The notes under the pieces: model-generated
What the model was told of the DNA's origin: nothing
The model's input: only the letters and a program-made list of their open reading frames with translations
Database searches by the model: none
Assembly: GCA_040756875.1 (NCBI GenBank)
Contig: JBFLYH010000001.1
Span: forward strand, 1,276,878-1,340,877
DNA length: 64,000 nucleotides
Direction of reading: 5' to 3'
Source: a candidate division FCPU426 bacterium
GTDB lineage: Bacteria; Oederibacteriota; JAAXVQ01; JAUVAV01
Shown: in pieces, positions 1 to 64,000 of the stretch
Layout of the letters: each line of letters starts with the position of its first letter
Position numbering within the stretch: position 1 is the stretch's first letter
Position numbers and translations under genes: made by a program

Positions 1-183
1 CGCGCCGAGGAATAAACAATATTTCATATTAAATACTATTTATTCTTTCGCCCCTCCTTTTTTTAATACTAAATTGAATTAGTTATCATGACAATGCATC
101 TTTCTTATTTAGTCACAGCCATTGGAAATATAAATAGCTTGGTCAGGTTCTCCCTCACCCTCCTCTTTTCTACCCACATCAGT

Positions 184-705
184 TTATCTAGCAGAGTTTG
201 CCTTCATTTCCCTCAACCGTTCCTCAGCCAATTTAGCCAGGCGTATTCTGCTCTCCTTAGTAAATATGCTTTCCTTGGGCTTGGTCCAGGCTGCGATAAC
301 ATGCTTTGCCCAGCGGATTGGAGAGGCAAACAAGCTTGGCCGCTGATCCTCGCCCTGGGCGGCCAGTTTTTCGAGCGCGGGTATGGCCTGCTTGGCTTCC
401 GCGCCGAAGCGATCCAGCCATGCCAGCATTTCGGCTTTGAAATCTTTTATTTCCAGCGGGTTTTCAAACAGCACGATGATCGCCGCCAGGACTTCGTGCT
501 GGTCCGGCTGAATCCGTTTGCCGATTCCAGCCAGGACATCAGCATAAAAGCCGTGTTCCAGGCCAATAGGGTCCCATAATTCGCGTTCCTCTGCTTGGGA
601 GTGGGTCTGCTTGACAATTAGGTCCCAGGCTGTTTGGCGCGCGATTTTAGGATCAGAGGAGTAGAGTTTGGGGTATTGAGTTTTTATCGCTTCGAGATCA
701 GGCAT
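184..705 (-). CDS. hypothetical protein, helical (possible HEAT-like repeat)
   Basis: 173-aa ORF co-oriented with its neighbours. AKQAIPALEKL resembles a HEAT/PBS-lyase motif. Confidence 0.6.
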   Translation of the reverse strand: MPDLEAIKTQYPKLYSSDPKIARQTAWDLIVKQTHSQAEERELWDPIGLEHGFYADVLAGIGKRIQPDQHEVLAAIIVLFENPLEIKDFKAEMLAWLDRFGAEAKQAIPALEKLAAQGEDQRPSLFASPIRWAKHVIAAWTKPKESIFTKESRIRLAKLAEERLREMKANSAR

Positions 706-737
706 CAGCGCGCCTCAGGGAGCAGTGTGGCGTTCCT

Positions 738-1109
738 TTAGCATTTCTTTCCTTTATTATTCTCCCCCACCCTGAACTTCACGATCCTCTTCACCAGCGC
801 CCAGGGCACGGGCTGGTCCAGGGGAAACTGGACGGTTCCGGCCGAGGTTTTATAAGCACTGAGTTCTTTTTTGAAGGCTTTGATGCCGCTGGAAGTCGGG
901 TACAAGCCGACGTGCTTTTTGAAAGCCGCGTAATAGACCAGCGGCCCGTTGAGAAAGAACGCCGGCACGCCGTAACCCATCGCCTCCTTGGCTTTGGGCG
1001 CAACACCGCGGATGGTCCGGCGCATGGTTTTCAGGACCGCCTGGACTTCCTTGGGCTGGCGGCTGATATACTCGTCCACCGCGTTGATAGTCTTCTTGGC
1101 TTTTTCCAT
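738..1109 (-). CDS. DUF1801/YdhG-family protein
   Basis: VDEYI...MGYGVPAF...YYAAFKKHVGLYP...GTVQFPLDQPVP; GGAGG RBS upstream. Confidence 0.85.
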   Translation of the reverse strand: MEKAKKTINAVDEYISRQPKEVQAVLKTMRRTIRGVAPKAKEAMGYGVPAFFLNGPLVYYAAFKKHVGLYPTSSGIKAFKKELSAYKTSAGTVQFPLDQPVPWALVKRIVKFRVGENNKGKKC

Positions 1110-1143
1110 TTTTACCTCCCCAGGGACCGTTTAGGCTGGTCCT

Positions 1144-2871
1144 TTACTGCAGATAGGTGTTGATTAAACTCTGCACCAGGGCATTCGAATGCGTGGGCTT
1201 GGTGCAGAAGCGCCCTTTCAATAAATCCTTGGCCATGGTTTTGGCCTCGCTTTTGGACGCGGGATTGTCGTACAGGCCGTACTGGTCCACCCACATGGAA
1301 TACAGCGCGCCCCAGGCATACCCGCTGCCATTCTCGAACTGCTGGTCCATACCAGTGGAAACCTGGCCGCCGGGCGTGGACCAGGGCACGCAATTCACGT
1401 GCTTCGGATCGCCTGCCTCGCAGTGCCTGCCTTCGTGCACCAGGAGCTGGAGCGAGCCGAAGTAAGGCGCCAGGGACGGATTGGCAAACGGCACCTTGCA
1501 TGCGTCCCAGTGGCCGTCGTAACCCGAGGACCGGCTGTCCCACACGCTGAAATTGCGGTTTAAAGTGAGATGTCCTCCGCCCCCCAGGTTCTGTTGACAG
1601 TTCAAGGTCAGGTAGATGTTGTGAACATTGGCTTTCAGATGGTCGTAAACGGATTTGTTGTTGGTGAAAGGTGGAGTTTGGGAAAACCGCTGATGACGAA
1701 GCACTTCCAGCCTGGCGACCGCGACGATTTTGGAAGGGTCCCAGGAGGATTGGTTGAAGGCGAACTCCGGATAGGTGCTCCACTGTTCGTCCGCCGAGGC
1801 GCCATCCACCCACTGCAGGCCGAAATCCTTGACCACCCGGTCGATTTCCCCTTGCGCGGGCTGTGCCTGGTAAAGGGCCCAGAGATCGCTGTAAACCCGG
1901 ATTGCGGCTGTAGCGACCTCAGCCAGGCCGCTGACCTTGACTGTATGCGTGCCAACACTGATCTGGCCGTAACCGAGAATAAAGCCCGAACCCAGGGACA
2001 AGCCCTGATCCAGGGTCCAGGTCAGCTGGCTTGGCAATACCGGATGATAAGCGATCACCACGGCGCTGAACGTTTTAGGCTCAGCCGCGATGAACCGTTC
2101 GTTGGCCAGGGGCGACGCCAGGATCAGGGACGGGCCGTTGTAATGAAAAACGCAGTATTTGAGCTGCTGCCCGCTGGGAAGGCAGCACACAGCCGCCACT
2201 TTGGGCGCCTGGGCGTAAGGCGCCTCACCGCCCAGAAACTTTTGAATGTCATTGGCATCGTCGTAGGCCAATTTGTAATTCCAGCCGGACACAGGCTTGT
2301 TGATGTTATTGTGTTGGGAAAACAAGTAATAGGTCTCTGTCGTGCCCACGGAATAACCCGCCACCCGGGCCAGGCGGGCCGGCAGCAGGTAAGTGCCCTG
2401 CGCGCCCAGGCAGTTGCGGACATCGTCCGCGCTGTTCGCCAGCTTCCACTGCCAGGTGCCTTTGGGCTGCTGGCTGGCGCTTTGCTGGTAGAACACGTAA
2501 AATTCCGGCCGGTTCTGGTAATACAGGGCGCAGATTTCGGCTTCAGTGGCAGGATACTTGTAGGCGCCGCTGCCGTTCAGCAGGTTGATGACATCGGCCG
2601 GATCAGAGGCGTATTTCCACTGCCACTTGCCTTTGGGCAGGTTGGAGGAGGCGTGCTGGTAGAAAACGATGAATTCCTTTTGGTTGTTTTTGGAATAGGC
2701 GCAGATCCTGGCTTCCTTGATCGGAGTCTGGTAGCTGCCCGTGCCGTTCAAAAAAGCCATAACGTCGTTCTGATCAGGGCAGCTTTTCCAGGCCCACGCC
2801 CCGGCATCCGCCGCCAGGCCCGACCAAACCGCTGCCGCCAGCAACAGCCACACCGCGCCATGCTTTTTCAT
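1144..2871 (-). CDS. secreted protein with four ~57-aa repeats, an Ig-like domain and a C-terminal HExxH domain
   Basis: Start moved to ATG 2871 (GGAGG RBS; signal peptide MKKHGAVWLLLAAAVWSGLAADA). Repeats follow WxWK...DV..LxGxGxY..P; LLVHEGRH is encoded around 1423-1437. Confidence 0.75.
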   Translation of the reverse strand: MKKHGAVWLLLAAAVWSGLAADAGAWAWKSCPDQNDVMAFLNGTGSYQTPIKEARICAYSKNNQKEFIVFYQHASSNLPKGKWQWKYASDPADVINLLNGSGAYKYPATEAEICALYYQNRPEFYVFYQQSASQQPKGTWQWKLANSADDVRNCLGAQGTYLLPARLARVAGYSVGTTETYYLFSQHNNINKPVSGWNYKLAYDDANDIQKFLGGEAPYAQAPKVAAVCCLPSGQQLKYCVFHYNGPSLILASPLANERFIAAEPKTFSAVVIAYHPVLPSQLTWTLDQGLSLGSGFILGYGQISVGTHTVKVSGLAEVATAAIRVYSDLWALYQAQPAQGEIDRVVKDFGLQWVDGASADEQWSTYPEFAFNQSSWDPSKIVAVARLEVLRHQRFSQTPPFTNNKSVYDHLKANVHNIYLTLNCQQNLGGGGHLTLNRNFSVWDSRSSGYDGHWDACKVPFANPSLAPYFGSLQLLVHEGRHCEAGDPKHVNCVPWSTPGGQVSTGMDQQFENGSGYAWGALYSMWVDQYGLYDNPASKSEAKTMAKDLLKGRFCTKPTHSNALVQSLINTYLQ

Positions 2872-2894
2872 TTTTTCCTCCCAAAAGTTGTTCC

Positions 2895-3563
2895 CTACCA
2901 CACTCCCATCAGCAATCTCCATTTGGTTTTTTGCTTGTAATCCGCGTACCCTTCCAGTTCCGCTTCCAGGGTCTTGTCCTCTTTAGCCGTGCGGACCGCG
3001 AAGATGGCAATAACAGCCAGCGTGCCCAGCAGGGACCAGGCGGAACCAAGGAGCAGGGGCAAGCCCAGGTATTGAATCATGAGGCCGCAGTACATGGGAT
3101 GCCGGACCAGGGCGTACGGTCCGGTGGTGACGACTTTGTGGCCGCGTTCGGTTTGAATGCGGACCGTCTGTTCCAGAAAGGGATTGGTGACTAATACCCA
3201 GTCAATAAGGGCGGCGCCCATTATATATAGGAAGGCGCCCGGATAAACAAGCGCATCAGGCAGGCTGGTCCAGCCAAAACGCACGGCATCCAGGCCGGCC
3301 AGCACCGGAAAAGCGAGGTAGAAGAACGCATACACGGGCATGAGCACTTTGTCCCAGCCCTTGGTGCCTTTTCGCACTTTGCTGCGGGCTTCCGCGATGC
3401 GGGGATTGAAACGGGCGACCAGAACGAAATTGACGGCCAGAGTCAGGACCATGAGCCCGACCAGGATCCAGGCCCTGGGCCAGTCCCAGGTGCCGGCGGC
3501 AATAAACAAGAGCCCGGCCCAGATGCCGAAGGTAATGATGATCTGCAATGCGCGTCTGAGCAT
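2895..3563 (-). CDS. isoprenylcysteine carboxyl methyltransferase (STE14/PEMT) family membrane protein
   Basis: GHKVVTTGPYALVRHPMY and EDKTL..EL.GY.DY motifs; several TM helices. Confidence 0.9.
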   Translation of the reverse strand: MLRRALQIIITFGIWAGLLFIAAGTWDWPRAWILVGLMVLTLAVNFVLVARFNPRIAEARSKVRKGTKGWDKVLMPVYAFFYLAFPVLAGLDAVRFGWTSLPDALVYPGAFLYIMGAALIDWVLVTNPFLEQTVRIQTERGHKVVTTGPYALVRHPMYCGLMIQYLGLPLLLGSAWSLLGTLAVIAIFAVRTAKEDKTLEAELEGYADYKQKTKWRLLMGVW

Positions 3564-3596
3564 GGTTTCCCTCTCCTGGCAGCGCAGGCAACCGCG

Positions 3597-3947
3597 CTAA
3601 ATATGGCAGTATTGCCTGACCTGTTTGATGACTTGCTCCACTTGGCCCACCACGTTGACCACGTTTTGCGCGAATTGAACCTGGTTGTTCACGGATTCGA
3701 TGGCTTGGGCCGTCCGGGTTTGGGCAGCGCGCACCTCAACCATCAAGGGATGGGTTTCAGCGATCAGATCCTGATAGGCGTGGTCAAGCAGGGTTTTCAG
3801 CAGGTCCCGCAAATACTTCAGGGATTCGCCCAGCGATGCGGCCTGCTCGGCGTAACCTTGCTCGTCAGCCTCCATTTGGCACTGGCTCAATTTGCTCTTT
3901 AAAGCATTCAATTGTCCGATGAGCGAAATCGCATCTACTTCCGGCAT
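3597..3947 (-). CDS. small helical hypothetical protein
   Basis: 116-aa ORF starting 14 bp after the lipoprotein gene, with a GGGGGA RBS. Confidence 0.7.
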   Translation of the reverse strand: MPEVDAISLIGQLNALKSKLSQCQMEADEQGYAEQAASLGESLKYLRDLLKTLLDHAYQDLIAETHPLMVEVRAAQTRTAQAIESVNNQVQFAQNVVNVVGQVEQVIKQVRQYCHI

Positions 3948-3961
3948 GGGTTGTTCCCCCG

Positions 3962-4867
3962 CTATTTGTCCGATTTGAGATTCTCGTATAAGTGCCCCAG
4001 CTGCCGCCCTTCCTCGATCAACAACTGCAGGCCCGGCCGGTCAAAGGTCAGGGCCGTGGCTTTGACCGCTTGGGCCAGCTCCTGGTGCGCGGCCGGCAGG
4101 GCGGCATAGATCTTTTCCATTTGCTGCAGGGCGTCCAAAATGTCGATCAGCCGGTCGTTCAGCGCGTACATCTGCTCCACCAGCGCAGCGCGGGACCCGG
4201 CCGGCGACTGCTTCCAGGCGGCCCGGATGGGTTCGTAGTGGTCGCCGTAGTAGGCTTTGAAGTTTTCCCGCAGCAACTGGATCAGGCGCGTGCAGTGGGC
4301 CGCGTATTTTTCCACCAGGGGCTGGTTCTCCCTGACGATCCTGCCCAAGGCCTCCAGCCTTTTTCCCCGGATGTATTCGCGCGCCGCTTCCACGGCCACG
4401 GCCGAGAAGACCGGGATGCCTTCCTTGGGCGGAGCCCAGTTCAACGCCTGCGCCGCCGTTTCCGCGTTCCGGTTCAATTGCGCGGCCAGGGTTTCGAACG
4501 CCGCGGGATCATCCACCTGGTTGTCCGCCAGGCGCAGCAGCAGCCCGGCGTAGCTTTGCATGTTGTCGTTGAGTATCCAAAAAACCTTGCGGGCCTGCTT
4601 GATGCGCAGGTACAAAGGCACGGGTTCCAGGGTCCAGTCATAGCCCTGGCCCAGCCGCATGACCAGCTGGCTCATCTGGCCGTCAAAGGTTTGCGCGTCA
4701 GCCGAGCGCACCCAGTCCACTCCCAGGCCGAGCGAATCGTCCATGGCGGCCTGGCCCTGTTTGACGGCGGATTGAAAGGTTTGAAACGGCTGGACATTGA
4801 CCGAGGCGCAGCCCGCCAGGAACGGGAGCAAAAGGCCGAGCAGGCACAGGGTCCTCATGGCGTTCAT
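3962..4867 (-). CDS. all-helical putative lipoprotein
   Basis: Lipobox FLAG-C; GGAGG RBS. Confidence 0.75.
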   Translation of the reverse strand: MNAMRTLCLLGLLLPFLAGCASVNVQPFQTFQSAVKQGQAAMDDSLGLGVDWVRSADAQTFDGQMSQLVMRLGQGYDWTLEPVPLYLRIKQARKVFWILNDNMQSYAGLLLRLADNQVDDPAAFETLAAQLNRNAETAAQALNWAPPKEGIPVFSAVAVEAAREYIRGKRLEALGRIVRENQPLVEKYAAHCTRLIQLLRENFKAYYGDHYEPIRAAWKQSPAGSRAALVEQMYALNDRLIDILDALQQMEKIYAALPAAHQELAQAVKATALTFDRPGLQLLIEEGRQLGHLYENLKSDK

Positions 4868-4945
4868 CCGGCACCTCCGCTTCTTCGGACAGCAGGGATG
4901 TCCACGAGTATATAGGAAGGAGAGGCAAAAATCCAGCAGAGGCGC

Positions 4946-5878
4946 CTAGGGTTGCGCCTGTTTCAACGCCTCCACGGTTTCGCGCACAGCCTGCCCGCTG
5001 CTGACCGGAGCATATTTGAACGTCTGCTCGTACTTGGCGCTGTCGAAGAAACAGGGGCGGTCGTACTGGTATTTCATTTCGTCCATTTCGCGCAGGATGG
5101 GCACGAACAGGCCCAGGAGCTTGATGCCCCAGCCCGGCAAGACTTGAACGCGGGGTTTGGCGTTGAGCTCCGCGGCGAACAACCGCACCCATTCCTCGCC
5201 CGTGAGCGGCGGTGCGGTGGGCAGGTTCCAGATTTGATTGAAAGCCGAGGAGGTGTTGCCGAGCTTGGCCGTGGCCATGGCCAGTTCGGGCGTGTACCCC
5301 ACGGAATGCGGGACTCTGGCGTTGCACAGCCACATGGCTTTTTGGCCCTTGGCCAGATTGTCGTACACCATGGCCATGAGCGCGCTGTTGACTTTGATCG
5401 GCCCGAAAAAATCAGGCGAGCGGGCGATCACGGCCAGCAGCCGGCCTTTTTCGATTTTTTCGATGAGCATGCGGTCCACCTGGGCCCGGGCCTGCCCTTT
5501 CCGGCTGGTGGGCGACAGCGGCGAGTCCTCGGTAATGTGCCGGACATGGTTCTCGCCGATGGCATAGGTGTTGTCGAAGAACACCAGCCTGGTCCGGTGC
5601 TCGATGCAGGCATCGATGACGTTCTGCATGAGGGCCGGCCACAGGCGTTCCCAGGCTTCGGCGCGATAGGGCAGGCCCACGGTCAGGTAGACCACCTCGC
5701 TGCCGCGCACGGCGAAGAACACCTGCTCCCGGTTGGTGAGATCGGCGGACAGCAAATCATCCGTGGCATTGACTTTTTTCGGATTGCGGCTGACCAGACG
5801 GATTTCCTTGGTGTAAGCGGTCAGGCTTTTGGCCAAGCTGGTTCCTATGGCGCCGCTCGATCCCAAAATTGTTTGCAT
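4946..5878 (-). CDS. NAD-dependent epimerase/dehydratase-like (atypical SDR)
   Basis: ILGSSGAIG Rossmann motif, VYLTVG, ARSPDFFGP; AAGGAG RBS. Confidence 0.85.
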   Translation of the reverse strand: MQTILGSSGAIGTSLAKSLTAYTKEIRLVSRNPKKVNATDDLLSADLTNREQVFFAVRGSEVVYLTVGLPYRAEAWERLWPALMQNVIDACIEHRTRLVFFDNTYAIGENHVRHITEDSPLSPTSRKGQARAQVDRMLIEKIEKGRLLAVIARSPDFFGPIKVNSALMAMVYDNLAKGQKAMWLCNARVPHSVGYTPELAMATAKLGNTSSAFNQIWNLPTAPPLTGEEWVRLFAAELNAKPRVQVLPGWGIKLLGLFVPILREMDEMKYQYDRPCFFDSAKYEQTFKYAPVSSGQAVRETVEALKQAQP

Positions 5879-6038
5879 TCGCCTCTCCTTTAGGCACCCA
5901 GCCGGATTCGCTTGCTCAAGACTTTCTATTTATTGGACTCGCAAATAAGTTATAAAATTACTTCAACATAGAGAAAAACAGTATAAAAAAAGTTATACAC
6001 CTTGTTTTCGATGCCTATTTTCCTGGGCATTAAAACGG

Positions 6039-6066
6039 ATTATAGCATTTAAATATGTGTAGTCAA
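6039..6066 (-). promoter_or_regulatory. sigma70-type promoter
   Basis: Minus strand TTGACT-16 bp-TATAAT with a TGn extended -10, in AT-rich DNA upstream of the SDR gene. Confidence 0.6.
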
Positions 6067-6138
6067 GAATTGAGAAAATAAAAAATCAGTCACACATTCA
6101 CGGATTTTATGCAGGAGAGCAAGACAGGCAGGCTGGCT

Positions 6139-7080
6139 TCATTTTTTCATCCCCAGCGCCAGGGCCAGCACCTGCGCGTACAGCCCCAGCCTGGCAGGCA
6201 ATTCGCGCCAGGGCTTGCGAAATACCACGGTCAGGGCCAGGCGCCCCAGGCTCCAACCCACGGCGTGCGCCGCCACTGCGGCCCTGGCCAGCCCTTCGCC
6301 CCGGATTCCCCGGTGCTTGCGCCAATACTTAAAAGCGCTGCGGAAATTGATGAGCACGCCCTCGCCTTTCATTTGGGCCATGCCCGCGCCCCAGTGGTGG
6401 AACACCTCGGCGGACGGCACGTAACCCACGCGGCCGCCGGTCGCGGCCAGGCGCTTGAACCAATCCACCTCTTCGTAATAGATGAAGAACTGTTCGTCCA
6501 GCAGGCCGACGCGTTCGAACGCCTCGCGCCTGGCCACCAAACACGCGCCTGACACTTCGTCCACCAGCGCCGGCCGGTCGAAGTCCAGGCGGCCGAACAC
6601 GCGGCGTTGCCACCAGGCCGTGCGCTTGAGGCAGCCGGGCAGCAGGTCTTCCAGAAAAAACCGGCCCGGCGCGGGAAAACGCCGGCCCGAGGGCTGGAGG
6701 CTTCCGTCGCTGTTCAGGAGTTTGGGGCCCACGGCCATGAGCTCCGGCCGGGCCTGCAGTTCCCCCACCAGGGTGAGCAGGGCCCGGGGCTTGAGCTCGG
6801 CGTCCGGCGCCACGAAAGCCCAAAACGGCGCGGTGGCGCGGCGCAGAGCCTGGTTGGTGCCGGCCGCGAACCCGACGCTGGCCGGGTTGGTCAGGAGCAG
6901 CACTTCGGGATATTGGGCGCGCACAGCCTCCGGACTGCCGTCCGACGAGCCGTTGTCCACCACGATGATTTCCAGGGGCAGAAAGCTGGATTCGGCGCGG
7001 AGCGAGGCCAGGCATTTGAGCAGCAGGTCGCGCGTGTTCCAGTTGACGACGGCCACGCTGACGCGGGGACTGGCGGTCAC
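6139..7080 (-). CDS. family 2 glycosyltransferase
   Basis: VAVVNWN...VVDNGSSDGS...GFAAGTNQ...EVSGAC...YYEEVDW. GTG start overlaps the upstream TGA. Confidence 0.9.
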   Translation of the reverse strand: MTASPRVSVAVVNWNTRDLLLKCLASLRAESSFLPLEIIVVDNGSSDGSPEAVRAQYPEVLLLTNPASVGFAAGTNQALRRATAPFWAFVAPDAELKPRALLTLVGELQARPELMAVGPKLLNSDGSLQPSGRRFPAPGRFFLEDLLPGCLKRTAWWQRRVFGRLDFDRPALVDEVSGACLVARREAFERVGLLDEQFFIYYEEVDWFKRLAATGGRVGYVPSAEVFHHWGAGMAQMKGEGVLINFRSAFKYWRKHRGIRGEGLARAAVAAHAVGWSLGRLALTVVFRKPWRELPARLGLYAQVLALALGMKK

Positions 7081-8105
7081 TGCTTCCGCTCCCACCCTTC
7101 CCAGGTTTTCAGCCCAACCAGGCGGCACCAGCCGCGGCTGAGCAGGTTGAGCAGCCAGCCGCCGAAGCCGGTGTGGTTGGTGAGCTTGCCGCTCATCCAG
7201 CGGACAATCTCAGCGTCCGGCACGCTGCGCTGCGATTGCAGCAGCCGGCGCTTGTCCGCGATCTCCCCTGCGTGCGCCCTGACCCAGGCCCGGGCGCGCC
7301 GGATGGGCGCGCTGCTCCGGCCCTGCCGCCGATCGGACAGGCGCTCCGCGGCGCGGGCCAGCCACATGAGCGGCCAGACGCGCAGGCGCGTCCAGGGCGC
7401 GAACAGGGTCAGGAAATTAAGGCAGCGGTTGCGTTCGAGCAGGAAGCGGTTGTCGTCCGACAGGTCGCCGACCGTGGCGCCGCCGATGTGCTTGACCACC
7501 GTGTCCGGCAGGCGCAGGACGCGGTAGCCCATGAGCCGGGCCCGCCAGGCCAGGTGGATCTCCTCGTGGAAAAACCCGTAGTCCGGGTCAAAGGGCGGGC
7601 CGAGCAGGTTGCGTTTGTACACCAGCGAGCAGCCGGCCGCGCCGAAGGTAAGGCTGGGGTCCTTGAACGCGCTTTGGATGATGGTGCCGGTCAGGCTCAT
7701 GGTGCCGTTGCCGGGATAGTGCGCCATGTTGAGCTTGAGGTTGTACACGCCCGGCCCGGCGATGGCGGCCAGGGGATCGGCTTCCAGCGCGGCCACGAGC
7801 CGGCTGATGAAATTGGTGGGCAGGTACACGTCGTTGGAGATCAGGGCCATATACTCGGCCGGACTGTGCTCCACGCCCGCGTTGTTGGCGGCCGCGAAAC
7901 CGATGTTCTTGGGCAGGCTGAGCAGGCGCGCCTGCGGGAACTCGCGCCGCACGTTGGCCGCGGTGTTGTCGGTCGAGCCGTTGTCCACCACCAGGATGTC
8001 CAGGCCCGGCCAGTCCTGCGCCGTGACGTTCCTGAGGCATTCGGCCAGCAGGGGCCAGCCGTTGTACGACAGCACCAGGGCCGTGACCAGCGGGCGTCGG
8101 GTCAT
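7077..8105 (-). CDS. family 2 glycosyltransferase
   Basis: LVLSYNG...VVDNGSTD...NIGFAAANN...ISNDV. ATGA overlap with the flippase gene places the start at 8105. Confidence 0.9.
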   Translation of the reverse strand: MTRRPLVTALVLSYNGWPLLAECLRNVTAQDWPGLDILVVDNGSTDNTAANVRREFPQARLLSLPKNIGFAAANNAGVEHSPAEYMALISNDVYLPTNFISRLVAALEADPLAAIAGPGVYNLKLNMAHYPGNGTMSLTGTIIQSAFKDPSLTFGAAGCSLVYKRNLLGPPFDPDYGFFHEEIHLAWRARLMGYRVLRLPDTVVKHIGGATVGDLSDDNRFLLERNRCLNFLTLFAPWTRLRVWPLMWLARAAERLSDRRQGRSSAPIRRARAWVRAHAGEIADKRRLLQSQRSVPDAEIVRWMSGKLTNHTGFGGWLLNLLSRGWCRLVGLKTWEGWERKQ

Positions 8106-9580
8106 GTCAGCTTCACGTTCCCCGGCTGGGTCGGCCGCAGCACGCGGCTGAACAGCTCCTGGTCCACCTCGTCGAAAGCCCGGAAGACCCACAGCAGGCA
8201 AAAGTAGGCCGCGCCGGCGAGCAGGATCTGGAAGCCCAGTTCCCAGGCGTGGATCAGCATCAGCAGCCCGTACATGGCGGCCCCGGCCAGAGCCGGCCGC
8301 AGGAGGTGCCGCAGGAGCGAGGGCGTCAGCGACAGCGGCCGCCACAGCGTGCCCGTAAAAATGGCCAGGGTCAGCACTTCCGAGGCCAGGGTGGTCCAGG
8401 CCGCGCCCAGCATGCCGTAGCGCGGGATGGCCCAGAGGTTGGCGAGCACGTTGAAGAGCATGCCGGCCAGCACCAGGACCGTGACGATCCGCTGCCGTCC
8501 CATGGCGATCAAGTAGGGCGCATTGATGCTGTTGACCGCGATCAGCACCAGGGTCCACATGAGCACCATGAGCACGGGCACGCTGGCCAGGTACTGGGCG
8601 CCGTAGAGCACGTCGATGAAGCGGTCGGCCAGGGCCACGGTGCCCAGGGCCAGGGGCAGGGAGAGCACGAACATGTATTTCATGGAGCGGCGGTAGATGA
8701 GCTGAAAGCGCTGGGGATTGGCGCCGAAGCTCGCCGAAATGACCGGGAACACCGCGCCGCCGTAATAGGCGGGCAGGATCAGGGTGAGCTCCAGCAGGCG
8801 GTAGGCCGCGTTGTACAGCCCCACGGCGTCCTGGCCCCGGAACGACCCCAGCATGACCGTGTCCACGCGGAAATAAATCACGGAAAACAGGTTGGCCAGG
8901 GCCAGGGGCGCGGCCTCCCGGAGCAGGGTGCGCCAAAAAGCCGGGTCCAGGCTGAAGACCGGGCGGATGAAGTAGAAGAGGATGCCCGCGAGAATGATCA
9001 GGTGGACGACCGCGGACAGGGTGTTGATCCAGATCAGGGCCGCGACCCCGGCGCCGGCCGCGAGCGCGCCCAGGGAGGCGGTGACGCGCAGGGTGGTCAC
9101 GACCACGGACACCGTGGAGGGGATCTCCATGCGCTGATGGGCGTAAAAAACCGCCGAGGCCGAATCCACGTTGGCCGTGAACATCAGGGACAGCGCGGCC
9201 ACCGCGCTGAGCAGCACGATGGCCGGCGGCTGGCCGAGCAGCCAGGCCGCGGCCACCATGCCGCCGCCCGCGAACAGGGACAGCAGCACGCGCACGGCCA
9301 GGACATTGGTGAAATAACGGGAGTCCTGGTCCGGGTCCCGCGACAGGTCGCGCGTGGTGAGCGTGCCCAGGCCGAAATCCGCAATGATGTAAAAAATGGC
9401 CTGCAGGGAAAGGACGTAGGCGTACTGGCCGAAGCCGTTCGTGCCCAGCTGGCGGGCCGCGTAGATGACCAGGGCCACGCCCAGCAGCTTGTTCAGCACG
9501 CCGGCCACCAACTGCACCAGCGAATTCTTCGCGATGCGGGCCGTGGGGTTCAGTTTGGAGGATTGGCCGTTTTCAGCCAC
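8102..9580 (-). CDS. wzx: Wzx-type oligosaccharide flippase
   Basis: Many TM helices; ARQLG...FGQY, DFGL, RVDTVMLG...VGLYNAAYRL. Confidence 0.85.
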   Translation of the reverse strand: MAENGQSSKLNPTARIAKNSLVQLVAGVLNKLLGVALVIYAARQLGTNGFGQYAYVLSLQAIFYIIADFGLGTLTTRDLSRDPDQDSRYFTNVLAVRVLLSLFAGGGMVAAAWLLGQPPAIVLLSAVAALSLMFTANVDSASAVFYAHQRMEIPSTVSVVVTTLRVTASLGALAAGAGVAALIWINTLSAVVHLIILAGILFYFIRPVFSLDPAFWRTLLREAAPLALANLFSVIYFRVDTVMLGSFRGQDAVGLYNAAYRLLELTLILPAYYGGAVFPVISASFGANPQRFQLIYRRSMKYMFVLSLPLALGTVALADRFIDVLYGAQYLASVPVLMVLMWTLVLIAVNSINAPYLIAMGRQRIVTVLVLAGMLFNVLANLWAIPRYGMLGAAWTTLASEVLTLAIFTGTLWRPLSLTPSLLRHLLRPALAGAAMYGLLMLIHAWELGFQILLAGAAYFCLLWVFRAFDEVDQELFSRVLRPTQPGNVKLT

Positions 9581-9621
9581 GAGCGCGTTCTCCCTGGTCT
9601 TGGGCGATGAAAATCGGGCCC

Positions 9622-9649
9622 ATTATAGCATAAAACCCGAAAACGTCAC
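9622..9649 (-). promoter_or_regulatory. extended -10 sigma70-type promoter for the wzx operon
   Basis: Minus strand GTGACG-16 bp-TATAAT with TGn. Confidence 0.5.
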
Positions 9650-9678
9650 GGTTCCTGGTTGGAGGCCCGGCCGTTTAA

Positions 9679-9818
9679 CAGGGTGCTGAAAAAGCCTTTT
9701 CGCAGTCTTTGCGAGGACCGGAGGGACGAAGCAATCTCGGTTGATAAGGATAAAACCAGATTGCCACGCTTCCTTTGGTCGCTCGCAATGACCGTTTAGA
9801 GGCTTTTTCATCAGCATT
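9679..9818. mobile_element. MITE-like element (IS5/IS1182-like ends) containing a nested palindromic repeat
   Basis: Left end CAGGGTGCTGAAAAA, right end TTTTTCATCAGCATT, TTAA on both flanks (9675-9678 and 9819-9822). Ends match the element at 32165-32294. Confidence 0.7.
9705..9792. repeat. GTCATTGCGAG...CTCGCAATGAC palindromic repeat, copy 1
   Basis: GTCTTTGCGAG..GAAGCAATC..GATTGC..CTCGCAATGAC; same architecture at 22103 and 26006. Confidence 0.8.
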
Positions 9819-9886
9819 TTAATTCCTTGATCAACCTCCGAGGCTTGGATAAGATGGTGCATCCGCCGGAACTCTTTTAACGACAG

Positions 9887-11275
9887 GTGCAGCAACCTTT
9901 GAAAATTCTGCTCGTTTCCCCCATCAACCGCAGCTACGTGGTCATGCCCAGCCTGGGCCTGGGTTACATTGCCTCAGCCTGCCGCAGCCAGGGGCACCAG
10001 GTCAGCCTGCTGCACTGCCTGCAGGCCAATATGACCTTCGAGGGCTTTGAAGCGTACCTGCGGCAGCACGCCTTCGACGTGATCGCCCTGCAGATGTTTT
10101 CCTTCGACCTGTCGCCCGTGGCGCGCCACCTCGAAATCGCAAAACGCGTCCAGCCCCGGGCGGTCACCGCGGTGGGCGGCTACCATCCTTCCGGCGACCC
10201 CCAGGGCACGCTTGCGGCCCTGCCCCAGGCGGATTTCGGCCTGGCCGGCGAGGCGGAGCTGGGTTTTCCCGCGTTCCTGGCCGCCCTGGATTCCTCCCAT
10301 CCGGCCTTTGCCTCGGTGCCCAACCTGATCTGGCGCGACGGCTCCGCCATCCGCGTGAACCCCGTGCAGGTGGTGGAAAAGCTGGATGAAATCCCGTTCC
10401 CGGCCTGGGACCTGATGGACCCGCGCTCCTATCCCGAGGCGCCGCACGGCGCCTTTTTCAAAAGCTTCCCCACCGCGCCGATCATCTGCACGCGCGGCTG
10501 CCCGTTCAGCTGCACGTTCTGCGCCGGCAAATCCGTCACCACCCGCCGCATCCGCGCGCGCAGCGTGGACAACATCCTGGCGGAAATGCGGCTGCTCATG
10601 TCCGAGTACGACGTGCACGACTTCCTGATCGAGGACGAGAACTTCACGGCCCACCGCAACCTGGTGCGGTCCTTCTGCGAGCGCGTGGTGGAGGAGAACC
10701 TGCGCATCCACTGGAGCTGCCCCTCGGGCGTGCGCCTGGACACCCTGGACGCGGACCTGCTCCGGCTCATGGAGCGTTCGGGCTGCTATTCCCTGTCCGT
10801 GGGCGTGGAGTTCGGCACCCAGCGCATCCACGACCTGACCAGGAAAAAGCTGTCGCTCGGCCTCATCCGCGACAAGCTCAAGCTGCTCCGGGACACCTCG
10901 ATCAAGATCACGGGCTTTTTCCTGTTCGGCATTCCCGGCGAAACCAAGGCCGACATGCTCGAGACCATCCGCTTCGCCCGCTCCCTGGACATCGACCGCG
11001 CGCAGTTCAACAATTTCATGCCCCTGCCCGGCTCGGAAATCTACGAGGACCTGCGCCGCGTTGGCAAGGAGCCCAGGGATTTCGACCACTTCTTCGTGCA
11101 CGACGTGTCCTTCGTCCCAGATGGGATGACCCGCCGGGAAATGAAGAACCTGCAGCGCCGCGCCTACCTGGCTTTCTACCTGCGGCCCAAAATCCTGTGG
11201 CGCTTGGCCCGCGAAATCACCTCGCCCTCGCACTTATACCGCCTGGGCCGGCGCTTCGCGGACGCGTTGCGGTAG
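9887..11275 (+). CDS. B12-binding radical SAM protein (class B methyltransferase-like)
   Basis: SLGLGYIA, GGYHP, GEAE, TRGCPFSCTFC (CxxxCxxC), GVEFG. Confidence 0.9.
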   Translation: MQQPLKILLVSPINRSYVVMPSLGLGYIASACRSQGHQVSLLHCLQANMTFEGFEAYLRQHAFDVIALQMFSFDLSPVARHLEIAKRVQPRAVTAVGGYHPSGDPQGTLAALPQADFGLAGEAELGFPAFLAALDSSHPAFASVPNLIWRDGSAIRVNPVQVVEKLDEIPFPAWDLMDPRSYPEAPHGAFFKSFPTAPIICTRGCPFSCTFCAGKSVTTRRIRARSVDNILAEMRLLMSEYDVHDFLIEDENFTAHRNLVRSFCERVVEENLRIHWSCPSGVRLDTLDADLLRLMERSGCYSLSVGVEFGTQRIHDLTRKKLSLGLIRDKLKLLRDTSIKITGFFLFGIPGETKADMLETIRFARSLDIDRAQFNNFMPLPGSEIYEDLRRVGKEPRDFDHFFVHDVSFVPDGMTRREMKNLQRRAYLAFYLRPKILWRLAREITSPSHLYRLGRRFADALR

Positions 11276-11380
11276 ACATACACGCCGTGTCGCTTGATCG
11301 CTTCCTTATAGTATGAACTCCCCTCCCTTGAGGGGAGGGATCGAGCGTAGGAACATCTTACTCATCCAGCAAGGAGTCGT

Positions 11381-13330
11381 ATGCCTCCCCTGCTCCTGAC
11401 CCTGTTGAGCCTCCTCTGGTTCGCCCTGCTCGCGGCCGGCAGCGCGGGCTGGGGCCGCCTGCTCCTGCGCCAGACCGGGCTCCAACCCAGCGACGTCCCT
11501 GCCGAAGCCGGTCTCAGCCTCGGGCTTGGCCTGATGCTGGTCTCTTACGCCGCGTTCTGCCTCGCCAGCCTGCACCTGTTCACGCCCCTGGCCCTGGGCC
11601 TGCTGACCGCGGCGGCCATGGCCGGTGCGTACTGGCACCTGCGCCTGGGCTGCTGGTGGCTCAATGCGCGCCCGGAAGCCGCGGGGCCGTGGGCCCTCGC
11701 GCTCCTGGCCGGCCTGCTCTTCCTGGCCGCGGCCAATGCCCTGGGTGCGCTGACGCCGGCCTGGGACTGGGACGGCGTGGCCTATCACCTGGCGCTGCCT
11801 AAAATTTACCTCCAGGCCGGCGGCTTTGTCTTCAGGCCGGACATTTACCACAACCTGTTCCCCCAGTTCACGGAGATGCTGTTCGCCCTGGGCTGGTGGT
11901 CGCCCTGGGGCGCGGCAGCCAAGCTGGTTCACTTCGGGTTCGGCCTGCTGGCTGCGGCGGCGGTTTTCAGCCTGGCCCGCGCTTCGCGGCTGGGACAAGC
12001 CGCGCTCCTGGCAGCCGCGTTTTTCTACGCGCAATACCTGGTGCACGTGGAATCCGGCACGGCTTTCATCGATCTGGCCACCGCGGCCTACGCGGCCCTG
12101 GCCCTGCTCAGCCTGCGCCAGGCTGTTTCCTCCGGCCAGGCTGGCTGGCATTACCTGGCTGCCTTGTTCGCGGGCACGGCCGCTGCCACCAAGTGGCACG
12201 GCCTGCTGCTGCTGGCCTGCCTGGCCCTGTGGCAGGCGGCCTGGATCCTGAAAGCGGAAGCCAATACGCTCCGCGCCAGGCTGCGCCGCATCGCGGGCGT
12301 GCTGGTGTGGGGCAGCCTGCCTGTGCTTCCCTACCTGGTCCGCGCCTGGGCCGCGTCCGGCAACCCGGTGTGGCCCCTGGGTTATTCGCTGTTCGGCGGC
12401 AGGTTCTGGGACGCGGACATTGACCGGCTTATGACCGCTTTTGTGGCGGGCTTCTCGGGGCACACGCAGGGCTGGCTCGGATTCCTGCTCCTGCCCTGGG
12501 ACCTGCTGACCGCGGCGCAGGATTTCGGCGTGGGCGCGGCCCAGGCCCGCCTGCCCCTGCTGGGCCTCTTGGCCGCGCTGGCCGGCGGCGTTTGGATCCT
12601 AGCGAACAGACAGGCCAAGGTGCGCTGGCCCTGGCCGCTGTTGGGCCTGGCACTGGGATTAGGTTTTTTAGCGACGTGGTTCTTCAGCTCTCCCCAGTTC
12701 CGCTACCTGCTGCCCCTGTTTCCCCTGCTGGCCTGGCTGGCAGCCGCGATTTGCAGCAAACTGTGGCTGGCGCCCGGACGCCTGGGCAAAGCCTGGGCCG
12801 TGCTGGCCGCGGCCCTGATCCTGGCCGTGCATCCGCCCCTGCACCGCGACACTCTGGAACAGGCGCGGACCGTGGCCGGCCTCGAGGCGCCCGCTGATTT
12901 TCTCGGCCGGCGTTTGGACCATTTTTCCGCCTGCGAGTACCTCAACCACGCGGTCAAGCCGGGCGAGCGCGTGCTGCTGTTCAACGAAAACCGGGGGTTC
13001 TATCTGGACGTGGATTATTTGTGGGGGGACCCGCTGAACCAGAACCTGATTAATTACCGCCGCCTGGATACGGCCCAGGCCTTGCGGCAGCGCCTGGATA
13101 AGTTGGGCGTGCGCTGGGTGCTGGTCCGCCGGGTGGCTGAACCCCGGGAGGATTATTACTCGCGGCGCATTGTCGCCCTGATGGACGGCTGCCTGGCTTT
13201 GGGCAGCGAGCAGCGGTTTGCCAGCGGAGAAGTCGCGGTCTATTTGTTGTCCGCGGCCGCAGCCGCGGGCTTGAGCATGAACAATAACAGCCCGGCCATG
13301 GCCAGGAGCCAGGCCGCGGCCCACAAATAA
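11381..13330 (+). CDS. polytopic GT-C-like (ArnT/PMT-type) glycosyltransferase
   Basis: WDGVAYHL loop motif, many TMs, ATKW, GNPVWP, RYLLP; AAGGAG RBS. Confidence 0.7.
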   Translation: MPPLLLTLLSLLWFALLAAGSAGWGRLLLRQTGLQPSDVPAEAGLSLGLGLMLVSYAAFCLASLHLFTPLALGLLTAAAMAGAYWHLRLGCWWLNARPEAAGPWALALLAGLLFLAAANALGALTPAWDWDGVAYHLALPKIYLQAGGFVFRPDIYHNLFPQFTEMLFALGWWSPWGAAAKLVHFGFGLLAAAAVFSLARASRLGQAALLAAAFFYAQYLVHVESGTAFIDLATAAYAALALLSLRQAVSSGQAGWHYLAALFAGTAAATKWHGLLLLACLALWQAAWILKAEANTLRARLRRIAGVLVWGSLPVLPYLVRAWAASGNPVWPLGYSLFGGRFWDADIDRLMTAFVAGFSGHTQGWLGFLLLPWDLLTAAQDFGVGAAQARLPLLGLLAALAGGVWILANRQAKVRWPWPLLGLALGLGFLATWFFSSPQFRYLLPLFPLLAWLAAAICSKLWLAPGRLGKAWAVLAAALILAVHPPLHRDTLEQARTVAGLEAPADFLGRRLDHFSACEYLNHAVKPGERVLLFNENRGFYLDVDYLWGDPLNQNLINYRRLDTAQALRQRLDKLGVRWVLVRRVAEPREDYYSRRIVALMDGCLALGSEQRFASGEVAVYLLSAAAAAGLSMNNNSPAMARSQAAAHK

Positions 13331-15078
13331 TCCGCCGCTGACGGCGCAGGCATCAGGCTCGGAAAAAGCAGGGGCGCGAATCCCAGTTTCTGCCACAGCA
13401 TTGACTTGGGCGCGGCGTAGCGCAGCATAGGCCAGGCTGCGCTGATCCAGGCCAGGCCGATCCCGGCCCCCACCCACAACCCGGCCAGCCATTTCCACCC
13501 CGGCCTCACGGCCTTCCAGCCCAGGGGCACCAGGGGCAGGCACAGGATCACGGCCACGATCATCTGACGGCTGAAGACCGCGGCGCTCCCCGTATAATCG
13601 TCGAACACGATGAACAGCAGGTACTGGACCAGGAACACCGCGGCCACCACCACGGCTGACCGCAGGTTGGTGCGGCGCAGGCGCAGCCAGCCGGGAACCG
13701 CCAGGAGCAGGGCGGGCGCAGTGGCCAGCACGCCGAAGTCCCGGTCCACGAGCAGCCCCAGGGCATTGCGCAGGCTGCGAAGCGACCACGGAAAAGCCCA
13801 CACCCCCTCCGGGCTGTCGACCCACAGCCGGTAGGGATTGGCGCCCGGCGTGAAGCCGTAGTAGGAATGGAAGAACACATAGTAGCCCCATCCGGAAAGG
13901 CCCAGGAGCGCGACCGCAGCCGCCAAATCCGCGATCGTTGCCCTGGGCGTGGTCGGCAGCAGCAGGGTCAGCAAAACCGCCAGGGGGATGTACTTGGGAT
14001 AAATCCAAGGCAGGACCGCGATGGCCAGGGCCAGCAGCAAGGTGCCGCGCGATCCGCCGCGGTGCCAGCCCCACAGGCCCAGGATAAGCATGAGGGCCGC
14101 CGGCAATTCAGGATAAATCAGGTCGAAATAAACGGCCAGCGGCACGCTGACCACGGCCAGGAGCCATGACCACAAGGCCGTAGGCTTGTCGCTGCCCCAA
14201 CCCCGGGAAAAAACGTACACCCCCGTCGCGGCGGCCGCGGCCATCAGGCAGACCACCAGCACGGCGCCGAAGCGGCCCAGCAGCATGAAGCCCGGCAGGA
14301 TCAGGATGGACAGCAGCGGAAAGTGGTTGGAAATGGCCTGGTCCGTGCGGCCGGTGGACAGGTGGCGGTCCAGGGTCCCGGTTGGATAGTAGGCGCGGTA
14401 ATCCGCGCGCGTGTAATTGTCGTTCAGGTCGATGTCCCCTTCTGACAGGAGGCTCTGACTCATCAGCAGGTAATGCGGTTCGTCGCCGGTCGGAGGGTAC
14501 ACCAGGGTGGTCCAGCAGGACAAAAGCACGAAGAAAACCGCGGCCGCGCCAAACAACACGGGCAGGCGCACGTTCATCCGGTCTTCAGCACCTTCGTATT
14601 TCCGCAGGAAAAGCCGCACGCCGAAGATCATTTTCAGAAAAACGGTCAGCGTCAGCCAGGGGCCGGCCCACAACAGCAGCAGGTACCCGGCCGGAGCCAT
14701 GCGGTAGTGTCCGGCCGGCCGCCAGAAAGGAAACAGGTTGCCCAAAACGTCCATCTGCAGCCCGCTCCCCCAGGCCGCCAGCCAGGGGTAGGCCAGCAAA
14801 CCCGCGGGCAGCAGAAGAAAGGGCAAATCCAGCCAGGCAGCCAGGCGGCCTGCCCGCTCGGGCGCCAGCCCCAGCCAGCGGGTGCCGGCCCAAAACGTCA
14901 GGGCCTGGCTGATGCCGCACACTGACATCCCCAAGCCGAAGGCCAGCAGCCACCCCGCAGCCCCGGGCCAGGCCAAATGCCGGGGAAACCCGGCTGCCCA
15001 GGTGCCGTAAAACCCGGACGCATAGACGGCGGCAGCCAGGCCGTAAAGGATGGTCAGGTGGGAGAAGCGGAACCGCAT
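13240..15078 (-). CDS. polytopic GT-C-like membrane protein
   Basis: GDEPHYL acidic loop motif, YPE, DRDFGVL; many TMs. 3' end overlaps the convergent gene by 91 bp. Confidence 0.7.
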   Translation of the reverse strand: MRFRFSHLTILYGLAAAVYASGFYGTWAAGFPRHLAWPGAAGWLLAFGLGMSVCGISQALTFWAGTRWLGLAPERAGRLAAWLDLPFLLLPAGLLAYPWLAAWGSGLQMDVLGNLFPFWRPAGHYRMAPAGYLLLLWAGPWLTLTVFLKMIFGVRLFLRKYEGAEDRMNVRLPVLFGAAAVFFVLLSCWTTLVYPPTGDEPHYLLMSQSLLSEGDIDLNDNYTRADYRAYYPTGTLDRHLSTGRTDQAISNHFPLLSILILPGFMLLGRFGAVLVVCLMAAAAATGVYVFSRGWGSDKPTALWSWLLAVVSVPLAVYFDLIYPELPAALMLILGLWGWHRGGSRGTLLLALAIAVLPWIYPKYIPLAVLLTLLLPTTPRATIADLAAAVALLGLSGWGYYVFFHSYYGFTPGANPYRLWVDSPEGVWAFPWSLRSLRNALGLLVDRDFGVLATAPALLLAVPGWLRLRRTNLRSAVVVAAVFLVQYLLFIVFDDYTGSAAVFSRQMIVAVILCLPLVPLGWKAVRPGWKWLAGLWVGAGIGLAWISAAWPMLRYAAPKSMLWQKLGFAPLLFPSLMPAPSAADYLWAAAWLLAMAGLLLFMLKPAAAAADNK

Positions 15079-15085
15079 GCCTGGT

Positions 15086-16921
15086 TTAAATTTTTAGGGA
15101 TCGGCGGCCAGGGCCAAGGGCGCGGTGGGCTGACCACGCCAGCCAGATAGCGGCCAGGATGATCGCGCCGCTGAGCAGCAGTTCCCAGCGCAGCAGGCGC
15201 GGGACAAAGGACGGCAGCAGGCTGTAGAACGCGCCCCAGGGCGCGAAGATTTCGCCCAGGCGCAGGCGGCTGCTTTCCCAGGTCAGGGGCGGCAGCAGCG
15301 CGAACAACACGGCCATGCCGATGCTCCAGCCGCCGAGCGCGTAGAGGACGCGCCGCCAGGTCTGCGGGACCGCGTCGCTTTCCCACCACCAGGCCAGGCC
15401 CAGGCCCAGCAGCGGCACCACGGGAGCCACGAAACGGTGATAGGCCGCGCCGTCGCCCCAGGGGTCGGGAAAACTCATGGCCGTCAGGACGGCGTTGATG
15501 AACAGCAGGGCCACGGCCGCGACCAGGATGCGCCCGGTCCCGGACCACAGGCGGAGCAGGCCGGACAGGCCCAGGACCCAGACCGGCGCGGTCCACAGAA
15601 TGCCGCTGAAGCGGTCGGTCAACAGGCCCAGCAGGTTCTGCGCGGCGCCGGCCTGCCAGGGCCACATGAGATGATACACCGGATGCCCGAGCAGGAATCC
15701 GTAAATGGAGGAAAAGAACCAGCCCGCGAACACCCCGGGCACCGCGGCCACGACCAGGGCCGCCGGATAATGGATGGTGCGCTGGCGGCAGGCCAGGCGC
15801 CAGGCTAGCACGGCCATGAGCACCGCAGCCGGCGCCACAAACCGGATGCCGCCAAGGAGCAGCAGACCCGAAACCAGGCCCACAGCCGAAGCCGAGGCCG
15901 CGGACGGCTCTTCCTTCCAGGCCAGGCGCAGGCCCCACAGCATGAAGAAGGCGCCGGCCGCGACTTCATATTCAAGGTAGCCGTAGAGCGCCAACGGCAG
16001 GGTGAGCAGGGCCAGGGCCCAGGTCCTGATGCTGCTGCGCTCCGAAAAACCCAGGTCCCGGCAAAAACCGAACAGCTGCGCCGCGGCGCCGGCCGCGAAC
16101 AGCATGGACAGCACGGACATGAGCCAGCGGCCCTGGATCAGGTACAGCAGCAGGAACAGGATGGGCATGCCGGGCGCCGTGGCCAGGTACAGCCGGCCGA
16201 TGCCGTCCGTGTGGCCGTTGAACTCGATGTGCGTGAGGGGGTACCAATCCCGGTAATCCCTGCGGCCGAGCACGCCGTCCACGTTCAGGCTGCTGTCCAT
16301 GGCGATGGATTGCATGAGCAGAAGCTGGGAACGCTCGCCGCCCTGCGGAGCCAGCATGCACGCGGGCCAGGACAGCACGGCCAGGTAGATCAGGACGCCC
16401 GCGGCGAACAGGCGGCCGGCGGTGACGCGTTCAGGATCCGCGGCCAGCAGGCGCGCCACCAGCAGGCCCATTTTGGCCAGGGCCGCGCCCACGATCAGGA
16501 CCCCGGAGGCCAGCAGCACGCTTTTGGCCGCGGCGGACAGCACCACGCCATGGCCCCACCACGGCAGCCAGGTGAAACCGAGCAGGGTCAGGGAAAACGG
16601 TTTGAACGCCGCCGCCAGCCAGGGCGCCAGGGGAATGATCAGCGGCAGCAGGGCCAGAGGCAGGCCGGCCAGCATGTCCTGAAAGCGGTAGTCTTCGGCT
16701 TCCCAGCCGTATTTCAATTCCAGGCGCCAGGCCAGGACGAACGACCAGGTTGCCAGCAGGCCGGACAGGCACACGGCCTTGAAAATGCCCCAGGCCAGGC
16801 TTCCGGTTCCAAAGGCCAGCGCATTGAACCATTCCCACCAGGTGGCCAGGCCCACAGCCTGAATGATTACACCGGCCATGAACAACGCAGGTCGGGGACG
16901 AAGCTGCATGAGGTTCACCAT
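15086..16921 (-). CDS. polytopic GT-C-like membrane protein, paralog of 13240-15078
   Basis: Colinear motifs (QS...DYR.WYP, GLLTDRFSGIL, RFVAP), but GDEPHY is replaced by GGERSQ. Confidence 0.65.
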   Translation of the reverse strand: MVNLMQLRPRPALFMAGVIIQAVGLATWWEWFNALAFGTGSLAWGIFKAVCLSGLLATWSFVLAWRLELKYGWEAEDYRFQDMLAGLPLALLPLIIPLAPWLAAAFKPFSLTLLGFTWLPWWGHGVVLSAAAKSVLLASGVLIVGAALAKMGLLVARLLAADPERVTAGRLFAAGVLIYLAVLSWPACMLAPQGGERSQLLLMQSIAMDSSLNVDGVLGRRDYRDWYPLTHIEFNGHTDGIGRLYLATAPGMPILFLLLYLIQGRWLMSVLSMLFAAGAAAQLFGFCRDLGFSERSSIRTWALALLTLPLALYGYLEYEVAAGAFFMLWGLRLAWKEEPSAASASAVGLVSGLLLLGGIRFVAPAAVLMAVLAWRLACRQRTIHYPAALVVAAVPGVFAGWFFSSIYGFLLGHPVYHLMWPWQAGAAQNLLGLLTDRFSGILWTAPVWVLGLSGLLRLWSGTGRILVAAVALLFINAVLTAMSFPDPWGDGAAYHRFVAPVVPLLGLGLAWWWESDAVPQTWRRVLYALGGWSIGMAVLFALLPPLTWESSRLRLGEIFAPWGAFYSLLPSFVPRLLRWELLLSGAIILAAIWLAWSAHRALGPGRRSLKI

Positions 16922-19815
16922 CCTCGGAGGTTGATGTATTTATATATCGTTACTGCCTCGTTGGCGAAAACCGGCTTAAGCGGCACCCCGGCCGGATCGA
17001 ACGGCAGCGTCCGGCTCGCATCCAGAATAACATAAGTGATGCCCGCTTTTTCGAGAAAATCACGCGCCTCCACCACATTGGCCGAGAGGTAGAAATGCCT
17101 GGCCGCGGCCATCCGTTCCTTGACCGGGTGCCCCATGATCTGCGAGGACACCGTGTCCTCGAGATAGGTGTTGGTAAAAGCCAGGCTCGCCACCAGAGCC
17201 GAATCCGGCCATAAATACCCGCCTGCAGAGGCGGCAGCCGCTTCCCTGGCCGCGGGTTCAGGCTCTGCGGTGGCAGCCGGCGTGGCAGCCGGCGTGGCAG
17301 CAGGCGTGGCAGCAGGCTGCGGAGTGGCCGTGGCAGCCAGAACCACGGCTGCAGGCTGGTTCCGCAAGCGCTCCAGTTGGTCCTGCACCCCGGCCAGGGA
17401 GCGTTCGACGGACCGCTGCTTGCGCTCCAGTCTCTGCACGGCTTCCTGTGCCCGCTGTTTCGCTTGCGCCACGGCCTCGGCGCGGCGCTGGGCGTTTTGC
17501 AGGGGCGTGGCTTTCGTCGGGACCGGCGTGGGCCTGGGGGCAACAACCGCTTCAGCGGTTTCCGTACTGCCCTGCGGCGCGCTGGCTTCGGCTTCTGCGC
17601 TGGCTTCGGCCGCCGGTTCTGGCTGGGATTCATCCTCTGGCCCGGCCGTTGCTTCGGCACCCGGCTCAGGGGCCGTAGCGGGTGCAGGCTCCGATTCCGC
17701 GCCCTCAGGCGCCGGGGAGGCGGGCTCCGGCGCCTGCTCCTCGGCAGGAGCCGCGCGTTTGAGCGCTTCGACCTGGCGCCTGGCCGCCTGGTCCGCGGTT
17801 TCCGCGGTTTCCAAATCCTGCCGGGCCTGGTTCAAATCCCTCTCCACCCGGACCTGCCGGTTCTGCCATTCCGTCTTCTGCGCCATGAGGTCGGCCAGTT
17901 TGAGTTCGACCTCCGCGGGCGTTTGCGCCATGGGGGCCGGTGTCGGCGCCAGCGAGGGAACTTGGGTCGGCGCCAGGGTGGGAGCCGGGGTCGGCATCGG
18001 CGCCGCGGCTTGAGCGACCCCGGTCTGTCCCTGGGCCATGGCCGTGGCCTCGGCGTTCCACACGTCGAGCGAAGTCATGGCGCCGCGCTCCTGGTTGCGC
18101 AGCCATTGCCGGTAGCCGTCGGCCGTCAGCAACGCGTTCGGCAGCGGCCGCAGGATCACTTCCTGCGGCCTGGCTTCCCGCCTCAGCCACAGCATGGCTT
18201 CGGCCAGGGGCTTGGGCACGTCCTCCTTGAACCCGATCACGATCCACGCTTCGATCAGGCCCGGCGCGCCCAGGGCGAAGAACAAGCCGGCCAGAACCAA
18301 ATGCCAGGGCTTGGCCAGGCTGGACATCCACGACCACAGGGCCGAAGCCGCGGGCAGGGCCGTGATCAGCGCGGCGTAGTAGAAAAACTGGATGGTGTTC
18401 CACTGTACGCCCCGCTGCACGAACAGCAGGGGCGCGGCCCAGGCCGCCAGCACCAGCATCAGCATGAACAGGAGCACGGGCTCGGCGCGGCGCGGCTTGC
18501 GCACGACTTCCATCATGGGCAGCAGGCCCAGCACCCGCACGCCCAGGTTCCCCACCAGGAACACCACGGCCAGCACGGCCAGGAGCAGGGCCACGAGCCA
18601 GGGGTAATGCGCGTACAGGAGCTTGAGCGTGGCCGACGACATCAGGGCCATGCGGTCCGGCGCCACCAGCATGGTGGCCACGTTGAACCCGGGCAGGAAC
18701 CGCACCAGCGAGGGCGCGCCCGCGTTCGGCGGCAGGAACACGGCCAGGAACACGGGCAGGATCGCGGCCCAGGCCCATAGGGGCCGCAGGTCGCGGTTGA
18801 ACCACCAGCGCCAGGCGGCCGTGGCCAGGAGCGCGCTCATGACCAGGAGCGCGGGATACACCTTGAAGCCGGGCAGCACGCCCCAATACAGCACCAGCAG
18901 CGGCAGCCAGCGCCATTCGCGCGAGCGCAGCCAGCCGGTCAGGGCCCACAGGCCGAGCAGCACGAAGGCAAAAGACGAGGACACGCCGGGATTGAAGATC
19001 ATGGTGACCGGCGACTGGACCCAGAAGACCGCGTCCCAGTAGAAGTAGTGGCTCGCGCCGAACAGCAGGGGCATGATGTAGCCGAAATTGGAGCAGAACA
19101 GCGTGATGGCCGCGGCCAGGTAGGCCACGGGCCGCCGGCCGGACCAGCGCAGGCCGGCCGCGAACACCGAGAGCGTGAGCAGGGCCGAATACAGCATGGG
19201 CGCGAAGCGGAAGTAGCAGTGCCACGGGTCCAGGGGCAGGAACCGCCGGAACGCGCCCCAGACCAGCGAGGACAGCAGGTGGTAGTTGCGCAGGGGTTCG
19301 CCGGCAAACCCGGGCATTTCCGGCGGGAAGCGGCGGTTGAGCTGGAAGATGTTGAAGATGTGCCAGGGCGCGTCGTGCCCGTGCCAGGCCATGAGGCTGC
19401 CGCCGTTCGCCCCGATCCAGCCCGTGGCCACGGTGAACCGGCCCTGGGCTAGGAGCCCGGCCAGGAGCAGCAGGCCGAGCGGCCAGTAATCCGCAAGCGT
19501 CTGGGGGCGCGGCACGTCCGGGTCCACGGGCTCCAACCGCCAGTCCCGGCGGAACAGGACCAGCAGGGTCAGTTCCGCAGCCGCGGCGCCCAGGCCGTAC
19601 ACCCACACCAGGCCCGGAAGCCCGATCAGGTTAAAGCACCAGTACAGGAGCGCGAGCAGGCCCAGCCCGGCCACCCAGGCATTGGCGAATTCCTCCACCG
19701 GGTTGAGGTCCAGCTTGAGGAAGCGCAGCAACAGCCGGCCGGGCAGGTACAGCAAGCCGGTTGCCAGCACGGCCGCGCCGATAAGCTGCCACAGGAAGGA
19801 GCCGGCGGTCATCAT
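16915..19815 (-). CDS. large membrane protein (GT-C-like N-terminus) with a coiled-coil/Pro-Ala-Glu insertion
   Basis: Start at 19815 from the ATGA overlap. HDAPWH...PPEMPGFAG.PLRNYH, GFKVY, WNTIQFFYY, and C-terminal GITYVI...VF.NE.V.IY. Confidence 0.7.
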   Translation of the reverse strand: MMTAGSFLWQLIGAAVLATGLLYLPGRLLLRFLKLDLNPVEEFANAWVAGLGLLALLYWCFNLIGLPGLVWVYGLGAAAAELTLLVLFRRDWRLEPVDPDVPRPQTLADYWPLGLLLLAGLLAQGRFTVATGWIGANGGSLMAWHGHDAPWHIFNIFQLNRRFPPEMPGFAGEPLRNYHLLSSLVWGAFRRFLPLDPWHCYFRFAPMLYSALLTLSVFAAGLRWSGRRPVAYLAAAITLFCSNFGYIMPLLFGASHYFYWDAVFWVQSPVTMIFNPGVSSSFAFVLLGLWALTGWLRSREWRWLPLLVLYWGVLPGFKVYPALLVMSALLATAAWRWWFNRDLRPLWAWAAILPVFLAVFLPPNAGAPSLVRFLPGFNVATMLVAPDRMALMSSATLKLLYAHYPWLVALLLAVLAVVFLVGNLGVRVLGLLPMMEVVRKPRRAEPVLLFMLMLVLAAWAAPLLFVQRGVQWNTIQFFYYAALITALPAASALWSWMSSLAKPWHLVLAGLFFALGAPGLIEAWIVIGFKEDVPKPLAEAMLWLRREARPQEVILRPLPNALLTADGYRQWLRNQERGAMTSLDVWNAEATAMAQGQTGVAQAAAPMPTPAPTLAPTQVPSLAPTPAPMAQTPAEVELKLADLMAQKTEWQNRQVRVERDLNQARQDLETAETADQAARRQVEALKRAAPAEEQAPEPASPAPEGAESEPAPATAPEPGAEATAGPEDESQPEPAAEASAEAEASAPQGSTETAEAVVAPRPTPVPTKATPLQNAQRRAEAVAQAKQRAQEAVQRLERKQRSVERSLAGVQDQLERLRNQPAAVVLAATATPQPAATPAATPAATPAATAEPEPAAREAAAASAGGYLWPDSALVASLAFTNTYLEDTVSSQIMGHPVKERMAAARHFYLSANVVEARDFLEKAGITYVILDASRTLPFDPAGVPLKPVFANEAVTIYKYINLRGW
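17270..17317. repeat. 4 x 12-bp in-frame tandem repeat encoding PAAT
   Basis: GTGGCAGCCGGC twice, then GTGGCAGCAGGC twice. Confidence 0.85.
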
Positions 19816-20597
19816 GGCTTGGCTCCGGCCGCAGCGGGCTTGCGGGCCGCGCACACCGCGGACACGCCCCACGGCAGCCTTCCGATCAGAATAAGGCGGG
19901 TCTCGATCCGGAGCAGGCCGGCGAACAGTGCGGACAGCCAGGGATGCGGCAGATACGTGTTGGTGCGGATGCGCGGCACGGGTTCCCGGCCCAGCAGCCG
20001 TCGCCAGCCGAGCAGCCAGCGGTAGGGCCAGTAGTAGAAAGCGTTGGCATACGAGGCTTTCAGGACCTGGAACCCGGCGCGCGCCACGCTCTGAGCCAGC
20101 TCTTCGATGCGGTAGCGCCGCCGGTGGGCCAGGCGCTGGTCGCGCTCGCTCCACAGGCGCTGGTCGGCCGGCACGGTCAGGATCAGCAGGCCGCCCGGCT
20201 TGAGCACGCGCCAGGCCGAAGCCAGCGCGGTCTCCGGTTCCTCCAGGTGTTCCAGAATCTCCACGGCGGTCACGAGATCGAAGGTCTCCGCTTCGAAAGG
20301 TTCCAGGTGCGTGGCATCGCCCAGGACCAGGCGTTCGGCCGGCTGGCCGGCTGTGCGGCACAGGGCGATGGCCTCGGACGAGCAATCCAGACCCCAGGCT
20401 TCGCCCCAGGCGCCCAAAAACGAAAGCGTGCCCCCGGCCGCGCAACCCACGTCCAATATCCTATACCCCGGATCAGGCAAATGGCGCCCGCTGAATTTGC
20501 GGATCAGGCCCAGCACCAGGTGCTGCCGGCCCTGGTTCCACCAGTAGCCGCTGCCCGCTGTTGCCAGGTCGTGGTAGATTTGCCGGTCCATCAACAC
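19812..20597 (-). CDS. class I SAM-dependent methyltransferase
   Basis: ILDVGCAAG, FDLV..EILEHL, LKPGG, HRRRY. Confidence 0.9.
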   Translation of the reverse strand: MLMDRQIYHDLATAGSGYWWNQGRQHLVLGLIRKFSGRHLPDPGYRILDVGCAAGGTLSFLGAWGEAWGLDCSSEAIALCRTAGQPAERLVLGDATHLEPFEAETFDLVTAVEILEHLEEPETALASAWRVLKPGGLLILTVPADQRLWSERDQRLAHRRRYRIEELAQSVARAGFQVLKASYANAFYYWPYRWLLGWRRLLGREPVPRIRTNTYLPHPWLSALFAGLLRIETRLILIGRLPWGVSAVCAARKPAAAGAKP

Positions 20598-20626
20598 CTC
20601 GCCCTTCGTTCACTCACGTTCATTCC

Positions 20627-20656
20627 GGTAGGGGCGTTCAATTGAACGCCCCTACC
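20627..20656. repeat. perfect 30-bp GTAG-type REP-like palindrome
   Basis: GGTAGGGGCGTTCAA-TTGAACGCCCCTACC. Confidence 0.8.
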
Positions 20657-20666
20657 TCAAACGAAA

Positions 20667-22079
20667 TCAACCAGCTTTCTTTCCAAGGTTCAGCGCATCC
20701 GCGACCACGCCCACCCCGTCTGCGAGCTGGGAGCGGAAATCCCACCAGGAGCGCAGGGTGAACAGCCTGCGGGCCAGGTAGCCTGGGCGCAGGTAAAACC
20801 GCCTCACCGCCTCCCGCCGCAGAGCCAGGATGCGCTCCGCCGGCAGTTCACGCGTGGCCATGGCGCCCTGCAGTCCGGACTGATCCATGGTGCGCACGCT
20901 GGGCTGAATCAGGCCCTGGCTGATGGCCTGGGCCCTGAGCCCGGTGTTGGCCCTGGGGATGGCCACGTTGAAGGCTACGTAATCCAGGGGCAGTTCCAGG
21001 GCCAGGCGGATGGTTTCCCGCGCCTGCGCCTCGGTCTCGCCCGGCAATCCCAGCATGAACGTGGCCGCGGCGCGGATGCCGCTGGCCCGGCAGGCGGCCA
21101 GGGTCTCGCGAATGCGTCCCAGCGGGATGTTTTTATGGTACTGCTGCAAGGTCTGCTCGCTGCCGCTTTCCACGCCGAAAATGATCGTATGGCAGCCGGC
21201 CCGGGCCATGGCCGCGAGCAACTCGGCATCCAGGACGTCGGCGCGGGAAAAACAGGACCAGTGGAAGCGGAACGGCCGGCGCCCCAGCATTTCGCACAGG
21301 GCCAGGGTGCGGTCGCGCCGCACGCCGAAAGTCTGGTCCAGGAAAAAAATTTCCCGCACGCCCTGTTGGTGCAGGCCCTTCAGTTCCTCCTCCAGGTCCG
21401 GCAGGGGCCGCACGCCGAAGCCCAGGCCCGGAATCACGCAGAAATCGCAGCGGAACGGGCAGCCGTAATCCGTCAGCATGGCGGTCAGCGGATGCCCGAC
21501 CGCGAAGGGAAAACGGTAGCGCCGCAAGGGGAACCATTCGTGCCGCGGCCTGGGCACGCGGTAATGGGCCGGCACCGGCTCCAGCCCGTTGCCAATCCAC
21601 TTTCCGCTCGGGTCCCGGTAGCGGATGTTCGCCAGTGGCCGGCCTTGGGGCCCGGCCAGCAGGTCGAGCAATCCCGGCGCGATGAAGCTGAAGAGCGCCG
21701 CGTCCAGGGCCGGCGCCTCGGCCAGACGGCTGTCCGTGTCCTCCAGGAGCACGTCGCCCAGGCCGACCAGCAGCGCCTGCGGGGCCGCCTGCCGGAGGCG
21801 GTCCAGGAACGCCCGGTCCTCGTCCCAGGAAGCCGCGCCCACCAGGCTCACCACGGCGTCGGGCGCGAAGCGCGCGATGCGCCGCAAACTCTCTTCCGGC
21901 GCGAGCCGCTCCACGATCGCGTCCTGCACCGCCACGTCGTGCCCGCCGGCCAGGAGGCCCGAGAGCATGATCAGGGCCACGGGCGGCGAAATGTAATTGG
22001 ACTTCGCGAGCTTGGAGCAGAAGTAGTCGCGGATGTAATTTTGCGAACCCGGCGGGTTCAGCAGCAGTACGCGGCTCAT
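20667..22079 (-). CDS. B12-binding radical SAM protein
   Basis: N-terminal LLLNPP, GCPFRCDFC, FGVESG, FMLGLPGET. Confidence 0.88.
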   Translation of the reverse strand: MSRVLLLNPPGSQNYIRDYFCSKLAKSNYISPPVALIMLSGLLAGGHDVAVQDAIVERLAPEESLRRIARFAPDAVVSLVGAASWDEDRAFLDRLRQAAPQALLVGLGDVLLEDTDSRLAEAPALDAALFSFIAPGLLDLLAGPQGRPLANIRYRDPSGKWIGNGLEPVPAHYRVPRPRHEWFPLRRYRFPFAVGHPLTAMLTDYGCPFRCDFCVIPGLGFGVRPLPDLEEELKGLHQQGVREIFFLDQTFGVRRDRTLALCEMLGRRPFRFHWSCFSRADVLDAELLAAMARAGCHTIIFGVESGSEQTLQQYHKNIPLGRIRETLAACRASGIRAAATFMLGLPGETEAQARETIRLALELPLDYVAFNVAIPRANTGLRAQAISQGLIQPSVRTMDQSGLQGAMATRELPAERILALRREAVRRFYLRPGYLARRLFTLRSWWDFRSQLADGVGVVADALNLGKKAG

Positions 22080-22102
22080 GCATTCACCAGGAAGTAGTGT
22101 TC

Positions 22103-22277
22103 GTCATTGCGAGCGAAGCGAAGCAATCCGTGTTTCCAAGTGGAGTGCCCCCCGGACTAAAGTCCGGGGCTCCCTCCCTCCGCAAACTAATCCCGCAATC
22201 CTCTCCCCGGGCTGAAGCCCGGGGATTCCTGCGGAGGGATTGAGATTGCTTCGTCCCCCTTGGGGACTCGCAATGAC
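22103..22277. repeat. GTCATTGCGAG...CTCGCAATGAC repeat, copy 2, interrupted by a 101-bp element
   Basis: Perfect 11-bp terminal inverted repeat; internal GAAGCAATC/GATTGCTTC inverted repeat. Confidence 0.8.
22141..22241 (-). mobile_element. 101-bp hairpin element, IS200/IS605-end-like, copy A
   Basis: Hairpins CCCCGGACTAAAGTCCGGGG and CCCCGGGCTGAAGCCCGGGG. Its reverse complement aligns without gaps to 57600-57700. Confidence 0.65.
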
Positions 22278-22284
22278 AATAAAA

Positions 22285-23088
22285 TCATTTTTTCACCGCT
22301 GTCACGTGCGCGCCCATGGCGCCCTGTTCCCCGCGCCGCAGGCTGCCCTCCAGCCACGAAGCGGCCGAAAGCAGGCGGCGCGCCAGGCGCAGGAACCATC
22401 CCGCCAAGCCTCCGCCCGGCCGCAGCGATTGCGCGGCCCACAAGGCGGCCGGATCGGCTGAACGCTCCAGGCGGCTGAAAAACAGGTAATCCAGCTGCTG
22501 GGTCAGCCAGTAATCCGCATGGCGCACCCCGCGCACTTCGAAACCGGCCAGGACCAGGCGCGCGAGCAGGTCCAGGGTGGCGAACTGCTGGCAGTGACCG
22601 CCCCACTTGGCCTTGAGTTCGTGGCCGCGGCGCGCGTACACGGTCCTGGGATTGCCCTCGCACGGCACGTATAGGTGCAGTACGCCTCCCGGCGCCAGCA
22701 CGCGGCTGCATTCCCGCAGCACGCCGTCCGGATCAGGCACGTGTTCCAGAATATCGAAGCCCAGCACCGCCGAAAAATACCCGGCCGGGTAGGGCAGCCG
22801 GGCCGCGTCCGCCTGGCGGCAGTCCAGCCCGGATTCACGCGTGACCACGGCCACGGCCTCGGGGTCCAGGTCCACGCCGTGCAGTTCCAAGTCCGGCCGC
22901 CGCCGTTTCAGGCCGCGCAGGTATTGTCCTCCGCCGCAGCCCAGTTCCAGCACCCGGCCGCGCACCTTGGCCAGGGCCGCGAGCGCCCGCGCGAACTTGA
23001 GCCCCGAGAGCGACAGCGCGCGCGGGCTGGCTTCGCCCCGGCCGAAGACAAACCCCTGGGGATAGGGATTGCGCGGCGCAACAATCAC
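22285..23088 (-). CDS. class I SAM-dependent methyltransferase
   Basis: VLELGCGGG, GVD, DILEHV, LAPGG. Confidence 0.9.
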   Translation of the reverse strand: MIVAPRNPYPQGFVFGRGEASPRALSLSGLKFARALAALAKVRGRVLELGCGGGQYLRGLKRRRPDLELHGVDLDPEAVAVVTRESGLDCRQADAARLPYPAGYFSAVLGFDILEHVPDPDGVLRECSRVLAPGGVLHLYVPCEGNPRTVYARRGHELKAKWGGHCQQFATLDLLARLVLAGFEVRGVRHADYWLTQQLDYLFFSRLERSADPAALWAAQSLRPGGGLAGWFLRLARRLLSAASWLEGSLRRGEQGAMGAHVTAVKK

Positions 23089-23912
23089 TTTTTTATCCTG
23101 CGACGGGACCGGGGCCCGTTCTTGGGCCCGGTTGGTTCGCCGGGATGGATTTCCACCCGGCGCAGGCTGGAGAACAGGAACTTGATGATCAGGGTCATGA
23201 GAAAGCTCTGGATCATGATGCGCCAGGAAAACGTGGACTTGCCCTGCTCGCGGTCCTTGAACACAATGGGGATCTCGCGCACCGTGAAACCCAGGAGCAG
23301 GGCTTTGTACAGCAGCTCCTGCACGATTGAGGGGCCCAGGGACACGGTGTTGTCCATTTTCACGGCTTCGAGCACGCGGCGGTGGAAAAGGCGGTAGCCC
23401 GAGGTGCAGTCGTGCACCTGCCGCAGGCCCAGGATGCGGCGGATGTAGAAGTTCGCCAGGCGGGTGATGCCGTGGCGGAGCCAGCCGCGGTTCAGGTCCC
23501 TGCCGCCGGCTACGAAGCGCGAGCCCACGACCACGTCCGCCTCCCGCGCCGCGGCGATCAGGTCCGGCAGGTGGCGGGGATGGTGGGAAAAATCCGCGTC
23601 CATTTCCACGATCAGGTCCGCGCCCTTGGCCAGCGAGGCCTTGAAGCCCGCGATGCCGGCCGTGCCGCGCCCGCGCTCGTGCAGGCGGTGGACCACGTGC
23701 AGGTGCGGCCGGGTCCGGGCCAGGCGGTCCGCGAGTTTGCCCGTGCCGTCCGGCGAATTGTCGTCCACCACCACGATGGACAGGCGCGGGATTTTGAGGG
23801 CGTCGATGCTTTCGATCAGGGTGGGCAGGTTGTTGCTCTCGTTATAGGTCGGGATCATGACGAACACCGCGGGGCCGCGCCCCGCTTCCGGCCGGCGCGC
23901 GCGGGCGGTCAT
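23085..23912 (-). CDS. polyprenol-phosphate mannose (sugar) synthase-like GT2 (DPM1-like)
   Basis: IPTYNE, VDDNSPDGT, MDADFSH, GSRFV.GG, DCTSGYR. Start from the ATGA overlap. Confidence 0.88.
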   Translation of the reverse strand: MTARARRPEAGRGPAVFVMIPTYNESNNLPTLIESIDALKIPRLSIVVVDDNSPDGTGKLADRLARTRPHLHVVHRLHERGRGTAGIAGFKASLAKGADLIVEMDADFSHHPRHLPDLIAAAREADVVVGSRFVAGGRDLNRGWLRHGITRLANFYIRRILGLRQVHDCTSGYRLFHRRVLEAVKMDNTVSLGPSIVQELLYKALLLGFTVREIPIVFKDREQGKSTFSWRIMIQSFLMTLIIKFLFSSLRRVEIHPGEPTGPKNGPRSRRRIKK

Positions 23913-25027
23913 GCGGCGCCCAGCCACGCGCGGCGGACGGCCTGCCACACGGTCTCCGCGTCCAGCTGTTCCATGCAGTTGGGATGCTTATCGCACTCGC
24001 GCCGGTAGCAGGGCGCGCAGCCCGCGGGCGACACCAGCTTTTCTCCCGGCGCAGGCACCCCGATCTCCTGGTGGACCGTGGGTCCGAACAAGGCCACCAC
24101 CGGGCGCTTGACCGCCAGGGCCAGGTGCAGGGCCACAGTGTCGCCGGTCACCACCACCCGGCAGGCTTCGAGCAAGCCGGCGAACTCGCGCAAGGTATGC
24201 GCGCCGCGCGTGTCCAGGAGCGGGGTTTTGGCCAGGCTGCGGATGCGGGCGTTGAGGCGACGCTCCTGCGGCCCGCCCAGCAGCAGCACGCGGGCCTTGA
24301 GTTCCCGGCGGGCGCGGCGCGCGAGCGCCGCAAAACCGTCCGGTGTCCAGGATTTGTTGGCGAACGCGGCCCCGCTGCCCGTGAACAGCCCCAGCAGGCG
24401 CTCGCCCCGGGCCACGCGGTTGCGTTTGAGGAAGGCGCGGGCCGCCTGCCGGTCAACGTCCGTCAGGCTGAAGGCATAGGGTTCGCCCCGGTACTGCAGC
24501 CCCGCGGCTTCGAAAATGATTTCCGGGTAGGTTTTCAGGTTCCGGCGGAACTTGAGCTCGTCGCTGACGCCCAAGGCCAGGGAATACTCCGCCTCGGGCG
24601 TGAACGGCCGGGGCGTGCCCGTGCCGTCCGGGGCCAGGCCCCAGCCCCGCTTCTCGCGGGCCGCGATCCGCTCGGCCAGGCCCAGGGCCCAGGGCTCCTT
24701 GTCCAGGCAGACGAGCAGTTCGAACGGGCGGGCCAGGAGTTCCTGCGCGCTCTCCAGACTCCAGGCCAGCACGCGGTCCAGGCTGGGAAGCCCTTGCAGC
24801 AGTTCCGTGGATTCGGGCGCGGTCAGCCAGGTCAGGTGCGCGTCCGGATAAGCGCGGCGCAGGCCGGCGATCAGGGGCGTGGTGCGCAGCACGTCGCCGC
24901 GCGCGCCCAGCTTGATGACGAGCAGGCGCGGCCCGAGCGGCTGAAAGGCGGAGCAGCCTTCGCACAGCCGGTTTTCCCGGCACGGCTTGTCGCCCCGCCA
25001 CCAGCGGCAGTTCGTGTGAAAGACCAC
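23909..25027 (-). CDS. family 9 glycosyltransferase (heptosyltransferase-like)
   Basis: IKLGARGDVLRTTP, VTGDT..LHLA.A, ALFGPT, C-terminal CAPC. Confidence 0.88.
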   Translation of the reverse strand: MVFHTNCRWWRGDKPCRENRLCEGCSAFQPLGPRLLVIKLGARGDVLRTTPLIAGLRRAYPDAHLTWLTAPESTELLQGLPSLDRVLAWSLESAQELLARPFELLVCLDKEPWALGLAERIAAREKRGWGLAPDGTGTPRPFTPEAEYSLALGVSDELKFRRNLKTYPEIIFEAAGLQYRGEPYAFSLTDVDRQAARAFLKRNRVARGERLLGLFTGSGAAFANKSWTPDGFAALARRARRELKARVLLLGGPQERRLNARIRSLAKTPLLDTRGAHTLREFAGLLEACRVVVTGDTVALHLALAVKRPVVALFGPTVHQEIGVPAPGEKLVSPAGCAPCYRRECDKHPNCMEQLDAETVWQAVRRAWLGAA

Positions 25028-25029
25028 TC

Positions 25030-25968
25030 CTACGCCTCCCGGCTTTTGGTTTGGAACCAGGCGATGGTTTTTTTCAGGCCTTCGGCCAGCGGGACCTTGG
25101 GCGTCCAGCCCAGCAGTTTTTGCGCGCGCCGGATGTCCGGCCTCCGGCGCTGCGGGTCGTCGCCGGGCAATGGCTTGAACACCAGGGGCAGTTTCCTGCC
25201 GGTCAGGCGGTTGACCAGGCGCGCGGCCTCCAGCACCGTAAACTCGCGCGGATTGCCGAGGTTGATGATGGCGCCCGCGGTCCGCGGCCTGAAGGCGGCG
25301 CGGATCAGGCCCTCGACCAGGTCGTCCACGTAGCAGAAGCTGCGGGTCTGCTGTCCCCGGCCGTAGATGGTCAGCGGTTTTCCGGCCAGGGCCTGGGTGA
25401 TGAAATTGGAAACCACGCGGCCGTCGTCCGGCTGCAGGCGCGGGCCGTAGGTGTTGAAGATGCGCACGATGCGCGCGTCGAGCCGGTGCTTGCGCACGTA
25501 CTCCATGGTCAGGGCCTCGCCGAACCGTTTGGCTTCGTCGTAGCAGGAGCGGACGCCGACCGGATTCACGTTGCCCCAGTCGCTTTCGGTCTGGGGATGG
25601 TGCAGCGGATCGCCGTAAATCTCCGAGGTGCTGGCGAACAGGTACTTGGCCTTCTGCCTGCGGGCGAGCTCCAGCAGCTGGTGGCTGCCCAGGCTGTTGG
25701 TCATGAGCGTGTCAATGGACCAGGCCTGGTAATACGGCGGAGAGGCGTAGGACGCCAGGTTGAAGACGCAGTCCACGGCCAGTGACCGGGGCTGCCGCAC
25801 GTCACCCTTCACGAAGCGGAAGCGCGGCGATTTCCGCGCCCTGGCCAGGTTGGCCGTCCGGCCGGTTTTTAAGTTGTCCAGACAAATGACCGAATGCCGC
25901 AGGGCCAGCAACCGGTCGCACAAGTGCGACCCGATGAAACCCGCCCCGCCGGCGACCAAGATCCTCAT
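25030..25968 (-). CDS. UDP-glucuronate decarboxylase (UDP-xylose synthase) family SDR
   Basis: GGAGFIGSHL, ASP..Y, STSEIYGDP, SCYDEAKR, RIFNTYGP, DDPQRRRPDI. Confidence 0.92.
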   Translation of the reverse strand: MRILVAGGAGFIGSHLCDRLLALRHSVICLDNLKTGRTANLARARKSPRFRFVKGDVRQPRSLAVDCVFNLASYASPPYYQAWSIDTLMTNSLGSHQLLELARRQKAKYLFASTSEIYGDPLHHPQTESDWGNVNPVGVRSCYDEAKRFGEALTMEYVRKHRLDARIVRIFNTYGPRLQPDDGRVVSNFITQALAGKPLTIYGRGQQTRSFCYVDDLVEGLIRAAFRPRTAGAIINLGNPREFTVLEAARLVNRLTGRKLPLVFKPLPGDDPQRRRPDIRRAQKLLGWTPKVPLAEGLKKTIAWFQTKSREA

Positions 25969-26005
25969 GGAACCTCCGTCTCTCCTTGATATTGTTCAAC
26001 CTATG

Positions 26006-26106
26006 GTCATTGCGCGCGAACGGAGTGAGCGTGGCAATCCAAGCATTTCGGTAATAAGCCAAGCTAGATTGCTTCGTCACCCAGAAACGGGGTTCCTCGC
26101 AATGAC
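26006..26106. repeat. GTCATTGCG...CTCGCAATGAC repeat, copy 3
   Basis: GTCATTGCG..GGCAATC..GATTGCTTCG..CTCGCAATGAC. Confidence 0.8.
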
Positions 26107-26242
26107 ATCATCGGAAATACATCTTTTTTCGGTTAAATCCTCTCATTTATATCATGTTTTCTTGCATGTAAAAACCTTTTTCCACGCCCTGGCATCCGGT
26201 ATAATGCGTTGTTTTCCCACTCTCCCGGTATTGGAGCCCAGC

Positions 26243-28219
26243 ATGACCGCCTCCCCTTCCGCTTCCCCGACCCCTGCCTGGACCTGGCCGGCCAAACTGT
26301 TCGCGGCCAGCCTGGTGGTGCTGGCTTTCGGCCTGCTGCTGCAGCCCCTGGGCGATCCGGACGTGTACATCCACCTGCGCGACGGCCGCTACTGGGTCCA
26401 GAAACACCTGCACGCAGGCCCCGAGCCTTTCGCCTACACGGTCCCGGACAAGCAAATCGAAAAAGTGGAAGTGCTCTTCCGCATCGGCATCTACCTCGTT
26501 TACCGTTTGGGCGGCTATCCCCTGCTGATCATCCTCAAAGCCCTGGCCATGACCGCGGCCCTGTGGCTCCTGGCTGCGCTAGTGTACCGGCGCTGGCCGA
26601 ACCTGGCCGTGGTCAGCCTGCTGCTGGCCGTTGCCATGCTGGCGCCCATGACCCGCATCATGCCCGAGCGGCCCTATGTCGTCACCTATTTGCTGCTGCC
26701 CTGGGTCATGCTGGTGCTGGAGCGCTTCCGCGGCGGAACCTCGTCCTCGGCCCGGCGCGACCTGTGGCTCCTGCCCTTGCTGGTCGTTCCCTGGGTGAAC
26801 CTGCACCCCGGCTTCATCGTCATGTTCGGTTTCATCGGCGCCCACCTGCTCGAGGAGGCCTGGGAATACTGGCGCGCGCCGGGCGCGGCGGGCAAACAGC
26901 GCCTGCTGCACCTGGCGGCCGTGCTGGCGGTCGCGGCCCTGGCCGGCGCCCTCAATCCCCTGGGCTTCGGCATTTACCGCTTTGTGTTCGAAACCACGGC
27001 TTCGCGGGATTTCATGCGCTTCCTGACCGAATGGGCGCCGCCGGTCTGGTCCGAACAGCCGCTCTTCTTCATCCTCCTGGCCGTGACCTGGCTGGCGCAG
27101 CTCGCGGCCTGGCGCCGCACCCGGCTCGCGGATTGGCTGCCCCTGCTGGCGTTCTCGTACCTGGCCCTGAAATCCTACCGCAACCTGCCCCTGTTCTTTT
27201 TCGCAGCCCTGCCGCCCCTGGCCGCCAACCTGCGGTGGCTGGCCGGAAAGCTGCCCTGGCGGGCCGCGCTCTCCGCCGCTTCGCGCCGTCTGGCCCTTTT
27301 CGCGGGCGCGGGCCTGGCCGCCGTGCTCATCGCCTTGTCCGCAGTCACGGGCTTCAGCTTCAGGCTGGGCCTCATCCCCAACCTTTACCCCACGCACGGC
27401 CTGCCCTGGCTGCTCAAACACCCGCTCCACGGCCGCATTCTGGCCCACGACATTTGGGGCGGATACATCGGCTGGATTTCCCAGGGGGGCGTGCAGGTTT
27501 TCATCGACGGCCGCTTTCCCCTGTTCGGGGAAAAGCTGTACGCGGACTACCGCAAAATGATCTGGGGCGACCCCCAGGAGTGCCTGGCGCTCCTGGACCG
27601 CTACGACATCCAGGGCCTGCTGGTCTCCCCCAAGAACGAAATCCGCATGTTCCAGCAGATCTGGAAATCCGGGCAATGGGTGCTGGTGTATTGGGACGAC
27701 GACTGCCTGATTTACGCCCGCCGCAGCCAGGGCAACCTGCCGGTGATCCTGTCGTTCGGCTACACGGCCATTGATCCCAAGAAGAACCCCTTTTTCCATC
27801 CGCAAAAACCCGAGCAGGCCCTGGCCGAGGCCCAGCGCGCGGCGGAGATCGCGCCGGACTCGGTCCTGCCGCTGTTTTTTACCGGCCAGTTGCAGCTGCA
27901 ACTGGGGCGGCTGCAGGAAGCGCGGCTGGCTTTCGAGCAGGTGCTGCGGCGCGCGCCCCGGCATGCGGGCGCCTGGTTCCAGCTGGGGATGATCGCTCGC
28001 GAGGACAAACAATGGCAGGAGGCCGAACGCCGGCTGCGCCGCGCGTACGGCTATGAAACATCGCCTCCCTGGCGGGGCCGGATCAGCTATTTTCTGGCGG
28101 ACACCCTCAAGAACGACCCCGGCCGCAGAAGCGAGGCCCTGGCCTGGGCTCGGCGCAGCCGCGCCCTGCTCCCGGACTGGGAGCCGGCCGCCACGCTGCT
28201 CAAGGAGTTGGAGCCTTAG
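26243..28219 (+). CDS. GT-C-like polytopic membrane protein with C-terminal TPRs
   Basis: Start at ATG 26243 (GGAG RBS). DPDVYIHLRDG, WVNLHPGF, LNPLG, TEW, FIDGR, and terminal TPR helices. Confidence 0.75.
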   Translation: MTASPSASPTPAWTWPAKLFAASLVVLAFGLLLQPLGDPDVYIHLRDGRYWVQKHLHAGPEPFAYTVPDKQIEKVEVLFRIGIYLVYRLGGYPLLIILKALAMTAALWLLAALVYRRWPNLAVVSLLLAVAMLAPMTRIMPERPYVVTYLLLPWVMLVLERFRGGTSSSARRDLWLLPLLVVPWVNLHPGFIVMFGFIGAHLLEEAWEYWRAPGAAGKQRLLHLAAVLAVAALAGALNPLGFGIYRFVFETTASRDFMRFLTEWAPPVWSEQPLFFILLAVTWLAQLAAWRRTRLADWLPLLAFSYLALKSYRNLPLFFFAALPPLAANLRWLAGKLPWRAALSAASRRLALFAGAGLAAVLIALSAVTGFSFRLGLIPNLYPTHGLPWLLKHPLHGRILAHDIWGGYIGWISQGGVQVFIDGRFPLFGEKLYADYRKMIWGDPQECLALLDRYDIQGLLVSPKNEIRMFQQIWKSGQWVLVYWDDDCLIYARRSQGNLPVILSFGYTAIDPKKNPFFHPQKPEQALAEAQRAAEIAPDSVLPLFFTGQLQLQLGRLQEARLAFEQVLRRAPRHAGAWFQLGMIAREDKQWQEAERRLRRAYGYETSPPWRGRISYFLADTLKNDPGRRSEALAWARRSRALLPDWEPAATLLKELEP

Positions 28220-30185
28220 GAAGCGCCGGCCGGGGCTGGGGCACGAACACCCGGACCTCCACGCGGCGGTTGCGGGCGCGGGCGTTTTCCGAGCGGCCGC
28301 GCGCCTCGGGCCGGGATTTGCCGAACCCCGCGACGGAGATCGCGTCGCGGGACGCGTCCCGCTGGTCCGCAAGGAAATTGGCCACCATGAGCGCGCGCTC
28401 CCGCGACAGCTTGAGATTGGCTGTCACAGTGCCGATCTCGTCCGCGTGCCCTTCGCTCACGGCCCGGGCCTGCCCGGGATGGCGCCGGAGGAGTTCCGCC
28501 GCGGCCAGGCACTTGTCGGTCATGGCCGCGTCCAGCACCGCGCTGTTGAAATCGAACAGAATGCCGTAGATCAGAACGCCCGCTTCGCCCTCGGACGCTT
28601 CCACCCGGCGGGCGGCCACGGCGCGGATGTCGCCCGCCACCACGGCTTCGGAGCCGTCCGGATAAGCCACGGCCAGTTCGTAGCTGTATTTCAGCCTGGT
28701 GTCCGCCACTTTTCCCTGGCCGGAAAGGCCGTCCCAGAACAGTTCCTCCGGCAGTTCACCCTCGGCCTGCAGGGCCCTCACCTCGGCTTTGCCGCCGCGC
28801 TCCCGTATCCGCAGGCTCCAGCGCTGCACCGGGGGGCGCAGGTTGAACGCAAAGCGCACGCCCGGTTCGATCTCCGCGCCATCGCTGAACTGCAGCTTCA
28901 GCGGCGGTTCCAGCTGCGGCAGCTGCCGCGCGGTCTCGGTTTTTCCGGCGATGAACACCACCTGATAGCTGTCCTTGGCCGGCAGCAGGTTTCCGGCTTC
29001 GTTCCGGCCGTCCCAGGCCAGGCTGTCCGGCGGCAATCCGGCGCTGGAGAAGGTTTTCACCACCTGGCCTTCGTGGTTGCGGATCTCGAAGCGCCAGTCC
29101 CTGGCCTTGGCGGCGAATTCGGGGGGTTTGAACGCCAGGCGCCCCTCGAATTGCTGCGGCAAGACGGTCAGCCGCTTGGGCTGGGCCTGGGTGGCCTGGG
29201 CCACGCGCAGCTTGATCGCCGCGCCCTCGGCCTCCGGGGCCGCGGCTTCCAGGTCGCGCGGCGACGGTCCGGCCTGTTCGGGGAAATAGTAGGACAGGGT
29301 AAAGCGGTGGTTGTCGCCCAGGCCGTCGAAGGGCTGGTAGGCGTAATCCAGTCCGAACCCGCCGAAGCGGACGCCTGCGCCCAGGGACAGAGAACCCAGT
29401 TCGTCGAGCACACGGTACCCGGCGCGCACGGACACCAGGGATTGATACATGTATTCCAGCCCCGCGGCCACGGCCCGGTCTTCGGCGCCGGTCAGGGGCT
29501 GCTGGAAGTCCGCGAGCACATTCACCGCGTGCCCTTCGCCTGGCAGCCACTCCCAGCCGATGCCGGCCAGGAGCCGCAGAGGCAGCGGGTCCGCCTCGGT
29601 CTCGAACGCGGTCATGGCGCCCAGGTTGCGCAGGGCCGCGCCCAGGCGCACGGGCAGGCCGGGCAGTTTGAACTGCAGGCCCAGGTCCACGGCGCCGCCC
29701 TGGCTGGAGTAACCGGCCAGCAGGCTGGTGAAATATTTGGCGGTCAGTCCAGCGCTCAGACCGGCGCCCAGGTCGCGGGCGTGCGTGACAGCCGCGAGCA
29801 GGTCGTAATTCTCCAGGGCGCCGACCTCCTCGCCGAACTCATTGATTTCCATGAAATTGTAGGTGCTGGCGTAGAAGAATTGCCCGGCCCAGGCGCCGCC
29901 CAGCCAGTCCGGATAGAGGCCTTCCAGTTGTTCGTACGCGGTGTCCACCAGGGAAGCCAGGTGGGTAAACGCCAGCGCCGGCTGGGTCTGGCCCAGGATG
30001 CCGGCCGGATTCCAGGCGAGCTGCTGCGAATCGCCCTGCCCGGCCGTGCCCGCGGCCAGGGCGGCGGAGCGGGCCGGCACCTCGGTCAGCAGGAATTCGG
30101 CGCCCGTAGTGCCGGCGGCGCGCGCGCCGCCGGCCAGCAGGCAAGCCGCGGCGGCCGCAACCGCCGTTCGTTTAAAACGCCCCAT
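28200..30185 (-). CDS. PorV/PorQ-like beta-barrel + two FlgD-Ig-like domains + OmpA-C domain
   Basis: GTTGAEFL...ARSAAL..WNPAG...NHRFTLSYYF; two W..I....WDG....G domains; FDFNS..GHADEIG..NLKLSRERA..GFGKSRP..RNRRVEV. Confidence 0.8.
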   Translation of the reverse strand: MGRFKRTAVAAAAACLLAGGARAAGTTGAEFLLTEVPARSAALAAGTAGQGDSQQLAWNPAGILGQTQPALAFTHLASLVDTAYEQLEGLYPDWLGGAWAGQFFYASTYNFMEINEFGEEVGALENYDLLAAVTHARDLGAGLSAGLTAKYFTSLLAGYSSQGGAVDLGLQFKLPGLPVRLGAALRNLGAMTAFETEADPLPLRLLAGIGWEWLPGEGHAVNVLADFQQPLTGAEDRAVAAGLEYMYQSLVSVRAGYRVLDELGSLSLGAGVRFGGFGLDYAYQPFDGLGDNHRFTLSYYFPEQAGPSPRDLEAAAPEAEGAAIKLRVAQATQAQPKRLTVLPQQFEGRLAFKPPEFAAKARDWRFEIRNHEGQVVKTFSSAGLPPDSLAWDGRNEAGNLLPAKDSYQVVFIAGKTETARQLPQLEPPLKLQFSDGAEIEPGVRFAFNLRPPVQRWSLRIRERGGKAEVRALQAEGELPEELFWDGLSGQGKVADTRLKYSYELAVAYPDGSEAVVAGDIRAVAARRVEASEGEAGVLIYGILFDFNSAVLDAAMTDKCLAAAELLRRHPGQARAVSEGHADEIGTVTANLKLSRERALMVANFLADQRDASRDAISVAGFGKSRPEARGRSENARARNRRVEVRVFVPQPRPALPKAPTP

Positions 30186-30200
30186 CGTGTTCCCCCTCAT

Positions 30201-30256
30201 TCCCCTGGCAGGAGGGATGCATGCGAATCTCCTGCTGCGGGGATGTCGCCCCGCAG
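30201..30256. repeat. short hairpin repeat, second copy inside kdsC
   Basis: 30221-30250 is the exact reverse complement of 50054-50083. Confidence 0.8.
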
Positions 30257-30260
30257 TGGC

Positions 30261-32099
30261 CTAACGCACGACCACCAGTTTGCGTCTTTCCTTGAATCGG
30301 CTGGTTTCCACGTACACGATGTACACGCCGGACCTGACGATCCGGCCTTCGCGGTTGGCGCCGTTCCAAACCGCCTCAAAGGTGCCGGCTGAGGCCATCT
30401 GATCCGCGACGGTTTTGACCAGTTTACCACGGAGCGTAAAAATCCGAATTTTAACTTGCTGCGGTTCGTCCAGGTACACCGCGATCGGCAGCGGCGGCTG
30501 GGAAGTTGGCTTGAAAACATTGCCCCTGATGATCACGGGCGAGGCGCCTGAAGGCGAAACCAGGCGCGAAGTCGGCGTCGTGGTGGGGGTGGCGGTATGG
30601 GCCGTGACCGTGGTCCCGGCGGGCGTGGAGGTCGGCGTCTCCGCCACCGGAACCGTGGCGGTCCGGGTCGGGGTAAAGGTCAGGGACGCGGTGCGCGTGG
30701 GTGAAATCGTGGCGGTCAGGCTGGGGGTGAGCGTCAGGGAAACGGTCGGCGAGAGCGTGGCCGTCCGCGTCAGGGTGAAGGTCGCGGAAATGGTGCGCGT
30801 GGCCGAGAGGGTCGCCGTGGTCGTGGGGGTGAAGGTGGCCTGCGGGGTGGGGCTGACCGTGGGCGTGAACGTGGCCGTGGGAATGCCCGGCGTAGGGCTT
30901 ACGGTGCAGGTCGGGGTGATCGTGGGCGTGGGGGTAGGCGTGCGCCAGCGGCGGCAGTAGATCACGTGCTTGGACGTGCCGTCGTTTTCCTCCCAGGCCA
31001 CGTAGGGCGTGTCGCCGATCACCGCGATGTCCGGGTTGGCGCTGCCGCGGAAGACATCCACGTTCAGGCTGATATCCAGGGGAATCCAGGTGGTCAGGGT
31101 GACGTGTTGCTTGGCGTACACCTGGATGGTGTTGCCGTCGAACTCGCACCAGGCCACGACCGGATTGCCGCTGGGCAGCAGGGCGACGTCCGGCGCAAAA
31201 GCATCCTGGGTGTCCCCGGTATTCAGGGCCGGTCCCATGACCTGCCAGTTGCCGTCGTAATACTTGATGAAAACCTGCCGGTTGCTCCCGTTGTGCTCTT
31301 CCCACACCACATAAGGCGTCTCGTTCCAGACCGCGAGCCGGGGATGCCCGGCGTTGTTCAGAGCATTGTTGTTCAGGCTGCCGCCGAGGAGTTCCCAGCC
31401 CGTGCCGTTGAAGCGTTTGACGTACACCTGCGTGCCCAAACCGGCCGTTTCCTCGCACCAGGCCACGACCGGAAAGCCGCTGGCCGTCATCTGGATGTCC
31501 GAAGCCGAGGCGTTCCGGTTGAGGTTGAAATTCAGCGACGGCGCATCCACCATCCAGCCAAGATTGTAATGGGCAACGACGATCTGGGTGGCCACGCCGT
31601 TGGATTCGGTCCAGGTGGCGTATGGCAGGCTTCCAAAAATGGCCAGGCGCGGCATGAGCGTCGGATAACCGTAGGCAGTGGCCAGGCCGCCCATGGGCTG
31701 CCAAACGCCCAGGACGTAGCGTTTCAACCATATCCGGGCCATCGGCGGGTTTTCGATCCACAAGGCGTGCGGGTATCCGGCAATGTCCACGTCCAGATCC
31801 GAAGCCGGCGCATCCGCCGTGGCAGTGATGTTCAACGCACCGCCCATGGGCAACCAGGAAGTGGAAAAATTGCGCCCGACCAGCATCAAATTGGCGCCGT
31901 TGTATTGGCTGAAAATGACGTAGGGCGTCAAGGTGCCGGACGCCACGTCCGCGATGGCCGGCATTTGGGCGTGATAAGCCGCGTCGCTGACCACTCCCCC
32001 CACGTCCTCCCACACTGCCCGGCCGGTCACCGGCAAACTCAACAGCAGCGCGCAACCCATCAATACCTTCAGCCGAATGGACCCCTCCATGCCGCTCAC
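30261..32099 (-). CDS. secreted seven-repeat beta-propeller + Thr/Pro stalk + FlgD-Ig/T9SS-like CTD
   Basis: Signal peptide; seven P.VAW.E....Q..VK....W...G.LN repeats; TPT stalk; IRIFTLRGKLVKT...WNG.N..G..V.SGVY. Confidence 0.8.
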   Translation of the reverse strand: MSGMEGSIRLKVLMGCALLLSLPVTGRAVWEDVGGVVSDAAYHAQMPAIADVASGTLTPYVIFSQYNGANLMLVGRNFSTSWLPMGGALNITATADAPASDLDVDIAGYPHALWIENPPMARIWLKRYVLGVWQPMGGLATAYGYPTLMPRLAIFGSLPYATWTESNGVATQIVVAHYNLGWMVDAPSLNFNLNRNASASDIQMTASGFPVVAWCEETAGLGTQVYVKRFNGTGWELLGGSLNNNALNNAGHPRLAVWNETPYVVWEEHNGSNRQVFIKYYDGNWQVMGPALNTGDTQDAFAPDVALLPSGNPVVAWCEFDGNTIQVYAKQHVTLTTWIPLDISLNVDVFRGSANPDIAVIGDTPYVAWEENDGTSKHVIYCRRWRTPTPTPTITPTCTVSPTPGIPTATFTPTVSPTPQATFTPTTTATLSATRTISATFTLTRTATLSPTVSLTLTPSLTATISPTRTASLTFTPTRTATVPVAETPTSTPAGTTVTAHTATPTTTPTSRLVSPSGASPVIIRGNVFKPTSQPPLPIAVYLDEPQQVKIRIFTLRGKLVKTVADQMASAGTFEAVWNGANREGRIVRSGVYIVYVETSRFKERRKLVVVR

Positions 32100-32164
32100 C
32101 TGCTTTCCACGCTGGTATTATACCGCGGGTTTCAATAAAACCGTTGCAGAACCCGTCCAATTAG

Positions 32165-32294
32165 CAGGGTGCTGAAAAACCCATATATCATCCCCTAGCA
32201 CCCTGCTACCCCATGAAAAATCTCTGATTTTTCATGGGGTATTCCATGCAACGCAATCGAAAAAGACCGCTCTGCGGGCTTTTTCATCAGCCTG
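32165..32294. mobile_element. 130-bp MITE with 15-bp terminal inverted repeats and a TTAG target duplication
   Basis: CAGGGTGCTGAAAAA / TTTTTCATCAGCCTG (13 of 15 match), TTAG at 32161-32164 and 32295-32298, internal 16-bp hairpin at 32207-32241. Confidence 0.75.
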
Positions 32295-32325
32295 TTAGAC
32301 TCATCCGCAAACTCCCAGGCTCCCG

Positions 32326-33282
32326 CTACTTGATGACCGCCACCTTGAACCGCTCTTCCCCGCCCGGCCCGGATAAAATCAGCACATAGATCCCGCTGGC
32401 AACCTTTTGGCCTGACGAGGTGGTTCCGTCCCACTCCACGGCCTGCGGGCCGACAGCCAGGTCCTGGTCCAGCAGTGTGGATACGGGCCGGCCCTCGCGG
32501 GAAAAAACCGCCACCCGGCAGCGGCCGGGCTGGTCGAGCGTGAATTCCAGACGCGCGCGTTCGAAACGGTTCAGATGCAGGGTGTTGTTCAGCAGGCGCG
32601 CCTGGCTTACGGCCAGCGCGGTTTTGGCCGCGCCCTGGCGCTCCGGCTCGCCGGCCGCCGGCCTCAGGGGTTGCGGGGCGCGGGCCGTTTTCGGCTGGCC
32701 GTGCAGCCTGGGGCCGCGTATCCGCGGGATTTCCGCAGCTGGCCGGGCTGCCTGTCCGGCGGTAGGAACCGGAATGGCGGCAGCCGCAACTTGCGGCGTT
32801 TCCAGCCGGGCCGTGCGCGCCGGCGTGTAAACCGGGGTCAGCCGGGCCGTCTTTTCTTCGGCCGTCATTGCCGGCATCGGCGCCTGGGACTGGGCCGGCT
32901 GCGGGGCCTGGACCAGGGTGACAACCGGCGGTTCGGGCGGATGCTGCAACACGCGATAGGTGGACAGGACCAGCGCAGCCGCGGCCGCGGCCACGCCCAG
33001 GGCGCCGAGCGTGGCCGGCACCCAGTGCCAGCGGTACGGCCTGGGCGCGGGCAAACCGCCGAGGCGCAGCCGCAACCGGTGGTTGAAATCCGCGGGCGCG
33101 CGCAGGGAGTAATCGCGGGCCAGGGCGCGCGACATCGCCTGCTCCCAACGGTCTTCGGCCGCGCACAGCGGGCAGTCGGCCAGATGGCGGCGCAGGCGCT
33201 CCTCCCGCCGGGGCGGAAGCGTTCCCGCCCGCCAGGCCGACAATTCCCTGCTCCAGGCCGGATCGTGCCGGGGTGGGGTCAT
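32326..33282 (-). CDS. zinc-finger (ZAS/zf-HC2) anti-sigma factor with C-terminal FlgD-Ig/T9SS-like domain
   Basis: HLADCPLC (HxxxCxxC), one TM, Pro/Ala linker, then VAVFSREGRPVSTL...EWDGTTSSGQKVASGIY...KVAVIK. Starts 4 bp after the sigma gene. Confidence 0.8.
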   Translation of the reverse strand: MTPPRHDPAWSRELSAWRAGTLPPRREERLRRHLADCPLCAAEDRWEQAMSRALARDYSLRAPADFNHRLRLRLGGLPAPRPYRWHWVPATLGALGVAAAAAALVLSTYRVLQHPPEPPVVTLVQAPQPAQSQAPMPAMTAEEKTARLTPVYTPARTARLETPQVAAAAIPVPTAGQAARPAAEIPRIRGPRLHGQPKTARAPQPLRPAAGEPERQGAAKTALAVSQARLLNNTLHLNRFERARLEFTLDQPGRCRVAVFSREGRPVSTLLDQDLAVGPQAVEWDGTTSSGQKVASGIYVLILSGPGGEERFKVAVIK

Positions 33283-33286
33283 GGGG

Positions 33287-33892
33287 TCACGGCTCCCGCC
33301 TCCAGGATTTCAGCAATCTGCGCAGGTCCTCGCGCGCGCGATACAGGCGCGACTTCACCGTGCCCTCGGGCAGGCTGAGAATCCGCGCCACCTCGGCGAC
33401 TTCCAACCCTTCCAGTTCCTTCAGGATCAGAACCTGGCGAAAACGGGGATCGAGCTGGTGGATGGCCTTGAGGATCATTTCCTTGGTTTCCTCCGATTGG
33501 GCCAGTTCCTCGGGGGTGGAGGGCCAGTGGACACCCATGGGTTCGCCGGCCTCCAGCGCGGCCGTGAACAGCGTCCGCCGGCGCGAAGACTTCTTGGACT
33601 GGGTGTAAACCAAATTGACCGCAATGCGGTACAGCCAGGTGTAAAAATTGGATTCCTGGCGGAATTTGCCCAAACTGCGGTAGGCTTTCACGAACGTTTC
33701 CTGCGCCAGATCCTCGGCCTCCTGGGCGTTCAAGACCATGTGATAGACCAGGGCGTACAAGCGGTCCCGATAACGGGTCACCAGGGCGTCATAGGCGTCG
33801 GCGTCGCCCCGCAGGGTGCGCGCGATCAGCTGGCGGTCAGGTTCCCGACTATCGTTTAGACTGGAAGGCTCAGGACGAGGTTCCCGGCTCAT
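33287..33892 (-). CDS. ECF RNA polymerase sigma factor
   Basis: AEDLAQETFVKAY, FYTWLYRIAVN, EVARIL..PEGTVKSRLYRAR. Confidence 0.93.
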   Translation of the reverse strand: MSREPRPEPSSLNDSREPDRQLIARTLRGDADAYDALVTRYRDRLYALVYHMVLNAQEAEDLAQETFVKAYRSLGKFRQESNFYTWLYRIAVNLVYTQSKKSSRRRTLFTAALEAGEPMGVHWPSTPEELAQSEETKEMILKAIHQLDPRFRQVLILKELEGLEVAEVARILSLPEGTVKSRLYRAREDLRRLLKSWRREP

Positions 33893-36800
33893 GGAAGTTT
33901 TTTACGGATGGTTTCCCAACGCTGGTGGAACAAGGTATTGTCCGGTTCCAGGGCCAAAGCCTCGCGGTAATGCCATTCGGCTTCGGACCAGCGCGCTTGG
34001 CGCTCCAGCAGCTGGGCCAGGTTGTAATGCACCACGGCCCAGTTGAGCGAAAGCAGTTCCCATTCGTACTTGCCCTGGGCGGACGGCGCCAAGGCCTGGA
34101 GTTCGAGGGCAATGCGCAGGCTGCGTTCGGCCTCGGGATAAGCCCGGCGCATTTCCTCGGCCAGGCCCAGGTTGCTCCAGGCCCCCGCATACCGGGGTTC
34201 CAGGTCCACGGCAATCCGCCAGGCACGTTCGGCCCCGTCCATGCGCCCCGCGTCCCGCAGCTGGTTGCCCAGTTCGAAATACAACGGGGCCTGGTGAGGG
34301 GCGCGCTCCACAGCCTGCCGGAAGGCGTTCTCGGCTTGGTCGTACAAGCGCTCGCGTTCTTCGCCGGCCAGGCGGCTGGCGCGAAGCCCCAACAGCACGC
34401 CGAGGTGGCGGTGGATGAACGCATCGCTTCCGTTGAGGGAGAGCGCCCGCCTGAAGGCCCAATCCGCCAGCTGGTACCAATTGTCCGCGTCCATCAGGGC
34501 GTACAGGTCGGTGCGCACCAGGCCCAGGCGGTCGTAGCCCCGGCTGGAGAGCGGATGCACGAGCAGCGCCCGCTCGTAGGCGCGGCTGGCGGCTTTCAAG
34601 TCTTGCTTATAGTGCAGCGCCTCACCCAACCGCTCCAAATACTCGCCCACCAGCGGGCGGGTCGCGGTCAGGGCCACGGCGGCCAGCAGCACGGCCAGCA
34701 GCACGGTGAGCGGCTGGCGGCCGTAAACCCGCCACAACTCGGGCCAGGACACTGGTTTGGACTTGGCGAACGGCGCGGCAGACGGCGGCGCGGTGGCCAC
34801 GCCGGCCAGCAGCATGTACCACAATAAAAGGCCCGGCACGTGCCAGTTGAAATCCAACAAAGCCTGCGCCATGGCCCCGGCCAGCCCGGCCCAGGCCGCG
34901 ATCCGGGCCGCAGCCTCCCAGGACGGCGGCTTGGCCGCCTCAAGCGGACCGGCGCGCCAATAGCGCCGGAAATGCCAGTACAACATCAACAGCCCGGTGC
35001 CCAGCAACAGCAGTCCGGGCAGGCCCGTCGCCGCGGCCATTTGCAGCGCTTCGTTGTGGGCGAACTCGGCCTGCTTGCCGTAGCGGGCCAGGCCGCGGAG
35101 GTTGGGAAAGCTGTAACGCTCGAAAGCGTCCGCGAAATTTCCCGGCCCCACGCCCAGGATCGGATGGTCCCGGATCATTTTAAGGGAAGCCAGCGCCAAT
35201 TGTGACCGCTCGTACGCCTGGCCGGAATAACCCTGCCAATCCCGCAGGCGGTTTCCGGCGGACATCGGCAGCAGCACCGCCAGAATGGCCAGCAAGGCTG
35301 CCGCGCCCAGGGCCGCTGAAAAATACCGCGAATGGCCCTGGCGCAGGCGCGCAAGCAGCAATCCGGTTCCGACCGCAAAATTCAGCAGGCCGGCCATGGA
35401 GCCTGTGGCCAGGAGGGCCAGAAAAACCAGGACGCCGCCGGCGCCGGCGGCCAGGCGCCAGTTCCGGCGCCAGGGAGCCCAGATGGCCAGGGCCGACAGG
35501 CTCAGCCCGCCCAGTGACAGGTACGCGGCCAGGATGTTCGGATTCGGCCAGCCGGCCGTGGCCCGCGCGCCGGCCGGAGCGGTCAGGCTCTCCCCCAGCG
35601 CCATCAGGGCCAGGGCCAGGGCGCCGGCGCCGGCCAGCGGCGCCAGCCAGGCGCCCAAATTCGCCGCGGTCGAAGCCAAGGCGAACACCACGAGCGCCAG
35701 CAGCCCCAGGCTCAGGCCGGTAATGGCGCCGGCCGGATGCGGAGAAGCCAGGGCCGACAAGGTGCTCCAGACAAACAGCATGCCCAGGGGCCAGCGCCAG
35801 GGCAAGCGGCGCAAGCCTTGTTCCCAATTCTGCCATTGCGTCAGCCGGGCCAGAAAAAACCACAGCAGCGCCGCGGCCGCCAGCCAATAGACTGTTCCCA
35901 TGACCACCAGGCTGCGTCCGGCCCGCCACAGCACCACGGTTCCCACCATGAAAAGGGTCCAGCGCAGCCAGGGTTCCCAGGGCGCAGCCGCGGGTTCGGG
36001 TTTGGATTTCTTCGAACCGGTCAGGCCGGCCAGGGTGCCTGCGAACAGCCAGAACGTGAGGCTGGTTTTTAAAAAATCCAGGTCCACGTCCACCAGCGCG
36101 TGCAGCAGGCCCGCCGCCAGGCCGGCTGCAAGCCCCAAAGCCAGGATGCGCTGGGGATGGTTTTTAATTTTGGAAAAGCCCTTCTTTGCATGCAGGCCCA
36201 CGGCGGCCGCCAGCCAGACAAACGCCCCCACGCCCAGCAGGCCGGTTTCAGCGAAGCGCTGCAGTAAAAAGTTGTGCGCATACCTTACAAAGGAACCGGA
36301 AAGGTGCTGATACTCGGGAAACAGGCTGCCGAAAACCCCGGGCCCCACGCCGGTCGCCGCATGCTCCCATCCCATGCGCAGCGTGCTGAGCCAGTTGAAC
36401 CCCCGGCTGACGAGATTCGCGGACAGCATTTGCGGATCGCGGGCCAGGATCAGGACCAGGGCCACGCCCAGGGCCAGGGTCGAACCCGCGGCCCAGACCA
36501 TCCAGGTCCGGACCCACGGCAGCCGGTCTTCGGACCCATGCTGCCACCAGAAAAAGAACAACGCCAGTCCGACGACGGCGGACATCCAGCCGCCCACTGA
36601 TCCCGTGGCGTACAGGCCCAGCATGACCAGCACCAGCCCCCCGGCCACCAGGACGGCGGCCCAGCGCCGGCGCGCGGTCAGCAACAGGGCGAAACCCAGC
36701 GGCAGAAACTGGCTGAGAAAACCCGCCAGCAGGTTGGGATAGACCAGGAGCGAGAAGGCGCGCCGCGAGGACAGGCGGCGGGCAATCTCCTCGTTTAAAG

Positions 36801-37290
36801 GGCCTTCGGGCGGGTTGACGCCGAAAACCTGCTGGTACGTCTGGGCCAGGCCGGTCACGTGCTGGTACAACCCGTACAGCGCCAGCACGGCCGCCACGCC
36901 GAACAGGGCCAGCAAGGCCGGGCGCGCCGTATGGACGGTGCGCGCCGTAAGCGTAGCGCCGAGAAACAGCAGGAGCAAGGCCAGCTCCCGCGCAAACGGG
37001 TTGATGCTCGCCGCCGGGTCCTGGGACCACAGTACGGACAGCGCCCAAGCGGCCGCGTACGCCAGAACCGCAGGGCCGAAGGCGACGGGCCCCTGGGTTT
37101 CCGTGTGGAAGGCCAGTAACAGCCACAGAAACGCGGCCAGCAGCAGCGAACCGAGCAGGAAAAGCGAGACGGTCTGCGGAAGGAAGGTTTGCGGAATCAG
37201 CAGTAAGGCGCCCACCAAGCCCGCAACGGCCCAAAAGCCGTTGCGGCTGACCCACCGGGGATACCAGTGGCCGAGCAGGAATGCGGTCAT
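33889..37290 (-). CDS. tandem O-antigen ligase (Wzy_C)-like domains + TPR
   Basis: Two sets of R...PN.LA..L / ATGS / GVGPG.F / AHN..LQ...G..G motifs, then C-terminal TPRs. Confidence 0.8.
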   Translation of the reverse strand: MTAFLLGHWYPRWVSRNGFWAVAGLVGALLLIPQTFLPQTVSLFLLGSLLLAAFLWLLLAFHTETQGPVAFGPAVLAYAAAWALSVLWSQDPAASINPFARELALLLLFLGATLTARTVHTARPALLALFGVAAVLALYGLYQHVTGLAQTYQQVFGVNPPEGPLNEEIARRLSSRRAFSLLVYPNLLAGFLSQFLPLGFALLLTARRRWAAVLVAGGLVLVMLGLYATGSVGGWMSAVVGLALFFFWWQHGSEDRLPWVRTWMVWAAGSTLALGVALVLILARDPQMLSANLVSRGFNWLSTLRMGWEHAATGVGPGVFGSLFPEYQHLSGSFVRYAHNFLLQRFAETGLLGVGAFVWLAAAVGLHAKKGFSKIKNHPQRILALGLAAGLAAGLLHALVDVDLDFLKTSLTFWLFAGTLAGLTGSKKSKPEPAAAPWEPWLRWTLFMVGTVVLWRAGRSLVVMGTVYWLAAAALLWFFLARLTQWQNWEQGLRRLPWRWPLGMLFVWSTLSALASPHPAGAITGLSLGLLALVVFALASTAANLGAWLAPLAGAGALALALMALGESLTAPAGARATAGWPNPNILAAYLSLGGLSLSALAIWAPWRRNWRLAAGAGGVLVFLALLATGSMAGLLNFAVGTGLLLARLRQGHSRYFSAALGAAALLAILAVLLPMSAGNRLRDWQGYSGQAYERSQLALASLKMIRDHPILGVGPGNFADAFERYSFPNLRGLARYGKQAEFAHNEALQMAAATGLPGLLLLGTGLLMLYWHFRRYWRAGPLEAAKPPSWEAAARIAAWAGLAGAMAQALLDFNWHVPGLLLWYMLLAGVATAPPSAAPFAKSKPVSWPELWRVYGRQPLTVLLAVLLAAVALTATRPLVGEYLERLGEALHYKQDLKAASRAYERALLVHPLSSRGYDRLGLVRTDLYALMDADNWYQLADWAFRRALSLNGSDAFIHRHLGVLLGLRASRLAGEERERLYDQAENAFRQAVERAPHQAPLYFELGNQLRDAGRMDGAERAWRIAVDLEPRYAGAWSNLGLAEEMRRAYPEAERSLRIALELQALAPSAQGKYEWELLSLNWAVVHYNLAQLLERQARWSEAEWHYREALALEPDNTLFHQRWETIRKKLP

Positions 37291-37733
37291 TCTTTGGAAG
37301 CGGCCAGCAAGGAATGGGCGGCTTGCAACGCCAGCAGGTATGACTCGGCGCCGAATCCCATGATGCGGCCCGTGGCCACGCCGGCCACATAGGACCGGTG
37401 GCGGAAATCTTCGCGTGCGTATACGTTGGACAGGTGCACTTCGATGGTGGGTATGTTCACGGCCTTAAGGGCGTCCAGAATCGCCACCGAGGTGTGCGTG
37501 TAAGCCGCCGGATTGATGATGATGACTTGGGCCCACAAGCGCGCGTTTTGGATGGTCTCGACCATCTCGCCCTCATGGTTGGTCTGGACGATGCGCACTT
37601 CCAGGCCCAACTTGTTGGCCAGGTCCTGGACCGACTGGTTGACTTCCTCCAGTTTGACCGAGCCGTAGACTTCGGGCTCGCGAATTCCGATCAGATTCAA
37701 ATTCGGACCATGTATGACTAAAACCCGGTTCAC
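37287..37733 (-). CDS. aroQ: type II 3-dehydroquinate dehydratase
   Basis: HGPNLNLIG.REP.VYG, NPAAYTHTS.A..DA, EVHLSN...RE.FRH.S. GTG start follows GGAGG. Confidence 0.95.
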   Translation of the reverse strand: MNRVLVIHGPNLNLIGIREPEVYGSVKLEEVNQSVQDLANKLGLEVRIVQTNHEGEMVETIQNARLWAQVIIINPAAYTHTSVAILDALKAVNIPTIEVHLSNVYAREDFRHRSYVAGVATGRIMGFGAESYLLALQAAHSLLAASKE

Positions 37734-37764
37734 CCTGTTCCTCCCGCAACCCGACATCCTAGGC

Positions 37765-37894
37765 GGCGGACGTTCCAGCTTATCGTCTCACCAGCCTAAC
37801 CTCATTCAAAAGGTTCCTCTTCGGATTCGGGTTGCTTTCCGAATCTGAAGAAATGATATCGAAGGCCTTGAGGCGGTGAGCTGGAACGTCCGCC
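37765..37894 (+). ncRNA. candidate structured RNA: long rod with central bubble (6S-like architecture)
   Basis: 26-bp outer stem and 13-bp apical stem. All four non-Watson-Crick pairs within the stems are G-U on the + strand. Confidence 0.4.
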
Positions 37895-37909
37895 ACCCTC
37901 TTCCCTCTT

Positions 37910-38989
37910 CTACCAGAGATAATCCATGGGGTCCTTGACGCGGCCGCGCTCCAAGATTGAAAAATGCAGATGCGGGCCGGTCACCCGGCCGGTCGATCCG
38001 GAACGCCCGATCAATTGGCCGCGGCGGACGGATTGCCCGGTCCGGACAAGGATCTGGTCCAAGTGCCCGTACACGGTTTGATACCCGTTGTGGTGGTCGA
38101 TTTTAATGAACTTGCCCACGGCCCCGCCCCAGCCCGCCGCGATGACCGTGCCCTCGGCCGCCGATCCGACCCAGGTGCGGTGCGGGCAGGCGATGTCTAC
38201 GCCGTTATGGAACTTGGAAAAACCCAGCACCGGATGCAGGCGCATGCCCACGAAGGAGGTGTACCGTCCGGCCAGCGGCGAACGGAAGAGTGCGCGCTTG
38301 CTGTACTGCTCGTGCATGCCTTCGGAAAGATAGCGGGGCTTGGCGCCCGGGATGAAAAGCCACATACCCGGCAGTACGTCCCAATCGCTGTGGATGAGGT
38401 TGGCGCCGAGAATGGCGGCCGGCTCCACGCCGTAATCCAGGGCCACGGTGTCGATGGTTTCCCCGGGTTTGATCTGGTGCAAAGAACCGCCCTGCGAGGG
38501 AAGCAGGATTTTCTGCCCCTGAAAGCAGATCACCTGGCGCAGGTGCGGATTGCAGCCCACGATGGTGTCGATGGTGTAGCCGCGTTCCTTGGCGATCTGC
38601 CAGTAGTTTTCGCCGTTGGCGATGGTATGCAGGGAAAACTGGACGGCCTCGGGGTTCACGAAGCGGGTGTAGCTCAGAATCAGATCATCGAGCCCATCGG
38701 CTTCCCGGCTTCCGGCCTGCAGGCCGGTTTCCAGGGCATCCAAAAAAGCGGTCAGGTCCGGATACAGGTCGAACCCCTCCCCTGAGTAGGCTTCCAAGCG
38801 TTCGAGGGCGAAGGCTGATGGCAGGGACTGCTGGTTGGACGTTTCCGGGTACAAAGGGGCCACCGTGGGTTTGACGATCGTCGCAGCCACGGCCAGAGCG
38901 CCCACAGAACCTGCCAGACCGATAACCAGCAGGAAACGCAACGGGCGAAAAACCGGAAAAAGCCTGGATATCAAGGAGATTTGCAGCAT
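37910..38989 (-). CDS. LysM x2 + M23 metallopeptidase
   Basis: Two LysM-like segments, HNGVD, YGHL, GRVTGPHLHF. Start is uncertain. Confidence 0.9.
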   Translation of the reverse strand: MLQISLISRLFPVFRPLRFLLVIGLAGSVGALAVAATIVKPTVAPLYPETSNQQSLPSAFALERLEAYSGEGFDLYPDLTAFLDALETGLQAGSREADGLDDLILSYTRFVNPEAVQFSLHTIANGENYWQIAKERGYTIDTIVGCNPHLRQVICFQGQKILLPSQGGSLHQIKPGETIDTVALDYGVEPAAILGANLIHSDWDVLPGMWLFIPGAKPRYLSEGMHEQYSKRALFRSPLAGRYTSFVGMRLHPVLGFSKFHNGVDIACPHRTWVGSAAEGTVIAAGWGGAVGKFIKIDHHNGYQTVYGHLDQILVRTGQSVRRGQLIGRSGSTGRVTGPHLHFSILERGRVKDPMDYLW

Positions 38990-39114
38990 GTGAGGGAATC
39001 TTATCACGGTTTGCCACCTGGGTCCATAAAAAAACCCCGGCCTCAATTTAGTCATCCCCTTCGCCGGCGGACTCTGTAGGCGGAACTCATCCGGAATGCC
39101 TACACCCTTCGGGC

Positions 39115-41043
39115 TCAGCGCATGATCGCCAGCTTGCCGCGCCGTTCCTCAGTTTCGGATTTAATGATGTAAATATACACGCCCGAGGCGACCCGCTTGC
39201 CCTGGCTGTTGGTCAGGTCCCATTCCACCCGGTTGCCGGGTGAATCTTTGTAGAATTCGCGCACCAGGCTCCCGCCCAGGTCGTAAAGCCGGATGACGCA
39301 GCGCCGCGTCAGGTTGAAGAAAACGATCTGGCCGCGCACATTCCTGTCCGTACGGAAGGGATTGGGATACACGATCATGTTCGACAGGTCCGCCGCCTCG
39401 ACGTTGGGGGTCGAAGTCAGCGTGAAAGTCGGGGTCAGCGTGATGGTCGGCGTCAAGGTCCGCGTGGGCGAAAGCGTGCTGGTTGGGCTCTGGGTAAACG
39501 TCGCGGAAATGGTCGGCGTGCGGGTAAACGTCGGCGTCACCGTAAAGGTGGAGGTTTGGGTCGCCGTGGGGGTAAAGGTGTCCGTCGGAGTGGTGGTGAA
39601 GGTCTGCGTGAAGGTCCGGGTCGGGGTTTCCGTGGGCGTGGCCGTAACCGTGTCTGTGGGTGTATGGGTGGCGGACTGAGTGAACGTCGCGGTGGAGGTC
39701 TGCGTCGGCGTGACCGTGGGCGTGGCTGTGCGGGTATAGGTCACGGTATCGGTGGCGGATTCGGTGGCCGTGGGCGTCACGGTGGGAGTGGGCGTGGAAG
39801 TCCGCGTAGGAGTGGCGGTAGAAGTCTCTGTAACCGTGTAGGTCTGGGTAGGCGTGGGCGTGATCGTCAGGGTGGGCGATTCGGTGAACGTCGGGGTGCG
39901 GGTAAAGGTCGGTGTATAGGTGGAGGTGGCCAAAGGCGTGTACGTGGGGGTGCTGGTCAGCCAGACATATTCGTAAATATTGTTGTCGGCCGAGGCGACG
40001 TACAGGCAGTTGTAGTTCGCGCCTTCGCGCCCGATGCCGGCCGCCATACCGTATAAGGCGCCACCGGAATCCGCCACCAGGGTCGAGGACCACGAAGCGC
40101 CGTTCCACCGGTATTCGTACGTCGCGCCGTCGTTGAAGCCGGCATACAGGCGCGTGACCCCGTCGTTGCGGACGTCGCCGATGGTCAAGCCGCGGCAGGT
40201 GTTGTTGTTGCCTCCCGGGCCGCCGATCGAGGACCCTGACCAGCTGCTGCCGCCCCAGACGAATTCCCACACCACGCCGTCATTGTGCCCGGCGTACACG
40301 TAATTGTTGCTGTCGCCATTGCGCCCTTTGCCGACCTGCACCACGTTGAAATTGTCTCCGCCGTTGCCCATGTCGGTTTGGCTGTAGGCGCTGCCGGTCC
40401 AGGTGTGCTCGTAGACGTGGTTGTTCAAGCTCGCGATGTACAGCCGAGGCACCAGGTCGTTCCGTCCATAGCCCAAGGCCACGGACACCGCGTCATCGCC
40501 CACATCCGTTCCGGCGTTATTGCTCAAATACATCGAAAAAAAACCGTTCCACTCAAATTCCTTGACGAAATTATCCGCGCTGCCCGTATAAATAAAATTC
40601 GAGGGATTTAAATTCCTGCCTTTGCCAACCACGCAGCTTAGCAGATTTTGCGACAGGCCCGAAGTTTGATACATTTCCCAGGAAGTGCCGTTGTAAAAAT
40701 AATCCATCAAACGGTTATTGTAGCCGCTGGCGTAAATGCGCGCTTCCCCGTTATTCCGGCCCTCACCCACCGCCACGCCGGACAGAATGTCCCCGGTGGC
40801 CGTGCCCACCGTCCCGCCGTTCCACCCGAAGCCATCCCACTGGTATTCATGCAAATACTGGTCGTCGCCGACCGCATAGAGATAAACGCCCGCAGAACCA
40901 TCCCGCCCCGCGGTCACGGTTACATCGCGGAAAGTGTTCGTTCCGCTGATGGTGTTCAACTCCCAAACAGCCAGAACCGTCGACGGCAATCCTGTTAAAC
41001 CAAGAGCTGGGATCAGGATCATGGTCATTGCGAACTTGTGCAT
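39115..41043 (-). CDS. secreted seven-repeat beta-propeller + Thr stalk + T9SS-type CTD
   Basis: Seven G.GRN....RLY......YE..W.G.SW repeats; stalk; IVYPNPFR...WDLTN..G.RVASGVY...GKLAIMR. Confidence 0.8.
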
Positions 41044-41115
41044 GCAGCGCACTCCTCTTGACGGATGTCCTTATTTTTGCACACCCGTCTTAAAAAGCAA
41101 AGCCGGTTTTTATCT

Positions 41116-43056
41116 TCAGCGGAGAATGTAGATTTTTCCGGTTTTTTCCTCCCGCAGGGTCTTCAGCACGTAAATGTACAGGCCCGAGGCCACGGCCCGC
41201 CCCTGCCGGTTGTCCAGATTCCAGACCAGACGGTTTCCGGGATCATCCTTCTGGAACTCCCTCACCAACCGCCCGTCCAGGGTGTAAATCCTCACCACCA
41301 CCCGGCTGGGCAGTTGCATGAAGACGACCCTGGCCGACGGATAAAAATCGCTGCGGTAGGGATTCGGATAAACGATCACATGCGCCAAATCGCTTGCCGC
41401 CACGTTAGGCGTCTCCGTGAACGTCGGCGTGATCATGGGCGAGTCGGTGGGCGTGGGAGTCACTGTGCGCGTCGGCGAGATGGTGGACGTGACGGTGATG
41501 GTCGGTGTCGCCGTATACGTGGGTGTGCACGTGAATGTCGGCGTGGCGGTACGGGTGCGCGTAATCGTCCGCGTCGGGGTGATCGTGAAAGTTACGGTAA
41601 TGGTATCCGTGGGCGTGGCGGTATAGGGCGGCGTGTGCGTGCGTGTGGGCGTGATGGTGAAGGTTTGGGTGATGGTGGGCGTGGCGGTGAAGGTCGGCGA
41701 AGCGGTGAAAGTCGGGGTAATGGTGAACGTGGGAGAGGATGTGGGCGTATCGGTGAACGTCGGCGTGGAAGTGGCCGTGCTGCTGATGGTGGCCGTGGGC
41801 GTGGCAGTGGACGTGGCCGTAAAAGTGGCGGATTCCGTGGCCGTAGAACTGTGCGTAGACGTGGGCGTGACGGTCCGCGTGGGCGTGACGGTCGCGGAAT
41901 CCGTAGCGGTCGGCGAGGCTGTGCGGGTCGGGCTGGGGCTGGGCGTCAGGGTGGGGGTCGGGGTGGCGCGGGCTGTTTCGGCGGAAATCGCGGAAAACGC
42001 GCCGGGATCGCGCTGGTTGTAATAGGACGTGGAAATCCAGGTGTCGGAAACCGCCGCGGCGTAAACCCGGACCTCGTCCACCAGACCGTCCAGGTACCGG
42101 CTGGTGTCGGCGTTGCGGGCGATATTGAAATTGGTGGAGGTATTATTGATGCGCGAGGCGCTGCCAGTGGCCGTCTGTTTGACGCCGTTGACGAAAAGTG
42201 CAACTTCGTGCCCGCCGGCCAAATTATACCTCCCCACCAGGTGATACCAGGTATTGGTTGTGGCGGCGCTATTGCTGGTGGCTTCCCGCCACCAGGTTCC
42301 GTCATAGATCACGAAGATCATGTTATTGCTCGTAACGCCGCTTTTTTGCAAGGCGTATTGCGTATCGCCTTTGGTGACAATTTCATGAAAGGTATTCACG
42401 CCCAGTGTGTCGAACCGCACCCAGGCCTCGATGCTGAGCGGCACGTCGCCATTGCGGTCCAGTGCCGAAGGTTCGCCGTGATCGATGTATCCTGTCGAGC
42501 CGTTCGGATGCTGGCAGCGCCAGATCGGGCCGTATTCCGCGCCGGGCAAATTGCCGTAAAAAGTCCCATCCGCGTTGTTGGCCGTGCTGTCGTTCGCGCT
42601 GCCGGAAGACTCTCCCAAATGCCACACCCCGGCGAAAATGGACGCGTTCCAGGTCCCGGTCTGATTGGGTTCGTTGGCAGCCGCGTAGCCGTAATACATG
42701 TAAATCGTCGTCGCAATCGAACCCGAAAGGTTGGGGATCCTCACCCAGGCTTCCAGGCTGTTGCCGGCGGCGTCGTAAGCGGCGATTTCGCGGTCCAATT
42801 TAGTGGTTTCCGAACCGTCCGTAAAAATGATATCCATGTTGCTTACGGTGTTTTTTTGCACATGGGAGAAAAAAGTGGAATCCAGATCGGCCTCGGTGAT
42901 TAAAACCGGAAAATTGGCTTGGTCGCCGGTGACTTGCGCCGGATCAATGGTAATTTGGCGTTTGTACTGGTAGTTGGCGTCGAACCAGGCTGCCCAGCCC
43001 GTTTCAACGCCGCCTGCCAGAAGCAACACTGCCAAAAAAAACCTGGTCGGCTTCAT
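41116..43056 (-). CDS. secreted DUF2341/LamG-like + Thr stalk + T9SS-type CTD
   Basis: W.....YKRQITID...NFPVL...WVRIP.L......IYMYYG; LamG-like WYHLVG, GLVDEVRVY; YPNPYR CTD. Confidence 0.8.
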   Translation of the reverse strand: MKPTRFFLAVLLLAGGVETGWAAWFDANYQYKRQITIDPAQVTGDQANFPVLITEADLDSTFFSHVQKNTVSNMDIIFTDGSETTKLDREIAAYDAAGNSLEAWVRIPNLSGSIATTIYMYYGYAAANEPNQTGTWNASIFAGVWHLGESSGSANDSTANNADGTFYGNLPGAEYGPIWRCQHPNGSTGYIDHGEPSALDRNGDVPLSIEAWVRFDTLGVNTFHEIVTKGDTQYALQKSGVTSNNMIFVIYDGTWWREATSNSAATTNTWYHLVGRYNLAGGHEVALFVNGVKQTATGSASRINNTSTNFNIARNADTSRYLDGLVDEVRVYAAAVSDTWISTSYYNQRDPGAFSAISAETARATPTPTLTPSPSPTRTASPTATDSATVTPTRTVTPTSTHSSTATESATFTATSTATPTATISSTATSTPTFTDTPTSSPTFTITPTFTASPTFTATPTITQTFTITPTRTHTPPYTATPTDTITVTFTITPTRTITRTRTATPTFTCTPTYTATPTITVTSTISPTRTVTPTPTDSPMITPTFTETPNVAASDLAHVIVYPNPYRSDFYPSARVVFMQLPSRVVVRIYTLDGRLVREFQKDDPGNRLVWNLDNRQGRAVASGLYIYVLKTLREEKTGKIYILR

Positions 43057-43088
43057 CTTTTTCCGATTTCTCCCCTTGGTTTGAATTT

Positions 43089-45152
43089 TCAACGCAAAAG
43101 GTATATTTTACCGGTCTTTTTCTCCCGGATGGTCTTGACCACGTAAATATACGCCCCGGAAGCCACGGGCCGCCCGTGCCGGTTTTCCAGGTCCCAAACC
43201 ACCCGGTTCCCGGAATCGTCCTTCTGGAACTCCCTGACCAGCCGGCCATCCAGGGAGTATATCCGTAAGACTGCCCGTCCGGGCAATTGGATGAACACGA
43301 TGCGGCTGACCGGATTCAAATCCCCCCGGAAGGGATTCGGATAGACGATCACATGGGACAGATCGTCGGCCGGCACTTCGGGTGTCATGCTAGGCGTCAC
43401 GGAGACCCATGGCGTCTTGGTGGGCGTAGGTGAGTCCGTGCGCGTGGGCGAGATAGTCGGCGTCGGGCTGATAGTCGGGCTCGCGGTATGCGTGGGCGTG
43501 ATGGTGGCGGTCCGTGAAATCGTGAACGTGGGTGTTACGGTCCGCGTGGGCGTGATCGTGAAAGTGAGCGTAATCGTATCCGTGGGTGTGGCCGTGTAGG
43601 GCGGGGTGTGCGTACGCGTGGGCGTGATGGTCGGCGTCTCAGTGATCGTGGCCGAAATGGTGGCCGTGGGCGAAATGGTGGCGGTAGGTGAAATGGTGGG
43701 AGTCGGCGAAATCGTATACGTCGGGCTGCACGTGGGCGTGCCCGTAGGCGTGCCCGTCGGGGTGGGCGTATGGGCAAGCGACGTGATGATAAAATAATCT
43801 CCCTGGTTCAAATTCACGGTGGCGGTCCACACCCCGCCGGCTTCGGTCATGGAAAACGGCGCCGCGCCGCTGGTGAAATCGCCGTCCGCATCCGTATAGA
43901 GAACCAGATTGCTGCCCGCAAAAGGCGGCAAGTCCGCGGCATTGACAGACACTTTAACCAGGCCGACGTCCCCGGCTTCCCGCACGCGCCACTGCCGGAC
44001 CAGGCGCCGGGTTCCGGTCGGCGCCGCAGTCCCGCTCCAGGCAGCGATGCTGCCGCCGTCGTCGCCGAAGCAAAGAAACTCGCGGTCGCTGATATCCACC
44101 CACGCAGGCGAGCCATTGCTCCCCTCGTTGTCAGCCTCCAGCGTCAGGAGCGAGGAGGCTTCGATGGATTTGGATTTGACCTGCGCCAATCCGGAGGTGT
44201 CGTCGCGCCCAATGCCGGTTATGTCATTCACGTAAGTACTGAAACCCAGATTCGTCATGGTGCAAAATACGCTGCCGCCGCTATCCGTGTAATCCCCCGA
44301 TGCCAGGGTTATTCCGTATTTCAGGGCCAGATACGACTCCACCTGCCGCCGCTCCGAGGCACTCAAGGCCCGGTCGTAAATCACGATTTCCGACACCCGG
44401 CCGTTGAACATCTCGGTCAAATTGGGGCGGGCGCCGATGCGCTGATTGCCCGACCCGTGATTCCGGCTGGTGCTCGAATGCGTGCCCCGGGTCTGGCCAT
44501 TGCAAAATATTTCCCGTCCGCTGCCGCTGTCATTGTACCAATACGTGCCCACCACCGGAATTCCAGCCGCCAGCAGATAGTCGACCGAGTGCAGGTCATT
44601 GGCGGTCCCGTACCAGGCGTCCACCTGGTCGTAATTGTCGCCGCCGCCGAACCACAGTCGCTGGTTGTTCGATTCATTGCCGCCTGAAACCACGGGCTGC
44701 CAATTGCCGTTGTTCACGTAAAACGCGAGAAACCCGGTATAGCTCCCTCCGCCGCTGGTCAGGGCGCTGTTCGGCAGATTAATGTAGTCGTTGCCGTCTA
44801 AATCCACGGCCGGGTTGAAATTCATGCTCTGGGTTTGCCGGTTGGGGTCCGAAGACACGGAAGTGGAATTGTAACCGTTGCCCGATTGGTCGGCCCAGGC
44901 GGTGACATTGTTGCTGCCGTCCACCAGGACCCCGGCATCGGCCTTATACCAGACATGCAGATTGGAGCTGACGCCGCCCGGCGAGGCGGCGATAACGGTG
45001 CCGGCAGTCAAGAGCCACATGGCGGCGCCCAGACAGACACGTCGCCAGCAGAATAAGCCCCTGCCTGGCGGCAGTAGGATCGCGTCGAGAATCCCGGGCC
45101 GGGTGGTCTGTGCCGAAAACTTTTCAGCGCGTTCCTTCGTCAGCTTTTTCAA
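43089..45152 (-). CDS. secreted LamG-like domain protein + Thr stalk + T9SS-type CTD
   Basis: SPGGV...WYKAD.G, W.DQSGNG, SEIVIY.R.L...ESYLALKYGITL; YPNPFR CTD. TTG start follows GAGGA. Confidence 0.8.
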   Translation of the reverse strand: MKKLTKERAEKFSAQTTRPGILDAILLPPGRGLFCWRRVCLGAAMWLLTAGTVIAASPGGVSSNLHVWYKADAGVLVDGSNNVTAWADQSGNGYNSTSVSSDPNRQTQSMNFNPAVDLDGNDYINLPNSALTSGGGSYTGFLAFYVNNGNWQPVVSGGNESNNQRLWFGGGDNYDQVDAWYGTANDLHSVDYLLAAGIPVVGTYWYNDSGSGREIFCNGQTRGTHSSTSRNHGSGNQRIGARPNLTEMFNGRVSEIVIYDRALSASERRQVESYLALKYGITLASGDYTDSGGSVFCTMTNLGFSTYVNDITGIGRDDTSGLAQVKSKSIEASSLLTLEADNEGSNGSPAWVDISDREFLCFGDDGGSIAAWSGTAAPTGTRRLVRQWRVREAGDVGLVKVSVNAADLPPFAGSNLVLYTDADGDFTSGAAPFSMTEAGGVWTATVNLNQGDYFIITSLAHTPTPTGTPTGTPTCSPTYTISPTPTISPTATISPTATISATITETPTITPTRTHTPPYTATPTDTITLTFTITPTRTVTPTFTISRTATITPTHTASPTISPTPTISPTRTDSPTPTKTPWVSVTPSMTPEVPADDLSHVIVYPNPFRGDLNPVSRIVFIQLPGRAVLRIYSLDGRLVREFQKDDSGNRVVWDLENRHGRPVASGAYIYVVKTIREKKTGKIYLLR

Positions 45153-45233
45153 GTGATATTCCTCGTCTCGAAGGCTGTAATTGCACCCCCGCCCCTGCCG
45201 GTCACCCCGACCCGCCCGGCCGCTTGCTCCGAA

Positions 45234-46778
45234 TCAACGCATGATGAAGATCGTTCCGGTCTTTTTCTCCCTCGGCGTCTTCAGCACGTAAACATAGGCG
45301 CCGGAGGCCACCAGCCGTCCCTGGCGATTCGTCAAATCCCACTCCGCCCGGTTCCCCCCATCATCCTTGCGGATTTCCTCCACCAGCTTGCCGTCCAGGG
45401 TATAGATCCTGATAAACACCTGCCTTGGCAGCTGGATGAACACAATCCGGCCGTTGCGGTTCAGGTCGGCGCGATAGGGATTGGGATAAACGATCACGTG
45501 CGCCAAGTCGCCCGCCGCCAGATTCGGCGTGTCCGTGGGCGTGGCGGTAACCACCGGCGAATGGGTCGGCGTGGGCGTGACCGTCAGGGTGGGCGTAATC
45601 GTGGAAGTGCGGGTGATGGTCGGCGTGACCGTGTAAGTCGGCGTGGCGGTAAAGGTCGGCGTGCGCGTAAACGTCCGCGTAATCGTCCGCGTCGGGGTGA
45701 TCGTGAAAGTAATCGTGATCGTATCCGTCGGAGTGGCCGTATAAGGCGGCGTGTGCGTGCGCGTGGGCGTGATCGTGAAAGTCTGGGTGATGGTGGGCGT
45801 GGCCGTGAAGGTCGGCGTGGCCGTGAAGGTCGGCGTCACAGTGTACGTCGGCGTGGCCGTAGGCGTGTCGGTGAACGTGGCCGTGGGCGTGGCCGTGCGC
45901 GTCACCGTGGCTGTGGGCGTGGCTGTGCGTGTGGCTGTAAATGTGGCGGACTCCGTGGCCGTGAACGTGGCTGTGGGCGTGGGTGTGACGGTCCGTGTGG
46001 TGGTGGCGGTTGCTGAATCTGTAGCGGTCGGAGATTCAGTGAAAGTCGGGGTAACGGTTCGGGTGAAGGTAGGCGTGCCCGTGGAGGTGAAAGTCGGGCT
46101 CAGCGTAGCCGTCGGCGACGTGGTGGCTGTAAAAGTCCTGGACGACGTGGGGGTGAAAGTGGGTGTATTGGCAGGGGTATTCGTCACCGTAAACGTTAGT
46201 GTAGCGGTGAACGTGCGCGTAATTGTGGGGGTATAGGTCGGGGTGGGCACTACTTCCGAAGCGTAGATGCAGAGCCTGCGGCCCCAATAAAAATCAACTG
46301 TACCGAAAGGATTGGTAAACGCACCGTAACTCATGTCATGACCGGCGCTTTTCATGTTGTCAAAATCAGCAAAGTAGGCTAAATCCACGGTATTATTGCT
46401 GTCATCCGTTTGCATGGAAAGCCAATATGTCGTCCCATTCGTAACCGTGGTTGACGGAATGACAAACTCGTTCCAACCGGTGGACAAACCCTGCGAAGTG
46501 CTTTCAGCCAACAGAGCTCCCGGCGTATTGAGAAGCCCGCCGGCATATAAAGCAACGCGGCCGTTATCCCCAAACCCGACGCCACCAAGATACATATAAA
46601 TGCGGTTTACAGTGCCAGTCCCGCCATCATTGACAAACTGGGTCGCGCGCTGTCGCCCATCCAAATTGTTTATATAGGAAGCACCACTGGTGCTAGTTTC
46701 ACCGAATGTAACTGCCCACAGGGTTTGCGGCAGAATTTGGCAGCTAATTATTGAAATTAAAATGAATAAACGTTTCAT
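45234..46778 (-). CDS. secreted small beta-sandwich head + long Thr stalk + T9SS-type CTD
   Basis: Signal peptide MKRLFILISIIS; ~170-aa head; ~240-aa TPTxTx stalk; YPNPYR CTD. Confidence 0.8.
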   Translation of the reverse strand: MKRLFILISIISCQILPQTLWAVTFGETSTSGASYINNLDGRQRATQFVNDGGTGTVNRIYMYLGGVGFGDNGRVALYAGGLLNTPGALLAESTSQGLSTGWNEFVIPSTTVTNGTTYWLSMQTDDSNNTVDLAYFADFDNMKSAGHDMSYGAFTNPFGTVDFYWGRRLCIYASEVVPTPTYTPTITRTFTATLTFTVTNTPANTPTFTPTSSRTFTATTSPTATLSPTFTSTGTPTFTRTVTPTFTESPTATDSATATTTRTVTPTPTATFTATESATFTATRTATPTATVTRTATPTATFTDTPTATPTYTVTPTFTATPTFTATPTITQTFTITPTRTHTPPYTATPTDTITITFTITPTRTITRTFTRTPTFTATPTYTVTPTITRTSTITPTLTVTPTPTHSPVVTATPTDTPNLAAGDLAHVIVYPNPYRADLNRNGRIVFIQLPRQVFIRIYTLDGKLVEEIRKDDGGNRAEWDLTNRQGRLVASGAYVYVLKTPREKKTGTIFIMR

Positions 46779-46936
46779 TTCAGCCCGCCTAATATGCAAA
46801 ATTACTTCATATTTAGTATACCAAAATATTTTCAATGGCACCAATAATTCTATTTTACGCGCCCTCAATAAAATCATTATTTTAAAAGGTTTTCCAGGCG
46901 GATCACAAGGATGGTTCTTCGCAATATTTAGTGTAG

Positions 46937-47713
46937 CTATAAAGTGAATTTTTCACCCAGGTAGATTTCTCTAGCTTTTTTACTGGTAGCGAGCTGCTTC
47001 GCTGACCCGGATAGGAGAATTTTTCCTTCGTATAAAATGTACGCGCGGTCCGTAATGGAAAGCGTTTCCCGGACATTGTGGTCTGTGATGATGATGCCGA
47101 TGCCCTTGCGCTTCAACTGGCGGATGATGTTCTGGATATCCAAAACCGCGATGGGATCCACTCCTACGAACGGCTCGTCGAGCAGGATGAACGACGGTTC
47201 CAAAACCAGGGCCCGGGTGATTTCCAGGCGGCGGCGTTCCCCACCAGACAGGGTGTACGCCTTCTGCTGCCTCAGGTGGGAGATATTCAGCTCAGCCAAT
47301 AGCTTGTTGAGGCGCCGAGCCTGCTCTTCCTTCCCCAGTTTCAGCGTTTCCAAAATGGCCAGCAGGTTTTCCTCCACCGTCAGCTTCCGGAAAACCGATG
47401 ATTCCTGCGACAGATAGGAAATGCCGAGCCTGGCCCGGCGATACATTGGCAACTGAGTGATTTCTTCGCCCTCCCGGCCGGGATAACGCAGCATGATCCG
47501 CCCGCTCTCCGGCCTGATCATGCCGACCACCATGTAAAATGTCGTGGTCTTGCCCGCGCCGTTCGGGCCCAGCAGTCCCACGATCTCACCGCGCTTGACT
47601 TCCAGGCTGACTTGGTTGACCACGCGCTTTCGCCGGTATACCTTCACCAAGTCTTCGGTGGTCAAAGCCGAAGGACCGGGCCACTTGGGCTGTTGGGGAG
47701 AGCGGGAAGTCAT
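46937..47713 (-). CDS. lptB: LPS export ABC transporter ATP-binding protein
   Basis: [51 protein letters not shown]. Confidence 0.95.
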
Positions 47714-48510
47714 GGCACCTGTTCCTGTTTTGCTGGTTTTGAGTCGGCCTGCCGTTCTTCGGGCAGCACCACGGCCCGGGCCGAGCCCTCGACCTCATAT
47801 ACCCGGTCTTTGATGCGGAGCGTTATCTGTTCGCCGGTGATCCTGTCCCACCCGCGGATGATCTCCGGCCGTTCGCCTGGTTTTTCAACCGGCGGGAGGA
47901 GCAGCAGGGTTTCCGCTTCCTGGCTGAACCGCAGGTCGCCGGCCGTGGCGGTAATGTTCTTGTAATGGACCACGACCTGCTCGCGCGCCCTAGCGGTTTC
48001 AGCTTCGGTGTTCCAATCCAGCCGGTCGCAGCGGATGCGAAGGGGCTGCCCCTGGTCGTCGTGGGTCAGAACCCGTACATTCTTACGCACTTCCACGTCC
48101 GCGAGGTTGCGCCGGTAATCCATTTCCTTGGCGGTCAGGGTGATGCCGCGGTAATGGTCGATCAGGCGCACGCCGCCCCGGGCATAGGCCAGCCCGTCGC
48201 GCGACTGGACTTCCAGGTAGGGCGCCAACAACCAGGCAGATTCCTGATTGACCCTGACATGGCCGGTAAACACGGTCACCTGCCCCTGGTCCTGATACTG
48301 CATGCGGTCAGCCGTAATCTGCACCGGCTGGCTCTTGTCCGGCGCCGCCATCCTCTTCCCGTCCGAAGACACCGTGGACGTGGAAACCGGGGTGGGGCTC
48401 AATTTCAGCGTCACCTTTTCACCGGGCTGCAGGTCGATGCGAATGGGCACAGCGCATCCGGCCAGCAGGGCCATGGCCGCCAGTGCCGCCCCGGCAAGGA
48501 AGCTTCTCAC
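47710..48510 (-). CDS. lptA: LptA/OstA-family LPS transport protein
   Basis: [20 protein letters not shown]; lies between lptC and lptB. GTG start overlaps the lptC stop; lipobox LLAGC. Confidence 0.75.
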
Positions 48511-49082
48511 GGTTTGCCATCCTGCATGTCGAGATCCTGCAACGAGGGCACGGTGATTTTGACCTCCGCCAATACGTTGATATGTTTTAGTTCGCTGTCC
48601 GCTTCCATGCCCACTCCGGTCAGCACGCTGTTGCGCCGCACGACTCGCACCGGCAGGTCGGTGTACAATCGTTGCTGGCTGTGGCTCCAATTCAGGCGTT
48701 CGGTGGTCAGCCGGACGCCTTCGGCGGACACCATCTCCACCTGTTCTTCTGCGCGCATGTCGTTGTTTTCAGTGTCGATGACCCCCCGCCGGGCGGTAAG
48801 AGTCGAAACCACGCGCCCCTTCTGCCAATAGGTGACTTTGATGTCCTGGGCTTTGGCCAGATGGATCTTCTCGTAAATCTGGGCGGACCGGGCCGCGAAT
48901 TCCCATTCCACAGCCGCATCGCGGGTGGAGGTCATGCGGAAGCCTTCGAACAACATGGTCGGCTCTTCCGCCCCGCCGGAAATCGGGGCCAGCCGCACGG
49001 TGGGCGGCTCTTCCGTACAGCCGGCCAGCAGCGCCAGCAGCATGGCCAACGCCAATCCCCGCGGACGTCCGTGCTTCAGCAT
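48507..49082 (-). CDS. lptC: LPS export periplasmic protein LptC
   Basis: W...A..A, L.TERL.W, TD.PV, G.GMEAD; gene position; lipobox LLAGC. Confidence 0.8.
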   Translation of the reverse strand: MLKHGRPRGLALAMLLALLAGCTEEPPTVRLAPISGGAEEPTMLFEGFRMTSTRDAAVEWEFAARSAQIYEKIHLAKAQDIKVTYWQKGRVVSTLTARRGVIDTENNDMRAEEQVEMVSAEGVRLTTERLNWSHSQQRLYTDLPVRVVRRNSVLTGVGMEADSELKHINVLAEVKITVPSLQDLDMQDGKP

Positions 49083-49987
49083 GCCGTACCTCCCGAAGCG
49101 GGCGCCGGGCTTTTCCAGCGTTGATGGAACCACACCCATTGTTCGGGCGAACGCCGGATGCTGCGTTCCAGAAACGCGTTTCCCAGGCGGGCGCCTTCCG
49201 CCAAATCCAGGTCTTCGTCCGCGGAATGCGGCAGTTGCAATTCGGGTTCGATGACAATGCGGTGGCGTCCGTTGGGTTGGCGGGAAATGGTAATCGGGAC
49301 CACGGCCGCCCCCAGTTTGCGCGCCAGCCGGAAAATGCCCACGGGCGTTTTGGCCGGGCGCCCGAAAAAATCCGCCCATTGTGAATCCACGTCCGTGTCC
49401 TGATCGTTGAGCACACCCAGAAGCATACCCGCGTGCAGGCAGCGCAGAATTTCGCGGGTGGCGCCCTGGCGCTTGATCACGCGGATTCCGCCGCGTTCCC
49501 GGAAACCGTTGAGCAGGGCGTCCAGCCGGGGATCATACAGCGTTTGCGCCACCACGGCCGTGTCCCAGCCTTGCTGCTGGGTCCACACCGGCAGGATTTC
49601 CCAATTTCCCAAATGGCCGGTCAGGCATAAAACCCCCCGGCGCCGACGCCAGGCCGCTTCCATATGCTCCCGGCCCTCCACCGTCTCCACCAGCCCAGCA
49701 ATCCGCGCCGGCGGATACGCCATCATTTTAAACAACTCCAGGGCGTTCCGCCCCAGGGCCACGAACACCCTTCGGGCCAGGGCCTGCCGTTCCTGCGGGG
49801 ACTGTCCCGGATAGGCCAGGGCCAGATGGGTCCGGGCCCGCTCGCGCTCCTTTCGAACCGCCGCATGAAAAGCCGAACCGAGCGCTGCGCCCAGGGCCAA
49901 GGCCGCCCGCCAGGGCAAAATTCCCACCATGAGCAGCACCCCGCGCAGGGCCCAGTAGATGACGGTGTTCTTCAGCTTTTGCGCCAT
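49076..49987 (-). CDS. lipid A late acyltransferase (LpxL/HtrB family)
   Basis: TGHLGNWE, LNDQD, FFG.PA.TP, PEQWVWFHQRWK. Confidence 0.88.
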   Translation of the reverse strand: MAQKLKNTVIYWALRGVLLMVGILPWRAALALGAALGSAFHAAVRKERERARTHLALAYPGQSPQERQALARRVFVALGRNALELFKMMAYPPARIAGLVETVEGREHMEAAWRRRRGVLCLTGHLGNWEILPVWTQQQGWDTAVVAQTLYDPRLDALLNGFRERGGIRVIKRQGATREILRCLHAGMLLGVLNDQDTDVDSQWADFFGRPAKTPVGIFRLARKLGAAVVPITISRQPNGRHRIVIEPELQLPHSADEDLDLAEGARLGNAFLERSIRRSPEQWVWFHQRWKSPAPASGGTAC

Positions 49988-50664
49988 GGAGCCCCCCGGT
50001 CGAAGGAACCGGGGTACCTATTTCTGCCCTGCGTTTTTTTTTTCAGGGTAGACGGCGACATCCCCGCAGCAGGAGATTCGCATTCCTCCTGCGAAGGGGA
50101 TGGAGAGGATTTCCGCGGCGAAGGGTGGGAGCCGGCTAAGCGGTTGACAACCATGGCCCAGCGGCTTTGGGCTTTAAGGAGGCGTTCCACGACTTCGCGC
50201 ACAGCCCCGTGCCCGCCGGCGGCCGCAGTCACGAAATCCGCGGCCCGTTTCACTTCCGGCGCGGCGTCAGCCACGGCCACGGCCACGCCCGCCAGACGCA
50301 TAGCAGCCAGATCGACCAAGTCGTCCCCCACGTACGCGGTGGCCGCGGGCGGAACGGAAACACGGCGGCAGATTTCCAGCAGGGCGCCGCCCTTGTCCAG
50401 CCGCCCCTGCATGACCACGGTCACCCCGCACTCACGGGCGCGGAGGGTCACCACCGGACTCCTGCGGGCCGTCAGAAAAGCGGTGGCCAGTCCGGCCTGG
50501 CGCGCCAGGGACAATCCCAGGCCGTCGCGGACCGAGAACACCTTGGCGTCCCGCCCCGCCCGGTCGAGCCACAGCCCGCCGTCGGTCAGAACGCCGTCCA
50601 CGTCGCATACCAGCAGCCTGACGGTGTGCAATCGCGCGGCCAGCGGCATCCGGCCCGCCATCAC
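49972..50664 (-). CDS. kdsC: KDO-8-phosphate phosphatase with C-terminal extension
   Basis: DVDGVLTDG, F.VRDG.G, YVGDD..D, GG.GAVREV. Confidence 0.9.
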   Translation of the reverse strand: MMAGRMPLAARLHTVRLLVCDVDGVLTDGGLWLDRAGRDAKVFSVRDGLGLSLARQAGLATAFLTARRSPVVTLRARECGVTVVMQGRLDKGGALLEICRRVSVPPAATAYVGDDLVDLAAMRLAGVAVAVADAAPEVKRAADFVTAAAGGHGAVREVVERLLKAQSRWAMVVNRLAGSHPSPRKSSPSPSQEECESPAAGMSPSTLKKKTQGRNRYPGSFDRGAPWRKS

Positions 50665-51644
50665 ACCACCCCGGCGTCGAACAGATCCAGGAAATGAACC
50701 ACGCCGATCAACTGCCGTTTCCGGTTGACCACCAGCAGGACGAAAATGCGCTTGTCCTGCATGACCCGGACCGCCTTGATGGCCAGTTCGTCCTCGTACA
50801 AAACGACCGGCTGTTTGGTCATTACCTGGCCGATCTTGAACTTGCCGAACTGGCGCTCGCGCCCGACCAGGCGCCGCAAATCGCCGTCCGTGAAAATGCC
50901 CAGCAGGCGCCCCTGGGTGTCCACCACGCCCACACAGCCGAACCGCTTGCGCGTCATTTCATAAATAGCGCTTTCCAAACCGGCTGTGGAGACGATTTTC
51001 GGCAGAGCGTCGCCGGTGTGCATGATGTCGCGTATCCGGATCAGGCCCTTGCCCAATTCCCCGCCGGGATGCAGTTGGGAAAAATCCTCGGGTTTGAAAC
51101 CGCGGACGTTCATGAGTGACACGGCCAGCGCGTCGCCCAGGGCCAGGACGGCCGTAGTGCTGGCCGTCGGCGCCAGCCCGAGCGGACAGGCCTCCTCGGC
51201 CACGCGGACATCCAGCACGACGTCGGCATTGGCGGCCAGCGTGCTGGGTTGCTTGCCGGTCATGGCGATCAAGGGCACCCCCAGGCGTTTGACGTGCGGA
51301 AGCAGGCGCACCAGTTCCTCGGTTTCGCCGGAATTGGAGATGGCGATGGCCACATCCGGCGGCGTCAGCATGCCCAGATCTCCGTGAAGCGCTTCGGAGG
51401 CGTGCACGAAAATGGAGGGGGTTCCGGTCGAGGAGAACGTGGCGGCAATTTTTTGGCCGATGACGCCCGATTTGCCCAAACCGGTCACCACCACCCGGCC
51501 GCGGCAGTTGAAGATCAGCTTGACCGCTTTTTCGAATTCAGGGCCCAGGCGCGGGATCAGGTCGGCCACGGCCTGCGATTCAATCCGCAGGACCCGGCGG
51601 GCGTCCTGAATGACGGCGGAAGGAGCTGGCTTGGATTTGGGCAT
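50661..51644 (-). CDS. kdsD: arabinose-5-phosphate isomerase (KpsF/GutQ; SIS + CBS)
   Basis: G.GKSG..G.KIAAT..STGTP, HGDLG, SNSGET, APTASTT, HPGG.LG, GIFTDGDLRR. Confidence 0.93.
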   Translation of the reverse strand: MPKSKPAPSAVIQDARRVLRIESQAVADLIPRLGPEFEKAVKLIFNCRGRVVVTGLGKSGVIGQKIAATFSSTGTPSIFVHASEALHGDLGMLTPPDVAIAISNSGETEELVRLLPHVKRLGVPLIAMTGKQPSTLAANADVVLDVRVAEEACPLGLAPTASTTAVLALGDALAVSLMNVRGFKPEDFSQLHPGGELGKGLIRIRDIMHTGDALPKIVSTAGLESAIYEMTRKRFGCVGVVDTQGRLLGIFTDGDLRRLVGRERQFGKFKIGQVMTKQPVVLYEDELAIKAVRVMQDKRIFVLLVVNRKRQLIGVVHFLDLFDAGVV

Positions 51645-52378
51645 TACTCGACGTAGAGAATGCGGGCGCAATTGTCACACGTAAGCAGCCCGCGGTATTT
51701 TCTCAGCTCGATGCTGGCTTGCGGACGGATGGAAAGACGGCAGCCTGTGCAGATGTCGTTTTCGATCTTGGACAGCGCCTTGCCGGCCTTGGCTTTAAGA
51801 AGGCGCTGGTACTGTTCCAGGTATTCCGGTTTGACCTTGAGCGCCGCAGCCGACCATTGGCGCTGGAATTCTGCAATGGCGGTCTCAAGGGCTTTGATCT
51901 CCTGCTGATGCCCTTTCTGGGTTTCAAGGGACTGCCGTTCCGTTTCCTTCACCGCGGCCTCGTCGGCTGCGATTTTTGCCTTCAGCTCATCCTCGGCCAG
52001 CATGATTTCCAAAATTCGCTCTTCCAGCAGGCTGTTCTCCTGTTTGTGCTGGCGAATTTCATTCTGCAGGGTGGAATAGGCTTCATTGGTTTTCACTTCG
52101 AACAGCTGATTGCCTAGTTTTTGGATCAGGACTTGTTTCTCTTTGGCGTCCACTTCGGCTTGGCGGCGCTCTTTCAACAGCCTTTCGGAGTCGTCTTTCC
52201 GTTCCTGAAGGGTAAGGCGGTGCTGGTCGGCATTTTTCTTTTCCGCGGCGATTTGCTCTTGAATGCGGGCGATTTCGGCGCGCCGCTGGTTCATCTCGTC
52301 ATCCAGGCCCTGGAGCGCCCATAAGGCTTCCAGCTGGGCCTTCACCAGCTGCGCTTTATCGGAAAGTGTGTCTTCCAT
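51644..52378 (-). CDS. coiled-coil protein with C4 zinc ribbon (DUF164/CT398-like)
   Basis: LQ.LD coiled coil, then CTGC...CDNCARIL. Confidence 0.88.
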   Translation of the reverse strand: MEDTLSDKAQLVKAQLEALWALQGLDDEMNQRRAEIARIQEQIAAEKKNADQHRLTLQERKDDSERLLKERRQAEVDAKEKQVLIQKLGNQLFEVKTNEAYSTLQNEIRQHKQENSLLEERILEIMLAEDELKAKIAADEAAVKETERQSLETQKGHQQEIKALETAIAEFQRQWSAAALKVKPEYLEQYQRLLKAKAGKALSKIENDICTGCRLSIRPQASIELRKYRGLLTCDNCARILYVE

Positions 52379-52492
52379 CCCATCGCCTCCTGCCTGCGGA
52401 GCCCGCCTCCGCCTGGAATTGGGTTGGCCGAAGGCGGTTTTTTCAAAACGGAAAAGCGGCTTGACCCCATAGGGCTCCACCGCCAGGTTGAC

Positions 52493-52569
52493 TGGTGGGC
52501 GGAAAAGGATTCGAACCTTCGACTTCCACCATGTGAAGATGGCACTCTAACCAGCTGAGTTATCCGCCC
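52493..52569 (-). tRNA. tRNA-Val (CAC)
   Basis: GGGCGGA...CCATC-TT-CAC-AT-GGTGG...GTTCGAATC...TCCGCCC-ACCA; 77-nt cloverleaf. Confidence 0.95.
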
Positions 52570-52589
52570 ATTAGCTGATAGAACGCTGA

Positions 52590-52618
52590 ATCTTACACAA
52601 TCTAAAAAGGACCGTCAA
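52590..52618 (-). promoter_or_regulatory. sigma70 promoter of tRNA-Val
   Basis: TTGACG-17 bp-TAAGAT. Confidence 0.65.
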
Positions 52619-52632
52619 GGGTAAAAACGCCC

Positions 52633-53190
52633 CTATTCCGCAGGGTTTTTCAGGGCTGCTACTTCCACCTCGTTCAGCGGACGGACGCCGCCCGGCGGCA
52701 GATCCCCCAGGTGAATGGGCCCGAAAACCAGGCGGTGCAGGTCCGTGACCCGGCGGTGGAAATGCATGGCCAGGCGCCGGACTTCGCGGTGTTTGCCCTC
52801 GGTCAGCGTGAAACGGTAGCGGCAGTCGGCAATGGCTTCCGCGCGTACTGACCGGCAGCGGGTCCGGCCTTCCAAAAGCAGGCCTGCTTCCAGTTGGGCA
52901 AAGGCCTCCGGCGGCAACGGCCGGTTGGTGGTCACCAAATAAATGCGGGGGATGGAAAAACGAGGCAGGAGCAGGCGTTGCACCTGGGGAAAATCGTCGC
53001 TAAACAGGAGCAAACCGGTGGTGTCGCGGTCCAAACGCCCCACAGTCTCCACGGTCGGCAGGCCCGGTGGAAGCAAGTCATACACCGTGGAACGCCCCCA
53101 GGGATCTCGGCGGGAAGCCACCACCCCCCTGGGTTTGTGCATAAGGAGCCACGTCCGACCCGCGGCCTCGGCTGGGGATTGATCCGGCAT
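52633..53190 (-). CDS. RsuA/RluE-family pseudouridine synthase lacking an S4 domain
   Basis: HKPRG, VGRLDRDTTGLLL, EGK.REVRR, LHR..FG. Confidence 0.9.
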   Translation of the reverse strand: MPDQSPAEAAGRTWLLMHKPRGVVASRRDPWGRSTVYDLLPPGLPTVETVGRLDRDTTGLLLFSDDFPQVQRLLLPRFSIPRIYLVTTNRPLPPEAFAQLEAGLLLEGRTRCRSVRAEAIADCRYRFTLTEGKHREVRRLAMHFHRRVTDLHRLVFGPIHLGDLPPGGVRPLNEVEVAALKNPAE

Positions 53191-53198
53191 GGAACCCC

Positions 53199-53441
53199 TT
53201 ACATGGAAATCGACTTCACCTCGACACCAACCACTGCCTGCAAATCCGACACCAAGGAATTGACGACGCTCTGCTCGGGTTTGACTTGCAAAATAACCAA
53301 CCCATCATCTGCACAAGCGGCATCGCTGACTTCATGCAGGCCCAACCGCAGCATGATATCGCACCCGTGCTTGGTAAGCACTTCCTGAACTTTGACCGCA
53401 TGGGCCTGGCGGGCCTTGATCCGGAGCAAAACGAGCTGCAT
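53199..53441 (-). CDS. small ACT-like protein resembling the TM1266 (Fe-only hydrogenase system regulator) family
   Basis: R..A.KVQ.VLT.HG..I..RLGLH; GAGGAGG RBS. Confidence 0.6.
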   Translation of the reverse strand: MQLVLLRIKARQAHAVKVQEVLTKHGCDIMLRLGLHEVSDAACADDGLVILQVKPEQSVVNSLVSDLQAVVGVEVKSISM

Positions 53442-53522
53442 AATCAGCCTCCTCATTTGAAAATGAGCGAGTTGAGCAAGCGGACCGCAATTAAGCTTTC
53501 TTCTTAAATTCCATTTGCTCAA

Positions 53523-53687
53523 CCTGCTCCACTGCTCAACTGCTCTGTACCTTTTCGCCTCTGGCGATATATCTCGATCAGTAGATCAGTTGAACAGTAG
53601 ACCGCAGTTGAGCCCGTTTGATCTTTTCCAATCTACTGTTCGCCTGCTCCACTGCTCAACTGCTCTGTACCTTTTCGCCTCTGGCGA
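53523..53687. repeat. 45-bp exact direct repeat (53523-53567, 53643-53687) within 8-mer periodic arrays
   Basis: CCTGCTCCACTGCTCAACTGCTCTGTACCTTTTCGCCTCTGGCGA occurs twice. Confidence 0.9.
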
Positions 53688-53695
53688 AAAGGTAC
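53667..53695 (-). terminator. 13-bp hairpin abutting the tRNA-Ile2 3' end
   Basis: GTACCTTTTCGCC-TCT-GGCGAAAAGGTAC. No U-tract follows, so termination is uncertain. Confidence 0.4.
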
Positions 53696-53771
<76 letters not shown>

Positions 53772-53879
53772 GTCATTTTGCCCTGCAAAATGACAGAACA
53801 GGTGAGCAGTCGATCAGGTGAACAGGAGAAAAAGCGAACCTGTGGTCTCCTGCACAACTGTTCCCCTGTTCATTATTGT

Positions 53880-55661
53880 CTAATCCAAATATCCGCGCAG
53901 CTTCCGGCTCCGCGAGGGATGGCGCAGCTTGCGCAAAGCTTTGGCTTCGATCTGCCGCACACGTTCGCGCGTGACATTGAAGATATTTCCCACTTCCTCC
54001 AGGGTGTGGGGGTAGCCGTCGCCGATGCCGAAGCGCAGGCGCAGCACTTCGGCTTCACGCTCCTTGAGCGTGTGCAACACCTTGCTGATCTGTTCCTGCA
54101 GCAGGAGGAAAGCCGCGGCATTGGCGGGCGAAATGACTTCCTTGTCCTCGAGGAAGTCTCCGAGGTGGGAATCCTTTTCCTCGCCGATCGGCGTTTCCAG
54201 CGAAATGGGTTGCTGCGCGATTTTCAGGATGCCGCGCACCTTCTCCACCGGCATGCTCATTTTTTTGGCGATTTCCTCGGGCAAAGGCTCGCGGCCGTGG
54301 ATTTGGACCAGATCGCGCGACACTTTTATCAGTTTATTGATGGTCTCGATCATGTGCACCGGAATACGGATCGTCCGCGCCTGGTCGGCAATGGCCCGGG
54401 TGATGGCCTGCCGGATCCACCAGGTGGCGTAGGTGGAAAACTTGTATCCTCGGCGGTATTCAAACCGTTCCACAGCGCGCATCAGGCCGATGTTCCCCTC
54501 CTGGATCAAATCCAGAAACTGCAGGCCGCGGTTGGTGTACTTCTTGGCGATGGAGACCACGAGGCGGAGGTTGGCCTCCACCAGCTCCATGCGCGCCTTA
54601 TAGGCGGCCGCTTCGCCTTCCTCGATTTCCTTGGCCAGCGCCACCAGGGCATCAGGCTCCATCTCCGCTTCCTGGGCGGCATGTTCGATCCGCCTCAGCT
54701 CGTCCTGGTAATTTTTCACCATCAACTGCAGTTCTTCGGCTTTGGCCTTGGCTTCGCGCTCCAATTTCTTGATTTCGCGGGGCGAGCCTTTAAGGGTTTT
54801 GCTGACCGAGCGCAGTTGATCGGGACGGATAGCGTAGCGTTTGAGCCAGCTCTCCAGCTTGCGCCGCGAGGATTTAACCTGGCCTGCGGCCACCTTGATG
54901 TATTCGATCAAGCGGGCCATTTCGACCTGGTTGAGGTTGATGCTCTTGAGGCTGCGGAAACGCTTCGCCGCGGCTTGTTGGTACTGGCGGTCCAGGAGAC
55001 GCCGCTGCCTTTCGCCGAGTTTGGATGACTGCAGCCGCTGGGTCAGGCGCTTGGCGGTCTGGGCGTGCTCCAGGGAGGCTTTCATTTCCCGCTTCACGGC
55101 CGTGGCCATGGCGCGCTCAACCGTCGGCGCGATTTCGCCCTCCAGATTGTGTTTGACGATTGAGGAAGCCAGGATTTTCCCGCGCACTAGCTTTTCAAAG
55201 AGCACGCGGATTTCCCTGAGGGACAACGGGGCCTCCAGCACGGCCTTCTCCACCCTCAGCTCCTGCTCCTCGATCCGCTTGGCCAGGCGAACTTCCTGTT
55301 CGCGCGTGAGCAGCGGGACGCGGCCCATCTCATGAAGGTACATGCGGACCGGGTCGTCGGAGCGGCTTTCCTCGACCGGCGCTTCCTGCGCAGACTCGAA
55401 TTCCACCTCTTCGAGTTCGCTGACCAGGGAAATCCGGTCGTCGGTGGCAGGCTCCTTGTCCGCATCCACAATCTCGATGTCGTTTTCTCCCAGCATGATC
55501 AAAATATCATCGATCTGCTCGGAGGAAACCACTTCGGACGGCAACAGGTTGTTGACGTCGTTGTAGGTCAGGTATCCTTTTTTGCGCCCTTTTTCAAGGA
55601 GTTTCTCGACCTCACCTGGCTTCAAAGTCTTGTGTTCGGCGTCTTTCGCCATCTGGGCCAC
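53880..55661 (-). CDS. rpoD: primary sigma factor sigma70
   Basis: Region 1.1, [46 protein letters not shown]. Confidence 0.97.
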
Positions 55662-55737
55662 CCACTTTATACCCTCGGATCACAACAGCGCCGGGGCAAG
55701 ATATCCGCGATAGCGGTGTGAATTTCAAGAACAGTAC

Positions 55738-55765
55738 ATTTTATACGAACAACGAGTCCAGTCAA
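55738..55765 (-). promoter_or_regulatory. internal promoter upstream of rpoD
   Basis: TTGACT-16 bp-TAAAAT. Confidence 0.5.
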
Positions 55766-55775
55766 GCGCATTATC

Positions 55776-57575
55776 CTACGCCCAGGATTCGCCTTTCCAA
55801 ACCGGTCCAAAGCGTTTCAACTGCCCGGCCAGCTCCCTTTTTTCCTCCTGCAACTGCTTGAGCGTCTCCCAATCGCCGGTGGCCTCCACTTCTTGAATGC
55901 GGATCTGGATGCCGGTCAGCCGGTCCTGCAGGCGGAAAAGCTCCAGGCGTTTCACGCAGTCCTCCAGCACCCGCTCCGGATCCTGGGTCCCGCGGTCCAC
56001 GGCCAGCAACCGCTCCCCCAACTCGGCCAGGTCCGTGGTCAACGCGGCCCGGGCCTCGGGCCACCAGCGGTCCTCCTGGTCAGGGTCAAAAGGCTCCGCC
56101 AGGATTTTTTCCAGCAAATTCCGGTATTCCGAAACCTGGAACCATTCCGGACGCAGTTTGTCGCGCCACCCTGCGATCGTCCAGGGATAACGCAGCAGGG
56201 TGGCCACGATCAATTCCTCTTCCAGGGCGGCGCGCGCGCGCACCGGTTCGGGCGCCGGCTGCTCCTTGGGAAGGGGTGCGGGAGTCTGAAGCCGGCTGAT
56301 CTCGGTCAGCACCTGCCGGTCCAAAAGCTGCAGACGCTGGGCGAGAAGATGGGCGTACTCCCCCTCCTCGATGCCGCCGGCCGGAAACAGGCGGATCAAC
56401 GGGCCGATCAGCCGGACGACTTTGAGTTTTCCGTCCAAGGACCGGGTGTCCACGGCCGCGAGGTTTTTTTCCAGAACGTACTCGACCACGCTGACCGCCC
56501 GATCCACGCGTTCCTTCAAGGCCGACGCCCCGAAACGCCGCCAGTATTCATCCGGATCTTTGGCCTCGGGTAGAACCACGGCTTTGACCGACACGCCAGC
56601 CTGGACCAGGAGTTCGAAAGCACGGCGCGTGGCTGCGATGCCCGCCTCGTCGGCGTCGTACATCAAGACCGCCTGATTGGCGTACCTTTTGATCAACTGA
56701 GCCTGCTTAGGCGTCAGGGCCGTGCCCAGCGACGCGACGGTTTCGGCCAGCCCGGCTGCGTGGCAGGCGATGGCATCCACATAACCCTCGACCACGATCA
56801 GGCGCCCCGCGCTGCGGGCGGCCTCGCGCGCCACGTTCAGGGCATACAAGAGGTCGCCTTTGCGGAACAACGGCGTCTCGGGTGAATTGAGGTACTTGGG
56901 TCCCTGGTCGCCCAGCAGGCGGCCGCCGAAAGCCACGGGCCTTCCCTGCAGGTCGAAAATGGGAAACATCCACCGCTGGCGGAAACGGTCATAAGGGCTT
57001 CCCTGGTCTCCGGCTTCGACCAGGAGGCCGGCCTGTAACAAGAGTTCCTGGGAGTAATGGTCCCGCTGGGCGGCGCGAAGCAGATTGTCCCTGCCCGGCG
57101 GCGCGAAGCCCAGGCCAAACTGGCTCCAAAGCTCCTCCGGAATCTGCCGTTGCTGCAGATACGCCCTGGCGCCTTTCCCCGCTTCCGGCGCTCGCAGTGC
57201 CTGGGTGAACCTTTCGGCAGCCCAGGCCATCACCGCGTAAAGCTGCCGTTTGAGCTGCTCGCGCTCCGGTTGCTGTGAGCCTCCGGTGCGCGTCAGGGTG
57301 ATATTGGCGCGTTCAGCCAGCGTTTTGAGGGTTTCTGGAAAGGTCCAACCTTCACGGCGCATTAAAAACTCGAATACATCCCCTCCGGCACCGCAGCCGA
57401 AGCACTTGAACGTTTGACGCTCCGGATTGACGAAAAAGCTGGGTGTTTTTTCCCCATGAAAAGGACAAAGGCCTTTCAAGTTTCTTCCGGCCGCTTTCAA
57501 GGCAACGTATTGGGAAACCACGGCCACGATATCCGTGGCATCCCGTACGCGTTCTTTGTCGTCAGGCAGGTTCAC
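55776..57575 (-). CDS. dnaG: DNA primase
   Basis: CPFH.EKTPSF..CFGC zinc finger, KYLNSPET, VEGY.D, YDAD.AG, KDPDE. Confidence 0.97.
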   Translation of the reverse strand: MNLPDDKERVRDATDIVAVVSQYVALKAAGRNLKGLCPFHGEKTPSFFVNPERQTFKCFGCGAGGDVFEFLMRREGWTFPETLKTLAERANITLTRTGGSQQPEREQLKRQLYAVMAWAAERFTQALRAPEAGKGARAYLQQRQIPEELWSQFGLGFAPPGRDNLLRAAQRDHYSQELLLQAGLLVEAGDQGSPYDRFRQRWMFPIFDLQGRPVAFGGRLLGDQGPKYLNSPETPLFRKGDLLYALNVAREAARSAGRLIVVEGYVDAIACHAAGLAETVASLGTALTPKQAQLIKRYANQAVLMYDADEAGIAATRRAFELLVQAGVSVKAVVLPEAKDPDEYWRRFGASALKERVDRAVSVVEYVLEKNLAAVDTRSLDGKLKVVRLIGPLIRLFPAGGIEEGEYAHLLAQRLQLLDRQVLTEISRLQTPAPLPKEQPAPEPVRARAALEEELIVATLLRYPWTIAGWRDKLRPEWFQVSEYRNLLEKILAEPFDPDQEDRWWPEARAALTTDLAELGERLLAVDRGTQDPERVLEDCVKRLELFRLQDRLTGIQIRIQEVEATGDWETLKQLQEEKRELAGQLKRFGPVWKGESWA

Positions 57576-57599
57576 GCCGATCCCTCAAAGAGTGGGCTT

Positions 57600-57700
57600 A
57601 ATCCCTCCGCAAGAATCCCCGGTCTTGGGACCGGGGAGAGGATTTGCATTATTTGTCGCGGAGGGAGGGAGTCCCGGCCAGTAGCCGGAAAAGGCCTCCA
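57600..57700 (+). mobile_element. 101-bp hairpin element, copy B
   Basis: About 73 of 101 positions identical (hand count) to the reverse complement of 22141-22241. Confidence 0.65.
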
Positions 57701-57706
57701 CAATCA

Positions 57707-57738
57707 ACAACAGCCCGGACAGGGTTCCGGGCTGTTGT
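57707..57738 (-). terminator. putative intrinsic terminator between rpsU and dnaG
   Basis: 13-bp stem ACAACAGCCCGGA/TCCGGGCTGTTGT followed by U-rich sequence on the minus strand. Confidence 0.55.
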
Positions 57739-57796
57739 GGTGAGAGGATGGTCCGCGCATCCCAATCGCGCGGGAATGATAGACAGGATTTATAAA

Positions 57797-57982
57797 TTAC
57801 ATGGACCGTTTTCTGGCCTTCTTTCGGGCTGCCAGAATCTTCATTTTGCGCTTCACGCTCGGTTTTTCATAGTGTTCACGGCGGCGCATTTCCGAGAGTA
57901 CGCCGGACTGCTGGACTTCCTTCTTAAACCGGCGGAGGGCAGCCTCGAAATTTTCACTGTCTTTAACGCGAATTTCGATCAT
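57797..57982 (-). CDS. rpsU: 30S ribosomal protein S21
   Basis: ALRRFKK...[12 protein letters not shown]. Confidence 0.95.
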
Positions 57983-58070
57983 GAGTCTTCATCCCTCCCT
58001 TCTCTTGGAAAATGGCGCTTTGCGGTTTCTAGGTTGCGCGAATCAATCCTAATAAGATTCGAAGCACATA

Positions 58071-58100
58071 ATAATATATCAACCCCTGCGGGTTTGTCAA
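58071..58100 (-). promoter_or_regulatory. sigma70 promoter of rpsU-dnaG-rpoD
   Basis: TTGACA-18 bp-TATTAT (or 16 bp-TATATT). Confidence 0.6.
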
Positions 58101-58104
58101 ACAA

Positions 58105-58452
58105 TTATCCAGGCGGCCAGCTGAATTTTCTGCCCCCCAGCAAATGCAAGTGCAAGTGATAGACCTCCTGGCCCGCATCCCCGCGGCAATTGACTACCAG
58201 GCGGTATCCTGAATCCAAGCCCTGATCCGAAGCAATGCGGTTGGCGGCCAGGATCAACCGCCCCAGCAACGGGTTTTGGCTTGGGGTCACATCCGCCACA
58301 GTGGATATGTGCTCCTTGGGAATAACCAGAACATGCACCGGAGCCTGGGGCTTGATGTCCGCGAAAGCCAGAACCGCCTCGTCTTCGTACAGCTTTTTAG
58401 CCGGAATTTCACCCTTCACGATGCGGCAAAAAAGGCATTGAGGGTCGTGCAT
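58105..58452 (-). CDS. histidine triad nucleotide-binding protein (HinT family)
   Basis: CLFC.I, DI.PQAP.H.LVIP, HLHLHLLGG. Confidence 0.93.
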   Translation of the reverse strand: MHDPQCLFCRIVKGEIPAKKLYEDEAVLAFADIKPQAPVHVLVIPKEHISTVADVTPSQNPLLGRLILAANRIASDQGLDSGYRLVVNCRGDAGQEVYHLHLHLLGGRKFSWPPG

Positions 58453-58513
58453 GTGGCCTCCACCAGGCTGCCTAATTACAACTTCTCTTATAATCGCCTG
58501 GCAAGAATGATAA

Positions 58514-60865
58514 TTAAAAATTCAAATTGTACTGCAGGTTGGCCACCAGTTCCTGATAACTGTTGGCATCCTGCAACTTGTCCCCGTAACCGATGCTCGA
58601 AAGCGTCAATCCCAGCGAATGGCCGGAACGGATGTAATACGTCCCGTACAGCGCCACCGTGGAAAGCAGGTCATCGACCAGCGTCAGGTCATCCTTGCCG
58701 GCCAGATTCTCCCAACTCAGCCCCAGATCCAGCGTATTAGGAACCGCCTTCCAGTTCCCCCTCAGACTGTACAGGGAATAATCCAGGATTTGTTTGGTAG
58801 CGCCTGCCGCCTGAATGGCGGTCAACCCCGCCGTGTATCCCGACAGGTCCGTGTAGGTCCGGTTCAGTCCGTAGCCCGCACTTAAGGACCAGGGGCCGAA
58901 GGCATAAATCGCCGACAATTGCAGCGAGCCGGTGGTCAAATCTCCGCTAAGTTTCGTTTGGGCCAAGTCTTGGAAGACGCTGAGCGAATAAGTGAGATTG
59001 GCAAGCAGCTGATTGGGACCGGACGGGATTTGCGACCCAAGCCCGAGGGTGAACACCGACGTGCGGTTGTCGATGATCGGGACCGGTTGTGAGTTGTCCT
59101 GCTGAGTGTTGACTGAATAGCCCAAAGAGAGGGTGGAAAGATAGGGCGGCAGGCGGTAATACGCCATGCCGGAAACGAACACCGTATTGGTCGTGCCTGC
59201 GGTTATTGTGGTGTTGGCCGCTTCCAGGTAATAGGTATCGGTTTTCTGGTTGTCCACGTTGTCCTGCCATACATTGAGTTCGCCGAGAATGATCAATTGA
59301 TCGTCGAAAAGGTAGAGACGCGCATTGCTGTCCACGCCCTGCTGGTCGCTGATCAGCCAGGGATTTCCGAGGGAAACAAACTTGGAGCCGGTGCGCTTGT
59401 ATTCCACCTCGACGGCACTGCGATTGTTCCATTCCCACCGCATCCCCCCCCGGTAGGCATCCCCCAAGGAGACGGTGAAAAAATTCATATTTTGATCGTA
59501 ATACCCCATGCCATATTCCCCGTAAAACAAGCTGGACAGGCTGGGCAGATAATTGATTTTGATATGGCCTTCGGCCGACCCGACGATGTTGTTTTCCGGC
59601 AGGGTGGAAACAGGCGTCTTGAGGGATTGCGCATTGTCCAAAACTGCGTCGGCGTTGAGGGAAAAACCGATTCCGGACCACACATCGGAAAGCCAGCGAA
59701 ACCCCGTGGCCAGGCGCTCAAAAGTACCGGCCGTGTCCGGCTCCCTGCCCTCGATGGGCACGCGGTTCCAACCGCCTGCCAGATGCAGTTCCGAGTGCGC
59801 CTGGCTGGCATCCCCCATGATCCAACGCAGGTACCCGCCGCGCACAAAGCAATTGTTCAGGGTGAAATCCGTGAAAATCGGATAAGTATCTCCCAGGGAT
59901 ACGGACAGGGCCGGGTTGACGACATCCAACCTGAAACGATTGACCGGCTGGCGGCCGGGCGCCTCTTCGGAGGTCAGATAACCGGTGCCCAAAAATTGCC
60001 AGGCTTCGGACCCGCCTGAAAAATTCAAATTCACACGGTGCAGCCAGCCTTCAGGCTGGACCAAATACAGGGTGTCCTGGGGTTTTTTCCCCAGCGAGGT
60101 ATCCTGCAACTCAACCCGCAAATTGCCGCGGAAAGCGGCAAGCTTGGCCGCCGCTTCTTTTTCAGCCTTCCAGGCTGCCGCTGCCTCGGGCGTGGAAATG
60201 GTGAAGGACCACGTCTTGGATTTGGTCTCCTGCCCTTCTGTGTTTCGAACGACGACCTGCAGGCCGTGCAGGCCGGGCGTCAGGCCGGCAGGAGGCACAA
60301 ACGTCAGCAGAGAGGGATTTTTCTCCACAGAGGCGGTCACATCCGCCTCGTCGAAGATGACTTTGAGGGATTTCAGGTCGGTCTGGCTCGTCCCGGGATC
60401 GATGCGGACCACGACCATGGCTTCTTCGGCGGTCAGGGTGGCGCCGTCCTCAGGGAGCAGGAGTTCCAGCGTAGGCCCCACCGTCGCCCGTCGCACCAAG
60501 ACCCGGTGGGGGGCGGTGGTGGGATTCAACTGCGGTGAGGTGCCGCGTTCTCCGGCCTGGTTGCGGGCTTCCAGGTAGTATTCCAGGCCTTCTTCCGTAA
60601 CGCTCGAACCCGGAATCTGGGCGCTATAGCTGACGCCTGCGCCTTGCATGATTTCTTCGCGATAGCTCAAGCCGCCGATGGGGCGGTAGTACAGTTTCAC
60701 TTGTACGATCGGTGAGGCGGCGTCCGTGATGGTCGCGGACAGCGGCAGGGGCTTTCCAGCCTCCGCTTCAGTCGGCGGTTGGTGTACCAGCACCGGCACG
60801 GCCAAGGCCGAGGCCGGTAGCAATCCAAGGGTCAAAAGCAGCAGGGTGCAGGCCTGGATTCGCAT
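58514..60865 (-). CDS. outer-membrane beta-barrel protein with N-terminal Ig-like domains
   Basis: Signal peptide; H.PP...LYYR...IP...GLEYY.EA Ig-like domain; alternating amphipathic strands; C-terminal YNLNF. Confidence 0.7.
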   Translation of the reverse strand: MRIQACTLLLLTLGLLPASALAVPVLVHQPPTEAEAGKPLPLSATITDAASPIVQVKLYYRPIGGLSYREEIMQGAGVSYSAQIPGSSVTEEGLEYYLEARNQAGERGTSPQLNPTTAPHRVLVRRATVGPTLELLLPEDGATLTAEEAMVVVRIDPGTSQTDLKSLKVIFDEADVTASVEKNPSLLTFVPPAGLTPGLHGLQVVVRNTEGQETKSKTWSFTISTPEAAAAWKAEKEAAAKLAAFRGNLRVELQDTSLGKKPQDTLYLVQPEGWLHRVNLNFSGGSEAWQFLGTGYLTSEEAPGRQPVNRFRLDVVNPALSVSLGDTYPIFTDFTLNNCFVRGGYLRWIMGDASQAHSELHLAGGWNRVPIEGREPDTAGTFERLATGFRWLSDVWSGIGFSLNADAVLDNAQSLKTPVSTLPENNIVGSAEGHIKINYLPSLSSLFYGEYGMGYYDQNMNFFTVSLGDAYRGGMRWEWNNRSAVEVEYKRTGSKFVSLGNPWLISDQQGVDSNARLYLFDDQLIILGELNVWQDNVDNQKTDTYYLEAANTTITAGTTNTVFVSGMAYYRLPPYLSTLSLGYSVNTQQDNSQPVPIIDNRTSVFTLGLGSQIPSGPNQLLANLTYSLSVFQDLAQTKLSGDLTTGSLQLSAIYAFGPWSLSAGYGLNRTYTDLSGYTAGLTAIQAAGATKQILDYSLYSLRGNWKAVPNTLDLGLSWENLAGKDDLTLVDDLLSTVALYGTYYIRSGHSLGLTLSSIGYGDKLQDANSYQELVANLQYNLNF

Positions 60866-60867
60866 GC

Positions 60868-61593
60868 TTACTGACCCTGCTGGTATTTAAGGTTGAGTTG
60901 ATACTCCTTCCCGTCTTTGTCGCGAACCGTGGTTTTCAAGGTCCGGACCGAGGGATTGTCCACCACTGATTCAAACCACCGGGGCAGGTCCTCCAGGTTG
61001 ATCTTTTCAGGTTCCGAGGGGCCGGAGCCGGGTCCGGCCGTGCTTCGGAAAGACGGCCCCACCAACTGCTGGCCTTGGTCGTTGTAGAACCTGATCAAGC
61101 CATCCCACACCAGCAACTGGACTAAAAGCTTCTCCAAAACTTTCAACTCCAGCTCCGTGCCTTTGATTGCGGCCACGGCCGAGGGCGTTTCGATCTCCAA
61201 CCCGGTGTCCTGTTTCTTGATTTTGGCCCATAAGTGTCCGATCAGCAACTTCAACCGGTTTTGTTTGTCTTTGTTTTTAGGCTTGAGCTCCAGCGTCGTG
61301 TTTTTATTCAGCCTCACCACACTTCCGTCGTTGAGCATGATCTGTACCTGGGCGTCCAGGGTCTTGACCACATCCCGTTCCAGCAACTGCATGCCGCGCT
61401 TCACGGGTTTAATTTCCTTGCCATCGCGTTCAATGCTGGTCATGGGGCCGAAGGAAACGTAGATCACCGCTCCTACGGCATTTTGGTCATCAGGCGACGG
61501 TACTGCATCCGTCTGACGCGGAAGTAAAATAGCGGCCACCATCGCCGTCATTATAATTCCTGCGCTAAAGAACCGAGTCCAAGTAGTATGCAT
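60868..61593 (-). CDS. FecR-domain protein
   Basis: L...D.VKT......DGS.V.L..NT.L, L..G.LW, ETPSAVAAIKGT. Start at ATG after AGGGGGA. Confidence 0.85.
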   Translation of the reverse strand: MHTTWTRFFSAGIIMTAMVAAILLPRQTDAVPSPDDQNAVGAVIYVSFGPMTSIERDGKEIKPVKRGMQLLERDVVKTLDAQVQIMLNDGSVVRLNKNTTLELKPKNKDKQNRLKLLIGHLWAKIKKQDTGLEIETPSAVAAIKGTELELKVLEKLLVQLLVWDGLIRFYNDQGQQLVGPSFRSTAGPGSGPSEPEKINLEDLPRWFESVVDNPSVRTLKTTVRDKDGKEYQLNLKYQQGQ

Positions 61594-61612
61594 GAGCGTG
61601 TCCCCCTCTGGC

Positions 61613-62632
61613 TTATTCGAGCTCAAAGCTCGTGATCTTGGCCGAGCCGTCGCGCAACTGGCGCAGAAGTTCGGCCAAATCCGGGTGGGTGGTCTCCACG
61701 CCGACGGGTTGATAGAGTTTCAAGTCTGCAAACAAGCCCGCATCCGGAACGCTTTGCCGCAGCGTGCGGTCGACTTCCGGAGGGGTCACTGCCGTGCTGA
61801 TCCGCGTGGCACTGTTGATCCTGAACCAGGCCGGAATGGACTTGCCGTCCATTCCGCCCACCGGGCTGCCGAATTCATCGTAAGCAATTACCTGCCAGTA
61901 GTATTTTTCCCCGTTTTCCAGAGTACGGGCCGAAGGAGGATAAAGGATCTGGGTCCCGGCTAAACGGCCGCTGCGCCAGTAAATATTGACTTGGGGATCC
62001 TGGTTGGGACTTACCAGCACTTCGTAGGTTTTGGCATTGCGGCTGCCCGGGCTCCAGACCAGGTTGGGCAGGAGGGTCGAGATGTCCAAATCTTTGGGAT
62101 AAATCAGGAGCGGAGGCAGGTTCTGGGCGGCCGGCGAGGCGAAGAGTGCGAGACGGATACGATAAGAGGGGCCGGCCGGATTTTCTGGCGTCAGCACAAG
62201 GTAAAAATCGCCTTTCAGGATGGGCGAGTCGCCCCGGAGCACGGCGTCCAGATTCTGGGCGGAAACGTAATCATCATTGAAATTGACCCGGTTGCCGATC
62301 GTGCCGATCTGGTCCGCGGTAAACACATTATGTCCCACTCGCAACGGGGTGGTAGTCTGGAAAACGGTGTCCGCCACGCGGGTTTTGCCGTCCCAAATTT
62401 CCAAACGGAAACGGAAGGCGCTTGCCACCTGGTCTGAAGAGACATCCATCAGAAAAACGCGCGGAGAGACCATGGGCACGTTGGTCCTGTTTTCCTGGTA
62501 GGCTTTGTAGATCTCCAGCATCACGTGCGGACTCACTGCCACGTTGACGATCCGGACATCCGCCTTGGCCGGTACAGCGGCCAGACTGAACAGGCATACA
62601 ACGATCCATCCAATACGACCTATGCTTTTCAT
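61613..62632 (-). CDS. secreted protein with Ig/FN3-like domain
   Basis: Signal peptide (AKA-D); P.LIYP......P.LVWS....YEV.V...YYWQV.A; AAGGAGG RBS. Confidence 0.7.
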   Translation of the reverse strand: MKSIGRIGWIVVCLFSLAAVPAKADVRIVNVAVSPHVMLEIYKAYQENRTNVPMVSPRVFLMDVSSDQVASAFRFRLEIWDGKTRVADTVFQTTTPLRVGHNVFTADQIGTIGNRVNFNDDYVSAQNLDAVLRGDSPILKGDFYLVLTPENPAGPSYRIRLALFASPAAQNLPPLLIYPKDLDISTLLPNLVWSPGSRNAKTYEVLVSPNQDPQVNIYWRSGRLAGTQILYPPSARTLENGEKYYWQVIAYDEFGSPVGGMDGKSIPAWFRINSATRISTAVTPPEVDRTLRQSVPDAGLFADLKLYQPVGVETTHPDLAELLRQLRDGSAKITSFELE

Positions 62633-62726
62633 CTGTTCACCCTCCTTTGGCGTGCTTTGCCGGGCTGTGCGGTTGGAAAAGCGGGATCAAGGCAAAGTGG
62701 ATTCGGGGACGCTTCCCGACCATTTC

Positions 62727-62755
62727 AGTCTAGTATATGGCTCTGTCTTTGTCAA
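62727..62755 (-). promoter_or_regulatory. sigma70 promoter of the Ig-FecR-barrel genes
   Basis: TTGACA-17 bp-TAGACT. Confidence 0.55.
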
Positions 62756-62783
62756 CCGCGGACCAGCATTTTTTCATTTGTTT

Positions 62784-63998
62784 TCAAGCTTTTTTAAGCC
62801 CCTGCACCGCAAAAACCGATATGGATTTGGCCTTGCCTTTTACGGTTATATCCGAAAATGACTGAACCTCTACCAATTCTTTTACGGCCTCATAGGTCGA
62901 CTCAGAAATCAGCAAAAACGCGCTTAAGTCCTTGGTTTTGCTCTCCAGGCGCGAAGCCAGGTTGACCGTATCGCCGATCACGGTATAGCCCATGGCTTGA
63001 TGGGAGCCCATGTTGCCCACAATGGCTTCCCCCGTGTTGATTCCCACGCCGATATTTATAGTCTTGCGGCCCTGCTCCTGCCAACGCTTGTTCAATTTCT
63101 CCAAAGCTTCCCGCATATCCCAGGCCGCGCGCACCGCCCTCGCCGCATCGTCCAGGTGGGCCACCGGTGCGCCGAAAATCGCCATGACCGCATCACCTAT
63201 GAATTTGTCCACCGTGCCATCGTGTTTGAAAATAATGTCAGTCCAGGTTTGGAAATATTCGTTCAGTTTTTCCACCACAGCCTCGGGAGTCAGCTCTTCG
63301 GACAGGGTGGTAAAGCCGCGGATGTCGGAGAATAAGACCGTCACAACTTGCTTGTTGCCGCCCAGCTTGAGTTCAGCATTAGGGTCCTTAACCAGTTCTT
63401 CCACCACCTTAGGCGATACGTAGCGGGAGAACATGCCCTTGATGAAACGGTTATGCCGCTCCTCGGTCACCAGCAGATACACTACCACCATGACAAAGGT
63501 AAGGGTCGTGGCCAGCAGTGGGTTCACCACCGGCACGATCCAACGATAACTGATGAACAGCCAGATGGCGACCAGCAGATATATAGCGACCAGGACAACC
63601 AGGGCGACGAACCCACGAATGGGCTTGAGCTTGATGGTCAATTGGCCGATGAGCAGCGGAAGCAACAGGAAGAGGGCAAATTTAATCCACCCGGGTACAG
63701 GAAATAAAAAACGTTTCTTCAATATCGTATCAAGAATATTGGCGTGGATCTCAACTCCTGTGGTGCGCCCTAGCGAGGAAGTAAACGGGGTTTGGTGATA
63801 GTCCTGGCCTTCTGGAAAAGCCGGGCCGATGAGCACGATTTTGTCTTTAAACACGCCAGCATCAAGGAGGCCGGGAAAAAGGTCTGCTATTTCTCCTTCC
63901 TCTGTATGGTATACATGGACATCTGGCCGCGGGCCGTAGACAGCATAGAATGAAATGATTTTAAAATTGCCGGGGCCACCCCGATAATTGATCAACAT
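62784..63998 (-). CDS. CHASE2-type class III adenylate cyclase (5' end outside the window)
   Basis: INY.G..KDKIVLIG..D...TP..GVEIHAN, three TMs, FSDIRGFT, DKFIGDA, YTVIGDTVNLASRLE. Confidence 0.9.
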   Translation of the reverse strand: MLINYRGGPGNFKIISFYAVYGPRPDVHVYHTEEGEIADLFPGLLDAGVFKDKIVLIGPAFPEGQDYHQTPFTSSLGRTTGVEIHANILDTILKKRFLFPVPGWIKFALFLLLPLLIGQLTIKLKPIRGFVALVVLVAIYLLVAIWLFISYRWIVPVVNPLLATTLTFVMVVVYLLVTEERHNRFIKGMFSRYVSPKVVEELVKDPNAELKLGGNKQVVTVLFSDIRGFTTLSEELTPEAVVEKLNEYFQTWTDIIFKHDGTVDKFIGDAVMAIFGAPVAHLDDAARAVRAAWDMREALEKLNKRWQEQGRKTINIGVGINTGEAIVGNMGSHQAMGYTVIGDTVNLASRLESKTKDLSAFLLISESTYEAVKELVEVQSFSDITVKGKAKSISVFAVQGLKKA

Positions 63999-64000
63999 GT

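Follow-up and report, generated by a model that had tools for sequence, protein, structure and literature searches.

A zinc-type ECF anti-sigma factor with a sorting-domain-like C-terminus, encoded beside a PorV-like barrel in a candidate division FCPU426 bacterium

Genes and features of the locus

The window, a stretch of 64,000 nucleotides from a candidate division FCPU426 bacterium (assembly GCA_040756875.1, contig JBFLYH010000001.1, positions 1,276,878 to 1,340,877), contains the following features in the part of interest, given in their order of transcription.

33889..37290, minus strand: context gene for a Wzy_C (O-antigen-ligase-like) and TPR membrane protein, 1133 aa (Wzy_C E=2e-26, several TPR models)
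33287..33892, minus strand: ECF (group 4) sigma factor, 201 aa (Sigma70_r2, Sigma70_r4_2, TIGR02937)
32326-33282, minus strand: anti-sigma factor, 318 aa (HxxxCxxC domain, one membrane helix, Ala/Pro tether, C-terminal beta-sandwich)
33043..33282, minus strand: cytoplasmic anti-sigma domain, residues 1-80, with the zinc-type motif H33-x3-C37-x2-C40 (zf-HC2)
32944..33042, minus strand: single transmembrane helix, residues 81-113 (AF2 helix; hydrophobic run WHWVPATLGALGVAAAAAALVLSTY in the translation)
32623..32943, minus strand: Ala/Pro-rich disordered periplasmic tether, residues 114-220 (AF2 pLDDT, composition)
32329..32622, minus strand: C-terminal T9SS type-A-like (FlgD_ig-type) sorting domain, residues 221-318 (cargo-only HMM, AF2 fold)
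32100..32325, minus strand: intergenic spacer separating the cargo gene from the anti-sigma gene (with two inverted repeats plus a TATAAT box, read from the sequence)
30261..32099, minus strand: secreted cargo, 612 aa, with a repeat-rich N-terminal part, a Thr-rich stalk and a C-terminal sorting domain (TIGR04183, FlgD_ig)
nt 30264-30560, minus strand: sorting domain of the cargo, residues ~514-612 (TIGR04183, FlgD_ig)
28200..30200, minus strand: PorV-like 14-strand outer-membrane barrel (~residues 75-305) with two periplasmic Ig-like domains and an OmpA-like peptidoglycan-binding domain (NF033709, OmpA, AF2)

The product of 33287-33892 was assigned to the ECF (group 4) sigma-70 factors as it has ~200 aa and consists of sigma-2 and sigma-4 regions only (Sigma70_r2, PF04542, E=8e-19; Sigma70_r4_2, PF08281, E=6e-16). 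It scored 106.6 bits against TIGR02937 (cut-off 42.9), and its nearest named models were RpoE and SigW, both under their cut-offs. The start of the sigma gene overlaps the stop of the upstream Wzy_C and TPR gene by 4 nt and the two are translationally coupled; in a same-genus relative (L015) the orthologue of the upstream gene is 77% identical and in the same place, with conserved gene order. A sequence-only reading of the window had described a sigma gene followed 4 nt later by a protein with an HxxxCxxC motif, one helix and a Pro/Ala linker, and each of these is present on the minus strand, the anti-sigma start lying 4 nt past the sigma stop codon; the two genes are presumably co-transcribed. 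The gap between the anti-sigma and cargo genes ranges in relatives from -4 to +201 nt, and since the cargo gene overlaps or abuts the anti-sigma gene in several of them (gaps of -4 to +1 nt in L208, L209, L215, L218, L227 and L230), co-transcription within the module is likely. A scan of 27800-47300 for consensus promoters and terminators gave nothing usable for the limits of the operon.

The N-terminal part of the anti-sigma factor matched zf-HC2 (26.4 bits, cut-off 22.2), its helices at residues 8-57 were modelled by AF2 with a pLDDT of ~90, and H33, C37 and C40 were invariant in all 21 family members compared. There was also a weak sequence match to RsiW (5wuq, E=0.08). An N-terminal H-x3-C-x2-C anti-sigma domain encoded directly downstream of a sigma gene is what defines class I / ZAS anti-sigma factors, and putative functions in sigma inhibition and zinc binding are as expected of that class. 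The N-terminus is read as cytoplasmic because positive residues precede the helix (positive-inside rule). The tether comprises 107 aa, of which 23 are alanine and 21 proline, with a pLDDT of ~42 over residues ~120-220, and the alignment contains a semi-conserved small-residue (AAG-like) motif ~15-25 aa ahead of the tail. Conservation along the protein is highest in the tail: the median identity to 60 relatives is 38% there, 21% in the anti-sigma domain and 13% in the tether. The cleavable Sec signal peptide of T9SS cargo was not found; the N-terminus is formed by the ZAS domain followed by the internal helix 81-113, and for this reason the protein was not classed as T9SS cargo.

Homology and fold of the C-terminal tail

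The terminal domain had been proposed to be homologous to the C-termini of five secreted Thr-stalk proteins of the window. The tail shares 21-27% identity and nine invariant columns with these cargo tails in the alignment, and a profile HMM trained only on the five cargo tails, with the anti-sigma sequence left out, matched residues 232-317 of the anti-sigma factor with 40.2 bits (E=1.5e-10) among 10,142 ORFs of the genome. This likeness exceeds chance and, on the profile evidence, the tail is a true homologue of the cargo tails. A lysine close to the C-terminus is described as almost invariant in type-A C-terminal sorting domains (CTDs; PMC10994853); the anti-sigma tail runs to the last residue of the protein (318) with the sequence RFKVAVIK, and all 21 members compared have K313. 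Throughout the family the tail stands at the extreme C-terminus and closes with K-x-x-V-I-K/R, as the cargo tails do.

A match of the tail to the curated models named in the sequence-only reading did not materialise: FlgD_ig reached 25.7 bits, under its cut-off of 27, and neither TIGR04183 nor Por_Secre_tail (PF18962) gave a match at E<=1, with CHU_C at E=0.19. Given the strength of the match to the local cargo-tail HMM, the tail is therefore a divergent relative of these families and not a model-passing member. In addition, the PNPF-type motif of canonical type-A CTDs was absent from all 21 short family members. For comparison, the cargo at 30261-32099 passed both TIGR04183 (23.9 bits, cut-off 23) and FlgD_ig (28.1 bits, cut-off 27), and L015 has an orthologue at the corresponding place with 48% identity. 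Another anti-sigma family, unrelated to this one, was found to end in a fully canonical NYPNPFNPTT-type CTD.

In the AF2 model the tail forms a beta-sandwich at residues 225-317 (pLDDT 97). Its best VIA match was the CTD of PorU (6za2_A; Z 11.1, rmsd 2.4, 92 residues, 21% identity), tied with many Ig-like domains, and PorZ (5m11) followed at Z 9.8, with many unrelated Ig-like domains within 1 Z; by Foldseek and VIA searches the CTD is not separable from other Ig-like domains, the fold being a common Ig-like sandwich. A sequence search of the PDB placed flagellar FlgD Ig domains first (E=4e-9), followed by the PorU CTD (E=1e-3) and the PorZ CTD (E=4e-3). FlgD_ig-type domains also occur at internal and periplasmic positions, namely at residues 362-414 of the barrel protein and as repeats in giant proteins. 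The nearest clusters in the ESM Atlas were Bacteroidota proteins of ~360-390 aa, about half of them with CHU_C; all feature matches were below 0.9 and serve as leads only.

The tail had further been described as closest to that of the next gene, which stood within the window (blastp 45.1 bits, against 41.6, 35.0, 31.6 and 31.2 for the other four cargo tails) and failed genome-wide, where the neighbour ranked 6th of 83 other tails. An origin of the tail as a copy of its neighbour's was rejected on this ranking and because the best match of 38 of 41 anti-sigma tails comes from another anti-sigma factor, the cargo of the same locus being the best cargo in only three loci. A single origin of the anti-sigma tails was not rejected (AU p=0.41). 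As judged from these comparisons, the tail is an old lineage specific to anti-sigma factors.

Family spread and the neighbouring PorV-like barrel

Full-length relatives were identified in at least 33 of the 99 genomes of this uncultured phylum, among the matches listed. A word-indexed protein search had returned only six relatives, and the family became visible by exhaustive profile search. The ZAS motif, membrane helix and terminal CTD occurred together in 99 of 154 proteins from the search of representatives, which indicates that the anti-sigma/CTD fusion is an old family and not a one-off. A scan of metagenome contigs gave 78 loci, none with a full-length relative and all of them cargo tails. 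About two thirds of the genomes of the phylum have no full-length member among the matches listed, yet all 99 carry PorV-like barrels; the module is thus not needed for the route in general, and co-occurrence of the family with such barrels across the phylum is uninformative.

Linkage was examined in 40 loci from 32 other genomes, following the suggestion that proteins of this architecture might be linked to PorV-like genes, and was found for barrels and CTD cargo alike. The sigma gene lies directly upstream of the anti-sigma gene in 39 of the 40, a PorV-like barrel lies on the same strand within 3 kb in 30 (~4% expected by chance, from 43 such barrels in the 3.22 Mb genome), and 27 have a gene for CTD cargo no more than 3.2 kb downstream. 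Half of the ten loci with no barrel within 3 kb have less than 3 kb of downstream DNA; four (L206, L215, L228 and L233) have at least 3 kb and no barrel. In the barrel tree, 30 of 37 anti-sigma-adjacent barrels fall in one clade (SH-aLRT 92), to which just two of the 42 further barrels in this genome belong, and label changes numbered 9 compared to 27 in shuffles (0 of 500 as low). According to the tree, the anti-sigma-linked barrels are mostly one lineage, apart from the ~40 other PorV paralogues of the genome. Distant families have a simpler cognate barrel, ~300 aa long and lacking the OmpA domain. An ECF-type promoter motif shared by CTD-cargo genes, which had also been anticipated, was not recovered: no spaced dyad was common to the 40 sigma upstream regions (the best, in 10 of 40, probably reflects close relatives) and none was enriched upstream of 80 CTD genes compared to 2269 other genes (best P 3e-5 in 40,806 tests, AT-rich).

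The claim that a PorV-like barrel follows the cargo gene was borne out. The protein encoded by 28200-30200 scored 131.8 bits against NF033709 (cut-off 90), with further matches to OmpA (E=1e-12) and FlgD_ig (E=1.4e-7), and the best PDB matches of its AF2 model (mean pLDDT 87.8) were the PorV chains 8gl6_F (E=6e-14) and 6h3i_F (E=1.5e-13), with FadL/TbuX-type barrels trailing by five orders of magnitude. The passing score and the PorV fold place it in the PorV/PorQ family.

Modelling of the tail with this barrel, likewise proposed from the sequence, gave a complex score of 0.84 (0.84, 0.84 and 0.86 in three runs), while the best of three controls scored 0.06. In the calibration of this score, 116 of 157 solved complexes attained the mark, as did 2 of 215 mismatched pairs; these counts apply only roughly, because the present models were run with own alignments. 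The runs agree in at least 84% of contacts, with a pLDDT of at least 81 for the partners. All predicted contacts on the barrel fall in loops 83-87, 113-131, 161-166, 198-205, 239-241, 266-269 and 291-294 and in the mature N-terminus. All of these loops are read as extracellular, with strands taken from the AF2 model. K313 of the tail touches barrel residues 113 and 116, and the family-specific conserved residues N233, R262, G264, A295, G297, I298, K313 and I317 all lie in the predicted interface. The model thus predicts that the neighbouring barrel holds the tail in the same way as PorV holds cargo; the score may be an echo of solved PorV-CTD complexes in the model's memory and would then show likeness, not binding of this pair. 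As the predicted site is on the extracellular side of the barrel, a protein anchored in the inner membrane would reach it only via a translocon or a barrel lumen.

Other parts of a secretion route were searched for in the genome. An SprA-like frame of 2111-2149 aa was found as five colinear pieces, all under cut-off, together with a PorU-like protein (Peptidase_C25 E=9e-49; NF033707 under its cut-off). GldK, GldL, GldM and GldN gave no match in the genome, though for GldL, GldM and GldN no control genome matched either.

Known systems and candidate explanations

RsiW/SigW and RseA/RpoE are the familiar pairs in which ZAS-type class I anti-sigma factors are under regulated proteolysis. The protein described here resembles RsiW and RseA in its HxxxCxxC domain, its single membrane helix, the position of its gene right after the sigma gene and probably also in stepwise proteolysis, but the extracytoplasmic parts of those proteins are not secretion sorting domains and have no link to outer-membrane carrier barrels. 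FlgM, a soluble protein of a different anti-sigma class, is exported whole through the flagellar type III system, and it had been invoked as a precedent for inactivation by export. The likeness is that the state of a secretion machine would be read through an anti-sigma factor; the analogy found no specific support, and the present protein cannot leave the cell whole because it is anchored in the inner membrane.

Type-A CTD cargo on PorV in the SprA translocon (PMC10994853; PDB 8gl6, 6h3i) shares with the tail its C-terminal lysine and the docking on extracellular loops, the latter as predicted here, and has a similar beta-sandwich, a fold that the tail has in common with many Ig-like domains as well. 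The tail differs in lacking the PNPF motif and in its bearer, an inner-membrane-anchored regulator without a Sec signal peptide that cannot be released, and the genome has ~40 PorV-like barrels, not one, with GldKLMN undetected. Cognate shuttle-cargo gene pairs are reported for type-B CTDs in PMC12618676, and here too the cargo gene adjoins its barrel gene. In the PorA-PorXY-SigP pathway of Porphyromonas gingivalis, as described in PMC7712824, a PorV-binding CTD protein feeds T9SS information into an ECF sigma pathway, but PorA is a secreted surface protein acting through a two-component system with no anti-sigma factor, whereas here the CTD lies within the anti-sigma factor itself.

Two systems signal across both membranes through an anti-sigma factor. 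[quoted passage not shown] FoxA/FoxR/FoxI cell-surface signalling and the present locus have in common an outer-membrane barrel encoded in the same locus, an inner-membrane anti-sigma factor and an ECF sigma factor, and in both the contact between the C-terminal periplasmic domain and the barrel would govern proteolysis, the contact being predicted here. Unlike FoxR, this protein has no FecR match; there is no TonB-dependent receptor, the barrel being of the PorV (FadL-like, 14-strand) type, and the predicted contact is with extracellular loops and not with a periplasmic signalling domain. In the Dma1 study (PMC10927553), anti-sigma factors are reported to cross both membranes by means of a disordered linker. 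Shared with Dma are the ECF partner, the N-terminal cytoplasmic sigma-binding part, one inner-membrane helix, a long disordered linker whose far end lies, or here would lie, at the outer membrane, and proteolytic control, which is proposed in both. Dma ends in its own eight-strand barrel (OMP_b-brl_2), whereas no barrel family matches this anti-sigma factor. Its C-terminus is a soluble sorting domain, and only docking to a PorV-like barrel made as another protein would bring it to the outer membrane; the protein encoded by 32326-33282 is not a member, though it may work like one. As far as the sequence-only reading went, the architecture was undescribed, and literature searches likewise found no described anti-sigma factor of this build; in the main text and part of one supplement of an ECF classification (PMC7826278), FlgD_ig, PF13860, Por_Secre_tail, PF18962 and CHU_C are unmentioned, and a CTD-partnered ECF group could still figure elsewhere in that supplement.

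The explanation we favour, to which we give about an even chance, is that the tethered tail acts as a pseudo-cargo that reports the state of the carrier route to the sigma factor. The ECF sigma factor, the zinc-type single-pass anti-sigma factor, a dedicated PorV-like barrel and its surface-protein cargo would form a trans-envelope module, in which the periplasmic part of the anti-sigma factor is a flexible tether of ~107 aa ending in a sorting domain of the cargo kind. This domain would reach the outer membrane and dock on loops of the cognate barrel, probably where these can be reached from the periplasm inside an SprA-like translocon. Stalled translocons, as described in PMC10994853, have the CTD on PorV loops inside the SprA pore with the passenger at the periplasmic rim, and with this layout and the SprA-like and PorU-like proteins of the genome, docking of the tail appears geometrically feasible. 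The occupancy of the barrel (none, the tether or real cargo) would determine if the anti-sigma factor is stable or is degraded by regulated proteolysis, and its fate would set expression of the operon (sigma factor, anti-sigma factor, cargo and barrel). The physical docking, the competition with cargo, the proteolysis, the direction of this control and the regulon are, like the "secretion checkpoint" proposed earlier (engagement, cleavage or competition controlling sigma release), what we infer. Three findings had been named as counting against such a checkpoint, namely non-homology of the domain to cargo CTDs, homologues mainly in genomes with no PorV-like or CTD proteins, and a sigma regulon unrelated to envelope or secreted proteins; where the data allowed the comparison, none of these was encountered.

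The conserved C-terminal lysine and CTD-like fold would equally be kept if the tail were a real secretion signal, pulled by the machine or cut by a PorU-like C25 peptidase (the genome encodes such a protein and also the SprA-like one), so that the sigma factor reports a running machine. Truncation-triggered proteolysis of ZAS anti-sigma factors is known from RsiW, and the small-residue motif ahead of the tail, which stands in a tether with no other conservation, might mark where processing occurs, though it is an alignment observation only. According to PMC10994853, the step of T9SS transport that needs energy is the release of the carrier-substrate complex, which would put a tethered substrate under tension. 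We nevertheless hold such export-coupled destruction to be unlikely, if still worth considering: GldL/GldM motor genes were not found (with the same proviso on control genomes), the nearest solved relatives of the tail are the CTDs of PorU and PorZ, which are listed in PMC7712824 among the proteins that keep their CTD, and a tail that is strongly conserved over its full length and inherited together with one barrel lineage better fits a stable, specific partner than a disposable tag.

A stable partner could also be a permanent one, the tail pinning the anti-sigma factor to a barrel that is itself fixed to peptidoglycan by its OmpA domain, and it would then respond to damage of the outer membrane, to vesiculation or to the width of the periplasm, whereas the load of cargo would not be sensed. 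The layout of inner-membrane helix, long disordered linker and outer-membrane end is that of Dma1 (PMC10927553), the barrel in this order has OmpA-like and two periplasmic Ig-like domains, a stable interface is predicted, and the sigma factor is closest to the envelope-stress types RpoE and SigW, though under their cut-offs. The predicted site is the cargo-binding face of the barrel, however, the cognate barrel of distant families lacks the OmpA domain, and the CTD cargo gene found downstream at 27 of the 40 loci suggests a function connected with cargo, which together make a mechanical or envelope-integrity sensor rather improbable. More doubtful again is an ordinary sensor, in which the tail is an Ig-like (FlgD_ig) module for a periplasmic ligand, glycan or protein with no secretion link, the adjoining cargo and barrel genes being the regulon. 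The common fold, the curated CTD models that were not passed, the FlgD domains as best PDB sequence matches and the internal and periplasmic occurrence of related domains are consistent with it, whereas the constantly terminal position with its cargo-like ending, the match to an HMM of cargo tails only, the co-inheritance with one barrel lineage, the predicted placement of family-specific conserved residues on the cargo-binding loops and the second anti-sigma family with a canonical CTD all argue for a link to sorting.

The pseudo-cargo reading might extend to a general class in bacteria with CTD delivery, in which the anti-sigma factor threads a pseudo-cargo into the translocon or onto a PorV-type carrier and the sigma factor reads free carrier capacity and matches cargo output to it. 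This extension is tentative and, in our judgement, would sooner prove wrong than right. On such a reading several independent versions would exist, including the short, tether-only family of the window, a longer family from Zixibacteria-like and other FCB-group records that combines a globular domain with a canonical type-A CTD, and perhaps type-B (CHU_C) forms in Bacteroidota.

Little is known of how cells adjust their output of surface proteins to what type IX-like routes can carry, and the indirect PorA-PorXY-SigP pathway is the one published connection of a CTD protein with an ECF sigma factor that the literature searches turned up. The locus suggests an undescribed way of tying gene expression to outer-membrane protein delivery. 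If the pseudo-cargo reading is true, an anti-sigma factor with a sorting domain would be a direct, single-protein sensor of carrier or translocon occupancy, and a third solution for signalling across two membranes, beside TonB-dependent cell-surface signalling and the barrel-ended anti-sigma factors of the Dma type. Because one barrel lineage would be marked as having a regulatory partner, it would also give a handle on the many private pairs of cargo and PorV-like barrel in uncultured phyla.

The sigma/anti-sigma locus

The five genes at the centre of this analysis lie on one strand:

33889-37290, minus strand: Wzy_C and TPR membrane protein of 1133 aa, O-antigen-ligase-like, the first of the gene series
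33287-33892, minus strand: ECF sigma factor of 201 aa (Sigma70_r2, E=8e-19; Sigma70_r4_2, E=6e-16)
32326-33282, minus strand: anti-sigma factor of 318 aa with a zf-HC2 domain, beginning four bases past the sigma gene
30261-32099, minus strand: cargo, a secreted Thr-stalk protein of 612 aa with a C-terminal sorting domain (CTD; TIGR04183, 23.9 bits, cut-off 23)
28200-30200, minus strand: PorV/PorQ-family barrel protein of 666 aa (NF033709, 131.8 bits against a cut-off of 90; FlgD_ig and OmpA matches also)

The sequence-only reading had described an anti-sigma gene 4 bp past an ECF sigma gene, encoding an HxxxCxxC motif, one transmembrane helix and a Pro/Ala linker, with a PorV-like barrel gene after the cargo gene, and all of these features were recovered. 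The zf-HC2 match scored 26.4 bits (cut-off 22.2), with the motif H33-x3-C37-x2-C40. An AF2 model of the anti-sigma factor (input alignment of 83 rows) contained confident N-terminal helices at residues 8-57 (pLDDT about 90), a single long helix (81-113), disorder from approximately 120 to 220 (pLDDT about 42) and a beta-sandwich at 225-317 (pLDDT 97), the last forming the C-terminal domain (the tail). The tether between helix and tail is 107 aa long and includes 23 alanines and 21 prolines. A semi-conserved small-residue motif (AAG, SAAS or AAS) is present about 15-25 aa before the tail (32623-32700) in most of 61 aligned members, in a tether that is otherwise unconserved around it; this motif may be a processing site.

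The sigma gene start shares 4 nt with the stop of the Wzy_C and TPR gene, and the latter in turn starts inside the end of a small aroQ-like gene (region 33889-37757). A same-genus relative keeps the order cargo, M23 peptidase, aroQ, Wzy_TPR, sigma, anti-sigma, cargo, barrel. The overlapping genes and the conserved order suggest one long transcription unit tying glycan ligation to the sigma/anti-sigma module. Two strong inverted repeats, CCCCATGAAAAATC...GATTTTTCATGGGG and GCAGGGTGCT...AGCACCCTGC, with a TATAAT box after them, lie in the 226-nt gap between the anti-sigma and cargo genes (32100-32325); the cargo gene could have a promoter of its own here, together with a terminator or attenuator.

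The anti-sigma tail and its family

In an alignment with the five Thr-stalk tails of the window, the tail showed 21-27% identity and nine invariant columns. An HMM built from the five cargo tails only, which matched 44 ORFs among 10,142 in the genome, matched anti-sigma residues 232-317 with 40.2 bits (E=1.5e-10). The homology to cargo CTDs claimed earlier was thus borne out by the cargo-only HMM and not by the curated models, since FlgD_ig reached 25.7 bits, under its cut-off of 27, and TIGR04183 and PF18962 gave no match on the tail. When PDB sequences were searched with a tail profile, matches were obtained to flagellar FlgD Ig domains (E=4e-9) and to the CTDs of PorU (E=1e-3) and PorZ (E=4e-3). 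The PorU CTD was also the top VIA structural match (Z 11.1, rmsd 2.4 over 92 residues, 21% identity); because many unrelated Ig-like domains lie within one Z unit of it, the fold alone is not decisive. A lysine near the C-terminus is reported by Lauber et al. to be almost invariant in type-A CTDs (PMC10994853), and the corresponding K313 is invariant in all 21 members of the short family described below, while the PNPF-type motif of canonical tails was found in none of the 21. We read the tail as belonging to the FlgD_ig/type-A CTD superfamily, as one of its divergent, specialised members. The anti-sigma factor itself is not cargo, since it has an inner-membrane anchor and no Sec signal peptide.

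A word-indexed protein search returned only six relatives (35-64% identity). An exhaustive profile search was made of 1.84 billion representatives, and 99 of the 154 proteins collected combined a strict HxxxCxxC motif with a hydrophobic helix and a CTD at the C-terminus, two further proteins falling just below the helix threshold. The 99 split into two families. The short family, to which the window's protein belongs, has 21 members (23 with the two below the helix threshold) of 315-366 aa, in which the periplasmic part is the tether only and the tail follows the pattern RLLNNKIxLNRGERARLEF...RFKxAVIK. Full-length matches to its profile were found in at least 33 of the 99 species-representative genomes of the phylum Oederibacteriota. 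These include the whole of the window's order and reach into many distant families, and some of them carry the gene in two or three copies. Median identity over 60 relatives was 38% for the tail, 29% for the helix, 21% for the anti-sigma domain and 13% for the tether, making the tail the best conserved segment.

In the longer family (78 members) the periplasmic part also includes a globular domain, and the CTD is fully canonical, of the NYPNPFNPTT type; the family adjoins ECF sigma genes in two loci of other genomes:

L041:2037-3479, longer-family anti-sigma gene; sigma gene at L041:1486-2067
L064:3794-5332, longer-family anti-sigma gene; sigma gene at L064:3246-3824

No PorV-like gene was found beside the anti-sigma gene in L041 or L064. 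The longer family is unrelated to the short one; its proteins (420-564 aa) carry the zinc-type anti-sigma motif, one helix, an acidic stretch and the CTD, and the globular domain is conserved (GYEVAxAGVDK...CExTC...ISDLKS). The nearest ESM Atlas feature clusters of the window's anti-sigma factor are Bacteroidota hypothetical proteins of approximately 360-390 aa (scores 0.84-0.85, to be taken as leads only), and about half of these neighbours have CHU_C, a type-B T9SS tail, a hint that cultured lineages may have this architecture in a type-B form.

The tail had been described as closest to that of the next gene. This holds within the window; genome-wide, the next gene ranks sixth of 83. An origin of the tail as a copy of its neighbour's was rejected, as 38 of 41 anti-sigma tails best matched another anti-sigma tail, and the same-locus cargo was the best cargo match in only three loci. 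The anti-sigma label clustered strongly (9 changes versus 37 in shuffles) in a tree of 175 tails that was poorly resolved, and a single clade of anti-sigma tails was compatible with the data (AU p=0.41).

A dedicated barrel lineage and predicted docking

Linkage was assessed in 40 loci from 32 other genomes, annotated with HMMs built in this analysis. A sigma gene lay directly upstream of the anti-sigma gene in 39 of the 40; in the remaining locus (L239) the contig ends 1.9 kb upstream, and this stretch gave no sigma match. Linkage to PorV-like genes, a survey of which had been proposed with the sequence-only reading, was also counted: a same-strand barrel gene was present within 3 kb in 30/40 loci (31/40 anywhere in the locus), compared to about 4% expected by chance (our own arithmetic, from 43 barrels in 3.22 Mb). 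In five of the nine barrel-less loci the downstream DNA is shorter than 3 kb, and in four (L206, L215, L228 and L233) it is longer. A CTD-cargo gene was found at most 3.2 kb downstream in 27/40. Three gene orders were observed: that of the window (sigma, anti-sigma, cargo, barrel-OmpA); sigma, anti-sigma, plain barrel, giant cargo; and barrel, barrel, sigma, anti-sigma. The same-genus relative (L015, on the same contig as L203) has an order identical to the window, with identities of 85% (sigma), 78% (barrel), 61% (anti-sigma) and 48% (cargo).

In a tree of 83 barrel domains, one clade of moderate support (SH-aLRT 92, from a quick method) holds 30 of the 37 anti-sigma-adjacent barrels and only 2 of the 42 other barrels of the window's genome. 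The adjacency label required 9 changes versus 27 in shuffles, with 0/500 as low, so the anti-sigma factor is accompanied by a barrel lineage of its own. In the window's order the cognate barrel forms one chain with two Ig-like domains (FlgD_ig-type, periplasmic) and with an OmpA-like domain that binds peptidoglycan; in distant families it is a plain protein of about 300 aa.

The best PDB matches of the window's barrel were to PorV of the T9SS translocon (8gl6_F, E=6e-14; 6h3i_F, E=1.5e-13), followed by FadL/TbuX-type proteins (E=4e-8). In its model (mean pLDDT 87.8) a 14-strand barrel (approximately 75-305) is joined by a disordered link to a pair of Ig-like domains and one OmpA-like domain. 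The complex modelling proposed earlier was performed with the mature barrel protein (29-666) and the tail (215-318), both as alignments, and scored 0.84 (three runs: 0.84, 0.84 and 0.86; best control 0.06), with contact agreement of at least 84% and partner pLDDT of at least 81. The mark applied is reached by 116/157 solved complexes and 2/215 mismatched pairs, counts which are only rough here because our own alignments were used; as PorV-CTD complexes are already solved, the pass may reflect likeness to these rather than binding of this pair. The modelled barrel contacts are 83-87, 113-131, 161-166, 198-205, 239-241, 266-269, 291-294 and the mature N-terminus; from a strand count that starts at the periplasmic domains of the C-terminus, we infer that these segments are probably extracellular loops. 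The modelled tail interface includes the family-conserved N233, R262, G264, A295, G297, I298, K313 and I317, with K313 against barrel residues 113 and 116, and the predicted geometry is the same as that reported for cargo on PorV (PMC10994853).

The window's genome (3.22 Mb, 7 contigs, completeness estimated by tool at 100%) gave 44 PorV_fam matches, 33 frames being above the cut-off; it has about 40 PorV/PorQ-family barrel genes and, after one HMM iteration, 84 ORFs ending in a CTD-type domain. Many cargo genes adjoin a barrel gene (for example C1:1100072-1102989, C1:631353-634173, C1:734336-737580 and C2:294182-297096, on two contigs of this genome), a pattern suggestive of private barrels acting as carriers or anchors in place of one shared PorV. 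A paralogous cargo and barrel pair without a sigma/anti-sigma pair is present at C2:325950-329101, its barrel having an internal CTD-like match. An open frame of 7689 aa (C1:1007254-1030323), in which FlgD_ig/CTD-like repeats occur at several internal places, adjoins a barrel-like ORF (C1:1006273-1007241), one of the only two other barrels of the genome within the anti-sigma-adjacent clade, on a long branch. First-look barrel candidates numbered 10-64 in each of the 99 species representatives of the phylum. Other T9SS-like components in the genome were a PorU-like protein whose C25 peptidase domain matched at E=9e-49 and a SprA-like frame of 2111-2149 aa (five colinear pieces, below cut-off); GldK, GldL, GldM and GldN were not matched, and the GldL, GldM and GldN searches matched no control genome either. 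Only the window's sigma factor, among 11 sigma-like ORFs, has a CTD-bearing partner.

A possible sensor of carrier occupancy

The predicted binding site faces outward, and the anti-sigma factor is anchored in the inner membrane. In stalled translocons the CTD is reported to rest on loops of PorV projecting into the SprA pore, with the passenger at the periplasmic rim (PMC10994853), and the contour length of the 107-aa tether, roughly 35-40 nm by our own estimate, could span the periplasm. As these structures and a sufficiently long tether would reconcile the outward site with the inner-membrane anchor, a sensor of carrier occupancy is favoured, at about an even chance. The tether would span the periplasm and the tail would take the place of a CTD on the PorV-type loops as a permanent pseudo-substrate, docked on the cognate barrel until displaced by real cargo; docking or displacement would alter the susceptibility of the anti-sigma factor to proteolysis, which would tune the operon. 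For the regulon there is a single hint: in six related loci the cargo and anti-sigma genes overlap or abut. That the trigger is instead cleavage or pulling by the secretion machine is unlikely, a purely mechanical envelope sensor ranks slightly below this, and an Ig-like domain that senses some ligand, unrelated to secretion, is the least probable reading.

The nearest link in the literature is PorA, which is secreted, bears a CTD and influences PorXY-SigP (PMC7712824). A full-text literature search found no paper describing an anti-sigma factor ending in a T9SS-type sorting domain, in agreement with the earlier statement that none was known, and CTD-type partner domains are not mentioned in the main text and part of the supplement of the ECF classification paper (PMC7826278). 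The proposed docking-controlled proteolysis resembles the logic of cell-surface signalling in which FoxA shields FoxR from proteolysis (PMC11637429), and the proposed anti-sigma arrangement resembles that of the Dma anti-sigma factors, which span both membranes (PMC10927553). In the mechanism that we infer for this uncultured organism, docking of the tail on its cognate barrel would tell the sigma factor whether the carrier is occupied.
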